Under the pieces are notes generated by a model, which saw nothing but the letters and a program-made list of their open reading frames with translations, was not told the DNA's origin and searched no databases. A DNA stretch of 64,000 bases from Acidobacteriota bacterium (GTDB taxonomy: Bacteria > Acidobacteriota > UBA6911 > RPQK01 > JAJDTT01), in assembly GCA_965263035.1 (NCBI GenBank), contig OZ253580.1, positions 5,632,001 through 5,696,000 of the forward strand, read 5' to 3'. Below are positions 1-64,000 of this stretch, in pieces; within the stretch, counting starts at the first letter, position 1, and each line of letters opens with the position of its first letter. The position numbers were made by a program, and so were the translations under genes.

Positions 1-434
1 GCCGGAGCCAGATTGGGATTCCGGTAGACCCATCCCAGTCCGGGAACCCGGCGGCCGTCTCCGTCGATCTGCAGGGCGCCCCGGATACCATGGTTGATGA
101 GGAACCTGGTGGCGAAAGGGATGTCCGCTTCAAAGCAGGGGATGCGATGGTCGATGAGGCGGTCGCGCAGGGCAGGAGTGTCCGACGGTATGCGGAGATT
201 GACTCGCACCAGAGGAGTGCCATCCATGGCGCGAAAGCGGGACGGGACCAAAGAGCGTGCATCCAGTTGCCGTGCCCGGCTCCGGTGCCGCGAAGCGACG
301 TAGAAGTGGGGGATCTCCCGGTCATCACGGACCAGAAACGGATCTCCGTTCTCCAGGCGCCCGTACAGGTGCACCACGGGACGCCGGGCCTCGATCCGAT
401 AGGTGGCTTGGAGAATGAACCCGCGGATGGGCAT
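1..434 (-). CDS. polB: DNA polymerase II / family B, N-terminal part (runs off window)
   Basis: Manual translation from ATG at 434: MPIRGFILQATYRIEARRPVVHLYGRLENGDPFLVRD...IPCFEADIPFATRFLINHGI, resembling the PolB N-terminus; not in the ORF track because it is truncated. Confidence 0.75.
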   Translation of the reverse strand, partial: MPIRGFILQATYRIEARRPVVHLYGRLENGDPFLVRDDREIPHFYVASRHRSRARQLDARSLVPSRFRAMDGTPLVRVNLRIPSDTPALRDRLIDHRIPCFEADIPFATRFLINHGIRGALQIDGDGRRVPGLGWVYRNPNLAP

Positions 435-609
435 CTTGGAACTCCAGGTTTCTTTCCATTTTACGCTTGCGGCGCAGAAATGCCTGCTCCCGATTGGCAG
501 ATGCGGGGGCGGGGGAAGACCGCCGGACGGGGCTTGTGGGCTACGAGGCGGACCTGATTCGCTGGTGGAAACGGAAACCTGCGAATGCGGGGATGACCAA
601 CGCCGCCGA

Positions 610-1299
610 TCAGTTCTGATTCGCGGGAGGCGCCTTCCGGTAGTCCCTGTTTCGATGGCGGATCAGATCGCCGTCCACCATGAAGACCACGTCTTCGGCA
701 ATGTTGGTGCAAAGGTCCGCAATCCGCTCCAGGTTCCGGGAGGTGGACAGCAGGTGGACCGATCGCTCCACCGTGTCGGAGTCCTGTTTCATCAGCTCTT
801 GCAGCGAGATGAACATATCCCGGTTGATGGCATCGATTTCGTCATCCATGGTGAGGACCGTCCGGGCCAGGCCGGTGTCCATCCGGATCAGGGCGTCCAG
901 GCTGTCTCGCACCATCCGGCGGACGCCGGTCACCATTCGCGCGAAGTCCAGCGAAACCTTCAGCGCCGGGTGAACGGAGAGGTAGGAGGCTCGTTCGGCG
1001 ATATTGACGGCCAGATCGCCCATGCGCTCCAGATCGTTGTTGACTTTCAGAACCGTGATGATGAATCGAAGGTCACCGGCGACGGGCTGGTAGAGCGCCA
1101 GGGCCTTGAGGCAGTCCTCCTCCAGATCCAATTCCTTGAGATCGATCTGGCGGTCTCCGGAAATCACCTCTTCTCCCAAGTCGTGCCGGCGGTCGAGCAG
1201 CGCCAGGATGGCGTTGTTGATGGCCTCCTCGACGATGCTTCCCAAACCGAGCAGTTTTCTCTTCACGCGTTCGAAATCGCGCACCATGTGCTTGGTCAT
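610..1299 (-). CDS. phoU: Phosphate signalling complex protein PhoU
   Basis: YQPVAGDLRFI and DLERMGDLAVNIA/NLERIADLCTNIAE repeats; last gene of pst operon. Confidence 0.95.
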   Translation of the reverse strand: MTKHMVRDFERVKRKLLGLGSIVEEAINNAILALLDRRHDLGEEVISGDRQIDLKELDLEEDCLKALALYQPVAGDLRFIITVLKVNNDLERMGDLAVNIAERASYLSVHPALKVSLDFARMVTGVRRMVRDSLDALIRMDTGLARTVLTMDDEIDAINRDMFISLQELMKQDSDTVERSVHLLSTSRNLERIADLCTNIAEDVVFMVDGDLIRHRNRDYRKAPPANQN

Positions 1300-1376
1300 G
1301 GAAAGTTTCCCGGACCGGCGCGGCCGGCTTCAACGTAGCCGGGCTACGGCCCTACGATTCTCCAATTTCATGCCTG

Positions 1377-1537
1377 GGAGCCTGCGCCGCAGAAATTGAT
1401 CTACTGCGAAAGCGGTAGAATCGGTCCATATTTCCCCGATTTGTCGGCGAATAGAACAACTATGCACCTCCAAATCGAGAAAATCTGGCCTCGATTCCCC
1501 GCTTTCTCGCTACGATCATTTCTACCGCGCAGACTCC
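1377..1537. mobile_element. MITE family A, copy 1 (161 bp palindromic element)
   Basis: Near-identical to 48254-48414 and 55625-55785 (reverse complement); terminal inverted repeats GGAGCCTGCGCCGCAGAAAT / ATTTCTACCGCGCAGACTCC. Confidence 0.9.
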
Positions 1538-2289
1538 TAACCGAAACGTCCCGTCACGTATTCCTCGGTTCGCCTCTCCTGGGGGCGCGTAAAGATGGTC
1601 TGGGTTTCATCGAACTCAACCAGCGTACCATTCTCAAGGAAAGCCGTATGCTGCGAGACGCGGGAGGCCTGCTGCATGTTGTGGGTCACGATCACGATGG
1701 AGTATCGCTCCTTGAGCTCGAACATCAGGTCCTCGATCCGGGCGGTCGAGACCGGGTCCAGCGCGGAACAGGGTTCGTCCATCAATATCACCTCGGGCTC
1801 CATGGCCAGGGCCCGAGCGATGCAGAGCCGTTGCTGCTGTCCTCCCGACAGATTGATGGCCGAATCGCCCATCCGGTCTCGCACCTCTTCCCAGAGGGCC
1901 GCCCGTCTCAGCGAACGTTCGACTCTCTCGTCCATATCTCCGGGATACCCGTTGATGGAAGGACCCCAGGCCACGTTCTTGTAGATGGACTTGGGGAAGG
2001 GGTTGGGCTTCTGGAAGACCATTCCGGCCCGCCGCCGGACATCGGCAGGGTCCACATCCGGAGCGTAGATGTCCATGCCCCGGTAGAGCACCGTTCCCTG
2101 ATGGCTGGCCCCCTCGATCAAGTCGTTCATGCGGTTGAACGCCCTGAGCAGTGTGCTCTTGCCGCAACCGGAGGGGCCGATGATGGCGGTGATCCCACGT
2201 TCCTGGATGGAGAGCGAGACGTTCCGGATGGCTGGAATGCCTCCGTAGAAGATGCTGAGATCGACGGTCTGCAGAATCGGTTCTATCAT
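1537..2289 (-). CDS. pstB: Phosphate ABC transporter ATP-binding protein
   Basis: [45 protein letters not shown]. Confidence 0.97.
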
Positions 2290-2310
2290 GGCCAACCAGC
2301 GGGTCTGGAC

Positions 2311-3168
2311 TTATCGTCCCGGTTTTCTCCCCAGTCGGTGCCGGATATAGACGGCAGTCGCGTTCATCAGAAGCAAGACCACCAGCAGCACGATGATGCC
2401 GGCGGCGGCGACATGGTGGAATTCCTGCTGGGGCCTCGAGGACCAGTTGAAGATCTGGATGGGAAGAGTCGTAAAGGGAGACAACGGATTCTCCGGCACG
2501 AAGGCCACGTAAGTGAGAGCTCCGATCATGATCAGCGGAGCCGTCTCACCGATGGCGCGGGAGACGGCCAGGATAACGCCGGTCAAGATGCCGGGAAAGG
2601 CGGAAGGCAGCACATGGTGCCGAACCGTCTGCCAACGGGTCGCCCCCAGCGCGTAGGAAGCATGACGGATGGATTGAGGCACGGCCCGGATCGCCTCCCG
2701 GGAGGCGATCACGATCACCGGTAGAATCAGCAGCGCCAAGGTCAGGCTTCCCGCGAGCACGCTCCTCTCAAGGGCCATGGTCCGGACGAAGATGACAAGT
2801 CCCAGGATACCGAAGACGATGGAGGGGACTCCCGAGAGATTGGACAGGTTGATTTCGATCAAACGGGCCAGTCTCCCTTTCCTCGCATATTCCTCCAGGT
2901 AGATGGCCGAAGCCACCCCCAACGGAACGGAAAAGGCGGCTGTGAAGCTGATGACCCAGCAGGTGCCCCAGAGCGCCGACTTGATGCCGGCCCGATCAGG
3001 GAAGCGGGACGGGAACGATTGCAGAAACTGCAGGTTGAGCCAATCCACCCCCTGGCGGCTGACGTGATAGAGGAGTAGGCCGAGCAGAAGGACGCCGCCC
3101 CAGGTCACCAGGGCGCAGGCGTAGTGGAAGACGGAAGCCAGACGCCGCCGGCCGGCCAGACTCTTCAC
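2311..3168 (-). CDS. pstA: Phosphate ABC transporter permease PstA
   Basis: NLSGVPSIVFGILGL, SRAIGETAPL; operon position. Confidence 0.95.
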   Translation of the reverse strand: MKSLAGRRRLASVFHYACALVTWGGVLLLGLLLYHVSRQGVDWLNLQFLQSFPSRFPDRAGIKSALWGTCWVISFTAAFSVPLGVASAIYLEEYARKGRLARLIEINLSNLSGVPSIVFGILGLVIFVRTMALERSVLAGSLTLALLILPVIVIASREAIRAVPQSIRHASYALGATRWQTVRHHVLPSAFPGILTGVILAVSRAIGETAPLIMIGALTYVAFVPENPLSPFTTLPIQIFNWSSRPQQEFHHVAAAGIIVLLVVLLLMNATAVYIRHRLGRKPGR

Positions 3169-4064
3169 TCGTACACCTCCCGGAACCGGTGGAGCACCCG
3201 GTTGGCGATCACGTTCATGAACAAGGTGATGGCGAACAGCAGGGCGGCGACGGCAAAGATGGTCTGGTACTCGATGGTGCCGGCCGGGGTGTCGCCGAGA
3301 CTGACCTGGACGATATAGGCCGTCATGGTCTGGATGCTCTCCGCCGGATTGAGCGTCATCTTGGGGGTCGCTCCCGCCGCCAGGGTGACCGCCATGGTTT
3401 CGCCGATAGCTCTGGAAATCGCCAGAACGAAGGACGCCACGACACCCGACGTCGCGGAGGGAAGGGTCACGCCCACCGTGACTTCCAACGGCGTGGCTCC
3501 CAAGGCATAAGCGCCTTGGCGGAGCGACTGGGGCACGGCCCGGATGGCATCGTCGCAGAGAGAGGCCACCATGGGCAGCACCATGATGCCGACGACGATG
3601 GAGGCGCTGGCCGCGTTGAAGATCCGGATCTGGTCGAAGAACGTCTGCAGAATCGGCGTGACGAAAGTCAGGGCAAAATAGCCGTACACCACCGTGGGGA
3701 TGCCGGCGAGGATTTCCAAAACGGGTTTGACCACCTCTCGGACGCGGTCCGAGGCGTACTCAGAAAGATAGATGCCCGTGGCCAGGCCCACCGGCAGAGC
3801 GACCAGGGACGAACCCAGGACGATGAGCAGGGTTCCCGAAACCAAGGGCAGGACACCGAAGGATCGGGGTTCCAGCAGCGGCGTCCAGCGGGTGCCGAAC
3901 AGGAAGTCCAGGATGGGGACTTCGCGGAAGAAGAGGGCCGATTCGGAGAGCAGAATCAGGATGATGGCCACCGTCGTGGCCACCGAAACGCAGGCGCAAC
4001 CCAGGAGGAGCCACCCGATGAGCTTCTCGCGAACGTTCCTTTTCTTTCGGAACTGGAGTGACAT
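3165..4064 (-). CDS. pstC: Phosphate ABC transporter permease PstC
   Basis: ILAGIPTVVYGYF, SRAIGETMAV; 4-bp overlap with pstA. Confidence 0.95.
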   Translation of the reverse strand: MSLQFRKKRNVREKLIGWLLLGCACVSVATTVAIILILLSESALFFREVPILDFLFGTRWTPLLEPRSFGVLPLVSGTLLIVLGSSLVALPVGLATGIYLSEYASDRVREVVKPVLEILAGIPTVVYGYFALTFVTPILQTFFDQIRIFNAASASIVVGIMVLPMVASLCDDAIRAVPQSLRQGAYALGATPLEVTVGVTLPSATSGVVASFVLAISRAIGETMAVTLAAGATPKMTLNPAESIQTMTAYIVQVSLGDTPAGTIEYQTIFAVAALLFAITLFMNVIANRVLHRFREVYE

Positions 4065-4111
4065 GTCTGCGGTGAATCGGGTACAGGAACTTCAGTCCTG
4101 AAAGCCGGCGG

Positions 4112-5095
4112 TTAGCCGCCCACCTGGAACAGATCCAGCAGCGAGGCTCCTGCTTTGTGCCCACCGCCGTAGACCGTCCCCGTAATGCCGTTGGTGAAGC
4201 GGTTCAAAGCCAACTCGTAAACTGCTGCCGGAAGCGCCACGTAACCCACCTCCTGCACCAGATTGGGAGCTTCCCGGAGGTAGAATTCCACGAACGCCAC
4301 CACCTCCTCACTCCGTGCCTGATCGTTGACGTAGATGAAAATAGGGCGGGAAAGGGGCTTGTACGTATTCGTGTTGATGGTTTCGTTAGATGGAAAAACC
4401 GGACCTTCTCCCCCGTCGATGGGGATCAGCTTCAGGCGGGAGGCATTCTCGGCGTAGTACGCGAAGCCGAAGAAACCCAGAGCCTCCGGGTCGCCCGCGA
4501 TGCCTTGAACCAGGACGTTGTCATCCTCGCTGGCGGTGAAATCGGGGCGGCAAACCTGGGATTTTCCATTGACCGCCTCGGTGAAATAGTCGAAGGTCCC
4601 TGAATCGGTTCCGGGTCCGTACAACGAAATATCTCTATCGGGCCACTCCGAGCGGATGTCGCTCCATTTGTTCACCATGCTCCCGGGCTGCCAGATCTTC
4701 CGCAGCTCCTCCACGGTCAGATAGTCGAGGAAATCGTTGGCTGGATTGGCCACAACGGAGATGCCGTCAAAGGCTACGGGCAATTCGATGTACTGAACCG
4801 AGTTCGCCTCTGCGGCTTCCTGCTCGATGGGTTTGATGGCGCGCGACGCGTCATTGATGTCGGTCTCCCCGGTGCAGAACTGCTTGAATCCTCCACCTGT
4901 GCCGGAGATGCCCACCGTGACCTGGACCCCGCGGTGGATCTTCTGGAACTCTTCGGCGACGGCCTCGGTGATGGGGAATACGGTGCTGGAACCATCGACC
5001 TTGACTCGACCGCGCATTCCTCCCGAGTCGTCGGCACCGCCGCAAGAAGACAAGAGGAGCCCCGAAAGACACAAGCAGCGCATCATTTTCGTCAT
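4112..5095 (-). CDS. pstS: Phosphate-binding lipoprotein PstS
   Basis: Lipobox [38 protein letters not shown]. Confidence 0.95.
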
Positions 5096-5125
5096 CGATC
5101 CTGTTTCCTCATCTCGTTGCAAAAA

Positions 5126-6571
5126 TTAGAAGTTCAGTTGAAACCGGGTGACCACGGCGTGGGTGCCGCCGACCTCGTACAAGTCGCCGAAGACATAGTT
5201 GAACATGATCCGGGCGACCGGATTCAGATACCAGTTCACAGCCGCCGTCAGGTTGGTGAGACGGCCTCCCTGAATGGCTCTGTCCGTCAGGTCCAGAGTG
5301 GAATACCGGAGCGCCATCTCCCAGGCTCCCGTCCCCTCTCCCGGCGCAAAATTTTTCCGGGGCCGCACGCGGTCGAAGGAACCCGAGGAAGCCTTGTAGT
5401 TCCGCTGCTCTCCGGTCAGGAAGACGCTGGCATAGATATAGAAGCCACCGAAAGCCGGGTCTCCGGCGATCTGGGAATGGGCCGCCGAGTAGGTGTACTC
5501 GGACTGAACCGAAAAGGGCCCGCTCACAACGGCGCCTTCCAAGGCCAGCATCTGAACCTGATCCGAGGGAAATGAGGCCGTGTCCAGATAGCGGTCCGTG
5601 AGATGGAGTTCCGGGCGCTGCCGCCAGCGCAGGGCGCCGTCGCTGGGTCTTCTGAGGCTGTAGCTGACACCCAGATGGGCCAATCTGTCCTTCTGCTCGC
5701 TGAGGGCCGGCACGCCGGTCAGACGAAAGGTGCCGGCGACGCCGTCTCCCAGACTGGTTCCACCGTTGTCCGTATCCCGGAAGATGCCCGCAGCCCAGGT
5801 CAACCGCTGGTCGAACTGGGAGTTGTAGACGGTCAGCCCCACGTTTCTACTGGACGAGAAGACGTTGGGCAGGGAGCGTTCCACGAAGGTCATATAGTTG
5901 CTGCTGGTGAGTTCCTCCAGGCTGTAGGGTTCCTTGTAGTGACCGACCTTGACGTTCCCGACGCCGGGAAGTGCCTTGAGTCCGATGAAGACATCCTTCA
6001 GCGCCGTTGAGCCCCCAGCAAAGTCGAATTGGCTTTTGAAGCTCAGGTTCCCGAACAGGTCGCCCGACATGTAAAGACGCGTCCTGCGGAATTCACTGCC
6101 GCTGGTCTGATCTCCGATCGCGTCCCTCACGGATTGATCCTCGCTGATCCACATCCAGTCGGCCTGGATACGTCCGCCGATCTTGAGACTCACCCGCTTG
6201 TCCGGTGTCTCCAGCCGGACTCCATCCTTCCAATAGGGTCGCAGGGAGTTGTCGTCTTGAGTTCGGTCTGTAGATTCCTTCTTCCCGGGCTCATTGTGCT
6301 GCTCCTGTTGGCCTTTTCCCTTGCAGCCCGTGGTGAAAGTCCCGCGAGCACCGAGACCGTTCCTGCGCCCGCCGGACAAGGCGCGATGAGGGAGCATACG
6401 GGGAGTATGTGACCGAGTCGCAACGCAGTCCGCCGGGATGCAGGGACGGTCGAATGCCGTGACGACTTTTGCCACGGGCTGCTGGGCACTGGATGAGGTC
6501 TGGGCTGTCAGGGAAACGCCTCCCGCTTGCAGCAGCAGCGTGCTGAGGATGAGCAGTCCCGTACGCTTCAC
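5126..6571 (-). CDS. Phosphate-selective porin OprO/OprP family, carrying an in-frame MITE insertion
   Basis: Signal peptide from GTG 6571, [39 protein letters not shown]-terminal F; first gene of pst operon. Confidence 0.88.
6324..6481. mobile_element. MITE family B, copy 1, inserted in frame in porin gene
   Basis: TIRs CAGCCCGTGG(TG/CA)AAAGTC; homologous to 9654-9813; one end identical over 18 bp to the IS end at 37960. Confidence 0.9.
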
Positions 6572-6917
6572 GGAGTTTCCGCTCCATATCCCGATTGCGG
6601 AGGATACGAAAACAATATGAAGCAGTGATGAAGAAGGCATGAAAAAAACCGGTCCCTCGCAACCTTTTCGAATGTCCGAAATTAAGAGTTTCCCACGCCT
6701 GGTCGGCAGGGCGCCTCACCGGTCTCGACGCGATCCAGGGCTTTCAGCGGCGGCGCGCATGCCATCTATTTCGATCACCGGGACCATGGCATACAGTTGT
6801 GGAGATTACACTTGCGAAGGCCCTTGCGGCAAGGCTTCGCCGGGAAAACCCTCTCCTGCGGTCCGTCGCTCTGTGCGTCCGAGTGGCCGGCTAAATCGCG
6901 TGGCCGGCGTGGATTGT

Positions 6918-8387
6918 TCAGTCGAAGCAGTAGAGGGCGCTGACGGTCCGCAGATAGATCTTTCCATCCACCAGCGCCGGCGTGGCATAGCAATCCTCAC
7001 CCATGCGGTTGACGGCCAGCACCTCCCATTCCGGTGCGGCCCTCAGGACCGAGACGTCACCGTTCTCGCCGAGCAGATAAACCTTGCCGTCGCCCCCGAC
7101 CGGAGACGCGAAATACCGGCTCATGGCCTCCTTGAGTCTTCCTTGCTTGAAGACGGCGCCCGTGCCCGGGTCCAGAGTGGTGACGATGCCTCCGTCCTTG
7201 ATCAGGTAGAGGACCCTCTCATACAGGAGGGGAGAGGGCACGTTGGGCAGGCTCTTGTGGTACTGCCATCCTCGGGCGGTCACGGTCGTGTCCCCCTTTC
7301 CGCCCAGACGAATCCTCTGGACAGAGTTCACCGACGCCCGGCGCAGGCGGTAGATTTCCCAGTCCCGCTCTCCCATTTGGCTGTCCAGATCCAGATCGAT
7401 CGTATCCCACGCCTTGTGGTAGTTGGCCGCCAGGGCACCCACGGCTTCTTCCTTGGAGAGCTTCCGGTCTCCGTTGCGATCATGTGTCTTCAGGACCTCG
7501 GCAAAGGGGAGGATGTCCTCCTGCTTGCCCGGATCGGCGCCGCCTGCCCATCCCAGAACGTATGCATACTCTGCGTCCAATACGGGGGTGGGTTTCATTT
7601 GCCAGGTCAGTCCACGGCTCCACCAGATCTTCCCCCCGGTGGCCGCCGAATAGGCGACGAGTTGAAATGACCCTGGAACCAGGACCTGGAGTTCTCCGCC
7701 TGGAGGCCGGTAGAGGACCGGCGTGGAGAAACCCCGCCGGACCAGGGGACGCTCGTTGCGCCAGGCGATACGTCCCGTCTTCTTGTCCACCGCCACCATG
7801 AACGATCCGGACTCGCCGTCGCAGACCTGAACCACATGGTTGCCGGCCAGGACGGGAGAGCCGCCGATCCCGAACGGAGTATTGTATGGGCCCAGCGGGA
7901 CCCGCCAGAGTTCGTTGCCGTGGGCATCGTAGGCCAGGAGGCCCAGATCCTGGAAAAAGACGTACACGTTGCTCCCGTCGGTCACGGGGCTGGGAGAGGC
8001 GGGGGAGTTGTCCCGGTGGAGCTCGCCCTTCCTGGTTCTGGCGACGTCCCGGGTCCACCGGATTTCTCCTGTCTTCCGGTCCAGGGCCGTCGTGGAGAGG
8101 CGGTTTTCGTGGAAGCCGGTGACGAAAATGATCTCCCGGGAAAAGACGGGAGACGAATGGCCGGGAGGAAGGGATGTCTTCCAGCGGACGTTTTCCTGTG
8201 GTCCGAACCGGAGCGGGAGATCCCGGGAGGTGGAGACGCCGGACCCGTTGGGTCCCCGAAACTGCGTCCAGTCTCCTGCCTCCGAGACCTGCATCGTGAG
8301 GGCCAACAGCGGGCACAGGACCAAGCGGCGGCGCCCCATGCTGGTGGGACACCGTGCGTCATTGGACGATTGGGTTGCAGGTCTCAT
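6918..8387 (-). CDS. PQQ-binding-like beta-propeller repeat protein with EF-hand-like insert
   Basis: DWTQFRGPNGSG, GHSSPV, ASPSPVTDG, YFASPV, ATPALVDGKIYLRT; DRNGDRKLSKEE. Confidence 0.85.
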   Translation of the reverse strand: MRPATQSSNDARCPTSMGRRRLVLCPLLALTMQVSEAGDWTQFRGPNGSGVSTSRDLPLRFGPQENVRWKTSLPPGHSSPVFSREIIFVTGFHENRLSTTALDRKTGEIRWTRDVARTRKGELHRDNSPASPSPVTDGSNVYVFFQDLGLLAYDAHGNELWRVPLGPYNTPFGIGGSPVLAGNHVVQVCDGESGSFMVAVDKKTGRIAWRNERPLVRRGFSTPVLYRPPGGELQVLVPGSFQLVAYSAATGGKIWWSRGLTWQMKPTPVLDAEYAYVLGWAGGADPGKQEDILPFAEVLKTHDRNGDRKLSKEEAVGALAANYHKAWDTIDLDLDSQMGERDWEIYRLRRASVNSVQRIRLGGKGDTTVTARGWQYHKSLPNVPSPLLYERVLYLIKDGGIVTTLDPGTGAVFKQGRLKEAMSRYFASPVGGDGKVYLLGENGDVSVLRAAPEWEVLAVNRMGEDCYATPALVDGKIYLRTVSALYCFD

Positions 8388-8587
8388 CCTCGATGTCTCT
8401 CCTGCCGATTGGGTCTGTAGCCCGTGTTGGAATTCCGGGGGAAACTGTAATCCATGGACGATTGGAGACTAGGCGGAAATTGGGAACGAGTCAAACGTCG
8501 GGAGGATGGGGTCAGGGGTAGATTTTCGCCGCCGGTCATCCATACTGTCCAGGCTGAAGCCGATCGGAGAGAAACAATGAGGAGGGC

Positions 8588-9247
8588 ATGATGGCCGACA
8601 GCGACAAGGGACCGATTTCGGTCAAGGACATGATTCTGGTGCCGGCGGTGATCACCTTGGCCGTGACCATCCTGCGCTTGACCGGAGAGCTCAACGGCTG
8701 GTCTCCACTGTTGTTCAATTCCGAAGCGGGCGGCGGCGCCGCCATTGTGGGGATCGCTTGGCTGGTGCCCATCTTCGGGGTCTACTTCGCCTTGAGGCTG
8801 GCCAGGTCCGGTGGCGCTCCCACGTCAGCCGGCCGGGTGCTGGCCTACGCGGCCGGGGGGCTGGCCGCGGCCGTCGCCATCATGATCGGAGGCAGTCTGC
8901 TGGTGGGAGAAGCCTATCCGGTCGCCATGCTGGTTCCGGCCGTTGCCGGAATCGTGGGTATGAGCATCGCCTGCCGCGGCTGGTGCGCTCTGGGCAGGAT
9001 CCTGTTCTACTACGCTCTGGCGGCCCGCATTCCGGTGATCCTCATCACCCTGCTCGCGGTAGTGGGCGACTGGGGAACCCACTACGACGCCGTACCCCCC
9101 GGGTTCCCGGAGATGAGCGCCATGGGCAAATTCTTCTGGTCGGGTGTGGTTCCCCAGTTGACCGTTTGGGTGGCCTACACCATGGTCGTGGGAGCCCTGT
9201 TCGGGGGAATCGCCGTCGCGGTGACGAGCCGGCGCAGATCGGTCTAG
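8588..9247 (+). CDS. Hypothetical multi-pass membrane protein
   Basis: RBS GGAGGG, about six hydrophobic segments. Confidence 0.75.
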   Translation: MMADSDKGPISVKDMILVPAVITLAVTILRLTGELNGWSPLLFNSEAGGGAAIVGIAWLVPIFGVYFALRLARSGGAPTSAGRVLAYAAGGLAAAVAIMIGGSLLVGEAYPVAMLVPAVAGIVGMSIACRGWCALGRILFYYALAARIPVILITLLAVVGDWGTHYDAVPPGFPEMSAMGKFFWSGVVPQLTVWVAYTMVVGALFGGIAVAVTSRRRSV

Positions 9248-9265
9248 AGAGGTGCCGGAGTCTGC

Positions 9266-9667
9266 ATGCCAAAGGCCAAGCTCGGCCAGTTCGATGATCT
9301 CGTCCGGCTCTCGAACGAGCCGCTTGAACCCATCGTGGAACGCCTGCGCGCAGTGATCCTCGAAATTCACCCGGATGCCTGCGAAGTGGTCCGCCTCGGC
9401 GACCGGGCCGCCACTTACGGTTGCGGGCCCAGAAAAATGATCGACGGGTACGCATACATCCTGCCCTACAAATCTTGGGTCAATCTCGGCTTCTACAGGG
9501 GTACGAGCCTGCCGGATCCTGAGGAATTGCTGGAAGGGACCGGCGCCAGGATGCGTCACGTGAAGATGCGGACGGTTGAGGACGTAGAACGGCCCGGCGT
9601 TCGAGGGCTGATCAGGGAGGCCTGCGGCGAGCGCAAGGCTGCGCTTGGACTCGCAGCCCGTGGCTAA
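9266..9667 (+). CDS. DUF1801 (YdhG-like) domain protein
   Basis: WVNLGFYRGTSLPDPEELLEGTGARMRHVK motif; stop codon lies within MITE B copy 2. Confidence 0.85.
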   Translation: MPKAKLGQFDDLVRLSNEPLEPIVERLRAVILEIHPDACEVVRLGDRAATYGCGPRKMIDGYAYILPYKSWVNLGFYRGTSLPDPEELLEGTGARMRHVKMRTVEDVERPGVRGLIREACGERKAALGLAARG

Positions 9668-9813
9668 AGTCGTCACGGCATTCGACCGTCCCTGCATCGT
9701 GCGCGGACTGCGTTGCTATCGGCTCACATACTCCCGGTATGCTCCCTCCGTTGCGCCTGGTCCGGCGGGCGCAGGAACGGTCTCGGTGCTCGCGGGACTT
9801 TCACCACGGACTG
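9654..9813. mobile_element. MITE family B, copy 2
   Basis: CAGCCCGTGGCTAAAGTC...GACTTTCACCACGGACTG; flanks CTCG/CTCA; lies between convergent genes. Confidence 0.9.
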
Positions 9814-9814
9814 C

Positions 9815-11497
9815 TCAGTCCAGCGGAAAGGTAACGGCCCCATCCGAGGGTGAGGAAACCGTACGGGCGTACTTGGCCAAGACGCCGGTCTTGGAACGAG
9901 GCCTGGAGGGTTTCCAGTTCCGGAGGCGGCGCCGGATCTCCTCGTCGCTCAACTCCACGTTCATCACGCGTTCCTCGATGTCCAGCTTGATGATGTCGCC
10001 ATCCTGCAAGGCGGCCAACGGTCCGCCGACGGCGGCTTCGGGAGCCACGTGCCCCACCACGAAACCCCGAGTGGCGCCCGAAAAACGCCCGTCCGTGATG
10101 AGAGCCACCTTGTCTCCCAATCCGGATCCCTGGACCGCTCCGGTGACTGCCAGCAGCTCTCGCATGCCCGGTCCACCCACGGGGCCCTCGTTGCGGATGA
10201 CGATGACGTCTCCCGGCTTGATCTGACCTTGCTTGATGGCGGCGAACGCCGTCTCCTCCCGGTCGAAGACCCGGGCGGGACCGGTGTGACCGTCCCGATC
10301 GACACCGGAGATTTTCAGCACGCACCCGTCGGGGGCCAGGTTTCCCCGCAAGATGATGAGGCCGCCGGTCTTCTTGACGGGATCGGATACGGGCCGGATG
10401 ACCTCTTGTCCCTCCGGAGCCTGACGGCGGGTCAGCTCCTGGGCCAGGGTCCTGCCGGTGACGGTGGGGAGCTCACCGTCGATGAGCCCCGCTTCCAGCA
10501 ACAGGCGGCCGACGTAGGTCATACCGCCGGCCTGGTGCATGTCGGGGGCGGTAAAGCGCCCCGCCGGCTTCAGGTCGGCCAGGACCGGAGTCTTGCGCGA
10601 GATCAGGTCGAAGTCGTCGATGTCCAGAGGAATGTCGGATTCCCGAGCGATGGCCAACAGATGGAGCACCACGTTGGTGGAGCCGGCCGTGGCCATGGCC
10701 CCCGTGATGGCATTGAGGATGGCCCGCCGGCTCAGGATGTCCCGGGGCCGGAGTCCCTGTTCCAGGAGCTGCATCACCAGCCGTCCGCATTCCAGGGCCG
10801 CCTCTTCCTTCTTGGGGTCCACCGCCGGGATTCCATTGAAGCCCATGGGGGAGATGCCCAACATCTCGAACGCGGTCGACATCGTGTTGGCGGTGAACTG
10901 GCCTCCGCACGCCCCCGCGCCGGGACAGGCGTAGTTCTCGATGCCCCTGAGTTCTTCCCGGTCGATTCGACCCGCATTGTAGGCCCCGATGGCCTCGTAG
11001 GCGTCCTGAACCGTGAGCTTACGCCCGTTGTATTCCCCCGGCATGATGGAACCGCTGTAGAGGATCAGACTGGGGATGTTGAGCCGCGACAGCGCCATGG
11101 CGGCGGCCGGGTTCGTCTTGTCGCATCCCGTGATGGCGACGAGGCCGTCGAACAGGTGTCCCCGGCAGACCAGCTCGATGGAGTCGGCGATGACCTCCCG
11201 GCTGACCAGCGACGCCTTCATGCCTTCGGTCCCCATGGCGATCCCGTCCGTCACCGAGATGCTGTTGAACTCCAGGGGAGTTCCGCCGGCGGCTCGAACC
11301 CCTTCCTTGACCTTTGCCGCCAGTCTGCGGTGGTTGAAGTTGCAGGGCGTGACCTCGATCCAGCAGTGGGAGACACCGATGAGAGGTTTGGCCAGGTCCT
11401 GGTCGGTGAAACCGATGGCCTTGAAGAAGGATCGAGCTCCCGCCCGGTCGGGCCCGTCCAGAAGAGTTCGGCTCTGGTGTCTCATATCGAATGGCAT
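9815..11497 (-). CDS. ilvD: Dihydroxy-acid dehydratase
   Basis: TPCN, DGIAMGTEGM, GCDK, GACGGQFTANTM, GSTN, TDGRFSG, GHVAPEA. Confidence 0.95.
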   Translation of the reverse strand: MPFDMRHQSRTLLDGPDRAGARSFFKAIGFTDQDLAKPLIGVSHCWIEVTPCNFNHRRLAAKVKEGVRAAGGTPLEFNSISVTDGIAMGTEGMKASLVSREVIADSIELVCRGHLFDGLVAITGCDKTNPAAAMALSRLNIPSLILYSGSIMPGEYNGRKLTVQDAYEAIGAYNAGRIDREELRGIENYACPGAGACGGQFTANTMSTAFEMLGISPMGFNGIPAVDPKKEEAALECGRLVMQLLEQGLRPRDILSRRAILNAITGAMATAGSTNVVLHLLAIARESDIPLDIDDFDLISRKTPVLADLKPAGRFTAPDMHQAGGMTYVGRLLLEAGLIDGELPTVTGRTLAQELTRRQAPEGQEVIRPVSDPVKKTGGLIILRGNLAPDGCVLKISGVDRDGHTGPARVFDREETAFAAIKQGQIKPGDVIVIRNEGPVGGPGMRELLAVTGAVQGSGLGDKVALITDGRFSGATRGFVVGHVAPEAAVGGPLAALQDGDIIKLDIEERVMNVELSDEEIRRRLRNWKPSRPRSKTGVLAKYARTVSSPSDGAVTFPLD

Positions 11498-11515
11498 GGT
11501 CCGGAAATTGTCTCA

Positions 11516-11549
11516 TATCTCACGATCGTCCGAGTTCTTGCGAAAGATA
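11516..11549. promoter_or_regulatory. 34-bp imperfect palindrome upstream of recombinase 1 (putative recombinase binding/crossover site)
   Basis: TATCTCACGATCG-TCCGAGTT-CTTGCGAAAGATA; homolog at 15289-15322 at identical spacing to the ATG. Confidence 0.55.
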
Positions 11550-11567
11550 CAGATAGAGGAACCACAC

Positions 11568-12560
11568 ATGGACGACAAATTCCTAGAGGACCTGGAACGG
11601 ACAACACTGGCCGAAAATGGACAACTGGACTGGCGATTGGAGCTTCACGGCATGGCCAAGAACACCCGCATCAACTACATGAGTAGGCTCGGCTTTTTCG
11701 ACAAGTACATGAGAAAACAGTGGCCCGGATACCCGCCGGAAGCTCCCAGCGACAAAATGTTGGCCCATTTTTTGATCATGGAATTCATCCGGGGTCTCGC
11801 CGCCTCCGGGCTAAAGGCTTCCGTGAACGCCGTGAACTGGCGAGCCACTGTTCTGGACCATGTCAAGCCCGCCGGAGCACGGACCCGGCGGAACCTGAAG
11901 AGACTTCGGGCATTATCCGGCCGGGAAGGAAGAGGACGTGGACAGGCTCCGTCTCTGACGTTAGATCAGGTCCACAACCTGATCCAGACGACGATCGAGG
12001 CTCGCGATTCCTGGTCTTTCCGGGATGCCGCGCTGATTTCGACCTGCTACTACGGAATGCTCAGAATCTCGGAAGCTGTGTCCCTGGATCGGGACGACGT
12101 GACATTCCTCGATGACGGGAGGGCTCGACTGTTCATACGCCAACGCAAAAACGATCAAGAGGCCAAGGGCTCCAAGATCACCTTGCCCGAAGACGGAGCC
12201 GAACTGCTCCGCGCCTGGCTCGACTCCGTAGGGATCACGTCCGGTCCCCTGTTCCGGGGCGTCCGGCCTGCTCGGTCCGGGCCGAACATCGGAGACTCTA
12301 ACTTGAGCAGAGAACAGGCCCAAAGGATCGTCCAAGGCCGCGCCAAGGACGCCAAGCTGGGACATATCACCACGCACTCGCTGAGACGGAGCCACGCCAG
12401 ACACTTGAAGGAAGCCGGCGCATCCCTGGTCGAAATCCAGCACGCTGGAGGCTGGCGGTCTACGGGAATGCCCGCGCTGTATTCCGGGCATGACGAAGCA
12501 CAAGGCGACGTGATGCAAAAGTTTTACCCGGTCAGGCCCAGGCTCCGGCGGGTGAAGTAG
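11568..12560 (+). CDS. Cre-like tyrosine recombinase 1
   Basis: RBS AGAGGA then ATG 11568; catalytic motifs MLRISE, RKND, HSLRRS, GGW, LY. Confidence 0.9.
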   Translation: MDDKFLEDLERTTLAENGQLDWRLELHGMAKNTRINYMSRLGFFDKYMRKQWPGYPPEAPSDKMLAHFLIMEFIRGLAASGLKASVNAVNWRATVLDHVKPAGARTRRNLKRLRALSGREGRGRGQAPSLTLDQVHNLIQTTIEARDSWSFRDAALISTCYYGMLRISEAVSLDRDDVTFLDDGRARLFIRQRKNDQEAKGSKITLPEDGAELLRAWLDSVGITSGPLFRGVRPARSGPNIGDSNLSREQAQRIVQGRAKDAKLGHITTHSLRRSHARHLKEAGASLVEIQHAGGWRSTGMPALYSGHDEAQGDVMQKFYPVRPRLRRVK

Positions 12561-12840
12561 CCGCCATTCGGCCCAGGCTGGCCGCTCTCGGAAAAGGAAG
12601 GTAAAGGTAGGGCGAAGGCCGCTCAGGAGCCGCCTGGGCCTCCTCACTCCCCCTCCGGCGGCTGCTATCGCCGTGCTCCCGATTCAGAGCAGATCGCTGA
12701 TCCTGACACACTTTCCAACATCTCAAAAGGTTTATTGCCCGGCCTGCTGATTCCTCGTTCTCTTCGAGCCATGTCAACTGTACTTCCAGTGATAGCTCCA
12801 TCTGTACGCTCTCCTGAGTCGATTTCCGCCGCGTAAGGGA

Positions 12841-14925
12841 TCAGGACGGACTCCGCCCCCATTCGAGGCCTTGGTGCCGATACCCCGCAAGGTACTTGGC
12901 CACTAGGTCCAGGACGTCATCGAAATCCCTCGGTTGAGTGGATTTCAGCTTTTCGATCCTGCCTCGCAAAATATCCTCATCGCCATACACGTCAACCAAC
13001 TCATCCCACTCCATACGAAAAGAACGGTGAACGATCCTTCCGGCGGCCTTCCGTGTCAACGTACGCGCTGACTCAAGCAGAGCCCGGGTCACGCGGGGCG
13101 AATCCGGGACTTCGAGAGGCGGTTCATCGGGACCAGACTCTTGTTTTATAGAGACGAACGTCCGGAGGAGACATTTTTCCTTGGCCAGAGATTCGGCTGG
13201 CGCAGATCGAACTTCCTCTCGCCAGATTCTTTCGAATTGCTGTGCCGCGCGCTCCGAGACGAGCTCGTGTCCTATGTTTTTTTGGTGTCCGACCAACATG
13301 ATCAGTTCCCACTTGGCCGACAACTGTTCGATCTGGGACAGGATGCATCGAACAGCATCCTCTATTCGGTCAGGGCTTTCGAGCTTTCGCACCAGCCGAT
13401 AGACTACTCTGCGGACGGCGTGGCGAGGTTCGAGGTCGAAAAACCCTCGCTGGAGATCAGGCATCTCGGGCAGGAGATTGAGGAGTACGATGCTTCCTGG
13501 TACGACGTGCTCCGGGCTGAACTGATCCTCGTACACTTCAAGGCCGGCAATGACATCCTGGCGCCTGTCAGCGGGCAAGATTCGCAGGTAATTGTCGAAG
13601 GCTTCGCGGTCCGCCATATGGCCCCATGCTTGTTCCGCTGCGGTAGATGCCTGGGAACCTTTATTGGGGACTCGTTCCAAGTACAGACGCATAAAATCTT
13701 CATCCGCCACGCGTCTCTCCTGAAGCCACGCGTCTTTAAAATCAGCGCCGTGGTTGAGGCCGCCAACATGCTGCTGGGCTGCGGGGAACAAGTGGAAGAT
13801 GAGTTGTCGGGCGACCCCTTTGTGGTCCGGTGCCGCCGTCTCGATCAGTTCGTTGATCTGATTTTCTCGGGACGATGGATCTTCGAGAGCACTCCTGGTC
13901 GAGGTCGTGGTGAGGCTGGGTATCGATTTGTGCAAGGCAGAAAACACACCCGGGAGAGACATGCGAATGGCTTCGAGGGCGAGAACATCCACCAGGTTGA
14001 CTCGGCCGTTGAGGGCTTGCACAGTACCGCGAATTGCAATGGCATAGCGACGAACATGCCTGATGTTTCTTATAGGGGGCCGGACGACGTCGTGAAACAC
14101 GTCAGGCCAGCGTTCCTCGTCGAATGGACCGGCATTTTCTATCCCCGAAAGCGCGCCGTCGATCGCGTGGGTAATCTGGCTGATCATCACCTCTTCCGGA
14201 ATCTCGGGGAGATCGATATCCCACTGTAGAATTTTCTCAAGATAGTCTCGTCCGCGGATCCCCGTCGATTCAGTCAGTGCCTTTTCCACCCGCTCCCGGT
14301 CGAATGCCGTGATGTAGATGACGTTTGGAAAATTCGCAGTCAGCCGGACGAGCTTGAATACCGCTCGGATTTCCGGGGTCGTCAGGCGGTCAATGTCATC
14401 GACGACGACGACGAGTGGCGTCCCGAGAGCAGTAAGGGCCTTCTTGACCTTGTCCCTGCGCTCGGCGATTCCCTCCTTCCTGAGATCGGGTAGATTTACA
14501 AGAAGTTTCATCGCCAGTCTCACCCGGTCAATCCATGGCCCAGCAACAGGTAGCCACCCCCACCTCATCCCGGAGAAGCTCTCTCCATAGCGGGTCAAAC
14601 TCTTACCCAACTCATAAAAACGACGACGGTCACGGCCTCTAAGCTGCGCCGAGAGTTCAACGAAGAAGGACTCGACGAGTTGTTCGGTGCCGCTAAACAT
14701 CCACGGGTTGAAGTCGAGGATCTCGATTCCCGCTTTTTTCAGGTGCGGACGAACCAGATTGACGAAGGACGTTTTTCCTGAACCCCAGGGCCCCAAGGCA
14801 CCGGTCACGAGACCCTCCGAGGCGTCGAGCGAGAGAAGCTGTTCGGAAAACGATTCCGCTAGCTTTGCCCTGCCGAGGACATCCTCCTCGGGATTCCGAA
14901 TAGGGGTATCCATCCTAATTGTCAT
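12841..14925 (-). CDS. KAP family P-loop NTPase
   Basis: EDVLGRAKLA, GPWGSGKTS, FNPWMF, VVVDDIDRL, YLEKI. Confidence 0.92.
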   Translation of the reverse strand: MTIRMDTPIRNPEEDVLGRAKLAESFSEQLLSLDASEGLVTGALGPWGSGKTSFVNLVRPHLKKAGIEILDFNPWMFSGTEQLVESFFVELSAQLRGRDRRRFYELGKSLTRYGESFSGMRWGWLPVAGPWIDRVRLAMKLLVNLPDLRKEGIAERRDKVKKALTALGTPLVVVVDDIDRLTTPEIRAVFKLVRLTANFPNVIYITAFDRERVEKALTESTGIRGRDYLEKILQWDIDLPEIPEEVMISQITHAIDGALSGIENAGPFDEERWPDVFHDVVRPPIRNIRHVRRYAIAIRGTVQALNGRVNLVDVLALEAIRMSLPGVFSALHKSIPSLTTTSTRSALEDPSSRENQINELIETAAPDHKGVARQLIFHLFPAAQQHVGGLNHGADFKDAWLQERRVADEDFMRLYLERVPNKGSQASTAAEQAWGHMADREAFDNYLRILPADRRQDVIAGLEVYEDQFSPEHVVPGSIVLLNLLPEMPDLQRGFFDLEPRHAVRRVVYRLVRKLESPDRIEDAVRCILSQIEQLSAKWELIMLVGHQKNIGHELVSERAAQQFERIWREEVRSAPAESLAKEKCLLRTFVSIKQESGPDEPPLEVPDSPRVTRALLESARTLTRKAAGRIVHRSFRMEWDELVDVYGDEDILRGRIEKLKSTQPRDFDDVLDLVAKYLAGYRHQGLEWGRSPS

Positions 14926-15288
14926 GGTCCTTTAACCACCACCTCGCGGGCCGGGGGGATGTCGTCGGCCGGCGGACCCGGTCATCGACGAGGCAATGTC
15001 AAACTCGTTGACTCCTTCCGGATCCGCCGCCCCATGCGGCGATCGCCGGCGACCTCCCTCCGGATGTTCGGATTTTATCACGCCCTCCTCCGCTTCTCGG
15101 AGAAACGCCGCCTTCTTCCGAACGATCCCCATCTCTTTGCGAGCGCCCCCTCTTCTCGCAAAAAATCCCTCCTCTCCTTGGAAATCGTCACCCGGATAAG
15201 ATGCTTTACGGACAATAATTCGGTGCCGGTGCTTGAGCGGTCACGCTCGGCAGCTCTCACCCTTGAGACCACAACTTCCGCGCAAATT

Positions 15289-15322
15289 CATCTATCGATC
15301 GTGTTCGTTCTTGCGAAAGAGA
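15289..15322. promoter_or_regulatory. 34-bp site upstream of recombinase 2, homologous to 11516-11549
   Basis: CATCTATCGATCG-TGTTCGTT-CTTGCGAAAGAGA. Confidence 0.55.
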
Positions 15323-15340
15323 AGAGTAGGAGGTATCAAC

Positions 15341-16339
15341 ATGAGCGGAAGACTAAACCTGGATGATTTGGAACGAACCGTGCTGGCTGGGGACGAGGAC
15401 CGGGACTGGAGGCGGAAGCTGCGAGCCCGGCCAGCGGGGACGCAGAGAGCCTATGGATCACGCCTGCTCCGGTTCGACCGCTGGATGGCCAAACGCTTCG
15501 CCGACGTAGACCCGGAGCGACCCAAAGACCAGCACGTCGCTCTTCACCTGATCCGGGAGTTCAAACGAGGACGAACCGGCGCGGTCCTGCGACTGAGCAC
15601 CACCGCCTTGCGTTGGAGGGCCAACGCGCTGGACCAGCCTTCGCCAATCGGACGCAAGACGCGGGAAACCCTGGATGTGCTGCTCCGGGAATTGGCCCGA
15701 GTCGGACGGACCAAACGTAGCGCTCCCAGCTTGTCCGAATCGGAAATGGACCGGCTGTTCCGGCAAGCCGAATCCGCCGTCGTCCCGTGGGGACTCCGAG
15801 ACGGTGCGCTAATAGCCGCCTGCTTTTACGGGCTGCTCAGGGCCTCCGAAGCCCTGGCCCTCGATGTCCAGGACGTCCGGTTCCAGCTCAACGGGGAAGC
15901 CACGCTCAGAATCCGCCGGAGCAAAACCGACCAGCATGGGGAGGGCCGGAACGTCACCCTGATTCCCGCCGCTGCGGATCGGCTCCGGCGCTGGACCGAC
16001 TTCGTCGAAATCCAGACCGGCCCCGTCTTTCGCTCTATCCACCGGCTGCCCTTCGGGGATTATCAGATTCGCAGCAAGCGCCTGTCCTTCAACACCTTCC
16101 ACGGACTGCTCGCATATCGCGCCAAACAAGCCGGGCTCGGGAGGGTGAGTACGCACACTTTGAGAAGGAGCGGCGCCAGGGCGCTCATGGAGCGGGGTGC
16201 TACCGTAGCCGAGTTCCAGTTGGCCGGAGGCTGGACAAGCGGCTTGATGGCGGTCTACTACGCCTGAAACCCGGAGGCTCAGGGTGCCGTCGTGCGAAAG
16301 TATTTCTCGGGAGCCCCAAAGCTCAAAGCCGTCAAGTAG
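15341..16339 (+). pseudogene. Cre-like tyrosine recombinase 2 (paralog of recombinase 1) with premature TGA at 16265-16267
   Basis: LLRASE, RSKTD, HTLRRS, GGW, YY; the frame continues after the stop as NPEAQGAVVRKYFSGAPKLKAVK, matching the recombinase 1 tail HDEAQGDVMQKFYPVRPRLRRVK. Confidence 0.8.
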
Positions 16340-16539
16340 AGTCGCCGTAGGAGCCCCCCAGACGTTTGGAAGGTCCTAGACCTTGGCCGAGGCCCGTCCG
16401 TTGATCTGGGCCGCCCAGGGGCGAGGAAGGGGGCCGGGAAACCCTGTAAGAAACCCGACCCCTGGAGGAACGGCCCTGGCCTGATCGCCAAATCGCCAGA
16501 GCCTATGACGGTTCCGAGTCCAAAACTGGCGGACCGATT

Positions 16540-17169
16540 GTGGCTGGCCCGCCAGGACCGCCGCCTTCTCGACTTCCATGCCGCCGTTGACCAGAGACTG
16601 GAACGCCCGCGCCCTCCCCGTCAGATCGGAGGCAAACAGGGGCGCCAGGTCCAGCGTCACCGGCATCTCCAGCTTGGCCCGGAACTCCGCCTCCAGCCGG
16701 TTGACCAGGGGCTGGAGCGCCGCGTGAGCCCAGTATCGGAAACTCTCCCGCCTTGCGCTCCCGTCGGACCGATCCCCGAGCATGGCCGAGGGGATTCCGC
16801 AAGCCGAAAGTACGGACTGTTTTGCGTCTTCCCGGAGCGTACACAGTGCCTCCGGTGGAGCCGGTCAAGCCTGGACGGTATCCAGTCTTTCTGAGGTGCC
16901 GCATCCCGGCCCTCACCGAAGCCTACCGCCGTCGTCTCCACTAGGGCCAGCCCTCCGGCCAGCGTCTTGAGGTCGGCTTTCATGGGCGCCAGAGGGTCGT
17001 CCGCTTCGTCCTGTTCGGCATGGGGAACGGGGAGCAAGAATCCGGTAGGAGTTGAGGACTCATTTGCTAGCCAACTTTCCAAGGCTTTGTCCAGGGACCC
17101 GGTTTGGTCCGCAACCTCCAGGGGTCCGCAGCCCTTCCACGGGACGCAGGGATCGATGGCCCACCGCAT
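16540..17169 (-). pseudogene. Phage portal protein remnant (frameshifted)
   Basis: Fragments GGLALVETTAVGFGEGRDAAPQKDW and ARRESFRYWAHAALQPLVNRLEAEFRAKLE...PLFASDLTGRARAFQSLVNGGM in different frames. Confidence 0.65.
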
Positions 17170-17476
17170 CTAGGCGGGAGAGCATACCCAGGTTTATTCG
17201 GGCCTTCTTACTGTGGAAAATAGCTCGTCCTAACCGCGCCCTGAATGGACCGCACAACTCACCTACAAACAAGGCTTGGAGCTGTTGGGACTTGTCCCGG
17301 AGAGGGCAATCGGCTACTATTAGATGTTCCTAGGTGAGCCCGCCGAGTGCTTGAACACCCGGCAGGCTCTATGCTCACTCGTCCTGCGTCGGAGGAAGAG
17401 CCAGCCTAATTGGTATTCTACCTGAATCCCTCCGCTGCCTGAATCCGGCGCAGGACAATCTCCTGGAAGACTTGCC

Positions 17477-18346
17477 ATGTCTGATGCACCCAAAGACGAC
17501 ACCAGACGTAATCTGACCATTATTGGAATCATTCTGGCTGTACTAATCCTTATGATTTCGCTAGTTGTCCTGATCGATCCCGAACTGGGGGCAGCTTTCA
17601 TGCAGGTTCAGAAGGACCAGCATGAAGACATGATCGAAACGGAGAGTTCACAGGAATCCCTGAACGCCTTAGATCTTCGACAGAATCCGGTTCCGGAATC
17701 TAGCCACTCCGAGTCCGACCCATCTGTCGTCCGGGTCAGCAACGAAGTGCCCGACGACAATGGGACCGTCGGCGTATGGTGGAGGGACGCCGGTGCCCTT
17801 TCCGGAAAACTTCGGATCAAGCAGGTGGGAGCCAAGCTGACGGCAAACTGGACCTTCATGAACGGGCAAACCATGACTCGGAAACTCGTAGAGTCCAAGG
17901 AAGCCGGACTGAGGCGGTTCGACATCCCGGAGAGCGCACCCCACAACGAGTATTACATCCTCCAAGAGGATGGGTGGTTGCGCCTGGGTGGTCCCAACGG
18001 CGTGTTTCAAGTAATCCCACCCGACTCGTTGAACATCCCTAAAAGCGCCCCTCCAAACCCGCAGGCATACTCGCCTGCAAGAGGGCACTCCTCTTGTGAC
18101 GGATTGAAGCACCTTGATCCCTGGAACGGGGAGAGTCCCGAATTGAACCGGGCAGTGCAGCTCCGCCTGAACGATCCCAATAGCTTGGAGGTGTTGGAAA
18201 CGAAGATCGGCGAGAACGAGTCCGGGCGTCACCTCATCACGATGGAGTTCACGGCCCGAACCCCATTTGGGGGAAGAAAAAGAATGCGGGCTGTGGGCTG
18301 GCTGGATCACGACACCAAGGATGTGGAATTGACCTTCTTGAGATAG
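17477..18346 (+). CDS. Hypothetical protein with N-terminal membrane anchor
   Basis: 289-aa ORF, single TM (IIGIILAVLILMISLVVLI) then soluble domains. Confidence 0.7.
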   Translation: MSDAPKDDTRRNLTIIGIILAVLILMISLVVLIDPELGAAFMQVQKDQHEDMIETESSQESLNALDLRQNPVPESSHSESDPSVVRVSNEVPDDNGTVGVWWRDAGALSGKLRIKQVGAKLTANWTFMNGQTMTRKLVESKEAGLRRFDIPESAPHNEYYILQEDGWLRLGGPNGVFQVIPPDSLNIPKSAPPNPQAYSPARGHSSCDGLKHLDPWNGESPELNRAVQLRLNDPNSLEVLETKIGENESGRHLITMEFTARTPFGGRKRMRAVGWLDHDTKDVELTFLR

Positions 18347-18444
18347 CCTGGAGGTAGTCGTAAGTCCGGTTGGGCAAGACTGATATTAAGATCCACCGCC
18401 TCCGCGCTTGGCCCGTGTCGCTTGATTTTCCATTGACGGTACCA

Positions 18445-18987
18445 ATGGGACATTACCCAAGCGAAATCGAAGACGCGCTGCATGACCTGCTCTCCCAACC
18501 AGCCTACTTCCATCGTGTAACTCGTTTTCAAGGTCCTCGCGCTCGCACCACTGGAGAAACCACCGGACGACCCAGGCATAGGGCTGCCGGGTCTCGGCGT
18601 TGGATTATCCGGGCAGAGAACAACTCGTCGGCCGCAACGCAGGCGGTGGCGCCAGCCCGTTCCAGGACCGGCGGGGGAACCTCCGCAGGCAGGTCCCCGC
18701 GGGCGGCCTGTGAGCGGGTCCGGGAACTGGTGAGTTAGCACGATGACCAGGTGGTGCTGTTGATTTGGGGCGGCCGGATTCTCGGCTGGTCCCTGCGCCG
18801 CATTGCGGCGGCCCTGGAAGGGTCGATCGCGCCTCCCGGTCGCCGCGCCGGGTACACAGCCGGCCATTGGACAGCGGCTACGGTCCAGCGGATCTGCCGC
18901 CGGCATGGGATCGCAACGGATCGTCCGGCCGATCCGCCTCGTGTTTTGCTCGACTCTCTGAGACGGGGTTCCGGTCCCCGCCGGTAG
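18445..18987 (+). pseudogene. Degraded gene with C-terminal HTH/recombinase-like motif
   Basis: Two in-frame ORFs split by TAG 18736-18738; GWSLRRIAAALE...GHWTAATVQRIC resembles the serine-recombinase DNA-binding domain. Confidence 0.4.
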
Positions 18988-19047
18988 AAGGAGAAGGACG
19001 GATACAGTCCCCCGAGGCCCGAGGACGCTCCGGCTGACCGTCTTCTT

Positions 19048-19965
19048 CTATCTCAGGTTGAACTGGACTTCGATGGTCGCAAAGACATCCACCGGTCTCC
19101 CATTGAGCCTTCCGGGCCGAAAGCGCCAGTTGGTCTCGATCTCCCGGATGGCCTGCTCTTCCAATCCGTGGCCCAATCCCTGAATGACCTTGAAGCTGTC
19201 GACGTTGCCGTCCTTTCGGATGATGGCCTGGAGCCAGACCACACCCTGAACCTTGGCGTCCTGGGCGGCCTGGGTGTAACTGGGAGTCGTCTGCACTATG
19301 GGGACGGGGTTGGTAACTCCGTCCCCAGATCGATAGACGTGGCCGCCGTCTCCAGCCTCAGATCCCGAGCCCTCGCCCAGACTCTTACCTCGGCCGATGC
19401 GCTCCCAAAGCTCACTGGAGAGTTTCTGTGCCTCGTCGACTTGCTTGGCAGACATTTCTGATCTGAGCAAGGTTTTTTGGCGGGCGGCGAGGGACTGTCG
19501 CTGGGCGGCGGCGAGATTCGACCAGGCATAGGCTTTCACGTAGTCTTTCGGCACACCCTCGCCATTAGCGTACATGACTCCAAGGTCGAATTGGGCGTCG
19601 ACGTGACCCTGCTCGGCGGCCATCCGATACCACTTCACCGCTTCCTGATCATTCTCCGGCACGTCTCGACCACGAGAGTACATTGTTCCAAGAGTGAATT
19701 GGGCGGCGGCGTGACCCTGTTCGGCAGCCATCCGATACCATCTCACCGCTTCCCGATCATTCTCCGGCACGCCGTCACCATCATCGTATCTGAGGCCTAG
19801 GTTGAATTGAGCGTTGGCGTCGCCTTGCTCCGCCGCCGTTTGTAGAGGCCCGATGTCCTGGGCTTCGGCAGGTTCGGATTGAAACGCAGCCAGAATGACA
19901 AGGGAAAGGAGCCGGCGCGGGAGCCTAGCTATTCGGGGGTCTTGGGAGGTCATGGGACGAAGCAT
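19048..19965 (-). CDS. Sel1-repeat protein fused to TonB C-terminal domain
   Basis: Three AAEQG-x-A-AQF-LG--Y--G-GVP repeats; C-terminal PSYTQAAQDAKVQGVV...WRFRPGRLNGRPVDV. Confidence 0.9.
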   Translation of the reverse strand: MLRPMTSQDPRIARLPRRLLSLVILAAFQSEPAEAQDIGPLQTAAEQGDANAQFNLGLRYDDGDGVPENDREAVRWYRMAAEQGHAAAQFTLGTMYSRGRDVPENDQEAVKWYRMAAEQGHVDAQFDLGVMYANGEGVPKDYVKAYAWSNLAAAQRQSLAARQKTLLRSEMSAKQVDEAQKLSSELWERIGRGKSLGEGSGSEAGDGGHVYRSGDGVTNPVPIVQTTPSYTQAAQDAKVQGVVWLQAIIRKDGNVDSFKVIQGLGHGLEEQAIREIETNWRFRPGRLNGRPVDVFATIEVQFNLR

Positions 19966-20159
19966 ATCCTCTTCTATCAGAGGGACGCTACGCTCCCCCT
20001 GTGGTGACTCGGTTCCCGGATAGAATGCGGTAAGGGGCTTTACCGCATCCTTCCCCTCTGATGGTCTTTGGATCGCTCACAAGGGGAGATCGAGAAAATC
20101 CTGGATTCCCGAAAATTCGAGCCCGTGAGAGGGCCTAGAATCGACAATCTCGATCGAGG

Positions 20160-20186
20160 CAAGGATAAGGGTATAGGCCCCTGGCG
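20160..20186 (+). repeat. ~27-bp direct repeat, copy 1 (flanks DUF6602 gene)
   Basis: CAAGGATAAGGGTATAGGCCCCTGGCG versus CAAGGGATAAGGTATAGGCCCCCAGGCG at 21406. Confidence 0.6.
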
Positions 20187-20287
20187 GATCTCGCGCCTCC
20201 ACCAGCGCCTCGCGGCGGAGCGGGGAACTCTCAAGCGCGTAGCGCTGCCCTTCTGTGGATGTCCGACCAACATGGGAGACTGACGAC

Positions 20288-21265
20288 ATGAACCAGAGTT
20301 TCGATGTGGATGGATTCATCCGCCGTATTGGTGAACGGCTCGTCGACGAATTCAAGGACGCCAAAGCAGGCACGACTCCATCGACCGTAGGGGCGGCGGC
20401 AGAGCAACCGGTGAGGGATCAACTGGCACAGGTCTTGCCTAGAGGTATAGCAGTGGGAGAGGGTTTCGTGATCGACAGCTATGGCGCGACGAGTCGTCAG
20501 CAGGATGTAGTCCTTTACGAGCGGGATATTTGTCCCGTGTTTTCGATAAACAAAACTCCGCAGACGACGTATTACCCGTGCGAAGGGGTCATCGGTGTAG
20601 GCGAAGTCAAGAGTTCGCTGGATCGGGACTCCCTGCGTGACGCATTCCAAAAGGTCGCATCCGTAAAGCGCCTCCGACGGCACGTCGTACATCACCTAAT
20701 TCCTAACCCCAAGACCGGGGAACTATTCCCCATGAATCGCAACTACCTGACGCATGGGGAGTCGATACTTCGGATGGATGAAGCATCGGACCGCAAGGAA
20801 AGGCTACAGATATTCGGGTTCGTGTTGGCGGGCGCATCACGGGTAAAACAGGAAACGCTGGTAATGACCTTCCGAGAACTTGCTGCGCAGATGGGAGACG
20901 GCTTGTCACCTAACCTGTTAGCGACATTGGATGGTCACGCCATTAATTGGGGCAACATCGGAAAGCGAGAGCGGAGAGAAATACGTCAGTCTAAAGATGG
21001 CACGTACAAGTTGACCGTATACAAGGACGGTCCCCAGAGCTGGCAGGCATCGTGGTCGGCAGAGACTGCGGCGCATGTTGGTGCATCCGAAAACGCCGAT
21101 GCGTTCCGCTTGCTGGTGCGCTGGATAAGGCAGGGCGCTGAGTTGGGTAGAACCAGCGACATAAGGTCGTTTGACCGCTACTTTGAGGTACGATCCTCTG
21201 GCGAATCGAATGCCATGTGGTGCATTCCGAAGCTGAGGACACGGCGAAACCGCATCAAGACATGA
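20288..21265 (+). CDS. DUF6602-like protein (PD-(D/E)xK nuclease-like)
   Basis: GAAAE...GEGFVIDSYGATSRQQDVVLYE...YPCEGVIGVGEVKS. Confidence 0.75.
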   Translation: MNQSFDVDGFIRRIGERLVDEFKDAKAGTTPSTVGAAAEQPVRDQLAQVLPRGIAVGEGFVIDSYGATSRQQDVVLYERDICPVFSINKTPQTTYYPCEGVIGVGEVKSSLDRDSLRDAFQKVASVKRLRRHVVHHLIPNPKTGELFPMNRNYLTHGESILRMDEASDRKERLQIFGFVLAGASRVKQETLVMTFRELAAQMGDGLSPNLLATLDGHAINWGNIGKRERREIRQSKDGTYKLTVYKDGPQSWQASWSAETAAHVGASENADAFRLLVRWIRQGAELGRTSDIRSFDRYFEVRSSGESNAMWCIPKLRTRRNRIKT

Positions 21266-21405
21266 AGGAGTTGCGTAGCGAGGTCCCTGATCTCAGCGAC
21301 CGCATGGGAAAGATCGAAGGGCCGCTCGGCATGCTCCGGGAGTTCTTTGTCCGCAACGGACTTCTAGATCGTCATATGGCCTGTGTTGGCCAGGCGTGCC
21401 CGGAC

Positions 21406-21433
21406 CAAGGGATAAGGTATAGGCCCCCAGGCG
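21406..21433 (+). repeat. ~27-bp direct repeat, copy 2
   Basis: See 20160-20186. Confidence 0.6.
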
Positions 21434-21609
21434 TTGTCCCAGCTGCTCCCCTGCTGTGGCTGATGAGCAAGATCCTCCACGATTCCTACCAGGGAAGACC
21501 TCCCAGAGCTTTTTGTTAGACTGCCGAGAAAATGCACCCCTCGGAACTCGGAGCTCAAGGCCAGAGACAGATCTTGGTGTCCCCTTTGGGGAACCCACGA
21601 ACCCCCGCA

Positions 21610-21909
21610 ATGTGGGTGGTGGGTCCGCTGTTCCTGCCCTGGTTGCAAGAGGCAATCCGGGATGAAGAGGTGGCCGTGATCTTCCTGAAGGAGTTCTGGC
21701 CTCGGATCGTGGGGGATGAGTTAGCGAAATCGACGGTGCCGCTACGTTTGCGCAAACGCACTCTGGAGATCGGCGTCTCCGGCCGCGAATGGGAGCGGGT
21801 GCTCCAGGGGATGGCGCGGCCCTTGATGTCCAAGGCCAATGAGTTCTGGAACCGGTCTCTGGTCCGCCGTCTGGACTATCGCGTAGTTGACCCCTGGCCG
21901 GGAGATTGA
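21610..21909 (+). CDS. DUF721/DciA-like domain protein (possibly 5' truncated)
   Basis: WPRIVGDELAKSTVPLRLRKRTLEIGVSGREWERVLQGM fits the DUF721 pattern; start uncertain. Confidence 0.55.
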   Translation: MWVVGPLFLPWLQEAIRDEEVAVIFLKEFWPRIVGDELAKSTVPLRLRKRTLEIGVSGREWERVLQGMARPLMSKANEFWNRSLVRRLDYRVVDPWPGD

Positions 21910-21938
21910 TCTGCTTGAGGCGGTAAAGGAAGCTTCAA

Positions 21939-23858
21939 ATGTCCACTGCAACTCTGACAAGCTTAGCAATGCTGAAGGTTAATATCGACCGAGGGCAGGA
22001 TTACCTCGACTATCTACGGCCCTTCATTCTTCAGGTGCTTGTCACACACAAGCCAGACCCGATAACGGATGCTGCTGTCCAGGATCTCATCAGGATCGAC
22101 TTCGGACTGGAAATTCCTCGTCGCGCCGTTCAGATCGTGCTCAAGCGGCTATCGCGCCGATATCCGCTGAAGAAAGCATACGGCGTTTATCGGATCAACG
22201 GGGAACTGCCCGACCCTAAAATTGCCGTCAGAAAGACCGCAGCCAACCGACACATTCAGGCCGTGCTGTCGGGGCTGGCCGAGTTTTCCAAGGGCACCTC
22301 CAAACCGATTATGAGCAACGATGAAGCCGTTACCGCGATCTGTGCCTTCCTCACGCAGTTCGATATCCCGTGTCTGCGAGCCTACCTTCGTGGCACAGCA
22401 ATTCCGACTATCGAAGGTCAGCACTCCGCACAGATCGTTCTCGTGAGCAAGTACGTCCTGGCTTTACAGAACACCGATCCAGAACGCTTTGAGAGTTTCC
22501 TCGTAGTCGTCAAGGGCCACATGTTGGCAAACGCTTTGCTTTGTCCAGACCTCACGAACGCTCCGAGATCGTACACGGGTGTGACCTTCTATCTGGATAC
22601 GCCACTTCTCGTCCAGCGGTTAGGACTTGAAGGATACCCAAAGCAAGCGTCGGTGAGGAGTTTGGTCGAGTTGCTCCACAACTTGGGCGCCACCGTTGCG
22701 ACGTTTTCGCATTCACACAATGAACTTAGCGGCGTAATTAGGGGTGCGGCTCAATACGTGGATTCTCGGTACGGACGTGGGCTCATCGTGATGGAGGCCC
22801 GCCGCCGTGGAACGACCAAATCTGACTTGCTTCTCTTGGCGGGCCAGATCGACGACAAGCTCGAAGATGCTCGGATTGACGTCCTCAATACGCCACGGCA
22901 CATCAAGAATTTTCAGATCGATGAGGCGGCATTCGAGACGATGCTTGGAGACGAAGTGGCGTACTTCAATCCTCGCGCCAAAGAACACGATATTAATTCT
23001 GTTCGCAGCATCTACGTGCTCAGAGCCGGCACGTCCCCGTCAATTCTGGAGCGGGCAAAGGCCGCTCTTGTCACAAGCAATGTCGGGTTCTCTCAGGCTG
23101 CATTTCAGTATGGGCAGAATCACGCGGAGTCGCGTGAGGTGTCGAGTGTGATCACGGACTTTAGCCTTGTGAACATGGCTTGGCTAAAGGCTCCACTCGG
23201 TGCTCCAGCCGTTCCTGTGTTCGAGCTGTTGGCATTCTCGTATGCGGCACTAGAACCACCGAGCGGACTATTTGAGAAATACTTGAGCGAGATTGATAAG
23301 TTGGCGCAGCAAGGAAAGATTACCGCTCGGGATCACCAATTCCTACGAAGCAGTCCGTTAGCCCATGCGGAACTGATGAACTTGACGCTCGGAGAGGAGG
23401 AAGCGCTAACCGAGCAGTCGATTCCAGAGATGCTCAATCGGGTGACGGAAGAGATTCAGAGCGAAGGAAACGCCAAGTACACGAGCGAACGCGGCGCGCA
23501 TGAACAGACACAGAAGAAGCTTGCCAAACAGCTCACAACCACAGAGCGTATTCAGAAACGCTTGTACTGGCGTTGCCACCAACAGGCGACAGTGGCCGCG
23601 TGGTGCGCGTCGATAAGCATTAGCTCATTTCTTGTTGTCGGGCTAGCCGCTACTGGTGTTGGTTTACGATCAAACAATGCCATCGTAGGATGGCTGCTCC
23701 TGGCGGCATCGGTCGTTGTGGCCGTGTTGACATTGGGAAATCTGATTTTCGGCACTAGTGTCAAGCACCTCCACGAAAAGGTGCAGGCTCATTGTTTGGC
23801 TTGGCTCCTTAATCGCAAAGCGGCTGAAATCGGACTCGATCTTTCTGAGCTGCAATGA
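21939..23858 (+). CDS. Uncharacterised 639-aa protein: putative wHTH + PIN-like domain + coiled coil + 2 C-terminal TM helices
   Basis: Lower-GC long ORF with RBS AAGGAAG; TFYLDTPLL PIN-like start motif; two hydrophobic C-terminal helices. Confidence 0.75.
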   Translation: MSTATLTSLAMLKVNIDRGQDYLDYLRPFILQVLVTHKPDPITDAAVQDLIRIDFGLEIPRRAVQIVLKRLSRRYPLKKAYGVYRINGELPDPKIAVRKTAANRHIQAVLSGLAEFSKGTSKPIMSNDEAVTAICAFLTQFDIPCLRAYLRGTAIPTIEGQHSAQIVLVSKYVLALQNTDPERFESFLVVVKGHMLANALLCPDLTNAPRSYTGVTFYLDTPLLVQRLGLEGYPKQASVRSLVELLHNLGATVATFSHSHNELSGVIRGAAQYVDSRYGRGLIVMEARRRGTTKSDLLLLAGQIDDKLEDARIDVLNTPRHIKNFQIDEAAFETMLGDEVAYFNPRAKEHDINSVRSIYVLRAGTSPSILERAKAALVTSNVGFSQAAFQYGQNHAESREVSSVITDFSLVNMAWLKAPLGAPAVPVFELLAFSYAALEPPSGLFEKYLSEIDKLAQQGKITARDHQFLRSSPLAHAELMNLTLGEEEALTEQSIPEMLNRVTEEIQSEGNAKYTSERGAHEQTQKKLAKQLTTTERIQKRLYWRCHQQATVAAWCASISISSFLVVGLAATGVGLRSNNAIVGWLLLAASVVVAVLTLGNLIFGTSVKHLHEKVQAHCLAWLLNRKAAEIGLDLSELQ

Positions 23859-23985
23859 CGACATTTGGAGAGTCAATCGTGGAGGAATCCGCCTTGGTCT
23901 GGGTTGCTCCTATCTATACTTACTTGTCCGCGAGTTCTCCCGCTCTCCCGGCTCCCTTTTCAGCCCTATACCCCCTCGCTGTGGT

Positions 23986-24966
23986 TCAGACGGAAATCCT
24001 CTCCACCAAGTTCCCGCTAACGCGCCGCCGCCGGTCGTAGATCTGGGTGGTGCGGGGGTGGGCGTGACCGGCCAGGTACTGGACGTCTTCGAGCGGCACG
24101 TTCTGGCTGAGCAGATCCGTGACCACCAGGACGCGGAACGAGTGGGGCGAGAGGATCTTCGGCAGCCCGGCCGCCTTGAGCCGGCGCTTGAGCACCAGCT
24201 GCACGGCCAGAGGCGACATCGCCCGATCGGTGAGCGGACTGGAGCGGCGCTGCCCGGCCCGATACAGTGGTGAGGCCTGGGGCGCATCCGTGAGCCCGGC
24301 CCCTTCGAGGTAGGCCGCGATCCATTCGTCGAGATCATGGCGCACCGGGATCTCCCGCGACTTGCCCCCTTTCTCCGCAAACTGCAGCGACCGGTGGTTG
24401 CCGTTGTCGCGCAGGTCCTGGATCCGGAGCCGGCTGATGGCCCCGACCCGGGCGCCGGTGTAGATGAGCGTCCCGAGGACCGCCCGATCCCGAAGCCCGT
24501 ACACGTCGCGGGTTTTGATGGCGGCGAGGAGACGGCGCGCCTGGTCGACACTCACCTCGGGCGTGCGGCCCTCCCCGAAGGGATGGCGCACCCCCCGGAC
24601 CGACTGGAACGGATTCAAGACCGCCGCGTGCCGGGCCACCAGGACGTCGAAGAAGTGGCGCAGCGCCGCGAGGGCCTGGTTCTGGGTGGGGGCGGCCCCG
24701 GGGAGCTCGTCCAGGAACCGGCCGGCCAGGCCGGGGGTCACCTGGTGCAGCTCCAGCCCTTGGTCCTCGCACCACGCGAGGAACCGACTCACCTGGTGGG
24801 CGTAGGCGGTCCGGGTGTGGGGATTCGAGATTCGCGCAGAGAAGAACTCGTCCGCGGCGAAGCAGGCCGCCTTGCCGGCTCTCACGAGAATGGCCGGGAA
24901 GTCCCCTTGGAGGTCATTTGTTGCCGGTGAATCTCCGGTTCTGAGGGCGAGGTCGGTGTCGCTCAT
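23986..24966 (-). CDS. Tyrosine recombinase 3 (XerC/D-like resolvase type)
   Basis: NPHTRTAY, GLRDRAVL, GARVGA, EKGGK, HSFR, LAGH, TTQIYD. Confidence 0.92.
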   Translation of the reverse strand: MSDTDLALRTGDSPATNDLQGDFPAILVRAGKAACFAADEFFSARISNPHTRTAYAHQVSRFLAWCEDQGLELHQVTPGLAGRFLDELPGAAPTQNQALAALRHFFDVLVARHAAVLNPFQSVRGVRHPFGEGRTPEVSVDQARRLLAAIKTRDVYGLRDRAVLGTLIYTGARVGAISRLRIQDLRDNGNHRSLQFAEKGGKSREIPVRHDLDEWIAAYLEGAGLTDAPQASPLYRAGQRRSSPLTDRAMSPLAVQLVLKRRLKAAGLPKILSPHSFRVLVVTDLLSQNVPLEDVQYLAGHAHPRTTQIYDRRRRVSGNLVERISV

Positions 24967-24970
24967 AGTA

Positions 24971-24998
24971 GCTACGTATAATATACTTTATCGTAATC
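24971..24998. promoter_or_regulatory. dif-like 11-6-11 site immediately upstream of recombinase 3
   Basis: GCTACGTATAA-TATACT-TTATCGTAATC versus E. coli dif GGTGCGCATAA-TGTATA-TTATGTTAAAT. Confidence 0.55.
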
Positions 24999-25193
24999 TG
25001 ATCTACGCCCCGGACTCCTGGTTTTCCCCGTCGGCCGGGGGGCGATCGAGGCGTTGCGCGGCGAACGCTCGGTGCAGGAGATCGCGTTGTCGGCATTAGA
25101 GCCGGCGTTCGCGGCCCTTCGCGGCACGGCCTCCCGAAGTGGGGCGCGAACGGACCGTCATCGGCATCAGGTCGCGCGGTCGCACCCTCTCCG

Positions 25194-27482
25194 CTACGAA
25201 GCAGGAGTCGCCAGAGCTTCCCAGAACGACCGGATCTTCGGGTCGGTGTCGGGACGCCCGACGAGACCCGCCATGATTTGCTTCGGCAGGAACCGTGGGC
25301 GCAGGAACTTTTTCCGCTGTCCCCTCGTGGCGCGTTCTTCCAGTCTCATGATGCCGTGTTCAACCAGCTGGCGCTGGAGCCCATCCCATCGGGGGTCCGA
25401 GAAGAGACTCGATAACGTGTCGTCCTGTAGGCACACGAGGGCGGTTCGGCGGTACACTCGCATCAGGCGCTCCATCAAGTTCATCTCTGCCTCCGGCACC
25501 GCGGGACCCTTCGGTCCGAAATCGTCCGTGATCGGAGCCCCACACGACTGTAGCGTGTCCGTGATGAACGACGGGTCGTAGTTCGTATCCGTCGTATCGT
25601 CATTGTCGACCACACGAATGCCTGTCACATCATCCATGCCGAGTCCGGTCAACTCCAGTCGCGTCGACTCTAGGCTGACCCTAGGTTCGTACAGCCGTAC
25701 CCCGTTCGCCTCGCACGCCACGAACCGAGTCGACGTGAGGTCAGTGCGCCGCATGACTACGTCGATCAACGAACATTGACTCAAGGTGACGTTCTTGAGA
25801 TCGCTGCCCGGGAATACGACGGACTGAATCGTGCAGCCTTGGATGCCATCTGAATCCCGGCAGCCCTGTTCCTCCCGCAGCAACGCCATAGCGAGGAGCC
25901 CGGCATTCTCCCGCACCTGCGCCGTCCGGCGGCTCTCCTGCTCGGCCGCCTTCGAGAGACGGTCCAGCCGTTCCTGCAATCGGTTGCCGTCGGCCGGCGC
26001 ATCCGACGCAGCCGTCTCCTGCGCTACCCGGTCGGCAACTTCCTCGGGTAAAGCAGAACGACTCAGGATGACGCGTAGATTCGCGTCCGCGGCGAACTGG
26101 GCCGTAATTGTTCTGGCGAGAAAGAAGAAGAAGAAGAGCTCGTGTTCGAAGGCGATTCCGCCGCGCTCCGACGGTGCGTCGCCCCGGCCGAGAAAGGCCA
26201 TCGCCGGTAGCCGCTCTACAATCACCTGCTTTGCGGTGTCCGGCAGCCCTGCGTCATGGACGAAGTATTCCGCAACGAAACGAATCGAGCCGACATCGAG
26301 TCCGCGGGTTTCCTGGTTCCACATCTCCTCCGCGAGTTCCTGCATCAAGTTGCCGAACTGGTCTGTGGTCATGAGAGGTCGCGAGTTTCGATCCAACAGC
26401 TTGTCGTTCAGTTCTCTCGACGAGTACTCTCGCACGAGCGTGCGCAGCAGATCGTCGCCACTGGAGAACGAGGGGTCATGCTGCAACATCTGGACGACCC
26501 GCGTGAAGAACAGCGGCTTCAAGGCCAGAGAGGGATGGTCCTTGAAGGTGTGCGTCACGCGTTTGCAAAACGTCTCTGCCTCCGACGAGGACCAGCCCTT
26601 CTTCTCGATCCGTTTCAGGTAGTCCTGTCGATCTTCGTCAGACCACTCCTGGATTTGAACCGGCACGTGGGACCACGCCTGATCGCCGGTGGTCGAAGCA
26701 CGCCCAGCCCTTTCGAGAAACTCCTCCTCGTAGTACGTGGACCGGGCCGACACGAGAATCTGACCGTCTCCATGGAGCTGTTCGAGGAATCCCGCGAGCG
26801 AGCTGAAGGCGTCGTCGTAGCCACTGACGCCGAGTAGCTCGTCGAATCCGTCGATGACCGGCACGAGGACTCCGAGCTGTGCCAGGACCGCGACGGAATG
26901 ATAGGTGAGACCGACCTTCAGGTCCTGTAGCTCAGTCGCCAGCGCCTCGCTCAACCGTGCGAGCGATCGCCCCTGAGCGTTCACGTAGAGCAGCAGCCTA
27001 GAAGTGCGTCCGCTCAGATAGGCTTCAGCCTGCCGCCGCACGAGTTCCCGCAGGACAAAGGTCTTGCCGGCGCCTGGCCCACCGGTGACCATCACCACTC
27101 GCGTTGTGTCGGCTTCCTTACCGAGCAGGTCGGTGAGGACTTCGATGGCTGCCCCGGAACGGTGCGGGGATTCTGCCCGCGTTGGAATGAACAGCATGGG
27201 TTTCTGCGCCGATTGAATCATCTGCGCGACGTGACGCAGATCGGCCATGCCGGGTCCGGATGCGAAGGTGCGGTACAGAACGCGGGATGCACCGCTCACC
27301 GTGACCCACACGCCCTGGTCTCGCGAGACGGAGAACGTAGCCTCTTGCGGTTCGCCGCGCATGGTCCAGCTGGCGCGGAACCTGCGGTCGGACCCATCGA
27401 CATCGACCCTTGTGCCCGGGTCTCCGAACGATGCCAGATCGTGCCTGATGCGTTCGTTCCAGTACGCAAAATAGTCATTCAT
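25194..27482 (-). CDS. NACHT/STAND family P-loop NTPase with pentapeptide-like C-terminal region
   Basis: Walker A GGPGAGKT, Walker B VIDGFDE, LVSAR, KPLF, FEHELFFFFFLA; ATG 27482 overlaps upstream stop (ATGA). Confidence 0.88.
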   Translation of the reverse strand: MNDYFAYWNERIRHDLASFGDPGTRVDVDGSDRRFRASWTMRGEPQEATFSVSRDQGVWVTVSGASRVLYRTFASGPGMADLRHVAQMIQSAQKPMLFIPTRAESPHRSGAAIEVLTDLLGKEADTTRVVMVTGGPGAGKTFVLRELVRRQAEAYLSGRTSRLLLYVNAQGRSLARLSEALATELQDLKVGLTYHSVAVLAQLGVLVPVIDGFDELLGVSGYDDAFSSLAGFLEQLHGDGQILVSARSTYYEEEFLERAGRASTTGDQAWSHVPVQIQEWSDEDRQDYLKRIEKKGWSSSEAETFCKRVTHTFKDHPSLALKPLFFTRVVQMLQHDPSFSSGDDLLRTLVREYSSRELNDKLLDRNSRPLMTTDQFGNLMQELAEEMWNQETRGLDVGSIRFVAEYFVHDAGLPDTAKQVIVERLPAMAFLGRGDAPSERGGIAFEHELFFFFFLARTITAQFAADANLRVILSRSALPEEVADRVAQETAASDAPADGNRLQERLDRLSKAAEQESRRTAQVRENAGLLAMALLREEQGCRDSDGIQGCTIQSVVFPGSDLKNVTLSQCSLIDVVMRRTDLTSTRFVACEANGVRLYEPRVSLESTRLELTGLGMDDVTGIRVVDNDDTTDTNYDPSFITDTLQSCGAPITDDFGPKGPAVPEAEMNLMERLMRVYRRTALVCLQDDTLSSLFSDPRWDGLQRQLVEHGIMRLEERATRGQRKKFLRPRFLPKQIMAGLVGRPDTDPKIRSFWEALATPAS

Positions 27483-28057
27483 GAGGACGTCTGCTCCAGG
27501 CACTGGATACGTACTCCACAATCGCTCAGGGCCCGATCGTTGAGCCCTTCGCCGGCTGCGCGCCGCCGCATCCAGGCGGCACCCGCCGGGTCGGCTGCAT
27601 GGGCCGAGAGAGCGGCGGGTAGCAGGTCATCGTCGTCGCTTACGATTCCGACTCTCGACTGGCCGAGCGTAGCCGCGAAGACGGCGTCGTGGCCGAGCAT
27701 GGCGTCGACCATCTTCTGCCGTCTAGGTTTGGCTTGGAGCCTTACCGTACCTCGCAGCTCGATGTCTGAAAATTGGAGCATCGTTATCGCGAGTGTCGGC
27801 CGAAGGAGCAGTCCTTGCCGTCGGCCGCGGAGCGCTGGAAGCAACGGCAGCAACAATAGTGCGGACGGGCTGTGAACGCCCTGTTCATCGATCCAGCCGC
27901 CGTACAGACGCACATCCAGTTCACGCAGGCCCGGGAACGCAGCATGCGACGCGCGAGCGATCAGATCGAGGAGTTCCGCCGTACGGATCTCGACCTCGTG
28001 CTCGAACCTGATGCGCGGGCAGAGGTTGTCGTAGTCGACGAGTGCAAGGCCCTGCAT
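27479..28057 (-). CDS. NYN (LabA/DUF88, PIN-like) domain ribonuclease
   Basis: LVDYDN, QKMVD, IVSDDDDLLPA acidic motifs. Confidence 0.8.
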   Translation of the reverse strand: MQGLALVDYDNLCPRIRFEHEVEIRTAELLDLIARASHAAFPGLRELDVRLYGGWIDEQGVHSPSALLLLPLLPALRGRRQGLLLRPTLAITMLQFSDIELRGTVRLQAKPRRQKMVDAMLGHDAVFAATLGQSRVGIVSDDDDLLPAALSAHAADPAGAAWMRRRAAGEGLNDRALSDCGVRIQCLEQTSS

Positions 28058-28205
28058 TCTCTATCGTATTCCAAGCAAGGGTTAGTCGACGAATTTCCGT
28101 AAGTTATTCATAAAAAGTGGTTTGCTTTAAGTGCTCAGGTCTCGATTCCCACTTTCGAGCGGGAATCTGCGGGACCACCGAAGCCGTTCATCTCAAATTT
28201 GAACA

Positions 28206-28445
28206 TCAGCCCTTCACCCGCCGCGGGTCGTTGCCCGGAGCCACCGTGTCCTTGTCGCGGATCTTGCCGTCGACGCCCTTTGTCGTCAGCTCTCCCCCGC
28301 CCTGCTTCTTCAGCATCTCGCGGGCGGTGGCTTGGGCCTCTTCCTGCGTGCGATGGACGCTTCCCGCGCGCGAGGCATTGTTTCGCTTGTTCTCCCAAGT
28401 CCCATCGGGGCGACGGGACACTGTACGATCTTGCGGCTTGCTCAT
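28206..28445 (-). CDS. DUF2188 domain protein
   Basis: W..KR..ASRA..VHRTQEEA...AR...K.QGGGEL..KG.DGKIRDKD...PGNDP. Confidence 0.88.
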   Translation of the reverse strand: MSKPQDRTVSRRPDGTWENKRNNASRAGSVHRTQEEAQATAREMLKKQGGGELTTKGVDGKIRDKDTVAPGNDPRRVKG

Positions 28446-28870
28446 GCTGCCCCTTCCTGCTGCTCTAAGAGGGTATGGAGGCAATCCCATATATACTATC
28501 GTAGGTGACCGACAGGACTAGACCCCAAATAAGCGTGATCCAAGGGGGGCCTGTTAAAGAGTACCGGAAAAGCTCATCCTAAGTTTCCCCCGCACAGGCA
28601 GGGATCTTTTGGACAGTGTCCGTTAACTGAAATTTTCGGAAGCCTATCGAGGCACGGTCTCGTTTCGAGGAATGTCTCCGAGGTTACGAACAACGAAGCC
28701 CGTAGAAGGGCCTGAGATCGATGATCTCCCTTGAGCCAAGGGGTAGGGGGCACAGGCCTTTACGCGCTATCGCAGTCCTGCATCGGTTCCAGCAAGGGAT
28801 CGGGGTCCTGACAATCGCACCCCGGTACATCTTGGCCCTTTTCGCCTCTAAAGAATCCCGGGACCGGCGT

Positions 28871-29875
28871 TCAGGCTCCATACCGGAGGCGAGCCACGGC
28901 ACCCCGACCGGCCAGTTGTGCACGGGCATAGTGGCCTGGCATCTGGGGAGACGACCACCGGCCGTCGATCTGCATCTCGACGATCGTGGCCCCATTTGCG
29001 ACGAGACTCTGAGCCGATCCCACCCGGAGGCTGTGGCCAGAAACCCGGCCCTCGATATCGGCGGCGGCGGCGCGGCGTTTCAACATTAGCCGGAGCCCGG
29101 AGACCGAGAGTGGCTGATTCCCGCAGACGTCCCCTCGGCGTACCCGGCGAAACAGGGGCCCGGTGGAGAATCCGGCCCTATCGAGCCAAACTCGGATTCT
29201 TTTCACGGTGCGGGGCCCGAGATATTGCACGGCTCCCTTGCCCTCCGGGTCGGACTTCGAGAATCGGATGGTGAGACGCCCGGAGCCGTCCGGCTCAAAA
29301 ATGACGTCCTCGACCACCAGGGCGCATAGTTCCGAGACCCGGAGCATGGCATCGCTCATAACGGAGATGATCGCGGCGTCTCGCAATCCGGCCAGAGAGT
29401 GATTCCCATTGGCGGCGAGGGCGGCCATAACGTCCGCATCCCTCCATTGAACGCCTTTCACTTGCCCGCGTCCCCGTCCCTTCCCCTTGCGGCGGAGCCC
29501 GGCGAGGACGGCTTGACTTACGGGGCCTACCGGGGACGGCTGGCCGGTGGTCTTGGATTGGAACCGGACGGCGGCCACCAACTGCCCGGCAACAGCGGGC
29601 GATTTCCCCACATCGTGCAAGCTGGTGAGGTATTCGGCAAGCGTGTCATCCGTGAGGGGCTGCCCGTCCAGGTAGTCGTAGAGACGTTGCAGCTGCCCCT
29701 GGTAGGCGGCTCGGGTGTTGGCCGAGATACTGGCAGCCGCCAACTCGCGGGCCCCGGCGCTGATCCGGGCCAGTGGTCCGACTCCGGAAGACATTGAGGG
29801 GGACACTTCGAGGGCGTTCTTATTGGGCGTCGTCGTCTTTTCCTCGGTGACATTGCCAGTAGAATAACTCACCAT
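28871..29875 (-). CDS. Cre-like tyrosine recombinase 4
   Basis: SANTRAAY, GLRDAAI, MLRVSE, SKSD, GHSLRVG, GRW, HY; start may be 29875 or 29794. Confidence 0.92.
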   Translation of the reverse strand: MVSYSTGNVTEEKTTTPNKNALEVSPSMSSGVGPLARISAGARELAAASISANTRAAYQGQLQRLYDYLDGQPLTDDTLAEYLTSLHDVGKSPAVAGQLVAAVRFQSKTTGQPSPVGPVSQAVLAGLRRKGKGRGRGQVKGVQWRDADVMAALAANGNHSLAGLRDAAIISVMSDAMLRVSELCALVVEDVIFEPDGSGRLTIRFSKSDPEGKGAVQYLGPRTVKRIRVWLDRAGFSTGPLFRRVRRGDVCGNQPLSVSGLRLMLKRRAAAADIEGRVSGHSLRVGSAQSLVANGATIVEMQIDGRWSSPQMPGHYARAQLAGRGAVARLRYGA

Positions 29876-29897
29876 AAGTGTAATTATAGAGAGTTAT
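29864..29897. promoter_or_regulatory. loxP-like 13-8-13 recombination site
   Basis: ATAACTCACCATA-AGTGTAAT-TATAGAGAGTTAT; arms 11/13 inverted match; abuts Cre-like gene start. Confidence 0.75.
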
Positions 29898-30225
29898 TAT
29901 GGGGTCTGTCAAGCGCTTCAAAACATGCTCATCAGGGTTGAGGAACCGGGATGAAGGGAGGATTGCGCAACTATATCCGATGGAAATGAACCAGGAACGG
30001 GGTGCTCCACCCTCCATTTCTGTGCGGCCAATTCAAAAAAAGATGAACTAGCCGCAATAGTGGGAAGCGGCCCCACTCCATGGAACCCTTTTGCCACCTG
30101 ACAACGACGACTCCCAGAGCAAGGTTCGACAAATCGTTGTCCCCGTGCCAAGACCAGGAACCATCCCGCCGGTATACCCCTGCCATCCTGGGTTTCCGGG
30201 GGATTTGATATATCCTGAGTGTTCA

Positions 30226-32208
30226 ATGACCAACAACGATCTGAACTGGATTGCCAACTACATCTGGGGTATCGCCGACGACGTCCTGCGCGACCTCTAC
30301 GTTCGCGGCAAGTACCGCGACGTCATTCTTCCCATGACCGTTCTCCGCCGGCTGGATGTGGTGTTGGAGGACACCAAGCAAGCGGTACTGGACATGAAAG
30401 CCACTCTCGACGCGGTGGGTGTAGTCGAGCAAGATTCGTCCCTGCGGCAGGCGGCGGAGCAGGATTTTTACAACACCTCGAAGTTCACCTTGCGCGACTT
30501 GAGGTCCCGCACCAACCGTCAGCAGCTCACGGCTGACTTTGAGGCCTACCTCGACGGCTTTTCGCCCAACGTCCAGGACATACTCGAAAACTTCGAGTTC
30601 CGAAACCAAATTCCGCGGTTGTCCAAGGCGGATGCCTTAGGCACGCTCATCGAGAAACTCACTTCGCCTGATATCAATCTGAGTCCGGACCCGGTCATGA
30701 ACGCCGATGGTTCCGTGCGGTACCCCGGCCTCGACAATCATGGGATGGGTTCGATCTTTGAAGAGCTGGTTCGCCGCTTCAACGAGGAGAACAATGAGGA
30801 GGCGGGTGAACACTGGACACCACGTGACGCCGTGACTCTGATGGCGAAGCTTCTCTTCCTACCCATCGCTGACGAAATCAGATCTGGAACTTACCTGCTC
30901 TACGATGGCGCCTGCGGGACCGGCGGCATGCTGACAGTGGCCGAGGAAACACTGTCGCAGCTCGCCGCCGAGGGCGGCAAGCAGGTTTCCACGCATCTCT
31001 ATGGCCAGGAGATCAACGCCGAAACCTACGCCATCTGCAAGGCCGACCTGCTGCTGAAAGGCGAAGGCTCGGCGGCCGACAATATCGTGGGCGGACCGGA
31101 GCACTCGACGCTCGCCAACGACGCATTCCCGTCCAATGAGTTCGACTTCATGCTTTCCAATCCGCCCTACGGCAAGAGCTGGAAGAGTGACTTGGCACGC
31201 ATGGGCGGCAAGAAGGATATGCGCGACCCGCGTTTCGTGATCGAGCATGCGGGCGATCCCGAATATTCGCTGGTCACGCGGTCCAGCGACGGTCAGATGC
31301 TGTTTCTCGCCAACAAGCTCTCCAAGATGAAGCAGCACACGCCGCTCGGCAGCCGCATCGCCGAGGTCCACAACGGCAGCTCCCTTTTCACCGGAGATGC
31401 CGGACAGGGTGAGAGCAACATCCGCCGCTGGATCATCGAGAACGATTGGTTGGAGGCGATGGTCGCTCTGCCTCTCAACATGTTCTACAACACCGGCATC
31501 GCCACCTATGTCTGGGTGCTCACGAACCGAAAACCCGATCACCGGAAGGGCAAGGTGCAGCTAATCGACGCTACGAAGAGATACCAGCCTTTGCGGAAAA
31601 ACCTGGGAAAGAAGAACTGCGAACTCGGTGAAGAGGACATTGCTTGGATCTGCGAGACGTTCCTCGGGTTCGAGGAGAATGACCAGAGCAAGATCTTCGA
31701 CAATGCCGCCTTCGGCTACTGGAAAGTGACGGTGGAAAGGCCGTTGCGGATCGAAGGTATTGACCCCAGCCGTGCATACAAGGCTGCGGAGATCAGAAGA
31801 CTGAAAGCAAGTGGCGAGCGGAGTGAGACGGCACCGGCCGTGATCAAAAAGATTCACAAGCGGGGGACCGAACCCAACCCCCTTCACGGCCTATTCAGAA
31901 CTACCATCAATGGGCGATCTGCCGTGGTGGAGTACGAACCGGACACCGATCTGCGCGACACGGAGCAGATCCCTCTGCTGGAGGAGGGAGGAATTGACGG
32001 GTTCATGAGTCGCGAGGTCCTACCCTATGCCGACGACGCATGGTATCCCCCGAACAAGGTGAAGATAGGCTACGAGATCAGCTTCAATCGGTATTTCTAC
32101 ATGCCTGAGCCGATGCGGACGCCGCAGGAGATCCGCGCTGACATCCTGGCGCTGGAGCAAGAGACGGAGGGGTTGCTCGCCGAGATACTGGGCAAGGGAA
32201 GGTCATGA
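30226..32208 (+). CDS. hsdM: Type I R-M methyltransferase subunit
   Basis: IWGIADDVLRD, GEHWTPRD, YDGACGTGGML, SNPPYG. Confidence 0.95.
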   Translation: MTNNDLNWIANYIWGIADDVLRDLYVRGKYRDVILPMTVLRRLDVVLEDTKQAVLDMKATLDAVGVVEQDSSLRQAAEQDFYNTSKFTLRDLRSRTNRQQLTADFEAYLDGFSPNVQDILENFEFRNQIPRLSKADALGTLIEKLTSPDINLSPDPVMNADGSVRYPGLDNHGMGSIFEELVRRFNEENNEEAGEHWTPRDAVTLMAKLLFLPIADEIRSGTYLLYDGACGTGGMLTVAEETLSQLAAEGGKQVSTHLYGQEINAETYAICKADLLLKGEGSAADNIVGGPEHSTLANDAFPSNEFDFMLSNPPYGKSWKSDLARMGGKKDMRDPRFVIEHAGDPEYSLVTRSSDGQMLFLANKLSKMKQHTPLGSRIAEVHNGSSLFTGDAGQGESNIRRWIIENDWLEAMVALPLNMFYNTGIATYVWVLTNRKPDHRKGKVQLIDATKRYQPLRKNLGKKNCELGEEDIAWICETFLGFEENDQSKIFDNAAFGYWKVTVERPLRIEGIDPSRAYKAAEIRRLKASGERSETAPAVIKKIHKRGTEPNPLHGLFRTTINGRSAVVEYEPDTDLRDTEQIPLLEEGGIDGFMSREVLPYADDAWYPPNKVKIGYEISFNRYFYMPEPMRTPQEIRADILALEQETEGLLAEILGKGRS

Positions 32209-33626
32209 TCGCCAATCTCACCCCCTATCCGGACATGAAGGATTCTGGCGTGAAATGGTTGGGGCTGATACCTGAGCACTGGGAGATTCTGCGTGGCAAA
32301 GTGCTCTTCCGCTGTATAGATGTGCGTTCGGCAACTGGAGAGGAAGAGTTGCTCACAGTATCGTCAGACCGTGGGATAGTGCCGAGGGAGTCTGCGGCGG
32401 TCACGATGTTTAAAGCCGAATCCTACGTTGGCCATAAGCTTTGCTGGCCTGGGGATCTGGTCATCAATAGCCTATGGGCATGGAGCCGTGGGCTTGGAAT
32501 ATCTCAGTACCACGGCATCGTTAGCACTGCTTACGGCGTATACCGCTTAAGGCGCCCGATGGACGTATCCGCCGCCTACATTGACGCGCTCGTGCGTTCG
32601 ATACCATTCAATTGGGAACTGCGAGTACGTTCTAAGGGTATCTGGATATCCCGCCTCCAGTTGTCGGACGATGCCTTTCTTGGAGCCCCATTCCCCGTTC
32701 CTCCGGCAAGTGAGCAACCTGAAATCGCCCGCTTCCTCGACCTCGCCGACCGGCGCATCCGGCGCTACATCCGGGCCAAGGAAAGGCTGATCGAGCTGCT
32801 GGAGGAGCAGAAGCAGGCCATCATCCACCAGGCGGTGACGGGCCAGATCGATGTCCGAACCGGCCTGCCCTATCCGGCATACAAGGATGCCGCCGTGGAG
32901 TGGCTGGGGATGGTGCCGGAGAATTGGAAACTCATGCCACTAAAATGGCTATCAGAACGCACTCAAAACGGAGCGACGCCGCCCTCATCAAATGATGCGT
33001 TCTATCAAGATGGGACGGTCCCTTGGTATGGCCCGGCTAGCTGTGGAGCGGGAGAGGATGTTGGGCCGCCGATCAGGTACCTCAACTCGTTGGCGTTCTC
33101 TCAGGGACGAGCTAGACTCGTCCGAGGGCCAGCACTTCTTCTCATCGTGATCGGAGCCACTGCCGGACGGATTGCGCTGATGCCAGAGGACGGATCCACT
33201 AACCAGCAGATCACATCGTACGAAATATCCACTGATTTCGTGCGTCCCCGATTCATACTACGTCAGTTACAACGAGCCGAGTCGTGGCTTCAGTCGACCG
33301 CGTCTAGCGCGACCATTCCCATAATTAACTCAAGTGTGGTGAACCGCTTGCCCTGCGCGATTCCATCACTCGATGAACAGGATTCGATAATCTCTGCCCT
33401 CAAGTCTGACTGTTCGCGAATCGACAGCGCGGTTGCGTCCAACTCGCGACAAATTGAACTCCTCCGCGAATACCGCACACGTCTGATCGCCGATGTCGTC
33501 ACCGGCAAGCTCGATGTCCGCGAGGCAGCGGCCGCAATGCCGGAAGAACCCGACGTGGTGACAGACGCGATGGAGACGATCGGCCTTGTAAACGCTACTG
33601 AGACAGCAGAGGAGGTGGCTCTATGA
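32205..33626 (+). CDS. hsdS: Type I R-M specificity subunit
   Basis: YPDMKDSGVKWLG, two TRDs, LLEEQKQAIIHQAVTG, EYRTRLIADVVTGKLDV. Confidence 0.95.
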   Translation: MIANLTPYPDMKDSGVKWLGLIPEHWEILRGKVLFRCIDVRSATGEEELLTVSSDRGIVPRESAAVTMFKAESYVGHKLCWPGDLVINSLWAWSRGLGISQYHGIVSTAYGVYRLRRPMDVSAAYIDALVRSIPFNWELRVRSKGIWISRLQLSDDAFLGAPFPVPPASEQPEIARFLDLADRRIRRYIRAKERLIELLEEQKQAIIHQAVTGQIDVRTGLPYPAYKDAAVEWLGMVPENWKLMPLKWLSERTQNGATPPSSNDAFYQDGTVPWYGPASCGAGEDVGPPIRYLNSLAFSQGRARLVRGPALLLIVIGATAGRIALMPEDGSTNQQITSYEISTDFVRPRFILRQLQRAESWLQSTASSATIPIINSSVVNRLPCAIPSLDEQDSIISALKSDCSRIDSAVASNSRQIELLREYRTRLIADVVTGKLDVREAAAAMPEEPDVVTDAMETIGLVNATETAEEVAL

Positions 33627-33847
33627 CCAGATGGAATACTTGTTCGGCCGTCGAACGCGACTCGGAGAAGGTCAGCGGTGCCTGGATATTTTGTGGTACG
33701 CGAGTGCATATTGGGGCGCTGTTCGAAAATCTCAGGGACGGTGCCACGATTGAACAGTTTCTGGAGTGGTTCCCCGGTGTTGAACGCTGGCAAGCTGAAA
33801 GTGTTCTGGACCATGAGACCCGGACCTTGAAGGACTCGGTGGCTTGA
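33623..33847 (+). CDS. DUF433 antitoxin-like protein
   Basis: VERDSEKVSGAWIFCGTRV...LFENLRDGATIEQFLEWFPGV. Confidence 0.88.
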   Translation: MTRWNTCSAVERDSEKVSGAWIFCGTRVHIGALFENLRDGATIEQFLEWFPGVERWQAESVLDHETRTLKDSVA

Positions 33848-34158
33848 AAATACTGTTCGATTAGAGTGTACCGGCGCCGCTACGTCGGCAACTGGCCGAA
33901 CACGTGGTGGATACCGCTTTCGAGCGAGGGTGGTCGAACCTTCGCAATGGCGTGTTGCTCGACCGAGCAAAGAGGGATGGCTACCAGCTCTTGGTGACGA
34001 CGGATCAGAATCTTCGTCATCAACAAAACCTCGCGGACAGGTGATTGGCGATCATGGTGTTGGCGGCATCATGGCCGCGTATTCGACAGCGTGTTGACGA
34101 CATTCGAGCCGTTGTTGAGCAAATGGGACCGGGTTAGTACATGTAAGTCCCGATCTGA
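33844..34158 (+). pseudogene. DUF5615 PIN-like toxin pseudogene (four in-frame stops)
   Basis: MKILFD*SVPAPLRRQL...GWSNLRNGVLL...LVTTDQNLRHQQNL..R*...G*YM*VPI. Confidence 0.85.
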
Positions 34159-34169
34159 TAGCAGGATCT

Positions 34170-37100
34170 ATGGCGACCACTGACACTACCGAACGCGGCC
34201 TCGAACGCCTGATCTGCAAGGCCCTGACCGGCGATCCCTGCGACCCTCCTGCCGATTGCACCATCGGCGACCCGCCCGCCGGGTACGGTGGCGTCGGCTG
34301 GTCCTGCGGCAACCACCGCGACTACAACCGTGAGTACTGCGTCGACCTGGTCCAACTCCGGGCCTTCCTGAACACCACCCAACCCGAAGCCGCTGCGGCA
34401 TTGCGACTGACCGAAGACGGTCCCAACCGCCGCAGGTTCCTTGCTCGCCTCCAGGGCGAGATCGCCAAACGCGGCACGATCGACGTCCTCCGCAACGGCA
34501 TCCGGCACGGACCCCACGAACTCGACCTCTTCTACGGAACCCCCTCGGCCGAGAACGAGAAGGCCAAGCGGCGCTTCAAGCAGAATCGATTCACCGTCGC
34601 CCGTCAGCTCCACTACAGCCAGCACGAAACCCAGCGCGCCCTCGACATCGGACTCTTCATCAACGGCCTTCCCGTCTTCACCTTCGAACTCAAGAACCGC
34701 CTCACCAAGCAGACGGTGAGCGATGCCACGGAGCAGTACAAGAAGGACCGCAACCCGCGCGAGAAGCTCTTCGAGTTCGGCCGATGCGTGGCCCATTTCG
34801 CGGTGGACGAGAACGAAGTCCATTTCTGCACGCACCTCAAGGGAAAGGCCTCCTGGTTCCTGCCCTTCAACCGAGGCTGGAACGACGGTGCGGGAAACCC
34901 GCCCAACCCGCACGGCCTGCGATCCGACTACCTGTGGCGCGAAGTACTGACCCGGCGGAGCCTGACCAACATCCTGGAGAACTACGCCCAGATCGTGGAG
35001 TCGAAGGACGCCAAGACGGGGAAGAAGAGGCGAGTCCAGATCTGGCCTCGCTACCATCAACTCGACGCGGTGCGCCGGCTCCTGGCCGATGCGGGCGCGC
35101 ACGGGCCGGGCAAGCGTTACCTGATCCAGCACTCAGCGGGCAGCGGCAAGAGCTATTCGATCGCTTGGCTGGCCCATCAACTGATCCGGCTGGAAAAGGA
35201 CGATGCTCCGGTCTTCGACTCAATCATCGTTGTCACCGATCGGCGCATTCTCGACACGCAGATCTGCGACACGATCAAGAAATACGCTCAGGTGAGCGCG
35301 ACGGTGGGGCACGCCGAGCGTTCAGCCAACCTGCGACGGTTCATCGAGTCCGGAAAGAAGATCATCATCTCGACGATCCAGAAATTCCCTCACATCCTCG
35401 ACGAGATCGGTAACGAACATCGGGGGTACCGCTTCGCCATCATCATCGACGAGGCCCATTCGAGTCAGGGGGGCCGCATAAGCGCTGACATGGCCCGGGT
35501 GCTCGCGGAGGTCGGTAAAGAGGGAGAGGAGGCGACGTACGAGGATCAGATCAACTACATGATGCATTCGCGCAAGCTCCTTCCCAACGCCAGCTACTTT
35601 GCCTTCACCGCAACCCCGAAGAACAAGACCTTGGAGAGCTTTGGTGACCCGGACCGGCAGCCCGACGGTACGGTCCAGCATCACGCCTTTCACACCTACA
35701 GCATGAAACAGGCGATCCAGGAGGGTTTCATCCTGGACGTGCTGCGCCACTACACGCCGGTCAAGAGCTACTACAAGCTCGCCAAGACGGTGGAGGACGA
35801 TCCCAAGTTCGAAGCGAAAAGGGCCCGCAAGAAGTTGCGGCGCTACGTTGAGGGACACGACCACGCGATCCGCCTCAAGTCGGAGATCATGGTGGACCAC
35901 TTCCATACGCAGGTGCTATCCCATGGAAAGATCGGTGGTAGGGCCCGGGCGATGGTGGTCACCAACGGGATCAAACGCGCGATCCAGTACTTCCATGCCA
36001 TCCGTGACTACCTGAAGGAACGAAAGAGCCGCTACCGGGCAATCGTGGCCTTCTCGGGCGAGCACGAATACGGCGGAAAAAAAGTGAGCGAGGCCTCGCT
36101 GAACAGTTTTCCTTCGAACAAGATTGCCGAGAGGTTCCAGGAGGATCCGTACCGCTTTCTGGTCTGCGCGGACAAGTTCCAAACCGGGTACGACGAACCT
36201 CTGCTGCATACGATGTACGTGGACAAGACGCTCTCGGGCGTCAGGGCGGTCCAGACCCTCTCGCGGCTCAACCGGGCTCATCCCAAGAAGCACGATGTAT
36301 TCGTGCTGGATTTCCTGAACGAATCGGACACCATCCGCGACGCCTTCGCGGACTACTATCGAGCGACGATCCTGTCCGAAGAAACCGATCCCAACAAGTT
36401 GCACGACCTCCAGGCAGACCTGGACGGCGCACAGGTCTATTCCTTTGAGCAGATCAAAGACTTCGTGTCGCGCTATTTGGCTGGCGAGGACCGCGAGGAG
36501 CTTGATCCCATCCTCGATGCTTGCGTGGCGGTGTACGAGCAGGACCTGGACGAAGATGGGCAAGTTCAGTTCAAGCGCCGGGCCAAAGTGTTCCTGAGAA
36601 CCTACGCCTTCCTCTCTTCGATCCTTCCGTACAACAACGCGAAGTGGGAAGAACGCTCGATTTTCCTGAACTTCCTGGTCTCAAAGTTACCGTCCCCGCG
36701 AGAGGAGGATTTGTCCAAGGGCGTTCTCGACGCCATCGATATGGATAGCTACCGGGTCGAGAAACGGGCGATGCAGAAAATTCGCCTGTCGGATGAGGAC
36801 GCCAAGATCGACCCCATTCCGGACAACGGTTCCGGTGGCCGTGCGGAGCCCGAGATAGACCTCTTATCGAACATCATCCAGACCTTCAACGATCTATTCG
36901 GGAACATTCAATGGGAAGACGAAGACCGTGTGCTGGAGCTCATCACTGAAACGATTCCTTCACGAGTCGCACAGAACACCGCCTACAGGAACGCTCAGGA
37001 AAACTCGGACCGGGAGAATGCACGCATCGAACACGACAAGGTACTGGAACAAGTCATGGTGGGGGTGATACAGGACGACACCCAGCTGTTTAAAAGGTTC

Positions 37101-37178
37101 ATGGACGATCCGAATTTCAACCGGCTGGTCAGCGATGCGTCGTTCCAGGTTACATACAAGCAGGCGCCGGCGCCGTGA
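34170..37178 (+). CDS. hsdR: Type I R-M restriction subunit
   Basis: LDIGLFINGLPVFTFELKN, HSAGSGKS, IIDEAH, FTATP, KFQTGYDEP. Confidence 0.95.
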   Translation: MATTDTTERGLERLICKALTGDPCDPPADCTIGDPPAGYGGVGWSCGNHRDYNREYCVDLVQLRAFLNTTQPEAAAALRLTEDGPNRRRFLARLQGEIAKRGTIDVLRNGIRHGPHELDLFYGTPSAENEKAKRRFKQNRFTVARQLHYSQHETQRALDIGLFINGLPVFTFELKNRLTKQTVSDATEQYKKDRNPREKLFEFGRCVAHFAVDENEVHFCTHLKGKASWFLPFNRGWNDGAGNPPNPHGLRSDYLWREVLTRRSLTNILENYAQIVESKDAKTGKKRRVQIWPRYHQLDAVRRLLADAGAHGPGKRYLIQHSAGSGKSYSIAWLAHQLIRLEKDDAPVFDSIIVVTDRRILDTQICDTIKKYAQVSATVGHAERSANLRRFIESGKKIIISTIQKFPHILDEIGNEHRGYRFAIIIDEAHSSQGGRISADMARVLAEVGKEGEEATYEDQINYMMHSRKLLPNASYFAFTATPKNKTLESFGDPDRQPDGTVQHHAFHTYSMKQAIQEGFILDVLRHYTPVKSYYKLAKTVEDDPKFEAKRARKKLRRYVEGHDHAIRLKSEIMVDHFHTQVLSHGKIGGRARAMVVTNGIKRAIQYFHAIRDYLKERKSRYRAIVAFSGEHEYGGKKVSEASLNSFPSNKIAERFQEDPYRFLVCADKFQTGYDEPLLHTMYVDKTLSGVRAVQTLSRLNRAHPKKHDVFVLDFLNESDTIRDAFADYYRATILSEETDPNKLHDLQADLDGAQVYSFEQIKDFVSRYLAGEDREELDPILDACVAVYEQDLDEDGQVQFKRRAKVFLRTYAFLSSILPYNNAKWEERSIFLNFLVSKLPSPREEDLSKGVLDAIDMDSYRVEKRAMQKIRLSDEDAKIDPIPDNGSGGRAEPEIDLLSNIIQTFNDLFGNIQWEDEDRVLELITETIPSRVAQNTAYRNAQENSDRENARIEHDKVLEQVMVGVIQDDTQLFKRFMDDPNFNRLVSDASFQVTYKQAPAP

Positions 37179-37959
37179 ATTGTATCGAGCGGAGAATTTG
37201 TAAACCGATTTGATCAGGAGGCACTAGAAGCCGAACTGGAAGCAGACTCTTCTCGTTCCGTTTCCGTGGATTCCAGTCCTGCTGATTTTCGACTTCTGGA
37301 CGGTCTACCTATAAGGGCATGCAGGAACTATGGATCGGGAAGGCGCTCAAGCTCCATAGGAACAGGCAGAAGGCAAAGCTAGTCCTATTTTGCGCCGATC
37401 CGAACGCACATGCCGATGACTCTATCCTCGAATCGACTAGGTGAGGTCTGTCTTCCGTGGGATGGGGAGCTTCCTCCCGGACAGCCCGCTCCGTGTCGGT
37501 TTACGGACGGTCCGGGTACTACGCCTTGCCGGTTCTCCATCCGCGCCAGTATCGGCTTTCCCAGCCCCCTGGTTTGGAGGGCCTTCGGCGGACGTCCGGG
37601 ACGCCCGCCGCATAGCTGCTTGATCCCGGGTTCTTCGCTGCGTGCCCGCGTGATACGTGCCCCGATAGTATTGATCCGATCCTTAGGTCAAGTCTTGAAC
37701 CCGTCTTTGGGTCACAGTCCTGTTCCAATCCTGCATCAATCCCTCTTGATCAACGACTTGACCCAAATACTCCGTAGAAGGCCGTAGCGCGTATCGAAGG
37801 TGTTCAGGTATGCCTCACGCCCTCTGTGTCGATCTGGGGCCGTCTGGGAGCCGGGAATCCGCACCCCAGACTCCCGTCAAACCCCCATTCCCGGCTCTCC
37901 GGGTTCGGGGGGAGCGGCCATGGTCGTCACCCGGGGACGATAAATTTTGGATGGCTTAG

Positions 37960-38713
37960 CAGCCCGTGGCAAAAGTCCGGGAAGAGCCAGATCTCTGAAA
38001 TAAACTGACACTATGGCCATGGGAAAGAAACCGTCTGCGGGACGGCAACGGAAGATGTGGGTGGCGGCGGAGAAACTGCCTCGGAGTCCGGGGCATCCCT
38101 TCTACGAGCGGCTGAATCGGGTGCTGGAGAAAGCGGGGTTCGACGCTTTCGTGGAGGGACTGTGCGCGCGGTTTTATGCCGACGGGACCGGGCGCCCGAG
38201 TCGGCGCCCCGGACGGTACTTCCGGATGCTGTTGTTGGGGGACTTCGAAGGGCTGAACTCGGAACGGGCCATCGCGTGGCGAGTGGCGGATTCGATGAGT
38301 GTGCGGGCTTTTCTGGACTTGGATCCGGAGGAGACGCCCCCGAATCACTCCACCTTGTCGCGCACCAGTTCGGCACGGGAGGGTTGCGTCGGATCTTCGT
38401 CCGGGGCCACGCCAACGGGCGCAAGCGACTGCTGATCCATGTCTGCGGCTTCAATCTGGGATTGCTGCTGCGCCATCTGACGGGGGTGGGTACGCCCCGC
38501 AGTCTCCCGGGCCGCGGTCGGGCACGTCTTTTTACGCTTTTGGGGGCGCGAACCGGTCGCTGGATCGGCTGGGATCGGGTCTGGGAGCGTTTCTGGGCGT
38601 CGATCCGGCCCGATTCGCTGTTTTGGGCTCCTCGGATCCATCAATAAACCATCTCAACATCAACTCACAGAAAGAACATTAGTCGGAGAAATTGGGGTTT
38701 TTGCCACGGGCTG
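37960..38713 (+). mobile_element. Internally deleted IS1182-family element (transposase remnant 38013-38647)
   Basis: TIRs CAGCCCGTGGCAAAA, TTAG target duplication on both sides; N-terminal GHPFYERLN...GRPS..PGRYFRMLL..FEGL.SER fused out of frame to C-terminal GGLRRIFVRGHAN..KRLLIHVCGFNLGLL. Confidence 0.88.
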
Positions 38714-39141
38714 TTAGTCGACCTCTCCCTGCGAACAAACCAGGTCCAAAACACCGTGTTGAATACGAAGAGCCTGCTAACTGCTTCGCAGTTAGCCCGG
38801 GTTATAGGCGACAACCCGATCCCACCATTTCCATCGAAAGTGAGCTTCCAGAGCGGGCCCAGAAGCCCCAGTTCGGAGCCTTATGCGTAGGCCACCAGAT
38901 CGTGCAAACCGACAGACACATGGCCAAACCGGAGCCCGGGGAGGCCAGTACAGGGGAGAAAAGTCCCACGGGAAAAAGAGAATTGGACCCGGGAGGGGTT
39001 GGAGGTGGAAACGGGTGCTGCAAAGGTGGGACGGGTAGGGGCATCCGAACGGGCCGTTCAGGTCTTGTCCGTGCTGGCTCAGGCCGCCAGTCCGTTGCCT
39101 GATTCGCTTCGACTGCCCTGCTGTGTTCCAGTGGATGCCCC

Positions 39142-39438
39142 CTATCTGTAACTTTCACGAGAACGGAAACGATCGAGGGAAGTTTTTTTCAAACTCCATG
39201 CTAACGCCGTAGCGCACGCCGCACACCTGATCTCGGAATTTGACCAAGCCAACTCCCGCTTGGGATCGATTCGGAGCAATATCCCTTCTCCCAGGGACAC
39301 CCCGCACCGCTTGCACCTTCCGTCCTGCTCCCGGTACAAGGCCCGGTACAACTTCTCACGGGCAGGATTCAGCGAAACCTCGGCCTTGGATTTGCCTTTG
39401 GCCTTACGACGCTTCCTGATCCGGTTCCCTCGCCTCAC
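39142..39438 (-). CDS. HNH-like zinc-binding protein (phage-type, possibly degenerate)
   Basis: LYREQDGRCKRCG ... WSNSEIRCAAC. Confidence 0.5.
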   Translation of the reverse strand: MRRGNRIRKRRKAKGKSKAEVSLNPAREKLYRALYREQDGRCKRCGVSLGEGILLRIDPKRELAWSNSEIRCAACATALAWSLKKTSLDRFRSRESYR

Positions 39439-40125
39439 GACGTTGCTCCCGAGAGCATTTCAACAGGCATCACTTAGACCTCAGGGTTCCAGGCAGTTCG
39501 GGATGACCGAACACAGTGAGGGCAATGTGCCCCGCTGGGATCGTATCCCGAGCCGCCCGAGCCAACCAAAGAGCTTCACTTGAGCCCCATGGGACCAGGC
39601 AAGGTTTCAGGCTACGGCCCTCCCCTCGGACCAGTTCGGCATCGACTCTCCGCAGGAGCCGCCGGTACTTGCCGGGTCTGGCCGGACCCGTGTGCGTGTT
39701 GCCCGGGTGCCCTTCAGGGTCACGCTCTGGTCAGAGCAGCTGCCTCCTGTCTACTACCGCTCGGTCAGCTCTGGTGGGATGGTATTCGGGTTGCGCAGGA
39801 CTCTACCTGCTGCGTCCGCATGCCACGAAGAGAGGAGGAATCCTCTAATCACCATGCCGCAGATTTTAGAACGAAACCCTGACACAGGAGAGGGTGACGC
39901 TCGCTCCCCTGCGGTATTAATGGTGATTAGAGGCACCGCAGGGGAGCGGAATCGATCACTGAAGCGGATTCTATTACTAACCGGGTGACACCCCCGGCCC
40001 CTGAGCCATCGGGCCGGGGGTCTTGGAGACTTGGTAAGCCGACGCCTCCCGCCCCAACTCCCGCGTAAAGACCGGAGCGGGAGAGCGTCCCCAGGCCCGG
40101 CGAGACTATCACAGCCTCCGTGAGT

Positions 40126-40212
40126 TGGTCCCCGGCGCGGGATTCGAATCCACACGGCCTTTCGGCCACCGGATTTTAATTCCAGCGCGTCTGCCAATTC
40201 CGCCAGCCGGGG
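40126..40212 (-). tRNA. tRNA-Leu(TAA), non-canonical
   Basis: Cloverleaf: CCCCGGC/GCCGGGG-ACCA acceptor, GGAATTGGCAGACGC D arm, CTGGA-ATTAAAA-TCCGG anticodon arm, long variable arm, TTCGAAT loop. Confidence 0.85.
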
Positions 40213-40393
40213 ACACTTTTGGCTGGACTGTCAACCGAGTTCCCCTATAATAGCTATGAGACATCCCCTGTCTCATGCCGAATGGCATAATTCTTCGATT
40301 ATACTCGGATACTCATATTTTGCCCGGTTCCCGACAACAGGTTGCGCCGGTTCCGATGGGGCTGGTCGCGATAGCGATTTCCAGGTCTGTGAA

Positions 40394-41785
40394 ATGGATA
40401 TCGAAAAACTCAGGCATCTGATTCAGGGGAAGATCTATCTGGACCAGGAGTCGTGCCGAGACGTGGCCACCGATTTCGGCCGGATCCTGGTGAAGACTCC
40501 CAAAGCCCTGGTGGCGCCGGAATCGTCCGAGGACGTGGCCACCGTCATGGCTACGGCTTCCCGGGAGGGGTGGCCGGTCTCGACGCGGGGAGCTTCCCAT
40601 TCCCAGGGTGGCCAGTCGCTCTCCCAGGACGGAATCCTTCTGGATCTGAGCACGTTGAACGGGATCGGTGCCGTGGAAGGGGAGACGGTGAAGGTCCAGG
40701 CCGGCGTGCTTTGGCGCGACCTGGTGGCTTTCACTTCCGAGAGGGGACTTCTTCCCCCGGTTCTCACCAACAATCTCAACGTGACCGTGGGGGGGACGCT
40801 CTCCATGGCCGGCATCGGCGTGTCTTCCCACCGCTATGGCACCCAGGCCCACCAGGTGGTGGAGCTGGAGGTCGTGACGGGGGAGGGTCACCGGGTGCGC
40901 TGTTCTCCACAGGAGAACTCCGAGCTCTTCTTCTGCACCCTGTGCGGACTCGGCCAATTCTCGGTCATCCTGAGCGCCCGGCTCCGGCTCCGCCGGGTCG
41001 CTCCCAGGGTCCGCACCTACTATCTCCTCTACGATGACCTGGGGGCTCTGATGGCGGACCAGGAGCGTCTTCTGACCCAGCAGCGCTTCGACTACATCGA
41101 GTCTTGGGCCTCTCCGTGCGTTCAGGGGTTGCGGCGTATGGGAGATGTCCGGGTTCCCTTCGCCGAATGGTTCTTTCCCATGCACCTGACCGTGGAGTTG
41201 GGTGAGGAGGAGCCTCGGGAGGAGGAGCTGCTCGAAGGCCTGAGCTTCTATCGCAAGCTGCAGGTGGAGGACTCCACCGTGCTGGAGTTCGCCCATCGGC
41301 TGGAGCCGGTCTTCGGACTCTGGAGGCAGAGCGGAGCCTGGGGCATGTGCCACCCCTGGATGGAGACCATTCTGCCTTGGGATCAGGCCCCGGGCTACAT
41401 CGGCGGCGTGCTGGCCAATTTTCCCCCGCAGCTTCTGGCCGGCGGCCACGTTCTGATCTGGCCCTGCCGCTTCCAGGGAAATACGCTTCCCCTGTTCAGG
41501 CAACCTCCGGGCGAATTCATCGTGGGCTTCGGGATACTGCCTGCGGTGCCCAGGCCGATGCTCCCCTTGGCTCGTCAGCTACTGAAGACGGCCAGCGATC
41601 TTTCGATGAGAGTCGGAGGAAGGCGCTACCTCTCGGGGTGGGTGGAATTCACTCCGGAACAGTGGAGGAGCCACTTTGGAGAGATCTGGGAGGACCTGCA
41701 ACGGTGGAAGCAGTTTTACGATCCGGCGGGAATATTGAACCTCGGATTCATTCCTTATCCGGACCGAACGGAGAGTCCGGACTGA
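40394..41785 (+). CDS. FAD-binding oxidoreductase (cytokinin dehydrogenase-like, VAO/PCMH family)
   Basis: RGASHSQGGQ, TVGGTLSMAGIG, GLGQF, HPWM, YDPAGILN. Confidence 0.85.
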   Translation: MDIEKLRHLIQGKIYLDQESCRDVATDFGRILVKTPKALVAPESSEDVATVMATASREGWPVSTRGASHSQGGQSLSQDGILLDLSTLNGIGAVEGETVKVQAGVLWRDLVAFTSERGLLPPVLTNNLNVTVGGTLSMAGIGVSSHRYGTQAHQVVELEVVTGEGHRVRCSPQENSELFFCTLCGLGQFSVILSARLRLRRVAPRVRTYYLLYDDLGALMADQERLLTQQRFDYIESWASPCVQGLRRMGDVRVPFAEWFFPMHLTVELGEEEPREEELLEGLSFYRKLQVEDSTVLEFAHRLEPVFGLWRQSGAWGMCHPWMETILPWDQAPGYIGGVLANFPPQLLAGGHVLIWPCRFQGNTLPLFRQPPGEFIVGFGILPAVPRPMLPLARQLLKTASDLSMRVGGRRYLSGWVEFTPEQWRSHFGEIWEDLQRWKQFYDPAGILNLGFIPYPDRTESPD

Positions 41786-41832
41786 AGCAATTCATGAACC
41801 TATAAAATTTTATTATTGAGGTTACTTAAAGA

Positions 41833-43470
41833 CTAATCCTTTAGAAGACGCTTCAGTATTTTCCCGATCGCGCTCTTGGGGAGCTCGTCCCGGAATTCCA
41901 CGTGCCTGGGGAGCTTGAATCGAGCCAGCTTCCCGTGGCAGAAGCGAATCACGTCCCGTTTGGTCAACTCGTGGCCTTCCTTGAGCACGATGAAGGCCTT
42001 GGGGACTTCGCCCCGGACCCGGCTGGGGACCCCCACCACGGCAGCATCCTGGACGCCGGGGTGCTGGTAGAGGACCTCCTCCACTTCGCGGGAATAGATG
42101 TTCATGCCGGCGCTCAGGATCAGATCCTTCTTCCGATCGACGATGGTGAAGTACCCGTCCTGGTCCATCACCGCCATGTCGCCGGTCTTGAGCCAGCCGT
42201 CCTGCAGCACGTTCGCGGTCTCCTCCGGTTTGTTCCAGTAGCCTTGCATCACCTGGGGTCCGGAGACCGAGAGCTCGCCGACTTCGCCGGCCGGCAGCAC
42301 GTTCCCGGTTTCGGAGTCCACGGTCCGCGCGTCGGTATCGGCGACGGGCACTCCGATGGTTCCATTCTTGCGGTTGCTGAAGATGGGGTTCACGCTCACG
42401 AGCGGTGAAGCCTCCGAGAGGCCGTAGCCCTCCACCAATTTTCCGCCGCTCATCTCCTCGAAGCGGGCCTGCACGTCGGCTGGCAGGCCGGCTCCTCCAC
42501 TGATGCAGAGGCGGATGGAGGAGAGGTCGGAACTCTTGATGCCGGAGTAATTGTTGATGGCGTTGTACATGGCAGGAACGCCGCAGAAGATGGTGGGCCG
42601 GTGCTTGCGGATTCGCTTGACCACGTCGGCCAGTTCGACACGGGGAAGGAGAATCATGGTGCACCGGCAGAGGACGGCCAAATGGAGACCGGTGGTCATT
42701 CCGTAGCTGTGGAAGAAGGGGAGGGCACAAAGAAAGATCTCCTGCTTTAGCTGGAGGTCCGAGAGCCACGACTTGGTCTGATGAACGTTGCAGACCAGGT
42801 TGCGGTGGGTCAGGATCGCTCCTTTGGAGAGGCCGGTGGTGCCTCCGGTGTAGAGCAGGATGGCGGTGTCGTCGGGGGAGACGTCCGCGGCCTCCCGGGA
42901 AGGGACCTTGCGCTTCATCAGGTCCCGGTATTCATACAGGCCGGGTGCCGTCGGGGGAGGCTCGGACGGCCGGTTCTTGAGTCCGTACAGAAATCGCAGG
43001 ATCGGAGGAAGAAACTCCTGGATTCCGGCGGAGATGATTCGTTTCACGGGTGTTCGGTCCCGGATGGAGAGGAGACGGCCCAGGAGTTTGTCCAGCACCA
43101 CCACCGTCTCGGCCCCCGAGTCCGTGAGCTGGTACTCCAGCTCACGCTCCACGTAGAGGGGATTGGTGGGCACCAGGACGGCCCCCAGTTTCAGAACCGC
43201 GAAATGGGCGATGGGGTACAGAGGCATATTGGGCAGGATCAGAGCCACACGGTCCCCTTTTCCCACACCCAGGGAGGCCAGGACCGAGGCGAATTGGTCC
43301 ACCCTCCTTCCCAGCTCGCCGTACCGAATCCGGGCACCGAAAAAGCGAGTCGCAGCGCCGCGGGGATGCTCCTGAACAGCTTGTCGAAACAGGGAGTAGA
43401 GGTCGATATTCGGATAGTCGATGGATGTGGGAACGGCCTCGTCGTAGTGTCGCAACCAGATCTTTTCCAC
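41833..43470 (-). CDS. Long-chain fatty acid-CoA ligase
   Basis: YTGGTTGLSKG, EGYGLSEASP, TGD, DRKKD, LPKSAIGKILKR. Confidence 0.92.
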   Translation of the reverse strand: MEKIWLRHYDEAVPTSIDYPNIDLYSLFRQAVQEHPRGAATRFFGARIRYGELGRRVDQFASVLASLGVGKGDRVALILPNMPLYPIAHFAVLKLGAVLVPTNPLYVERELEYQLTDSGAETVVVLDKLLGRLLSIRDRTPVKRIISAGIQEFLPPILRFLYGLKNRPSEPPPTAPGLYEYRDLMKRKVPSREAADVSPDDTAILLYTGGTTGLSKGAILTHRNLVCNVHQTKSWLSDLQLKQEIFLCALPFFHSYGMTTGLHLAVLCRCTMILLPRVELADVVKRIRKHRPTIFCGVPAMYNAINNYSGIKSSDLSSIRLCISGGAGLPADVQARFEEMSGGKLVEGYGLSEASPLVSVNPIFSNRKNGTIGVPVADTDARTVDSETGNVLPAGEVGELSVSGPQVMQGYWNKPEETANVLQDGWLKTGDMAVMDQDGYFTIVDRKKDLILSAGMNIYSREVEEVLYQHPGVQDAAVVGVPSRVRGEVPKAFIVLKEGHELTKRDVIRFCHGKLARFKLPRHVEFRDELPKSAIGKILKRLLKD

Positions 43471-43654
43471 GGTGTTCTCCACGGTAAGCCGATGGTAAAT
43501 CAACCAGACTATAGCAGTTCCGGGCACCGTCCCGAAACTCCCCGTTTCCACCGTGCTATACGGGAGTAAGGGGTCATCTTGAACGGTGGCGGGCCGTCGT
43601 TTTCGGACCTGGCAGGCGGCGCTTCCGCCGATATACTGAGGAGCGAGGATACGG

Positions 43655-44686
43655 ATGCCCATGAGTGAGCCGCCCTATGACGCGCTGTTGGTGATTTCCT
43701 TCGGTGGGCCCGAAGCCATGGACGAAGTGGAGCCCTTTCTCAGAAACGTGTTGCGGGGCAAGCGCGTACCGGAGGAAAGGATCCGGGAAGTGGCTCATCA
43801 CTATCGGATCTTCGATGGGGTGAGCCCCATCAACCGGCAGAACCGCCAGCTGATCCGAGCCGTGCGCCGGGAACTGCGGGAGAAGGGGCCCGATCTGCCG
43901 ATCTATTGGGGAAATCGAAACTGGCATCCCTTGCTGTCTCAGACTCTGAGAGAGATGGGGGCCGCCGGCGTCAGGAAGGCTCTGGCCTTCGTGACCTCGG
44001 CCTATAGCTCCTACTCCGGATGCCGCCAATACCTGGAGGACATCCAACGAGCCCAGAAGGAGACGGGGGCTCCGCCGCCCGATATCCACAAACTCCGGGT
44101 CTTCTACGATCATCCGGGTTTCATCGAATCCAACCGCGATCGAGTTCGCGCCGCCTTAGAGCAAATTCCAGGGGACCGGAGATCCCGGGCGCAACTGCTG
44201 TTCACAGCCCACAGCATTCCGCTGGCCATGGCTTGGGGCTGCGACTATGTGGACCAGTTGCGGGAGACCTGCCGCCTGGTGGCGGATCAGGTTCCCGATT
44301 CCCGATGGAGCCTGGCCTATCAGAGCCGGAGCGGACCGCCTCACCAGCCCTGGTTGGAGCCCGATGTCGGCGAACATCTGAGGCAAGTCGCCGGTCAGGG
44401 CGGACAGGACGTGATTGTCTCTCCCGTCGGCTTCATCTCCGACCATATGGAGGTGGCCTACGATCTGGACGTGGAACTGGCCGATCTGGCCCGCTCTCTG
44501 GGCCTGAACCTGGTGAGGGCCGCGACGGCGGGGACCCATCCCGCTTTCGTGAGCATGGTCGGCGAGCTTGTCCGGGAACGGACCGACGGAGCCCGGCGCC
44601 AGTTCCTGGGCGCCCGGGCACCCGGGCCGGACACCTGCCCGGGAGGTTGCTGCCCTTACTCGAGTCCGGCGCCGGCACGAACCTGA
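43655..44686 (+). CDS. hemH: Ferrochelatase
   Basis: SFGGPE, NRNWHP, FTAHSIP, YQSRSG, WLEPD, GFISDHMEV. Confidence 0.93.
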   Translation: MPMSEPPYDALLVISFGGPEAMDEVEPFLRNVLRGKRVPEERIREVAHHYRIFDGVSPINRQNRQLIRAVRRELREKGPDLPIYWGNRNWHPLLSQTLREMGAAGVRKALAFVTSAYSSYSGCRQYLEDIQRAQKETGAPPPDIHKLRVFYDHPGFIESNRDRVRAALEQIPGDRRSRAQLLFTAHSIPLAMAWGCDYVDQLRETCRLVADQVPDSRWSLAYQSRSGPPHQPWLEPDVGEHLRQVAGQGGQDVIVSPVGFISDHMEVAYDLDVELADLARSLGLNLVRAATAGTHPAFVSMVGELVRERTDGARRQFLGARAPGPDTCPGGCCPYSSPAPART

Positions 44687-44766
44687 CCGGACGTCGCCAC
44701 TGCCCCGAGTAACGCTGCCGAGCCTCAATGCTCGTGCCGAACCGTTTGTGCTACCATCGCCGCACT

Positions 44767-45720
44767 ATGGTCAAGAAGTTGATCCTGGCCTCGCCCAGGG
44801 GCTTCTGTGCCGGTGTGGTTCGGGCCATCGATGTCGTCAGGATCGCGCTGGAAGCCTGTCCACCGCCGATTTACGTGAGAAAGCAGATCATTCACAATGC
44901 GTACGTGGTGGACGAGCTCCGCCAGGAAGGTGCTGTCTTCGTCGATTCGCTGGACCAGGTGCCCGCGGGCGGGACGGTCATCTTCAGCGCGCACGGGGTG
45001 TCTCCCCAGGTCTGGGCCGAGGCCCGATCCAGGTCCCTCAATGTCATCGACGCCACCTGCCCGCTCGTCACAAAGGTGCATGTCGAGGCCGTCCGATATT
45101 CCAAGCAGGGATTTACCGTCGTCCTCATCGGTCACGAGGGACACGAAGAGGTCGTCGGGACCATGGGAGAGGCTCCCGAATCCACGGTCTTGGTGAGCAA
45201 CATCGAGGATGTCCAGGCCCTCGAGGTTGAAGACCCTGAAGAAATCGCCTACCTGACCCAGACGACACTGAGTATCGAGGACACGCGGGAAATCATCGCC
45301 GCGTTGAGGCAGCGCTTCCCCATGATTCAGGGACCCCCTTCGGAAGACATCTGTTACGCGACTCAAAATCGCCAACTCGCCGTGCGCGAACTGGCCCGCG
45401 TTGCGGATCTGGTTCTGGTCGTGGGAGCATCCAACAGCAGCAATTCCAATCGCTTGGTGGAGGAAGCGATCGGTTCAGGGGTCGCGTCCTATCTCATAAG
45501 CGATGTGAGCAAGATCCGGAGGGAGTGGCTCCAGGGCGTGGAGACCGTGGGTCTGACCTCGGGCGCTTCGGCTCCCGAAATCCTGGTCGAAGGCATCGTC
45601 AATTTCTTCCAGAGCCGTGGGGCCGGGGTGGAGGAGTTGGTGACCCGGGAGGAGAACGTTCATTTCGCCCTCCCTCCCGAGCTGAGGCAGGTGCCGAACC
45701 AACTGCACGTGCTCTCATAA
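44767..45720 (+). CDS. ispH: 4-hydroxy-3-methylbut-2-enyl diphosphate reductase
   Basis: PRGFCAGV, DATCPLVTKVH, DICYATQNRQ, SSNSNRL, TSGASAPE. Confidence 0.97.
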   Translation: MVKKLILASPRGFCAGVVRAIDVVRIALEACPPPIYVRKQIIHNAYVVDELRQEGAVFVDSLDQVPAGGTVIFSAHGVSPQVWAEARSRSLNVIDATCPLVTKVHVEAVRYSKQGFTVVLIGHEGHEEVVGTMGEAPESTVLVSNIEDVQALEVEDPEEIAYLTQTTLSIEDTREIIAALRQRFPMIQGPPSEDICYATQNRQLAVRELARVADLVLVVGASNSSNSNRLVEEAIGSGVASYLISDVSKIRREWLQGVETVGLTSGASAPEILVEGIVNFFQSRGAGVEELVTREENVHFALPPELRQVPNQLHVLS

Positions 45721-45798
45721 CGGTTGTTGCGTTTCCCCCGGCAGAACCTGCCCGTATTTCCACCAAAGAAATGTTCTTGACGCCGGGGAGGGAGAACC

Positions 45799-46146
45799 GT
45801 GTCGAACCAGATTCCGGAGACCTTTCCGAACCAGTACCCGGGCCGGGAGTACCAGGTCACCATTGAATGTCCCGAGTTCACGTCGTTGTGTCCCAAGACG
45901 GGACAGCCGGACTTCGGGACCATTCGGATCCGGTATGTTCCGGATCAACACATCATTGAATTGAAATCCCTGAAATTCTACCTTTTCTCCTATCGGAACC
46001 AGGGAATCTTCTACGAATCGGTCGTGAACAAGATTCTGGACGACCTGGTGACCGCGTCGCAGCCGATTCGCTGCGAAGTGATCGGGGATTTCACCGTCCG
46101 GGGTGGCATCACCACTTCGGTTCAGGCCGTTTATGAGGGGGAGTGA
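45799..46146 (+). CDS. queF: NADPH-dependent 7-cyano-7-deazaguanine reductase
   Basis: PEFTSLCPKTGQPDFG, ELKSLKFY, RGGI. Confidence 0.95.
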   Translation: MSNQIPETFPNQYPGREYQVTIECPEFTSLCPKTGQPDFGTIRIRYVPDQHIIELKSLKFYLFSYRNQGIFYESVVNKILDDLVTASQPIRCEVIGDFTVRGGITTSVQAVYEGE

Positions 46147-46153
46147 GGTTTTG

Positions 46154-47158
46154 GTGGACCTGATCGAGCTGACCCGGTCTCTGGTGAACATCCCTTCGGT
46201 GACAGGACAGGAAGGACCCGTCGGACGCTTCCTGCTGAAGTACCTTCAAACCCAGGGGTGGAACTGCCGGTCCCAGACCGTCACCAAGGACCGCATAAAC
46301 GTGCTGGCGATCCGGGAAGAACCACGGATTCTGCTGACGACCCACATGGATACGGTCCCTCCCTTCTTCGAATTCCGGCAGGACGAAGAGTACCTCTACG
46401 GACGCGGCGTTTCGGATGCCAAGGGGCTCATCGCGGCAATGGTCTGCGCCGCGGACGGGCTCCTTCAGGAGGGCATCTCGGACGTGGGACTCCTCTTCGT
46501 GGTAGGGGAGGAGACGGAAAGCGACGGCGCCTGGAAGGCCAGGGAGCTGGGTCTGCGCTGTGACTACATCATTGATGGCGAGCCCACCGACAACGAATTG
46601 GTCGTGGGCCACAAGGGCATGGTCTACGTCGTCTTGCGTTGTGACGGGGTCACGGCCCACTCCGCCTATCCCGAGCAGGGCGTGTCGGCTATCGACAAGC
46701 TCGTGTCCCTTCTGGCTGAGTTGCAGTCCCTGAAGTTTCCCTCCGACGCCACGCTCGGTGAAACCACCATCAACGTGGGGTTGATCCGGGGAGGCCACGC
46801 CCCGAATGTGATTCCGGATCTGGCCGAAGCCGAGATCCTTCTCCGGACCGTGGCGGAAGGCACCGCGTATGTGGATGTCCTGAAGGAGTGGGCTTCGGGG
46901 CGGGCGAATCTGGAGATCCGCGCGACCTCGGAACCTCAGGAAATGGCGTCGATCCCCGGGTTGTCCACCAAGGTCGTTGGATACGGCACGGATGTGCCGG
47001 CCCTGAGAATCCTGGGACGTCCGCTTCTGGTGGGACCCGGGTCCATTCTGGTGGCTCACACAGCCGAAGAGAGGGTTTCCAAGGTCGAGCTGGAGGCGGG
47101 CGTCCGTCTGTACCAGGATCTGGTGCGGAGACTACGCGCCGAGGACCACGGCTCGTGA
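46154..47158 (+). CDS. M20/M25/M40 family metallo-hydrolase (ArgE/DapE-like)
   Basis: THMDTVP, GRGVSDAKG, VGEE, GEPT, AHT.EE. Confidence 0.9.
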   Translation: MDLIELTRSLVNIPSVTGQEGPVGRFLLKYLQTQGWNCRSQTVTKDRINVLAIREEPRILLTTHMDTVPPFFEFRQDEEYLYGRGVSDAKGLIAAMVCAADGLLQEGISDVGLLFVVGEETESDGAWKARELGLRCDYIIDGEPTDNELVVGHKGMVYVVLRCDGVTAHSAYPEQGVSAIDKLVSLLAELQSLKFPSDATLGETTINVGLIRGGHAPNVIPDLAEAEILLRTVAEGTAYVDVLKEWASGRANLEIRATSEPQEMASIPGLSTKVVGYGTDVPALRILGRPLLVGPGSILVAHTAEERVSKVELEAGVRLYQDLVRRLRAEDHGS

Positions 47159-47177
47159 CTTGGCCGTGTCTTTCAAT

Positions 47178-48053
47178 TCAGTGAACCACCCGCTGAATAT
47201 AGTCTGAGAACTCCCGAAAGCTGGGGATGTACTCGTCGTAGGAAAGGTCCTTCCGAGATCTGGAGGTCGAAAAACCCGGACCCAGCAGAAGGACCGGAAT
47301 ACGGTGGTGTTCACAGGCCTCGTTCAACGCGCGGAAACAGTCCTTCGACTTGGCACTCAGTCCGTTCCGAGCGAGGATGCAGGCTAGGTTCACCGGCTGC
47401 TCCTCCACCATTTCGGCCATCGCCTCGAACGGAACATTACTGCCCAGATTCAGGGCGTCCCATCCCACTTCGTTCAAGACGCGGGAGATTCCGTTGACGA
47501 AGTGGCTGCAATAGGCGGCAGGCGCCGCGCAGAGTCCGGTCTTACCCAGGGGTCTGCGGCAGAGGACACCGGGAAAGAAATAGTACAAGGCCTCTTCAAG
47601 ATTCTTTTCCACGAGTCGAGTTTGGCCCAAACCCTTGGGGTTGGAAGGATGATTCCCCCCGGGGCCGGCGAATATGGGTGCCACCACGTCGTCGTAGAGA
47701 TCCCCCATGCTCAGTCCACGAATGTAAAGGCGCTCCAGAAGATCCTTGATCGGGGTGCACTGGTTCTCGGAAGCCAGATAGAGGATCAACTCTCTCACTC
47801 GTGACCAATTCCTCTGGTTGACGAAGGTCTCCAATTGGGGGTCCTCCCACTCGGTCGAGGTCAGGAGACCGGTTCCCTCGAATCGGTGGCGAGCCTGAAA
47901 GTCCTGAATGTGCTTGAGTTGGAACCTTCGATGGCCGCCCGGAGTCCGATGGCATTGGAGCTTCCCGGTATCGGTCCACCGCTTGATGGTCGATTCGCTC
48001 AGGTTCCAGAGTTGGGCAAGTTCCCGCGAGGAATAGATTCGTTTCCTGACCAT
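47178..48053 (-). CDS. HTH (MerR/excisionase-like) regulator with cobalamin-binding-like domain
   Basis: N-terminal SESTIKRWTDTGKL..RTPGGHRRF; C-terminal GWDALNLGSNVP..LLGPG. Confidence 0.75.
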   Translation of the reverse strand: MVRKRIYSSRELAQLWNLSESTIKRWTDTGKLQCHRTPGGHRRFQLKHIQDFQARHRFEGTGLLTSTEWEDPQLETFVNQRNWSRVRELILYLASENQCTPIKDLLERLYIRGLSMGDLYDDVVAPIFAGPGGNHPSNPKGLGQTRLVEKNLEEALYYFFPGVLCRRPLGKTGLCAAPAAYCSHFVNGISRVLNEVGWDALNLGSNVPFEAMAEMVEEQPVNLACILARNGLSAKSKDCFRALNEACEHHRIPVLLLGPGFSTSRSRKDLSYDEYIPSFREFSDYIQRVVH

Positions 48054-48253
48054 ATCGTGAGATACGAACCGAAAGCCGAACGGCTGAGATGATCGGTTGG
48101 CGACTCCGGGAGGGCAGATTAGAAGGTTTCCGCACGAAAGTCAATTTGAGAAGTGAGGAGTGAGAAGGAGATGTTCGGCAGCTCCGGAGGCGATCCTGAC
48201 TTCGTTCGAGGTTTGGGACAGGGGTGGAATCAGTGGGTCGCTTCAGCCGTCTC

Positions 48254-48414
48254 GGAGTCTGCGCTGTAGAAATGATCGTAGCGAGAAAGTGGGGAATCGA
48301 GGCCAGATTTTCTCGATTTGGAGGTGCATAGTTGTTCTATTCGCCGAGAAATCGGGGAAATATGGACCGATTCTACCGCTTTCGCAGTAGATCAATTTCT
48401 GCGGCGCTGGCTCC
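48254..48414. mobile_element. MITE family A, copy 2
   Basis: Reverse complement of 1377-1537; overlaps panC 3' end. Confidence 0.9.
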
Positions 48415-49266
48415 TAGGTCTTCGCAGAGAACGTTGTCGATCAGGCGAATTCGACCCAGGCGGACGGCGCCGGCGGCCCGGACCGGGCCTTGAATCCCGG
48501 ACACGGGCTGCATGGTTTCCGGATCGACCAACTCCAGGTACTCGATTTGGACCAGTGACTCCCGACTCAAGAGCCGGAGTCCGCTGCGGCGGATCTGGCC
48601 GGCGTCCCGGGCTCCCTGGCGCACCATGGTCCGGATCTCCTGCAGGGTCCGGAAGAGAGCAGTGGCAGCCTTTCGCTCTTGGGGTTCGAGATGGCGGTTC
48701 CGGGAACTGATGGCCAACCCGTCGGACTCTCGAACCGTCGGGACTTGGCGGATTTTCACCGGCAGGTTCAGATCCTTGACCAATTGCCGGACGACCACCG
48801 TCTGTTGGGCGTCCTTCTCGCCGAAGTAGGCTCGGTCCGGTTCCAGGATGTTCAGGAGTTTCAGGACGATGGTGGCGACGCCGCGGAAATGTCCGGGGCG
48901 AAACCGGCCGCACAGGTGCGATGTCACGGCCTCGACCTCCACGAAAGTTCTGTGTGTGGCCGGGTAGACTTCGTTTCTGCCGGGTTGAAAGACGAGATCG
49001 ACTCCCGAATGCCGGCACATGGCGAGATCCGAATCCAGGTCTCTTGGATAGGTGCCGAAGTCTTCCGCCGGACCGAACTGGGCCGGATTCACGAAGATGC
49101 TCACGACGAGCCAGTCGCATTCCCGCCGCGCCACCTGGATCAGCTTCCGATGACCCTCGTGCAGGGCTCCCATGGTGGGGACGAGGCCTCTGGAGGACCC
49201 GTCCTTTCGGACGACTTCCATCGCCTCCCGGGCTCCGGCGATGGAGGTGGCCACGACCAGGGCCAT
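48373..49266 (-). CDS. panC: Pantoate-beta-alanine ligase
   Basis: VPTMGALHEGH, SIFVNPAQF, RPGHFRGV, FGEKD, GLAISSRN, RLIDN. Confidence 0.97.
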   Translation of the reverse strand: MALVVATSIAGAREAMEVVRKDGSSRGLVPTMGALHEGHRKLIQVARRECDWLVVSIFVNPAQFGPAEDFGTYPRDLDSDLAMCRHSGVDLVFQPGRNEVYPATHRTFVEVEAVTSHLCGRFRPGHFRGVATIVLKLLNILEPDRAYFGEKDAQQTVVVRQLVKDLNLPVKIRQVPTVRESDGLAISSRNRHLEPQERKAATALFRTLQEIRTMVRQGARDAGQIRRSGLRLLSRESLVQIEYLELVDPETMQPVSGIQGPVRAAGAVRLGRIRLIDNVLCEDLGASAAEIDLLRKR

Positions 49267-50117
49267 CAGGATCTTTCTTTGACCAGCTTCGGCTCGCTGG
49301 AACGGAAAAAGTCTGTCGTTCTGGAAGCGGGGAAACGTCCGGTTCGAACGTCGTCGATGTAGTTTTCGGTGGCATCCAGGATGGTGCTGCCCAGGGAGGC
49401 GTAGCGTTTGACGAAGGAAGGGACGAAGGAGTCGAAAAGGCCGAAGGCGTCGTAGCTCACCAGGATCTGACCGTCGCAATAGGGTCCGGCCCCGATGCCG
49501 ATGGTGGGTATCCGAAGCTGCGGCGTCACTTCGAAAGCGACTTCGTCCGGAATGCATTCCAGGACCAGAGCGAAGACTCCGGCGTCCTCAAGGGCGGCAG
49601 CATCGTCCAGCAGGCGAGCCACGCTCTCCCGGCTCCGCGCTTGCTGCCGGTAGCCGCCCAAGGCGTGGACCTTCTGCGGCGTCAGGCCCAGGTGGCCCAT
49701 CACCGGAATTCCCACGTCCGTCAGGTGCCGGACGGATTTGACCACCGGCCCGGCCCCTTCCACCTTGACTGCGGAGACTCCACCTTCCTGCATGAGACGT
49801 CCGGCATTGCGAAGCGCCTCGGAAACGGAGACCTGATACGTGGCAAAGGGCATGTCGGCAACCACCAACGCGCGTCGAGCTCCCCGGGTGACAGCCCGGC
49901 TGTGGTGCACCATCATGTCCAGGGTGACCGGCAGCGTGGTGTCGCATCCCAGGATCACGGTGCCCAAAGAGTCGCCCACCAACAGAACGTCGATGCCGGC
50001 CCGGTCCAGCAGGGCGGCCATGGTGGCATCATAGGCGGTGAGCGCGGTGATCTTCTCGCCGCGGCGCTTCTTCTCTTCCAAGTCAGGCACTCTCAATGCT
50101 TTAACGTGCTTCGGCAT
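49266..50117 (-). CDS. panB: 3-methyl-2-oxobutanoate hydroxymethyltransferase
   Basis: LTAYD, LVGDSLG, ADMPF, VKVEG, GHLGLTPQ, GIGAG..CDGQ. Confidence 0.97.
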   Translation of the reverse strand: MPKHVKALRVPDLEEKKRRGEKITALTAYDATMAALLDRAGIDVLLVGDSLGTVILGCDTTLPVTLDMMVHHSRAVTRGARRALVVADMPFATYQVSVSEALRNAGRLMQEGGVSAVKVEGAGPVVKSVRHLTDVGIPVMGHLGLTPQKVHALGGYRQQARSRESVARLLDDAAALEDAGVFALVLECIPDEVAFEVTPQLRIPTIGIGAGPYCDGQILVSYDAFGLFDSFVPSFVKRYASLGSTILDATENYIDDVRTGRFPASRTTDFFRSSEPKLVKERS

Positions 50118-50149
50118 GGAAGATTTCCTTCCCGGGCGGAGTTCCGACT

Positions 50150-51883
50150 CTAGCGGAATCGGAGTTCGGGAGCAAGCAGCCACGGACCGGGTGATTCGAG
50201 GTGCCTGATCATATTCCCGGTCCACCGGTTCAGCGGAGAGGCCGTTGTGAAAGAGCGAATTACGGACACGAGATCCCCGCTGAAGGCCGCTTCCCACCAG
50301 GTCTTCGGTTCCGGATACAGGTGCAGGTCCAGGGGGGTGTCCTCATCCAGGGACAGGGCCCGCTTCAGCTCTCGGATGGCCACGTCGAACCCACCCAGAG
50401 AATCGACCAGTCCCAGAGCCTTGGCCTGGGCTCCGGTGTAGATGCGCCCTCGGGCCTTCTCTTCCAAGTCCTGAAAATCCATCCGTCTCGAGTCTGCCGC
50501 CTTGGTCACGAACTTCTGGTACAGGTCGCCTATCCAGTCCTCCACCCGCTTTCGCTGTTCTGCCTCCAGGGGCCGGCTCAACGAAAAGATATCGGCGTGA
50601 GGGTAGTTCTTGACCTGATCGACGCTGATTCCCATCCACTGATACAGGTTGCTCAAATCGAACTTGCCGAAGATCACTCCGATGGAACCGGTGATGGTCG
50701 AAGGCTGGGAAACGAGGTGACCGGCTCCCATGGAGATGTAGTACCCGCCCGAGCCGGCCACACCCGACATGGAGACGACCACGGGCTTGCCTTCCTGCTC
50801 GAGCTTCCGAACCTCCTCCCAGACCATGTCCGAGCCCACCGCCGATCCTCCCGGGCTGTTGACTCTCAGAATGACCCCTTCGATCCGGTCGTTCTGCCGC
50901 AGTTTCCGAAGTTGGCGGGCGAGGGTGACGCCGCCCAGGACCTCCATCATGGGATCACCCTTCCCGGCCACGATGGAACCGACACCGGGCAGGACGGCGG
51001 CCCGATGCTGAGCCGGAGCCGGGGAACCACTGCCGGCGGCCTTCAGGAATTTAGCACCGGAAATCGACCGGTACTCACTGTCCTCGCCATCGCCCGCCAG
51101 CAGTTCTTCCACTTGGTGGCGGTATCCCGTTTGATCGACGAGGCCCAGTTCCAGGCCCTGCTCCGCAGAAGCGACTCCCAGCTTCATGAATTCCTTCAGG
51201 ACGCTTTCTTCCAGGTTTCTGTCCTGCGACACCGTGGCGACGAACCTCTCTTCCAGGTCCGCGACAATCGTCTCCAGCATCTCTCGGACCGCCGGACTAA
51301 GGCTGTCCCGGCTGTAGGATTCGGCGCTCTTGTATTCCTTGAACTGGATGAATTCAGGGCGGATCCCCAGCTTCTCCATGGTCCCCTTGAAGAAGGTCTG
51401 CTCCACCAACAGGCCATTGACCAGGAAGCCGGTATCCGGATTCAGGGTCACGCTGTCCGTCGCCGATGCCAGATACAATTCCTGTTCCCGGACCAGGTCC
51501 ACGGCCAGCAGCGCGTGAACCGGTTTGCCCGATTCACGGAAGACTGCTATCTGGTCCCGAAGTTCCTCGATCTGGGCCCAGCTCCACGCCATGGGATGGA
51601 TCTCCAGGAGCACGGCCTTGATGCGTTCGTCTTCCGCCGCCCTGCGAAAAACCTTTCGCAGTTGCCAGAGGCTGGTCCCTTGCGGAGACAGAATCTGAAG
51701 GAACGGATTGTCTGGAGGGAATTCCCTGATCTCGCCGGAAATCATGATCTCCACGACCGTATCGTTCTCGACCTGGGGCACGGAGCCACGGAGGGCGTAA
51801 TAGAGGCCCAGTGAGATTAAGGCCGCTCCCACGAAGAAAATGATCAGGACGACCGAAAGAATCCACGTTTTTCTCTTGCTCAT
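50150..51883 (-). CDS. sppA: Signal peptide peptidase SppA (long form)
   Basis: EYKSAE, RVNSPGGS, VAGSGGYY, TITGSIGV, GRIYTGAQA. Confidence 0.92.
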   Translation of the reverse strand: MSKRKTWILSVVLIIFFVGAALISLGLYYALRGSVPQVENDTVVEIMISGEIREFPPDNPFLQILSPQGTSLWQLRKVFRRAAEDERIKAVLLEIHPMAWSWAQIEELRDQIAVFRESGKPVHALLAVDLVREQELYLASATDSVTLNPDTGFLVNGLLVEQTFFKGTMEKLGIRPEFIQFKEYKSAESYSRDSLSPAVREMLETIVADLEERFVATVSQDRNLEESVLKEFMKLGVASAEQGLELGLVDQTGYRHQVEELLAGDGEDSEYRSISGAKFLKAAGSGSPAPAQHRAAVLPGVGSIVAGKGDPMMEVLGGVTLARQLRKLRQNDRIEGVILRVNSPGGSAVGSDMVWEEVRKLEQEGKPVVVSMSGVAGSGGYYISMGAGHLVSQPSTITGSIGVIFGKFDLSNLYQWMGISVDQVKNYPHADIFSLSRPLEAEQRKRVEDWIGDLYQKFVTKAADSRRMDFQDLEEKARGRIYTGAQAKALGLVDSLGGFDVAIRELKRALSLDEDTPLDLHLYPEPKTWWEAAFSGDLVSVIRSFTTASPLNRWTGNMIRHLESPGPWLLAPELRFR

Positions 51884-51975
51884 TGAACTTCTCCCATAGA
51901 TGATTTTACGTTGAATCGCGGTCCGCGTGCCAGCCGCGCCGGTCGCTCGTGTCAAAATCCAAAAAGGAGGTTCCT

Positions 51976-52860
51976 ATGGCAGACAAGCCATCCGTCGGTT
52001 TCATCGGGCTCGGCATCATGGGGCTCCCCATGGCCGGACATATCTTGAAGGCCGGTTATCCCCTCACGGTCTACAACCGCACCCGGTCAAAGACGAGGTC
52101 ACTGGAAGCGGACGGAGCCGCGGTGGCTGCTTCTCCTGGAGAGGTGGCCGAGAATTCCCAGATGATCGTCACCATAGTCTCCGACTCGCCGGACGTCCAG
52201 GAGGTGGTCGCCGGCCCGGAGGGTGTTCTGGACGGGATTCGACCGGGTTCGGTGGTGATCGACATGAGCACCATCTCTCCTCAGGTCGAGCGGGATCTGG
52301 ACCGGCAGCTCCGAGAGCAGGGATGTGCCCTCGTGGATGCGCCCGTGTCGGGCGGCGACGTGGGGGCAAGGAATGCCACCTTGGCCATCATGGCCGGCGG
52401 AGACCGGGAGGCGTTCGATCGGGTAGTGCCCATTTTCGAGACCATGGGCAAGACCATTACCTACTGTGGGCCGGTGGGGAGTGGCCAGCTGACCAAGTTG
52501 TGCAACCAGATTCTGGTGGCGGTCACCCTCATGGGGGTCAGCGAAGCTCTGGTCTTCGCCGGGAAGAACGGCTTGGACCAGCGGGTGATGATCGAAGCCG
52601 TCAAGGGAGGAGCGGCGGGTAGCTGGCAGTTGAGTAACCTGGCTCCCCGAGTCGTGAATCGGGACTTCGCCCCGGGGTTCATGGTCGATCTCATCCAGAA
52701 GGACCTTCGCCTGGTGATGGAAAGCGCCGCCGGCGCCCAGGCGGCGCTTCCGGCGACAACTCTGGTGAACCAGTTTTTCCGGACCTCTCAGGCCAGGGGG
52801 GAGGGTCTGGAGGGGACTCAGGCCTTGGTCAAGGTGCTGGAGCAGCTCGCGGGCCTCTGA
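51976..52860 (+). CDS. NAD(P)-dependent 3-hydroxyisobutyrate dehydrogenase / tartronate semialdehyde reductase family
   Basis: GFIGLGIMG, DAPVSGG, KLCNQ, KDL. Confidence 0.9.
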   Translation: MADKPSVGFIGLGIMGLPMAGHILKAGYPLTVYNRTRSKTRSLEADGAAVAASPGEVAENSQMIVTIVSDSPDVQEVVAGPEGVLDGIRPGSVVIDMSTISPQVERDLDRQLREQGCALVDAPVSGGDVGARNATLAIMAGGDREAFDRVVPIFETMGKTITYCGPVGSGQLTKLCNQILVAVTLMGVSEALVFAGKNGLDQRVMIEAVKGGAAGSWQLSNLAPRVVNRDFAPGFMVDLIQKDLRLVMESAAGAQAALPATTLVNQFFRTSQARGEGLEGTQALVKVLEQLAGL

Positions 52861-52936
52861 CCCGGATTTTACACCGGGTCTCTGCGCGTATTTGGAGGGA
52901 ATCGCCTCCGAACCGCACGCAGTATTCGACGGATCG

Positions 52937-53656
52937 TCAGTCGGGCAGCGGCGGGAACGCCGCCGTGCGCCGGTAGAACTGGGCCATCTTCCGAGGGGAC
53001 ACGCCCAGGAGATGGCCCGTCACCATGACCTGATTGAGCAGCGTCGTTCTGAAGACGCCCAGGCGTTCCCATCGCCTCGCCGAGGTGACGACGGCTTCCG
53101 GAGCCAGTATGACGCGGCCTCTTCGGCTCAGCTTCCGAACCAGGTCGTAATCCTCCATGATGGGAAGATCCGCATAACCTCCCAATTCGGAAAAGATCCG
53201 GGACCGCACGAAGAGAGCCTGGTCTCCGTAAGGGAGTTGGAGCCACCGGGATCTCCAGTTGGCTCCCGACTCGATCCAACGGAGACTTCGCTGCCGACCC
53301 TCGATACCCAGCCGAAAGGCTCCCGCCACCACGTCGGGAGACGCCAGCAGGCGTCGAACCAGGCCGGCATAGTTCGAAGGAAGAATCGTGTCCGCATGCA
53401 GGAAGATCAGATATTCGCCGCTGGATGCCCGGGCTCCCGCGTTCATCTGGCGGGCTCGTCCTGCAGGGACCGACAGCGTCTTGGCGCCTTGGCGGCGGGC
53501 CACCCGAACCGTTTCATCCCGGCTGCCCCCGTCGACGACGATGACCTCGACGTCCGGCTCTTGGGTCGCGCTGGCGATGGACCTTTCGATCCCGGTCTCT
53601 TCATTGAGAGCGGGGATGATCACCGAGACCTGCGGCCTGGATTTTCCTGACGCCAT
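52937..53656 (-). CDS. GT2 glycosyltransferase (TIGR04283-like)
   Basis: SVIIPALNE, VDGGSRD, RARQMNAGA, FLHADT, PYGDQALF, IMED, TSARRW. Confidence 0.9.
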   Translation of the reverse strand: MASGKSRPQVSVIIPALNEETGIERSIASATQEPDVEVIVVDGGSRDETVRVARRQGAKTLSVPAGRARQMNAGARASSGEYLIFLHADTILPSNYAGLVRRLLASPDVVAGAFRLGIEGRQRSLRWIESGANWRSRWLQLPYGDQALFVRSRIFSELGGYADLPIMEDYDLVRKLSRRGRVILAPEAVVTSARRWERLGVFRTTLLNQVMVTGHLLGVSPRKMAQFYRRTAAFPPLPD

Positions 53657-54069
53657 CAATTCCCGTCCGATTCCCAACGGCGGCTCCGAGGCCAACAGGC
53701 CCAGAGCAGACACGCCCACCCGGCCAGCAGAAGCGTCCCCCCTACGGGAGTCAGCATCACCCAGCCGAGCGCGGCGGTCAGACTGTAGGCGTAGAGCGTT
53801 CCGGAGAAGAGGATCGCTCCGGCGCAGAATCCCCATCCGGCCAGGACTCCGCACCTCGGTTCCATGCGGCCGGACAGGGCGCCCAGCAGGAGTAGAGCCA
53901 GAGCGTGAACCATGAGGTAGCGGGTGGCCAATTCGAAGATCTCCAACATGTCGCCGGAAAGCTTCGCTTCCAGGACATGGGACCCGAAGGCGCCCGCCGC
54001 CACGCTCACGAGACCGAAAAACGCGCCCAGAGCAGGGAAGAACCGGAGGCTCGAACGAGATGACCGCAT
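53656..54069 (-). CDS. DUF423 membrane protein
   Basis: GAFGSH, RYLMVHALAL, LFSGTLY, TPVGG. Confidence 0.9.
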   Translation of the reverse strand: MRSSRSSLRFFPALGAFFGLVSVAAGAFGSHVLEAKLSGDMLEIFELATRYLMVHALALLLLGALSGRMEPRCGVLAGWGFCAGAILFSGTLYAYSLTAALGWVMLTPVGGTLLLAGWACLLWACWPRSRRWESDGN

Positions 54070-54434
54070 CGGTTCATTCTACCTTCGACTCTTCCGGCGC
54101 GGTAGCTCCGGGGAGCGGCGGTTTCCAACCGCCGAACTCCGGACAGAGCATGGGGGAATGAGCGCACGGGAACGGAGGAGCAGGTGACTGGAAGTCACCC
54201 CTCCAGGTTTCTCACGAGGTGTGAAATTGGCGGCACTTTTGCCTCTCCAGCCCTGTGGTAGACTACAAGTTCTTTACCGGCACTGTGTTGAACGATGTCG
54301 CCGCCCAACCCTTCCGCTCCCGGCGTTTTCGAAACCGGCCCCTGACGGCCGGCGTGGTCCGGCCGGGAGAACCGTGGTCAGGGGAAGGCAGAGGGGCTGC
54401 GCGGGAATAGAGCGAGATCGATTGCCGATACGAC

Positions 54435-55646
54435 ATGGAGATCGTCAACCAGAGTTTCACCCTCAGCTATGACTACCCGGTGATCTTCACGGAGGGTGTC
54501 TTCGATCCGGTAAATTCGGTCTTCCGGCGGGTGGTGAGCCGTCTCGAACCGGACCGGCGGCACCGTCTCTTCTTCGTGATCGACGAGAATGTCTCCCGTG
54601 CGCAGCCCCGGTTGCGCACACGAATCGCAGCCTGCGCCGAAGCCCGGCCTCAGGAACTGGAACTCGTCTGCGAGCCCTTGGAGATCGTCGGGGGCGAAGC
54701 CGTCAAGGCGGATCTCCGCCATGTCCTGACCCTGGTGGAGGCGATGAACCGGCTGGGCCTGGATCGCCAATCCTTCATGGTGATCGTGGGAGGGGGTGCG
54801 GTCCTGGACGCGGCAGGGTTTGCGGCCTCCATCTGTCACCGGGGGGTCCGTGTCATCCGGGTCCCCAGCACCGTCCTCGCCCAGAGCGATTCCGGAGTGG
54901 GGGTCAAGAACGGGGTCAATCTGTTCGGGAAGAAGAACTTTCTGGGCGCCTTCAGCCCGCCCTTCGCGGTCATCAACGACCGTTCGCTGATCGAGACCCT
55001 GGAGCATCGAGACAAGATCGCCGGCATCGCCGAGGCCGTCAAGGTGGCGCTGATCCGGGACCGGCCCCTCTTCGAGTATCTGGAGAAGAACGCATCGGAA
55101 CTCTCCCGAGGCGAGGCGGAACCACTCCACTACCAGATTCGGCGCTCCGCGGAACTCCACCTGGAACACATACGCGGTTCCGGCGATCCTTTCGAGTTCG
55201 GCAGTGCACGGCCACTGGATTTCGGCCACTGGTCCGCCCACAAGCTGGAGTCCATGACCCGGAACCGGCTCCGGCACGGAGAGGCGGTCGCCATCGGAAT
55301 GGCCGTCGATCTGGTCTACTCGGTCCGGGCCGGTTTCCTGAAGCGGAGGGTCCTGAATCGAGTCCTTTCCTTGCTTCGAAACCTGGGTCTTCCGGTCTGG
55401 GATGAGGCCCTCTCCACGACTCGGGGCGGGGAGAGGGTGGTGCTGGAGGGACTGACCGAGTTTCGGGAACATCTGGGCGGAACACTTCACATCAGCCTGA
55501 TTCGAGACATCGGCGACAGCTTCGAGGTGACGGAAATGGACGACCGTCTCCTGCTCGATTCCATTGAATGGCTCCGGCACTCGTTCGGAGAGTTCGGCGC
55601 CGGTGTGGCCGAGACCGAACTTCCGGAGTCTGCGCGGCAGGAATGA
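54435..55646 (+). CDS. 3-dehydroquinate synthase family sugar-phosphate cyclase (EboD-like)
   Basis: GGGAVLDAAGF, LAQSDSGVGVKNG, EAVKVAL, RPLDFGHWSAHKLE, HGEAVAIG. Confidence 0.88.
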   Translation: MEIVNQSFTLSYDYPVIFTEGVFDPVNSVFRRVVSRLEPDRRHRLFFVIDENVSRAQPRLRTRIAACAEARPQELELVCEPLEIVGGEAVKADLRHVLTLVEAMNRLGLDRQSFMVIVGGGAVLDAAGFAASICHRGVRVIRVPSTVLAQSDSGVGVKNGVNLFGKKNFLGAFSPPFAVINDRSLIETLEHRDKIAGIAEAVKVALIRDRPLFEYLEKNASELSRGEAEPLHYQIRRSAELHLEHIRGSGDPFEFGSARPLDFGHWSAHKLESMTRNRLRHGEAVAIGMAVDLVYSVRAGFLKRRVLNRVLSLLRNLGLPVWDEALSTTRGGERVVLEGLTEFREHLGGTLHISLIRDIGDSFEVTEMDDRLLLDSIEWLRHSFGEFGAGVAETELPESARQE

Positions 55647-55785
55647 TCGTAGCGAGAAAGCGGGGAATCGAGGCCAGATTTTCTCGATTTGGAGGTGCAT
55701 AGTCGTTCTATTCGCCGAGAAATCGGGGAAATATGGACCGATTCTACCGCTTTCGCAGTAGATCAATTTCTGCCGCGCAGGCTCC
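55625..55785. mobile_element. MITE family A, copy 3
   Basis: GGAGTCTGCGCGGCAG...CTGCCGCGCAGGCTCC; contains the stop codon of the upstream cyclase gene. Confidence 0.9.
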
Positions 55786-55811
55786 TATGCCGGGTGACGC
55801 GCTGAGGCACG

Positions 55812-57041
55812 ATGCAGCTGGTTCCGGGATTCCATCTGACCTATTGCCTGAACATCCATCCCGGGGAGACCTGGCCCGAGGTTTGGGAAAATCTCAAGAC
55901 CTATCCGGGCGCGGTTCGAGACCAGCTTTGTCCGGGCCAACCCTTCGCCATCGGGCTGCGTCTTTCGGGCCAGGCTGCCGACGCCCTGGCTCGCCCCGAC
56001 AATCTGGAGGCGTTTCAAGATTTCCTGAGAACGGAAGGGGCCTACGTCTTCACCATCAACGGGTTTCCCTACGGCGTCTTTCACCGGGCGCGGGTCAAGG
56101 AGAACGTCTACCTGCCGGACTGGAGAGATCGGGTCCGCTTGGAATACACGAACCGGTTGGCCAGGATTCTTGCTCGGCTGCTGCCCGACGATGCGGACAT
56201 GGAAGGGAGCATCAGCACGGTTCCCGGAGCTTTCCGGACGGAGGTCCGTTCCTCTGGCGACGTTCGCCGGATGGCCGAGCTGATGCTCCGCAGCGTCGCA
56301 TACCTCCACCGGCTCCGGGAGCAGACGGGAAAAACCATTACCCTGGCGCTGGAGCCCGAGCCCTGTTGCTTCCTGGAAACGACAGACGACGTGGTGGCCT
56401 TTTTCGAAGGCCATGTCTTCTCGGAGGAAGGACTCGGGGCCCTGGTCCGGGAGCTGGGTCTGACCAGGGCCCGGGCGGAGCGTGTCGCTCGGAGGCACCT
56501 GGGAATCTGCGTTGACGCCTGTCACGTGGCCGTGGAATTCGAGGAACCGGCAGAGGTGCTGGATCGCCTGGAAGCCGCGGGGATCCGAATCCTGAAGGTT
56601 CAAGTCAGCTCGGCTCTGCGCCTCCGGTTCCGGGAGGGGGACGGCAGCCCTCAACGAACGTTGCGGCCTTTCGCCGAGGAGACCTACCTGCACCAGGTGG
56701 TGGAGACGTCGGAGCGGGGAGTCGTCCGCTATCAGGATCTGCCGCAGGCGCTGGACCGGGAGGTGGATTTCCAGCAAAAAGGCGCCGCATCGCCCGGCAT
56801 CCGGAAGGAATGGAGAGTCCATTTCCACGTTCCCATCTTCCTCTCCCGCATGAAAGGCTTCGACACCACTCAGGATGACCTTGCGGCCCTGCTGGCCCGC
56901 CTGAAATCGAAACCCGCATGTCCCTATCTGGAGGTGGAGACCTATACCTGGGACGTTCTCCCGCCGCGTTACAAGACCCTGGATACGACCGACGCCATCG
57001 CCCGCGAGCTGGCCTGGACGCGGGACAAGCTCCTGCAATGA
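55812..57041 (+). CDS. eboE: Metabolite traffic protein EboE (TIM barrel)
   Basis: HLTYCLNIHPGE, TINGFPYG, VKENVYLPDW, LEPEPCC, WRVHFHVP, LEVETYTW. Confidence 0.9.
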   Translation: MQLVPGFHLTYCLNIHPGETWPEVWENLKTYPGAVRDQLCPGQPFAIGLRLSGQAADALARPDNLEAFQDFLRTEGAYVFTINGFPYGVFHRARVKENVYLPDWRDRVRLEYTNRLARILARLLPDDADMEGSISTVPGAFRTEVRSSGDVRRMAELMLRSVAYLHRLREQTGKTITLALEPEPCCFLETTDDVVAFFEGHVFSEEGLGALVRELGLTRARAERVARRHLGICVDACHVAVEFEEPAEVLDRLEAAGIRILKVQVSSALRLRFREGDGSPQRTLRPFAEETYLHQVVETSERGVVRYQDLPQALDREVDFQQKGAASPGIRKEWRVHFHVPIFLSRMKGFDTTQDDLAALLARLKSKPACPYLEVETYTWDVLPPRYKTLDTTDAIARELAWTRDKLLQ

Positions 57042-57949
57042 GCGCGCAAACGCCGTTGCCTGGACGCAGGCCCCGCTGGCGCGTCTACCTGGACCTGGGG
57101 CGGGTGTCCAATCTGCCCACCGTCTGGACCAACTGCGTGGCGGGAGCCGCTCTCTCCGGCGCGACTCCGGAGCTGCCCACCTTGCTGCTCCTGGCGGCGG
57201 CGCTCTCCTGCTTCTACACCGGGGGCATGTTCCTCAACGATGCCTTCGACCACCGCTATGACGAAAGGTCCCGGCCCGGCCGGCCCATTCCTTCGGGGCA
57301 GGTCGGCCGGTTCGAGGTCTACGCAACAGGCTTCGGGTTCCTGGCCCTGGGCCAGGCGGGACTCTTTGCAGCCTCGGCGCTACAGTCCGGTCCCCGTCTG
57401 GAAGCTCTGGGTGCGGGGGTGATCCTGGGCGTCTTGATCGTCCGCTACAACTACCGCCATAAGACCGATCCCTTCAGTCCCGTGGTGATGGCCGTCTGCC
57501 GTGGACTGGTCTACCTGATCGCCGCTTCCATGACGGCCGGGTCCCTCTCCCTCCAGGTCTGGGCCGGTGGCCTGGTGCTGGTGAGCTACGTGGCCGGTTT
57601 GACCTACCTGGCCGCCCAGGAAGACCTCAACCGGGTGAAGGCGCTGTGGCCCGCGCTCTTGCTCTTTGGCCCCTTGGTGTTCGCTTTGCACCGGACCTTC
57701 GAAGGCGGGGCCGACCCGGCGTTGCTTCCGTTGATGGCTTTCTTTCTGGTCTGGACACTGTGGTCCGGATCCTTGCTGTGGGCGCAGCGGCGCAACGTGC
57801 CCCGCGCCGTCACCGGTCTCATCGCCGGCATCTCCCTTTTGGATGGGGTCCTCATCGCGGCCGTCTCGACGGGTCTCGGCGGACCGGTTTGCGCCCTTCT
57901 CGGCTTGCTGTCGACCCGGGCCCTGCAGAGATTCGTCCCTGGGACCTGA
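57038..57949 (+). CDS. UbiA family prenyltransferase (EboC-like)
   Basis: RVSNLPTV, GMFLNDAFD...RPGRPIPSG, CRGLVYL. Confidence 0.88.
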   Translation: MSAQTPLPGRRPRWRVYLDLGRVSNLPTVWTNCVAGAALSGATPELPTLLLLAAALSCFYTGGMFLNDAFDHRYDERSRPGRPIPSGQVGRFEVYATGFGFLALGQAGLFAASALQSGPRLEALGAGVILGVLIVRYNYRHKTDPFSPVVMAVCRGLVYLIAASMTAGSLSLQVWAGGLVLVSYVAGLTYLAAQEDLNRVKALWPALLLFGPLVFALHRTFEGGADPALLPLMAFFLVWTLWSGSLLWAQRRNVPRAVTGLIAGISLLDGVLIAAVSTGLGGPVCALLGLLSTRALQRFVPGT

Positions 57950-57990
57950 TCGAGACTGGCGGGACCGCCGGGGCGGGAGTGGGATTCGAT

Positions 57991-58650
57991 TCACACAGGC
58001 CGCTGGGCCAGCCGGGATTCCAACCACCCGATCAGTTGCGCCGAGGAGAGGCTGACCAGCAGGAAGAGGAGTCCCACCAGGGTCAGGGGTTCCAAATACC
58101 GGAAGCTCTCGGCGCCGATGAGCTTGGCCGTCTGGAGCAGTTCCCGGACCGTGATGGCGGCCAGGATGGGGGTTTCTTTGAACATGCCCACCAGGTAGTT
58201 GCCCAAGGCCGGGACCATGGGAGGTAAGGCTTGGGGCAGGATCACCGACCTCCAGGTCTCCAGCCAGCCCAGGTTCAGGGCCCGGGCGGCCTCCCACTGG
58301 CCGGAAGGGACGTTGTCGATGCCGGCGCGGTAGACTTCGGCCGTGTAGGCGCTGTAGTGGAGTCCCAGACCGAGGGCGCCGGTCACGAAGGGCGACCAGG
58401 AGAGGCCGAACTCGGGCAGGACGTAGAAGAGGAAGTAGACCTGCACCAGGAGCGGAGTGCTGCGGACGAACTCCACGATCCAGGTGGCCGGCCAAGCCAG
58501 ATAGCGGCGGGAAGACCGGCGAAGAAGAGCCCAGGCCAGACCCAGCACCAGCGCCAGGCTCATGCCCACCACGGTGCACTGGAGCGTCACCAGACAGGCA
58601 TGCAGCAGGGCGGGCAGGATCTCCAGGGCGAATCCCCAGTCGAAGATCAC
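57991..58650 (-). CDS. ehuD: Ectoine/hydroxyectoine ABC transporter permease
   Basis: FVRSTPLLVQVYF, LGLHYSAYTAEVYRAG, MFKETP. Confidence 0.85.
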   Translation of the reverse strand: MIFDWGFALEILPALLHACLVTLQCTVVGMSLALVLGLAWALLRRSSRRYLAWPATWIVEFVRSTPLLVQVYFLFYVLPEFGLSWSPFVTGALGLGLHYSAYTAEVYRAGIDNVPSGQWEAARALNLGWLETWRSVILPQALPPMVPALGNYLVGMFKETPILAAITVRELLQTAKLIGAESFRYLEPLTLVGLLFLLVSLSSAQLIGWLESRLAQRPV

Positions 58651-59309
58651 GCCGCACCCCCGGAATCGCGTCCCGCCGCCAACCTGGATTCGAGAAATCT
58701 CATTCCTCTCGCGATCACCTGAGCCAACAGGAAGTAGAAGACCAGAATCAGGGCGAAGATTTCGCCGGAACGCAACGTGGCCGTCCGTAGCGTCTGCCCC
58801 TGGAACGTGAGGTCCGCCAAGCTGATGAGAGAGACGAGGGCGGTCCCTTTGAGGAGCTCGATGAAGAGGTTTCCGAAGGGGGGAATCATGCGCAGTGCGG
58901 CCTGAGGCAGGATGATTCTCCAGAGCGTCTGGCGCCGGCTCAGGTTCAAGGCCGCGGCGGCATCGTACTGGGACTGGGAGACGCTACGGATCGCCGACCG
59001 GACGATCTCCGATCCGTAGGACCCCAGGTTCAGGCCCAAGACCAGGATTCCCACCGTCACCGCCTCCAGCCGGAGTCCCAGCAGGGGAAGAGCGAAGTAG
59101 GCCCAGAAGAGCTGGACCAGGGCCGAGGTTCCCCGGAAGACGTCGACGTAAACCCGTGTGATCCCCCGGACCATCCTGCGCCCGGAGAGCCGTCCCAGTC
59201 CCGCCAGGAAGGAGGAGGCCAGCGCCACCACCGCGGCGCCGGCGGTGATCTGGAGCGTGACCAGGAGTCCCGTCAACAGGCTGGGAAGAAGGTCCAGGGG
59301 CGGTGGCAT
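58647..59309 (-). CDS. ehuC: Ectoine/hydroxyectoine ABC transporter permease
   Basis: FRGTSALVQLFWAYFALP, LNLGSYGSEIVR. Confidence 0.85.
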   Translation of the reverse strand: MPPPLDLLPSLLTGLLVTLQITAGAAVVALASSFLAGLGRLSGRRMVRGITRVYVDVFRGTSALVQLFWAYFALPLLGLRLEAVTVGILVLGLNLGSYGSEIVRSAIRSVSQSQYDAAAALNLSRRQTLWRIILPQAALRMIPPFGNLFIELLKGTALVSLISLADLTFQGQTLRTATLRSGEIFALILVFYFLLAQVIARGMRFLESRLAAGRDSGGAA

Positions 59310-59324
59310 CTTGGTCGATAGAGA

Positions 59325-60182
59325 TCAGGGAGCGCCGGCGCAGAGCTCTTCCGTCGTCATTCCCGCAGGGAGCTCGGCTTCCGTAAACCCGAAAGTGCGA
59401 ATCAACTCCAGATGTCCGGGAGTTCCGATGAAGGCGGTGAGGTGTCGGTTGAATTCGTCCAGGTGCTTCCGGTCCTCTTTGCGGAAACCGATCCCGCTAC
59501 AGGTGCGGGCCGGGAGGCCGGCTGCCCGGGGCTGGACGAACGGGTCGATCGCCTCGAGTTCCGAGGTAGAGGGCTTGCGCAGCAGGTCCCGGTGGGCCGG
59601 CGCCGGACCCGCATTGGCGTCCACCCTTCCGGCCTGCAGACCGGCCACGGCACTGGGCTGGTCCGGAAAGATGAAGAGCCTTGACTCGGGGATGCCCGTG
59701 GCTCTGGCGAACATGAGCTCCACCCCCCCCGCCACCACGCCCAGACGGGCGCTCTCATGACGGGTCACGTCCAGATAGCTGTGGAGGTTCAGCGGGTTGC
59801 CCTGCTGCACGAGCATTCCCTGGAGGATGCAGGAGAGGGGTTCGGAAAAGAGGATTTCCCGGCACCGGGGAGGCAGGATCCACATGCCGGCGGCGATCAG
59901 GTCGAAGCGTCCAGCCTTGAGGCCCGGGATGAGAGAGGCGAACTCGGTGATGACACCCTCCACCTGGGTGATTCCCATCTCCGCCAGGACCCGGCGCGTC
60001 ACCTCCACCGACTCGCCCGTCAGTTTTCCGGTCCGGTTGTCGTAGAAGGCGAACGGAGCCTCGTTGGAGTAACCGATGCGGACTGGGCCCGAGCCTTCGA
60101 AGCCTCCCGGTTGAGTTCCGATGGAGCAACCCAGGAGCAGGAAAGACAATGGAGGAATCGTGAGGGCCCAAAGGTTCTTCAT
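59325..60182 (-). CDS. ehuB: Ectoine/hydroxyectoine ABC transporter substrate-binding lipoprotein
   Basis: Lipobox LLGC, NEAPFA, GKLTGE, EFASLIPGL.AGRFD.IAAGM.I.P.RC. Confidence 0.85.
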   Translation of the reverse strand: MKNLWALTIPPLSFLLLGCSIGTQPGGFEGSGPVRIGYSNEAPFAFYDNRTGKLTGESVEVTRRVLAEMGITQVEGVITEFASLIPGLKAGRFDLIAAGMWILPPRCREILFSEPLSCILQGMLVQQGNPLNLHSYLDVTRHESARLGVVAGGVELMFARATGIPESRLFIFPDQPSAVAGLQAGRVDANAGPAPAHRDLLRKPSTSELEAIDPFVQPRAAGLPARTCSGIGFRKEDRKHLDEFNRHLTAFIGTPGHLELIRTFGFTEAELPAGMTTEELCAGAP

Positions 60183-60221
60183 GGATCGTGTCCGGTCCGG
60201 CGGGCCGAAGTCTACTTCGGA

Positions 60222-60253
60222 GGAGGAAAGGAGGAAAGGAGGAAAGGAGGAAA
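60222..60253 (+). repeat. (GGAGGAAA)4 tandem repeat in divergent intergenic region
   Basis: Four perfect octamer units within a longer all-purine tract. Confidence 0.9.
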
Positions 60254-60314
60254 GAGAGAAGAGGTCCTGCTGCCGTGCGAGAGTTCGGGTTGGGGCTGGT
60301 AGACTGGGTTTGCT

Positions 60315-62345
60315 GTGGGGGACGCGAAGAAAATTTCATTTAAGGATGTCGTCGGGTCAGGTGTGGAGTGGTCCGGGGTGCGGACCCGGAGCGCGGGGCC
60401 GGAGGGTCAGCTCCCCTTGACCGAGGAGATGCTGCTCCATGAGCCCAGCGGCAATCTCTTCGGCTGGACCCAGGACGTGGGGATGGGTTGGAGTCCCGGG
60501 AAGGTCGACCGGGAGGCCTATCTGATCTTGAGCACCCAGGGCGGCCTGCGGGACGCGGATGGGACTCCACTGGCCCTGGGGTACCACACGGGACACTGGG
60601 AGATCGGCCTGCTGGCGGCGGCGGCGGCCGGCGTCTTCCGGGACCAGGGAGCCCGCCCCTATGCGGCCTATTGCAGCGACCCCTGCGACGGCCGGAGCCA
60701 GGGAACGGAGGGGATGATGGACAGCCTCCCCTACCGTAACGACGCTGCTACGGTCCTGAAGCGGCTGGTGAGGTCCCTCCCGACTCGACAGGGCGTCCTG
60801 GGGATCGGAACTTGCGACAAGGGACTGCCGGCCATGCTCATGGCGCTGGCGGGCTGTGCCGGGTTGCCGGGAGTCATCGTCCCCGGCGGCGTCACGCTGC
60901 CTCCCACCAACGGGGAAGATGCGGGAACGGTGCAGACCATCGGCGCCCGTTTCGCCCACGGACTCATCAGCCTGCAGGACGCCGCAGCCATGGGGTGCCG
61001 GGCCTGCGCCTCGCCGGGCGGGGGATGCCAGTTTCTGGGAACTGCGGCCACGGCGCAGGTGGTGGCCGAGGGACTGGGAATGGCTCTGCCTCACACGGCC
61101 CTGAGTCCTTCGGGCCAGCCGGTCTGGCTGGACGCGGCCCGGCGGTCGGCCCTGGCGCTCATGCGGCTCAGGGAACGGGCTCTGCCCTTGTCCCGGATCC
61201 TGACCCCGGCATCCCTGGAGAACGCCATGCTGGTCCATGCCGCGTTCGGGGGCTCCACCAACCTGTTGCTCCACATTCCGGCCATCGCCCACGCCGCCGG
61301 TCTGAAGCCGCCCCGGGTCGAGGATTGGAACCGGGTCAATCGAAGCACGCCCCGCCTCGTGGACGCCCTTCCCAATGGGCCTCGCAACCATCCCACCATC
61401 CAGGTTTTCCTGGCCGGGGGTGTTCCGGAAGTGATGCTCCACCTTCGGGGCCTGGGCCTCCTGAACCTGGAGGCGCGGACGGTGACGGGGGAGAAGTTGG
61501 GAGACGTGCTGGACTGGTGGCAGGAGAGCCGGCGCCGCCGGGATTGCCGCCGCGTGCTGCAACGGTCCGGCGAGGCGGACGTGGACCAGATCATCATGGA
61601 CCCCGAGACGGCCCGCCGGAACGGACTCACCAGCACCGTCGTCTTTCCTTCCGGGAACCTGGCTCCCGAGGGTTCGGTGATCAAGGCTACCGCCATCGAC
61701 CCGAGTCTGGTGGACGAGCGACAGGTCTACCGGCACCGGGGACCGGCCCGGGTTTTCTGCTCGGAGCGGGAGGCGGTGAGGGCCCTCAAGGGCCTGGGGC
61801 CCCGGTCCGTCCGGTCGGGGGACGTCCTGGTCCTGGCCGGCCTGGGACCCTCAGGCACCGGAATGGAGGAGATCTATCAGGTCACCTCGGCCCTCAAGTT
61901 CATTCCGTGGGGCAAGACGGTGCCCGTACTCACCGACGCCCGCTTCTCGGGGGTGTCCACCGGTCCCTGTATCGGACATGTCGGTCCGGAAGCGCTGGCC
62001 GGCGGACCCATCGGCCGAGTCCGGGACGGGGACCTTGTGGAGCTGGTCATCGACCGCCGCCGCCTGGAGGGCCGGATCAACTTCCTGGGACCCGACGGGG
62101 CGGAGGTCTCCGAAGCCGAGGCGGATCGAATCCTCGAGGGAAGGGAACTGCATCCCGAGCTCGCCCCCCATCCCCGCCTTCCGGCCGACACCCGGCTCTG
62201 GGCGGCGCTCCAGTCGGCGAGCGGCGGCGTCTGGCTCGGCTGCGTCTACGACGTGGATCGGATCGTCCAGCTTCTGGAGGCGGGCCGCCGGGCGATTGGA
62301 GAAGGGGAGGCTTCAGACCCTCCTGGAAATGGCGCCGGAAATTGA
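60315..62345 (+). CDS. YjhG/YagF family D-xylonate dehydratase
   Basis: [65 protein letters not shown]. Confidence 0.92.
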
Positions 62346-62411
62346 ACGGAACGACCCTTCTCCTCGTGCTATGAATTTGGCCGTCAAATCTTTGGAGAAG
62401 AAGAGGCGCCC

Positions 62412-64000
62412 TTGTCACTGACGCCTGAACAGCGAGCACGCGAGGAGATCGACGCGCAGTTGGAGGCCTGCGGGTGGATGGTTCAGGACTTCGCGTCCAT
62501 GCACATCCACGCGAGGCGCGGCGTGGCCGTTCGGGAGTTTCCGCTGAAGTGGAAAGATGGCACCACGATCAAGTCCGGGTCGGCGGACTACCTGCTCTAT
62601 GCCGACGGGTGGGCCATTGGGGTCGTCGAGGCGAAGCCCGCGGGGCACACTCTCGAAGGGGTTGTTGTCCAGTCGAAGCGCTACACGGAAGGGCTTGACG
62701 AACGGATTCCCGCGCGGTACCGCCCCCTTCCCTTTGCCTACTAGTCCACCGGCAAGGTCACCCAGTTCACCAACGGCCTCGACCCACACCCGCGCAGCCG
62801 GGAGATCTTCACCTTCCACCGGCCCGAAGAGCTGATCCGGCAGCAAGACCTGGGATCGGCACAACTGCGCCGGACACTCCGGCAGATGCCGGTATTGCCG
62901 CAAGGCAGACTATGGCCCGTCCAGCACGAGGCCATCCGGAATCTCGAGCGGTCGCTCGCCCACGGCCGCCCCCGCGCACTGATTCAGATGGCCACCGGGA
63001 GCGGCAAGACCTTCACGGCGGTCTCAGCCTGCTACCGCCTTATCAAGCACGCCAATGCCAAGAGAATCCTCTTCCTGGTGGACCGCAACAATTTGGGACG
63101 CCAGACGCTGAACGAGTTCCAGCAGTTCCGAGATACTGGGTCCGCCTACACCTTTGCCGAGGAGTTCCCGGTCCAGCACCTGCGCGGCAACGCCATCGAT
63201 CCTGCCAGCAAGGTGGTCGTCACGACGATTCAGCGGCTTTACTCGATCCTCAAGGGCGATCCGGAGTACGACCCGGCCAACGAGGACGAATCGCTCTTCG
63301 AGTCTGCCCGCCTGCCGCGCAGCGAGCCCGTCCCCGTCTCCTACATCCCGGACCTTCCCGTCGAGACCTTCGACTTCATCATCATCGACGAGTGCCACCG
63401 ATCCATCTACAACGTGTGGCGGCAGGTGATCGAGTACTTCGACGCCTTCCTGATCGGTCTGACGGCGACCCCGAGTCCCCGCACCATCGGGTTCTTCCAC
63501 AATAACGTCGTGCAGGACTATTCGCACACCAAGGCGGTGACGGACGGGGTCAACGTCGGCTACGACGACTATCGCATCAAGACGAAGATTTCAGAGGAGG
63601 GCGGAAGCGTGGAAGCGGGGCAGTACGTGCCCAAGCGCGACCGCCGCACCAGAAAGACAACGCTCGCGGAGCTGGAGGACGACCTCACCTAAACCGCGAA
63701 CCAACTCGACCGCGACGTGGTCGCCCCGGACCAGATTCGGCTCGTTGCGCGCACCTTCCGCGACCGGCTCTTCACGGAGATCTTCCCGGGGCGCACTGAG
63801 GTTCCCAAGACCCTCGTCTTCGCCAAGTACGACAGCCACGCCGACGACATCGTGAATATCGTCAAGGAGGAGTTCGGGAAGGGGAACGACTTCTGCCGGA
63901 AGATCACCTCGAAGACGACCGGCGTCTCGCCGGAGGACCTGCTGAGCAGCTTCCGCAATTCCTACAACCCGCGCATCGCGGTCACGGTGGACATGATTGC
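62412..64000 (+). pseudogene. hsdR: Second type I restriction subunit (EcoKI/EcoAI-like), two in-frame stops, runs off window
   Basis: PEQRAREEIDAQL, ADYLL..GVVEAK, MATGSGKT, IIDECHR, GLTATP; TAG 62742-62744 and TAA 63690-63692 interrupt one frame. Confidence 0.88.

Follow-up and report, generated by a model that had tools for sequence, protein, structure and literature searches.

The window analysed here is a stretch of 64,000 nucleotides from the genome of an Acidobacteriota bacterium, which is assembled as a single contig of 6,198,070 bp. It contains a variable stretch between ilvD (9815-11497) and a tRNA-Leu gene (40126-40212). In this island lies an intact open reading frame for a Cre-type tyrosine recombinase of 334 aa (28871..29875, minus strand), and a 34-bp lox-like inverted repeat (29864-29897) overlaps its 5′ end. 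The island also carries two paralogous recombinases, a KAP NTPase, a XerC-like integrase, a NACHT/pentapeptide protein and a type I restriction-modification (R-M) system, and four tyrosine recombinase genes are found in ~18 kb of it. No tRNA-derived direct repeat was found to bound the island, and no Rfam RNA families were detected in 27000-31000.

The sequence just upstream of the gene is peculiar to this locus. A segment at 29878-30129 (252 bp, with 29898..30129 beyond the site) separates the spacer of the inverted repeat from the R-M homology; its query positions 1-250 had no match in 20 relatives or elsewhere in the genome, and it holds a second 13-8-13 inverted repeat (30023-30056). The type I R-M block is multi-copy, and homology to its other copies begins at ~30130. 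Genomes carry several copies of hsdM and hsdR, accompanied by different hsdS. A preliminary description of this DNA had drawn attention to the position of the recombinase at the junction with the R-M block. We regard that position as incidental and reject a link between the two, because homology to other R-M copies does not reach beyond ~30130 towards the gene, and in a genome of the same genus (G002) the ortholog has no R-M system beside it. Phase-variable shuffling of hsdS was likewise discarded, as no second hsdS and no inverted repeat were seen.

The 334-aa protein matches a single Pfam domain, Phage_integrase (residues 146-320). The top 17 matches in a PDB sequence search were Cre or Cre variants (E 2.6e-10 to 1.1e-9, residues 77-330), and the next family was represented by a Xer-like archaeal protein (E 8e-4). 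An AlphaFold model of moderate quality (mean pLDDT 67, pTM 0.59) places five helices at residues 40-131, ahead of the catalytic fold; residues 1-43 are disordered or of low confidence, and confidence is low in the C-terminal 50 residues too. The layout is thus that of two domains, N-terminal helical and catalytic, with no separate arm-binding domain. When the model was used in Foldseek, Cre chains occupied ranks 1-31 at E values of about 1e-11 (1.7e-11), and were followed by XerA (1e-6), XerD (8e-6), integron integrase (9e-5) and lambda Int (~1e-4). By sequence and by fold, the nearest solved relative of the protein is Cre. The full set of Cre-type catalytic motifs claimed in the preliminary description is present: Cre R173, K201, H289, R292, W315 and Y324 align with R179, K207, H281, R284, W307 and Y316, and all six are invariant across a family alignment of 22 sequences.

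Two other identities were considered for the protein and rejected. It scored 49.2 bits against a cut-off of 329.6 on the NCBIfam model for XerD and 38.8 against 335.15 on that for XerC, and was also far under the cut-off of the XerA model; being far below these cut-offs and closer to Cre, it is not a XerC or XerD. The integron integrase model was not among its NCBIfam matches, and the window and the genome contained neither a second site nor a cassette-like repeat, which argues against an integron integrase.

The inverted repeat has the architecture of a lox site, with two 13-bp arms around an asymmetric 8-bp spacer (ATAACTCACCATA-AGTGTAAT-TATAGAGAGTTAT). Read on the gene strand, the gene-distal arm (29885..29897) is ATAACTCTCTATA, the spacer (29877..29884), which is the presumed crossover region, is ATTACACT, and the gene-proximal arm (29864..29876) is TATGGTGAGTTAT and contains the start codon and codons 1-4. 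The string lies exactly where it had been reported. A recount gave the figures claimed before, with 11/13 complementarity between the arms in the 13-8-13 register (two positions being asymmetric) and 9/13 and 10/13 identities to the loxP arm as quoted in that description. A repeat finder delimited the same feature as 15-nt arms, 87% complementary, with 6 nt between them.

The 34-bp site occurs once in the window at ≤3 mismatches, in agreement with the earlier failure to find a second copy there, and 0 of 100 shuffled sequences contained it. A search for a partner site was extended to the whole genome; the site is single-copy in all 6,198,070 bp, and no second paired arm-like 13-mer was found genome-wide among 13-mers starting with ATAAC (≤2 mismatches to either arm). 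A single genomic site offers no present-day intramolecular substrate.

Inverted repeats of this quality are common. At ≥11/13 in the 13-8-13 arrangement there are 8 in the window, where block shuffles (n = 200) gave a mean of 1.1, and 263 in the genome. Palindrome quality alone therefore says little, and the weight rests on position, on the lox-like arms and on conservation in homologs. The 263 genomic repeats are what speaks for a palindrome that stands beside the gene by coincidence. At that density, an overlap with a given start codon ±50 nt is expected in ~0.4% of cases (our own arithmetic), and coincidence would account neither for the lox-like arms nor for the promoter embedding and the layout conserved in homologs that are described below. 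We consider it highly improbable.

The site is embedded in a promoter. A sigma-70-type promoter on the minus strand (29883..29912) has the form TTGACA-18-TATAAT, with 12/12 matches to the consensus; the -35 box TTGACA is at 29912-29907, the -10 box TATAAT at 29888-29883, and the two are separated by an 18-nt spacer. It is the sole promoter-like match in 28600-30300. Four nucleotides of the -10 box come from the end of the distal arm, and its remaining 2 nt open the lox spacer. As the preliminary description had stated, the site overlaps the first possible ATG (29875-29873), which falls within the proximal arm. Because this ATG is only 7 nt past the -10 box, the recombinase mRNA is probably leaderless. 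The MESY start, which encodes the proximal arm, is found in 9/10 close relatives, and residues 5-30 vary. The internal Met28 is not conserved, the family consensus at this position being Thr. Codon 24, read by eye, is GTG or ATG in 11/11 close sequences, so that translation may begin later, behind a 5′ leader.

Since the site covers both the -10 box and the transcription start, recombinase bound to it should repress its own synthesis. Autoregulation had been called likely before the promoter was recognised; the position of the site inside a 12/12 promoter gives that suggestion a structural basis, and the predicted form of control is self-repression.

Relatives of the recombinase are numerous. 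Among 8000 candidates scored, 1089 proteins belong to the family at E≤1e-3. Ten relatives are full length (334 aa) at 83-94% identity, and many others have 55-64% identity. A full-text literature search found no paper on this recombinase family. In species-representative genomes, 454 of 605 pattern matches encode relatives, and 80 loci from these genomes were retained. According to a tally made by hand from record titles, the loci come most often from Latescibacterota (15), Poribacteria (15), unclassified ‘bacterium’ records (12) and Acidobacteriota-type organisms (11), followed by Thermodesulfobacteriota (6), Gammaproteobacteria-type organisms (6), Dadabacteria (4) and Binatia (3). Dehalococcoidia and Nitrospinota contribute 2 loci each, and Alphaproteobacteria, Spirochaetia, Trueperaceae and Nitrosopumilus 1 each. 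Twelve genomes or records hold 2-5 of the 80 loci apiece, and OZ241875.1 has five copies of the family element.

The family is nearly absent from phage and viral collections, with 2 distant matches on viral contigs. Relatives were matched on 500 plasmid records, all at <60% identity, and the best 25 of the 500 have 27-40%; the records include Pantoea (81) and Vibrio (25). One family member (L031/L033) lies on a plasmid-like 23-kb record with mutually repeating ends. No close relatives of the recombinase were found in metagenome scans.

The proposal that homologs would carry similar palindromes upstream held for part of the family. A 13-8-13 repeat of ≥11/13 is present within -130..+60 of the start at 16 of 87 non-redundant homolog loci, and a strong start-proximal palindrome is missing in the other 71. 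The density of such repeats near the start is 11.4x that elsewhere in the same 87 loci. Odd spacings gave 0-1 matches, and the even spacings 4-12 reflect the same centres; the near absence of odd spacings means that the symmetry centre is fixed. The arms vary in sequence from locus to locus, yet they agree with each other within one locus, in several phyla. On the gene strand, in the order distal arm, spacer, proximal arm, the sites read ATTACTTGCGATA, ATTGCACT, TATCACAAGTAAT at L018; ATTAGTTTGTATA, ATTCACGT, TATCAAAACTAAT at L017; GTTACTTGGTATA, ATATCCCT, TATAGAAAGTAAC at L022; TTTATTTCCGATA, AGTTGGAT, TATCGGAAATAAA at L004; ATAATTCTTTAGA, ATACTATT, TTTATAGAATTAT at L054; and TTAGCGTTATATA, ATTAAGGT, TATACAACGCTAT at L077. 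The spacers of L018 (ATTGCACT) and L037 (ATTACAGT) resemble that of the window (ATTACACT), and the distal arm of L061 equals the quoted loxP arm over its 11 innermost bases.

The promoter layout recurs as well. At seven loci (L017, L018, L022, L037, L054, L058 and L035) a TTGAC(A/G/T) -35 box is followed by the site and then by the gene, and the -10 box lies on the border of arm and spacer, as it does in the window. The homolog sites were chosen for palindromy, so that their ‘covariation’ is partly circular; the independent support that the homologs provide is the positional enrichment together with the common promoter layout.

Partner sites and sites at more distant family members were also searched for. 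No partner site was found within 4 kb on either side of 19 homolog loci, where isolated half-site-like matches were the only ones seen, upstream of L017 and of L004/L005/L012. Among the same-genus homologs at 55-59% identity, L087 was the one checked fully, and its arms pair at ~7/13 (by eye). Nine paralogs at 32-39% identity are encoded in the genome of the window, and none has a comparable palindrome at its start; scans of 600 nt upstream of them returned inverted repeats of ≥10/13 only at -226 and -45, neither of them lox-like. Back-translation of two decayed relatives, P0100 (..YGELF) and P0011 (..LWRVI), which gene callers had read in other frames, gives the proximal and not the distal arm, which is weak evidence.

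Comparison with G002 places a breakpoint inside the site. This genome has an intact 334-aa copy of the recombinase, 84% identical. DNA homology between the window and G002 covers 28840-29877 (83.5%, 1038 bp) plus a 25-nt block at 28618..28642, ~230 nt 3′ of the stop codon, which is the only flanking sequence the two have in common (92%). The G002 copy has retained the proximal arm (TATGGAGAGTTAT), and its spacer and distal arm have been replaced; the replacement arm agrees with the distal arm at 5/13 positions. The upstream flank in G002 is syntenic with another locus of the genome studied here (G000:146315-149578; 87%, 3265 bp). In L102 coordinates, the flank homology stops at 12879 (BLAST) or 12881 (alignment), the element homology runs from 12884, and the spacer occupies 12877-12884. 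Both flanking homologies thus end in 12877-12884, and the crossover maps within the 8-bp spacer from both sides. This suggests that the breakpoint in G002 falls where a Cre-type exchange would be expected. The reciprocal junction was not recoverable, because G002 lacks a conserved counterpart to the right side of the G000 locus. Given this and the 5/13 match of the partner half-site, the rearrangement may not have been made by the recombinase.

These observations bear on whether the palindrome is a recombination site at all. It could be a promoter operator only, for the recombinase or for another regulator, with the true target elsewhere or lost. Such a role would fit the coincidence of the site with the -10 box and the transcription start, its single copy in the genome and the G002 partner half-site, which at 5/13 is not lox-like. 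An operator would not call for a 13-8-13 design with a fixed even symmetry centre, as fits a Cre-type core site, for arms that match loxP at 9/13 and 10/13, or for a homology break that enters the spacer from both sides. Moreover, the core site doubles as operator in other tyrosine recombinase systems. We therefore consider a pure operator unlikely. The 34-bp site is probably the recombinase's own recombination target. The core of the preliminary description, a Cre-type enzyme with its own lox-like target, is strengthened by Cre as top match, by the 12/12 promoter, by the homolog sites and by the breakpoint in the spacer.

The recombinase might also be an intact-looking, nonfunctional remnant of a lost plasmid or element, next to a site kept by chance or inertia. 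In favour of this, the close relatives P0011, P0012, P0013 and P0100 are frameshifted or truncated, and the gene is a solitary one in a variable island that has its four tyrosine recombinase genes in ~18 kb. A relic would hardly combine a full-length open reading frame with invariant catalytic residues and a perfect consensus promoter, and the ten relatives that are 83-94% identical retain the full 334 aa. Between the window and G002, a count by hand over the N-terminal 27 codons gave 5 synonymous changes and 7 non-synonymous ones, which also stand against decay. In our judgement a relic is quite unlikely, and an intact recombinase with its own target is the reading carried forward.

Candidate genes for the resolution of chromosome dimers lie elsewhere in this genome. 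Its XerD is canonical (382 bits), and another Xer-like gene, at 325.6 bits on the XerD model just below the cut-off, is probably XerC. A unique canonical dif is located at 5,875,250, at the GC-skew turn, 213 kb from the lox-like site at genome position 5,661,864. Given these two genes and the distance to dif, a role of the module as the chromosome dimer-resolution system was rejected.

Several homologs are nevertheless located at dif. In four Latescibacterota genomes (L017, L022, L037 and L061) the module lies between leuS and mutL. A clear dif-like site is present 3′ of the gene in L017, L022 and L061, and the downstream dif-like copy of L037 is truncated. L022 has two clear dif-like sites ahead of its lox-like site as well; on the upstream side of L017, L037 and L061 only degenerate dif-like sequence could be read by eye. 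These sites are the sole strict dif-pattern matches in G061 and G088, and the slot site is likewise the single match in G079 and G113. In G077, the genome of L037, the slot holds the module and a truncated dif, and the strict dif pattern has no further match in this genome. In at least 5 other, related genomes the slot is occupied by a different, Xer-like recombinase of ~350 aa between two dif-like sites. XerD-like and second Xer-like genes are retained in 5/5 genomes tested. From the arrangement of these sequences, some family members are placed at dif in the manner of putative Xer-exploiting elements.

The same arrangement raises a further reading for the window, in which the 34-bp site would be a dif-type site for the host XerC/XerD and the module a cargo moved by Xer (IMEX or dif-module) instead of a self-contained Cre/lox system. 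The inner core ATAA-N6-TTAT is common to the site and the genome's own dif, and dif-like sites accompany the L017, L022 and L061 modules at the chromosomal dif locus. Agreement with the arms of the genome's dif is 14/22 only, however, and apart from the lox-like site itself no dif-like site (≥14/22 to its own dif) was found in 26000-32000, so that the module has no flanking one. The palindrome of the arms extends over 13 nt and their outer bases are lox-like, and the protein scores 39-49 bits against XerC/XerD cut-offs of 330-335. A Xer-moved cargo is very unlikely here, and a Cre-type pair is retained as the interpretation of the window.

Known tyrosine recombinase systems share different parts of this anatomy. 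In TnpI/IRS of Tn4430 and in plasmid resolution systems such as ResD/rfsF, the core site lies directly upstream of the recombinase's own gene and overlaps its promoter, and binding regulates expression. The window site resembles these in overlapping the promoter of its own recombinase. Unlike them, the window gene is accompanied by no transposase or plasmid backbone, and no accessory direct repeats were found by its site. In the single-recombinase modules XerS/difSL and XerH/difH, and in IMEX at dif, the gene is immediately beside a palindromic site. The window module shares with them a gene beside its site and the inner core ATAA-N6-TTAT, and its Latescibacterota homologs lie at dif; it differs in that its genome has its own XerD and dif, in that it lacks flanking dif-like sites and in that its protein is nearer to Cre.

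The closest parallel is Cre/loxP of phage P1. Both recombinases are two-domain proteins of ~340 aa with six catalytic residues, including the Trp at the position of W315, and both sites are 34 bp long with two 13-bp inverted arms and an asymmetric 8-bp spacer, the window arms agreeing with loxP at 9/13 and 10/13. Identity to Cre in the Foldseek alignments is ~20%, and the window gene is chromosomal and not in a phage. loxP is some hundreds of bp away from cre, unlike the window site, which overlaps the gene's own promoter and start codon.

A systematic search for such pairs has been described in PMC10250229 (Jelicic et al. 2023), in which palindromes of 13-15 bp with an 8-bp spacer were scanned for within 1 kb of Cre homologs. 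About 500 recombinase/site pairs were predicted there, and about half of the tested sites recombined. As a Cre homolog with a nearby palindrome, the window pair is of the same kind as Dre/rox, VCre, Vika/vox, Nigri, Panto and the YR series treated in PMC10250229. Unlike those pairs, it belongs to a family found mostly in uncultured Latescibacterota, Poribacteria, Acidobacteriota and other groups. The window arms and the phylum names of the family are absent from one supplementary file of PMC10250229, which possibly does not hold the full candidate table, and the pair may have been listed earlier in that table.

We propose that two recombinase monomers would bind the two arms and exchange strands inside the 8-bp spacer, in the manner of Cre/loxP. 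By covering the -10 box and the transcription start, the bound recombinase would repress its own gene. Gene and site would together form a compact solitary module of ~1.05-1.3 kb in the ilvD/tRNA-Leu island. As the genome has no partner site, the module could at present only regulate itself or recombine with another copy of its site, carried by a sister chromosome or an incoming circle. The most likely ancestor of such a module would be a resolution or integration system that was mobile or carried on a plasmid.

The pair is probably a real Cre-type recombinase with its own predicted target, drawn from a large uncharacterised family of solitary modules. If active, it would add a Cre-type recombinase/target pair for tool use, and it would probably be orthogonal to loxP, because 3-4 arm positions and the spacer differ. 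Among the homologs, enzyme/site pairs that have co-varied in nature would be at hand for studying how Cre-type recombinases read their arms, and the promoter-embedded layout may represent a simple natural circuit for self-limiting expression. The family itself is large, extends over many phyla of uncultured bacteria, is often multi-copy per genome and has no described function. Tentatively, it might constitute an undescribed class of self-regulated single-gene Cre/lox modules (~1.1-1.3 kb) in at least 10 phyla and an archaeon, some of which would reside at dif as minimal Xer/dif-riding elements or as an alternative or back-up for dimer resolution. The link with dif in Latescibacterota poses the question of whether Cre/lox-type modules can join or parasitise chromosome dimer resolution.

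Besides the Cre-like recombinase and its lox-like site, the genome carries what looks like a second multi-copy family of recombinase-plus-site modules, represented in the window by a XerC-like integrase and a dif-like palindrome. The integrase (326 aa, 23986-24966, minus strand) scores ~115 bits on both the XerC and the XerD models, under the cut-off, and the palindrome, AGCTACGTATAATATACTTTATCGTAATCTGA, is located at about 24970-25001, 4-35 nt 5' of its ATG. Near-identical sites of the AGCTACGTATAATATACTTTATCGTAATCTGA type are found at a minimum of six further positions in the same genome, and at least three of these sites (genome positions 2,088,349, 3,684,176 and 5,547,261) are adjoined by paralogous integrases. 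The canonical dif, ACGTCGCATAATGAATATTATGTAAACT, is present once, outside the window (5,875,243-5,875,270); GC skew turns negative there, and the origin-side skew minimum lies at ~2.86 Mb.

In at least five genomes of a Latescibacterota family (loci L123, L124, L126, L127 and L130) the interval between leuS and mutL encodes a tyrosine recombinase of ~350 aa with the C-terminus RHKDLKTTMRYYENRE..., and dif-like sites are found on either side of it. The same slot is filled by a Cre-like/lox module in four related genomes.

Two further tyrosine recombinases in the window (11652-12485 and 15233-16267, both plus strand) are paralogs of the Cre-like protein, with 32-33% identity to it. No lox-like palindrome is present at either gene. 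A conserved upstream motif, ATCT..CGATCG...TTCTTGCGAAAGA, is common to both (11517-11547 and 15290-15320), and a third copy is located at genome position 5,358,442.

Two other sequence elements lie close to the Cre-like module. A second 13-8-13 inverted repeat, TGCGGCCAATTCA-AAAAAAGA-TGAACTAGCCGCA (30023-30056), is situated 126 bp from the lox-like site within a locus-specific segment of 252 bp; its arms pair at 11 of 13 positions and are not lox-like, and no T-run follows the stem. On the other side, ~230 nt 3' of the recombinase stop codon, a block of 25 nt containing AAATTTCAGTTAACGGAC (28618-28642) is the sole flanking sequence kept around the copy in a genome of the same genus (G002), at 92% identity. 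A TTAACGGA motif is also found upstream of L084-L092, which are homologs from the same genus, and upstream of L029.

A repeat of ~165 bp at locus L134 (about 1724-1897; about 151,283-151,456 in the source genome) has ~25 copies in G002 at 88-95% identity, some of them matched on both strands, and looks like a MITE. The record OY760735.1 (23,101 bp, labelled 'chromosome: 2') carries a member of the Cre-like family at each end (L031 and L033). Its two ends match at 99.9% identity across 3892 bp, which suggests that the record represents a circular plasmid whose assembled sequence overlaps at its termini.

The variable island between ilvD and tRNA-Leu, which holds the Cre-like module and the type I R-M system, is likewise shared by a NACHT ATPase with pentapeptide repeats (25194-27521) and a KAP-family NTPase (12841-14925), both on the minus strand, as in a defence island. 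A small ORF in this island (28206-28490, minus strand) looks, by eye, like a DUF2188-type protein, and had no match in NCBIfam. The type I R-M genes of the window (30228-37178) recur in the same genome at 4,606,772-4,613,317 and 2,919,588-2,922,791. Across the genus, hsdM and hsdR are present in several copies per genome. The DNA of these copies is 85-94% identical, but the intervening hsdS region shows no match among them, which suggests that the R-M loci of this genus form a family with exchanged specificity subunits.
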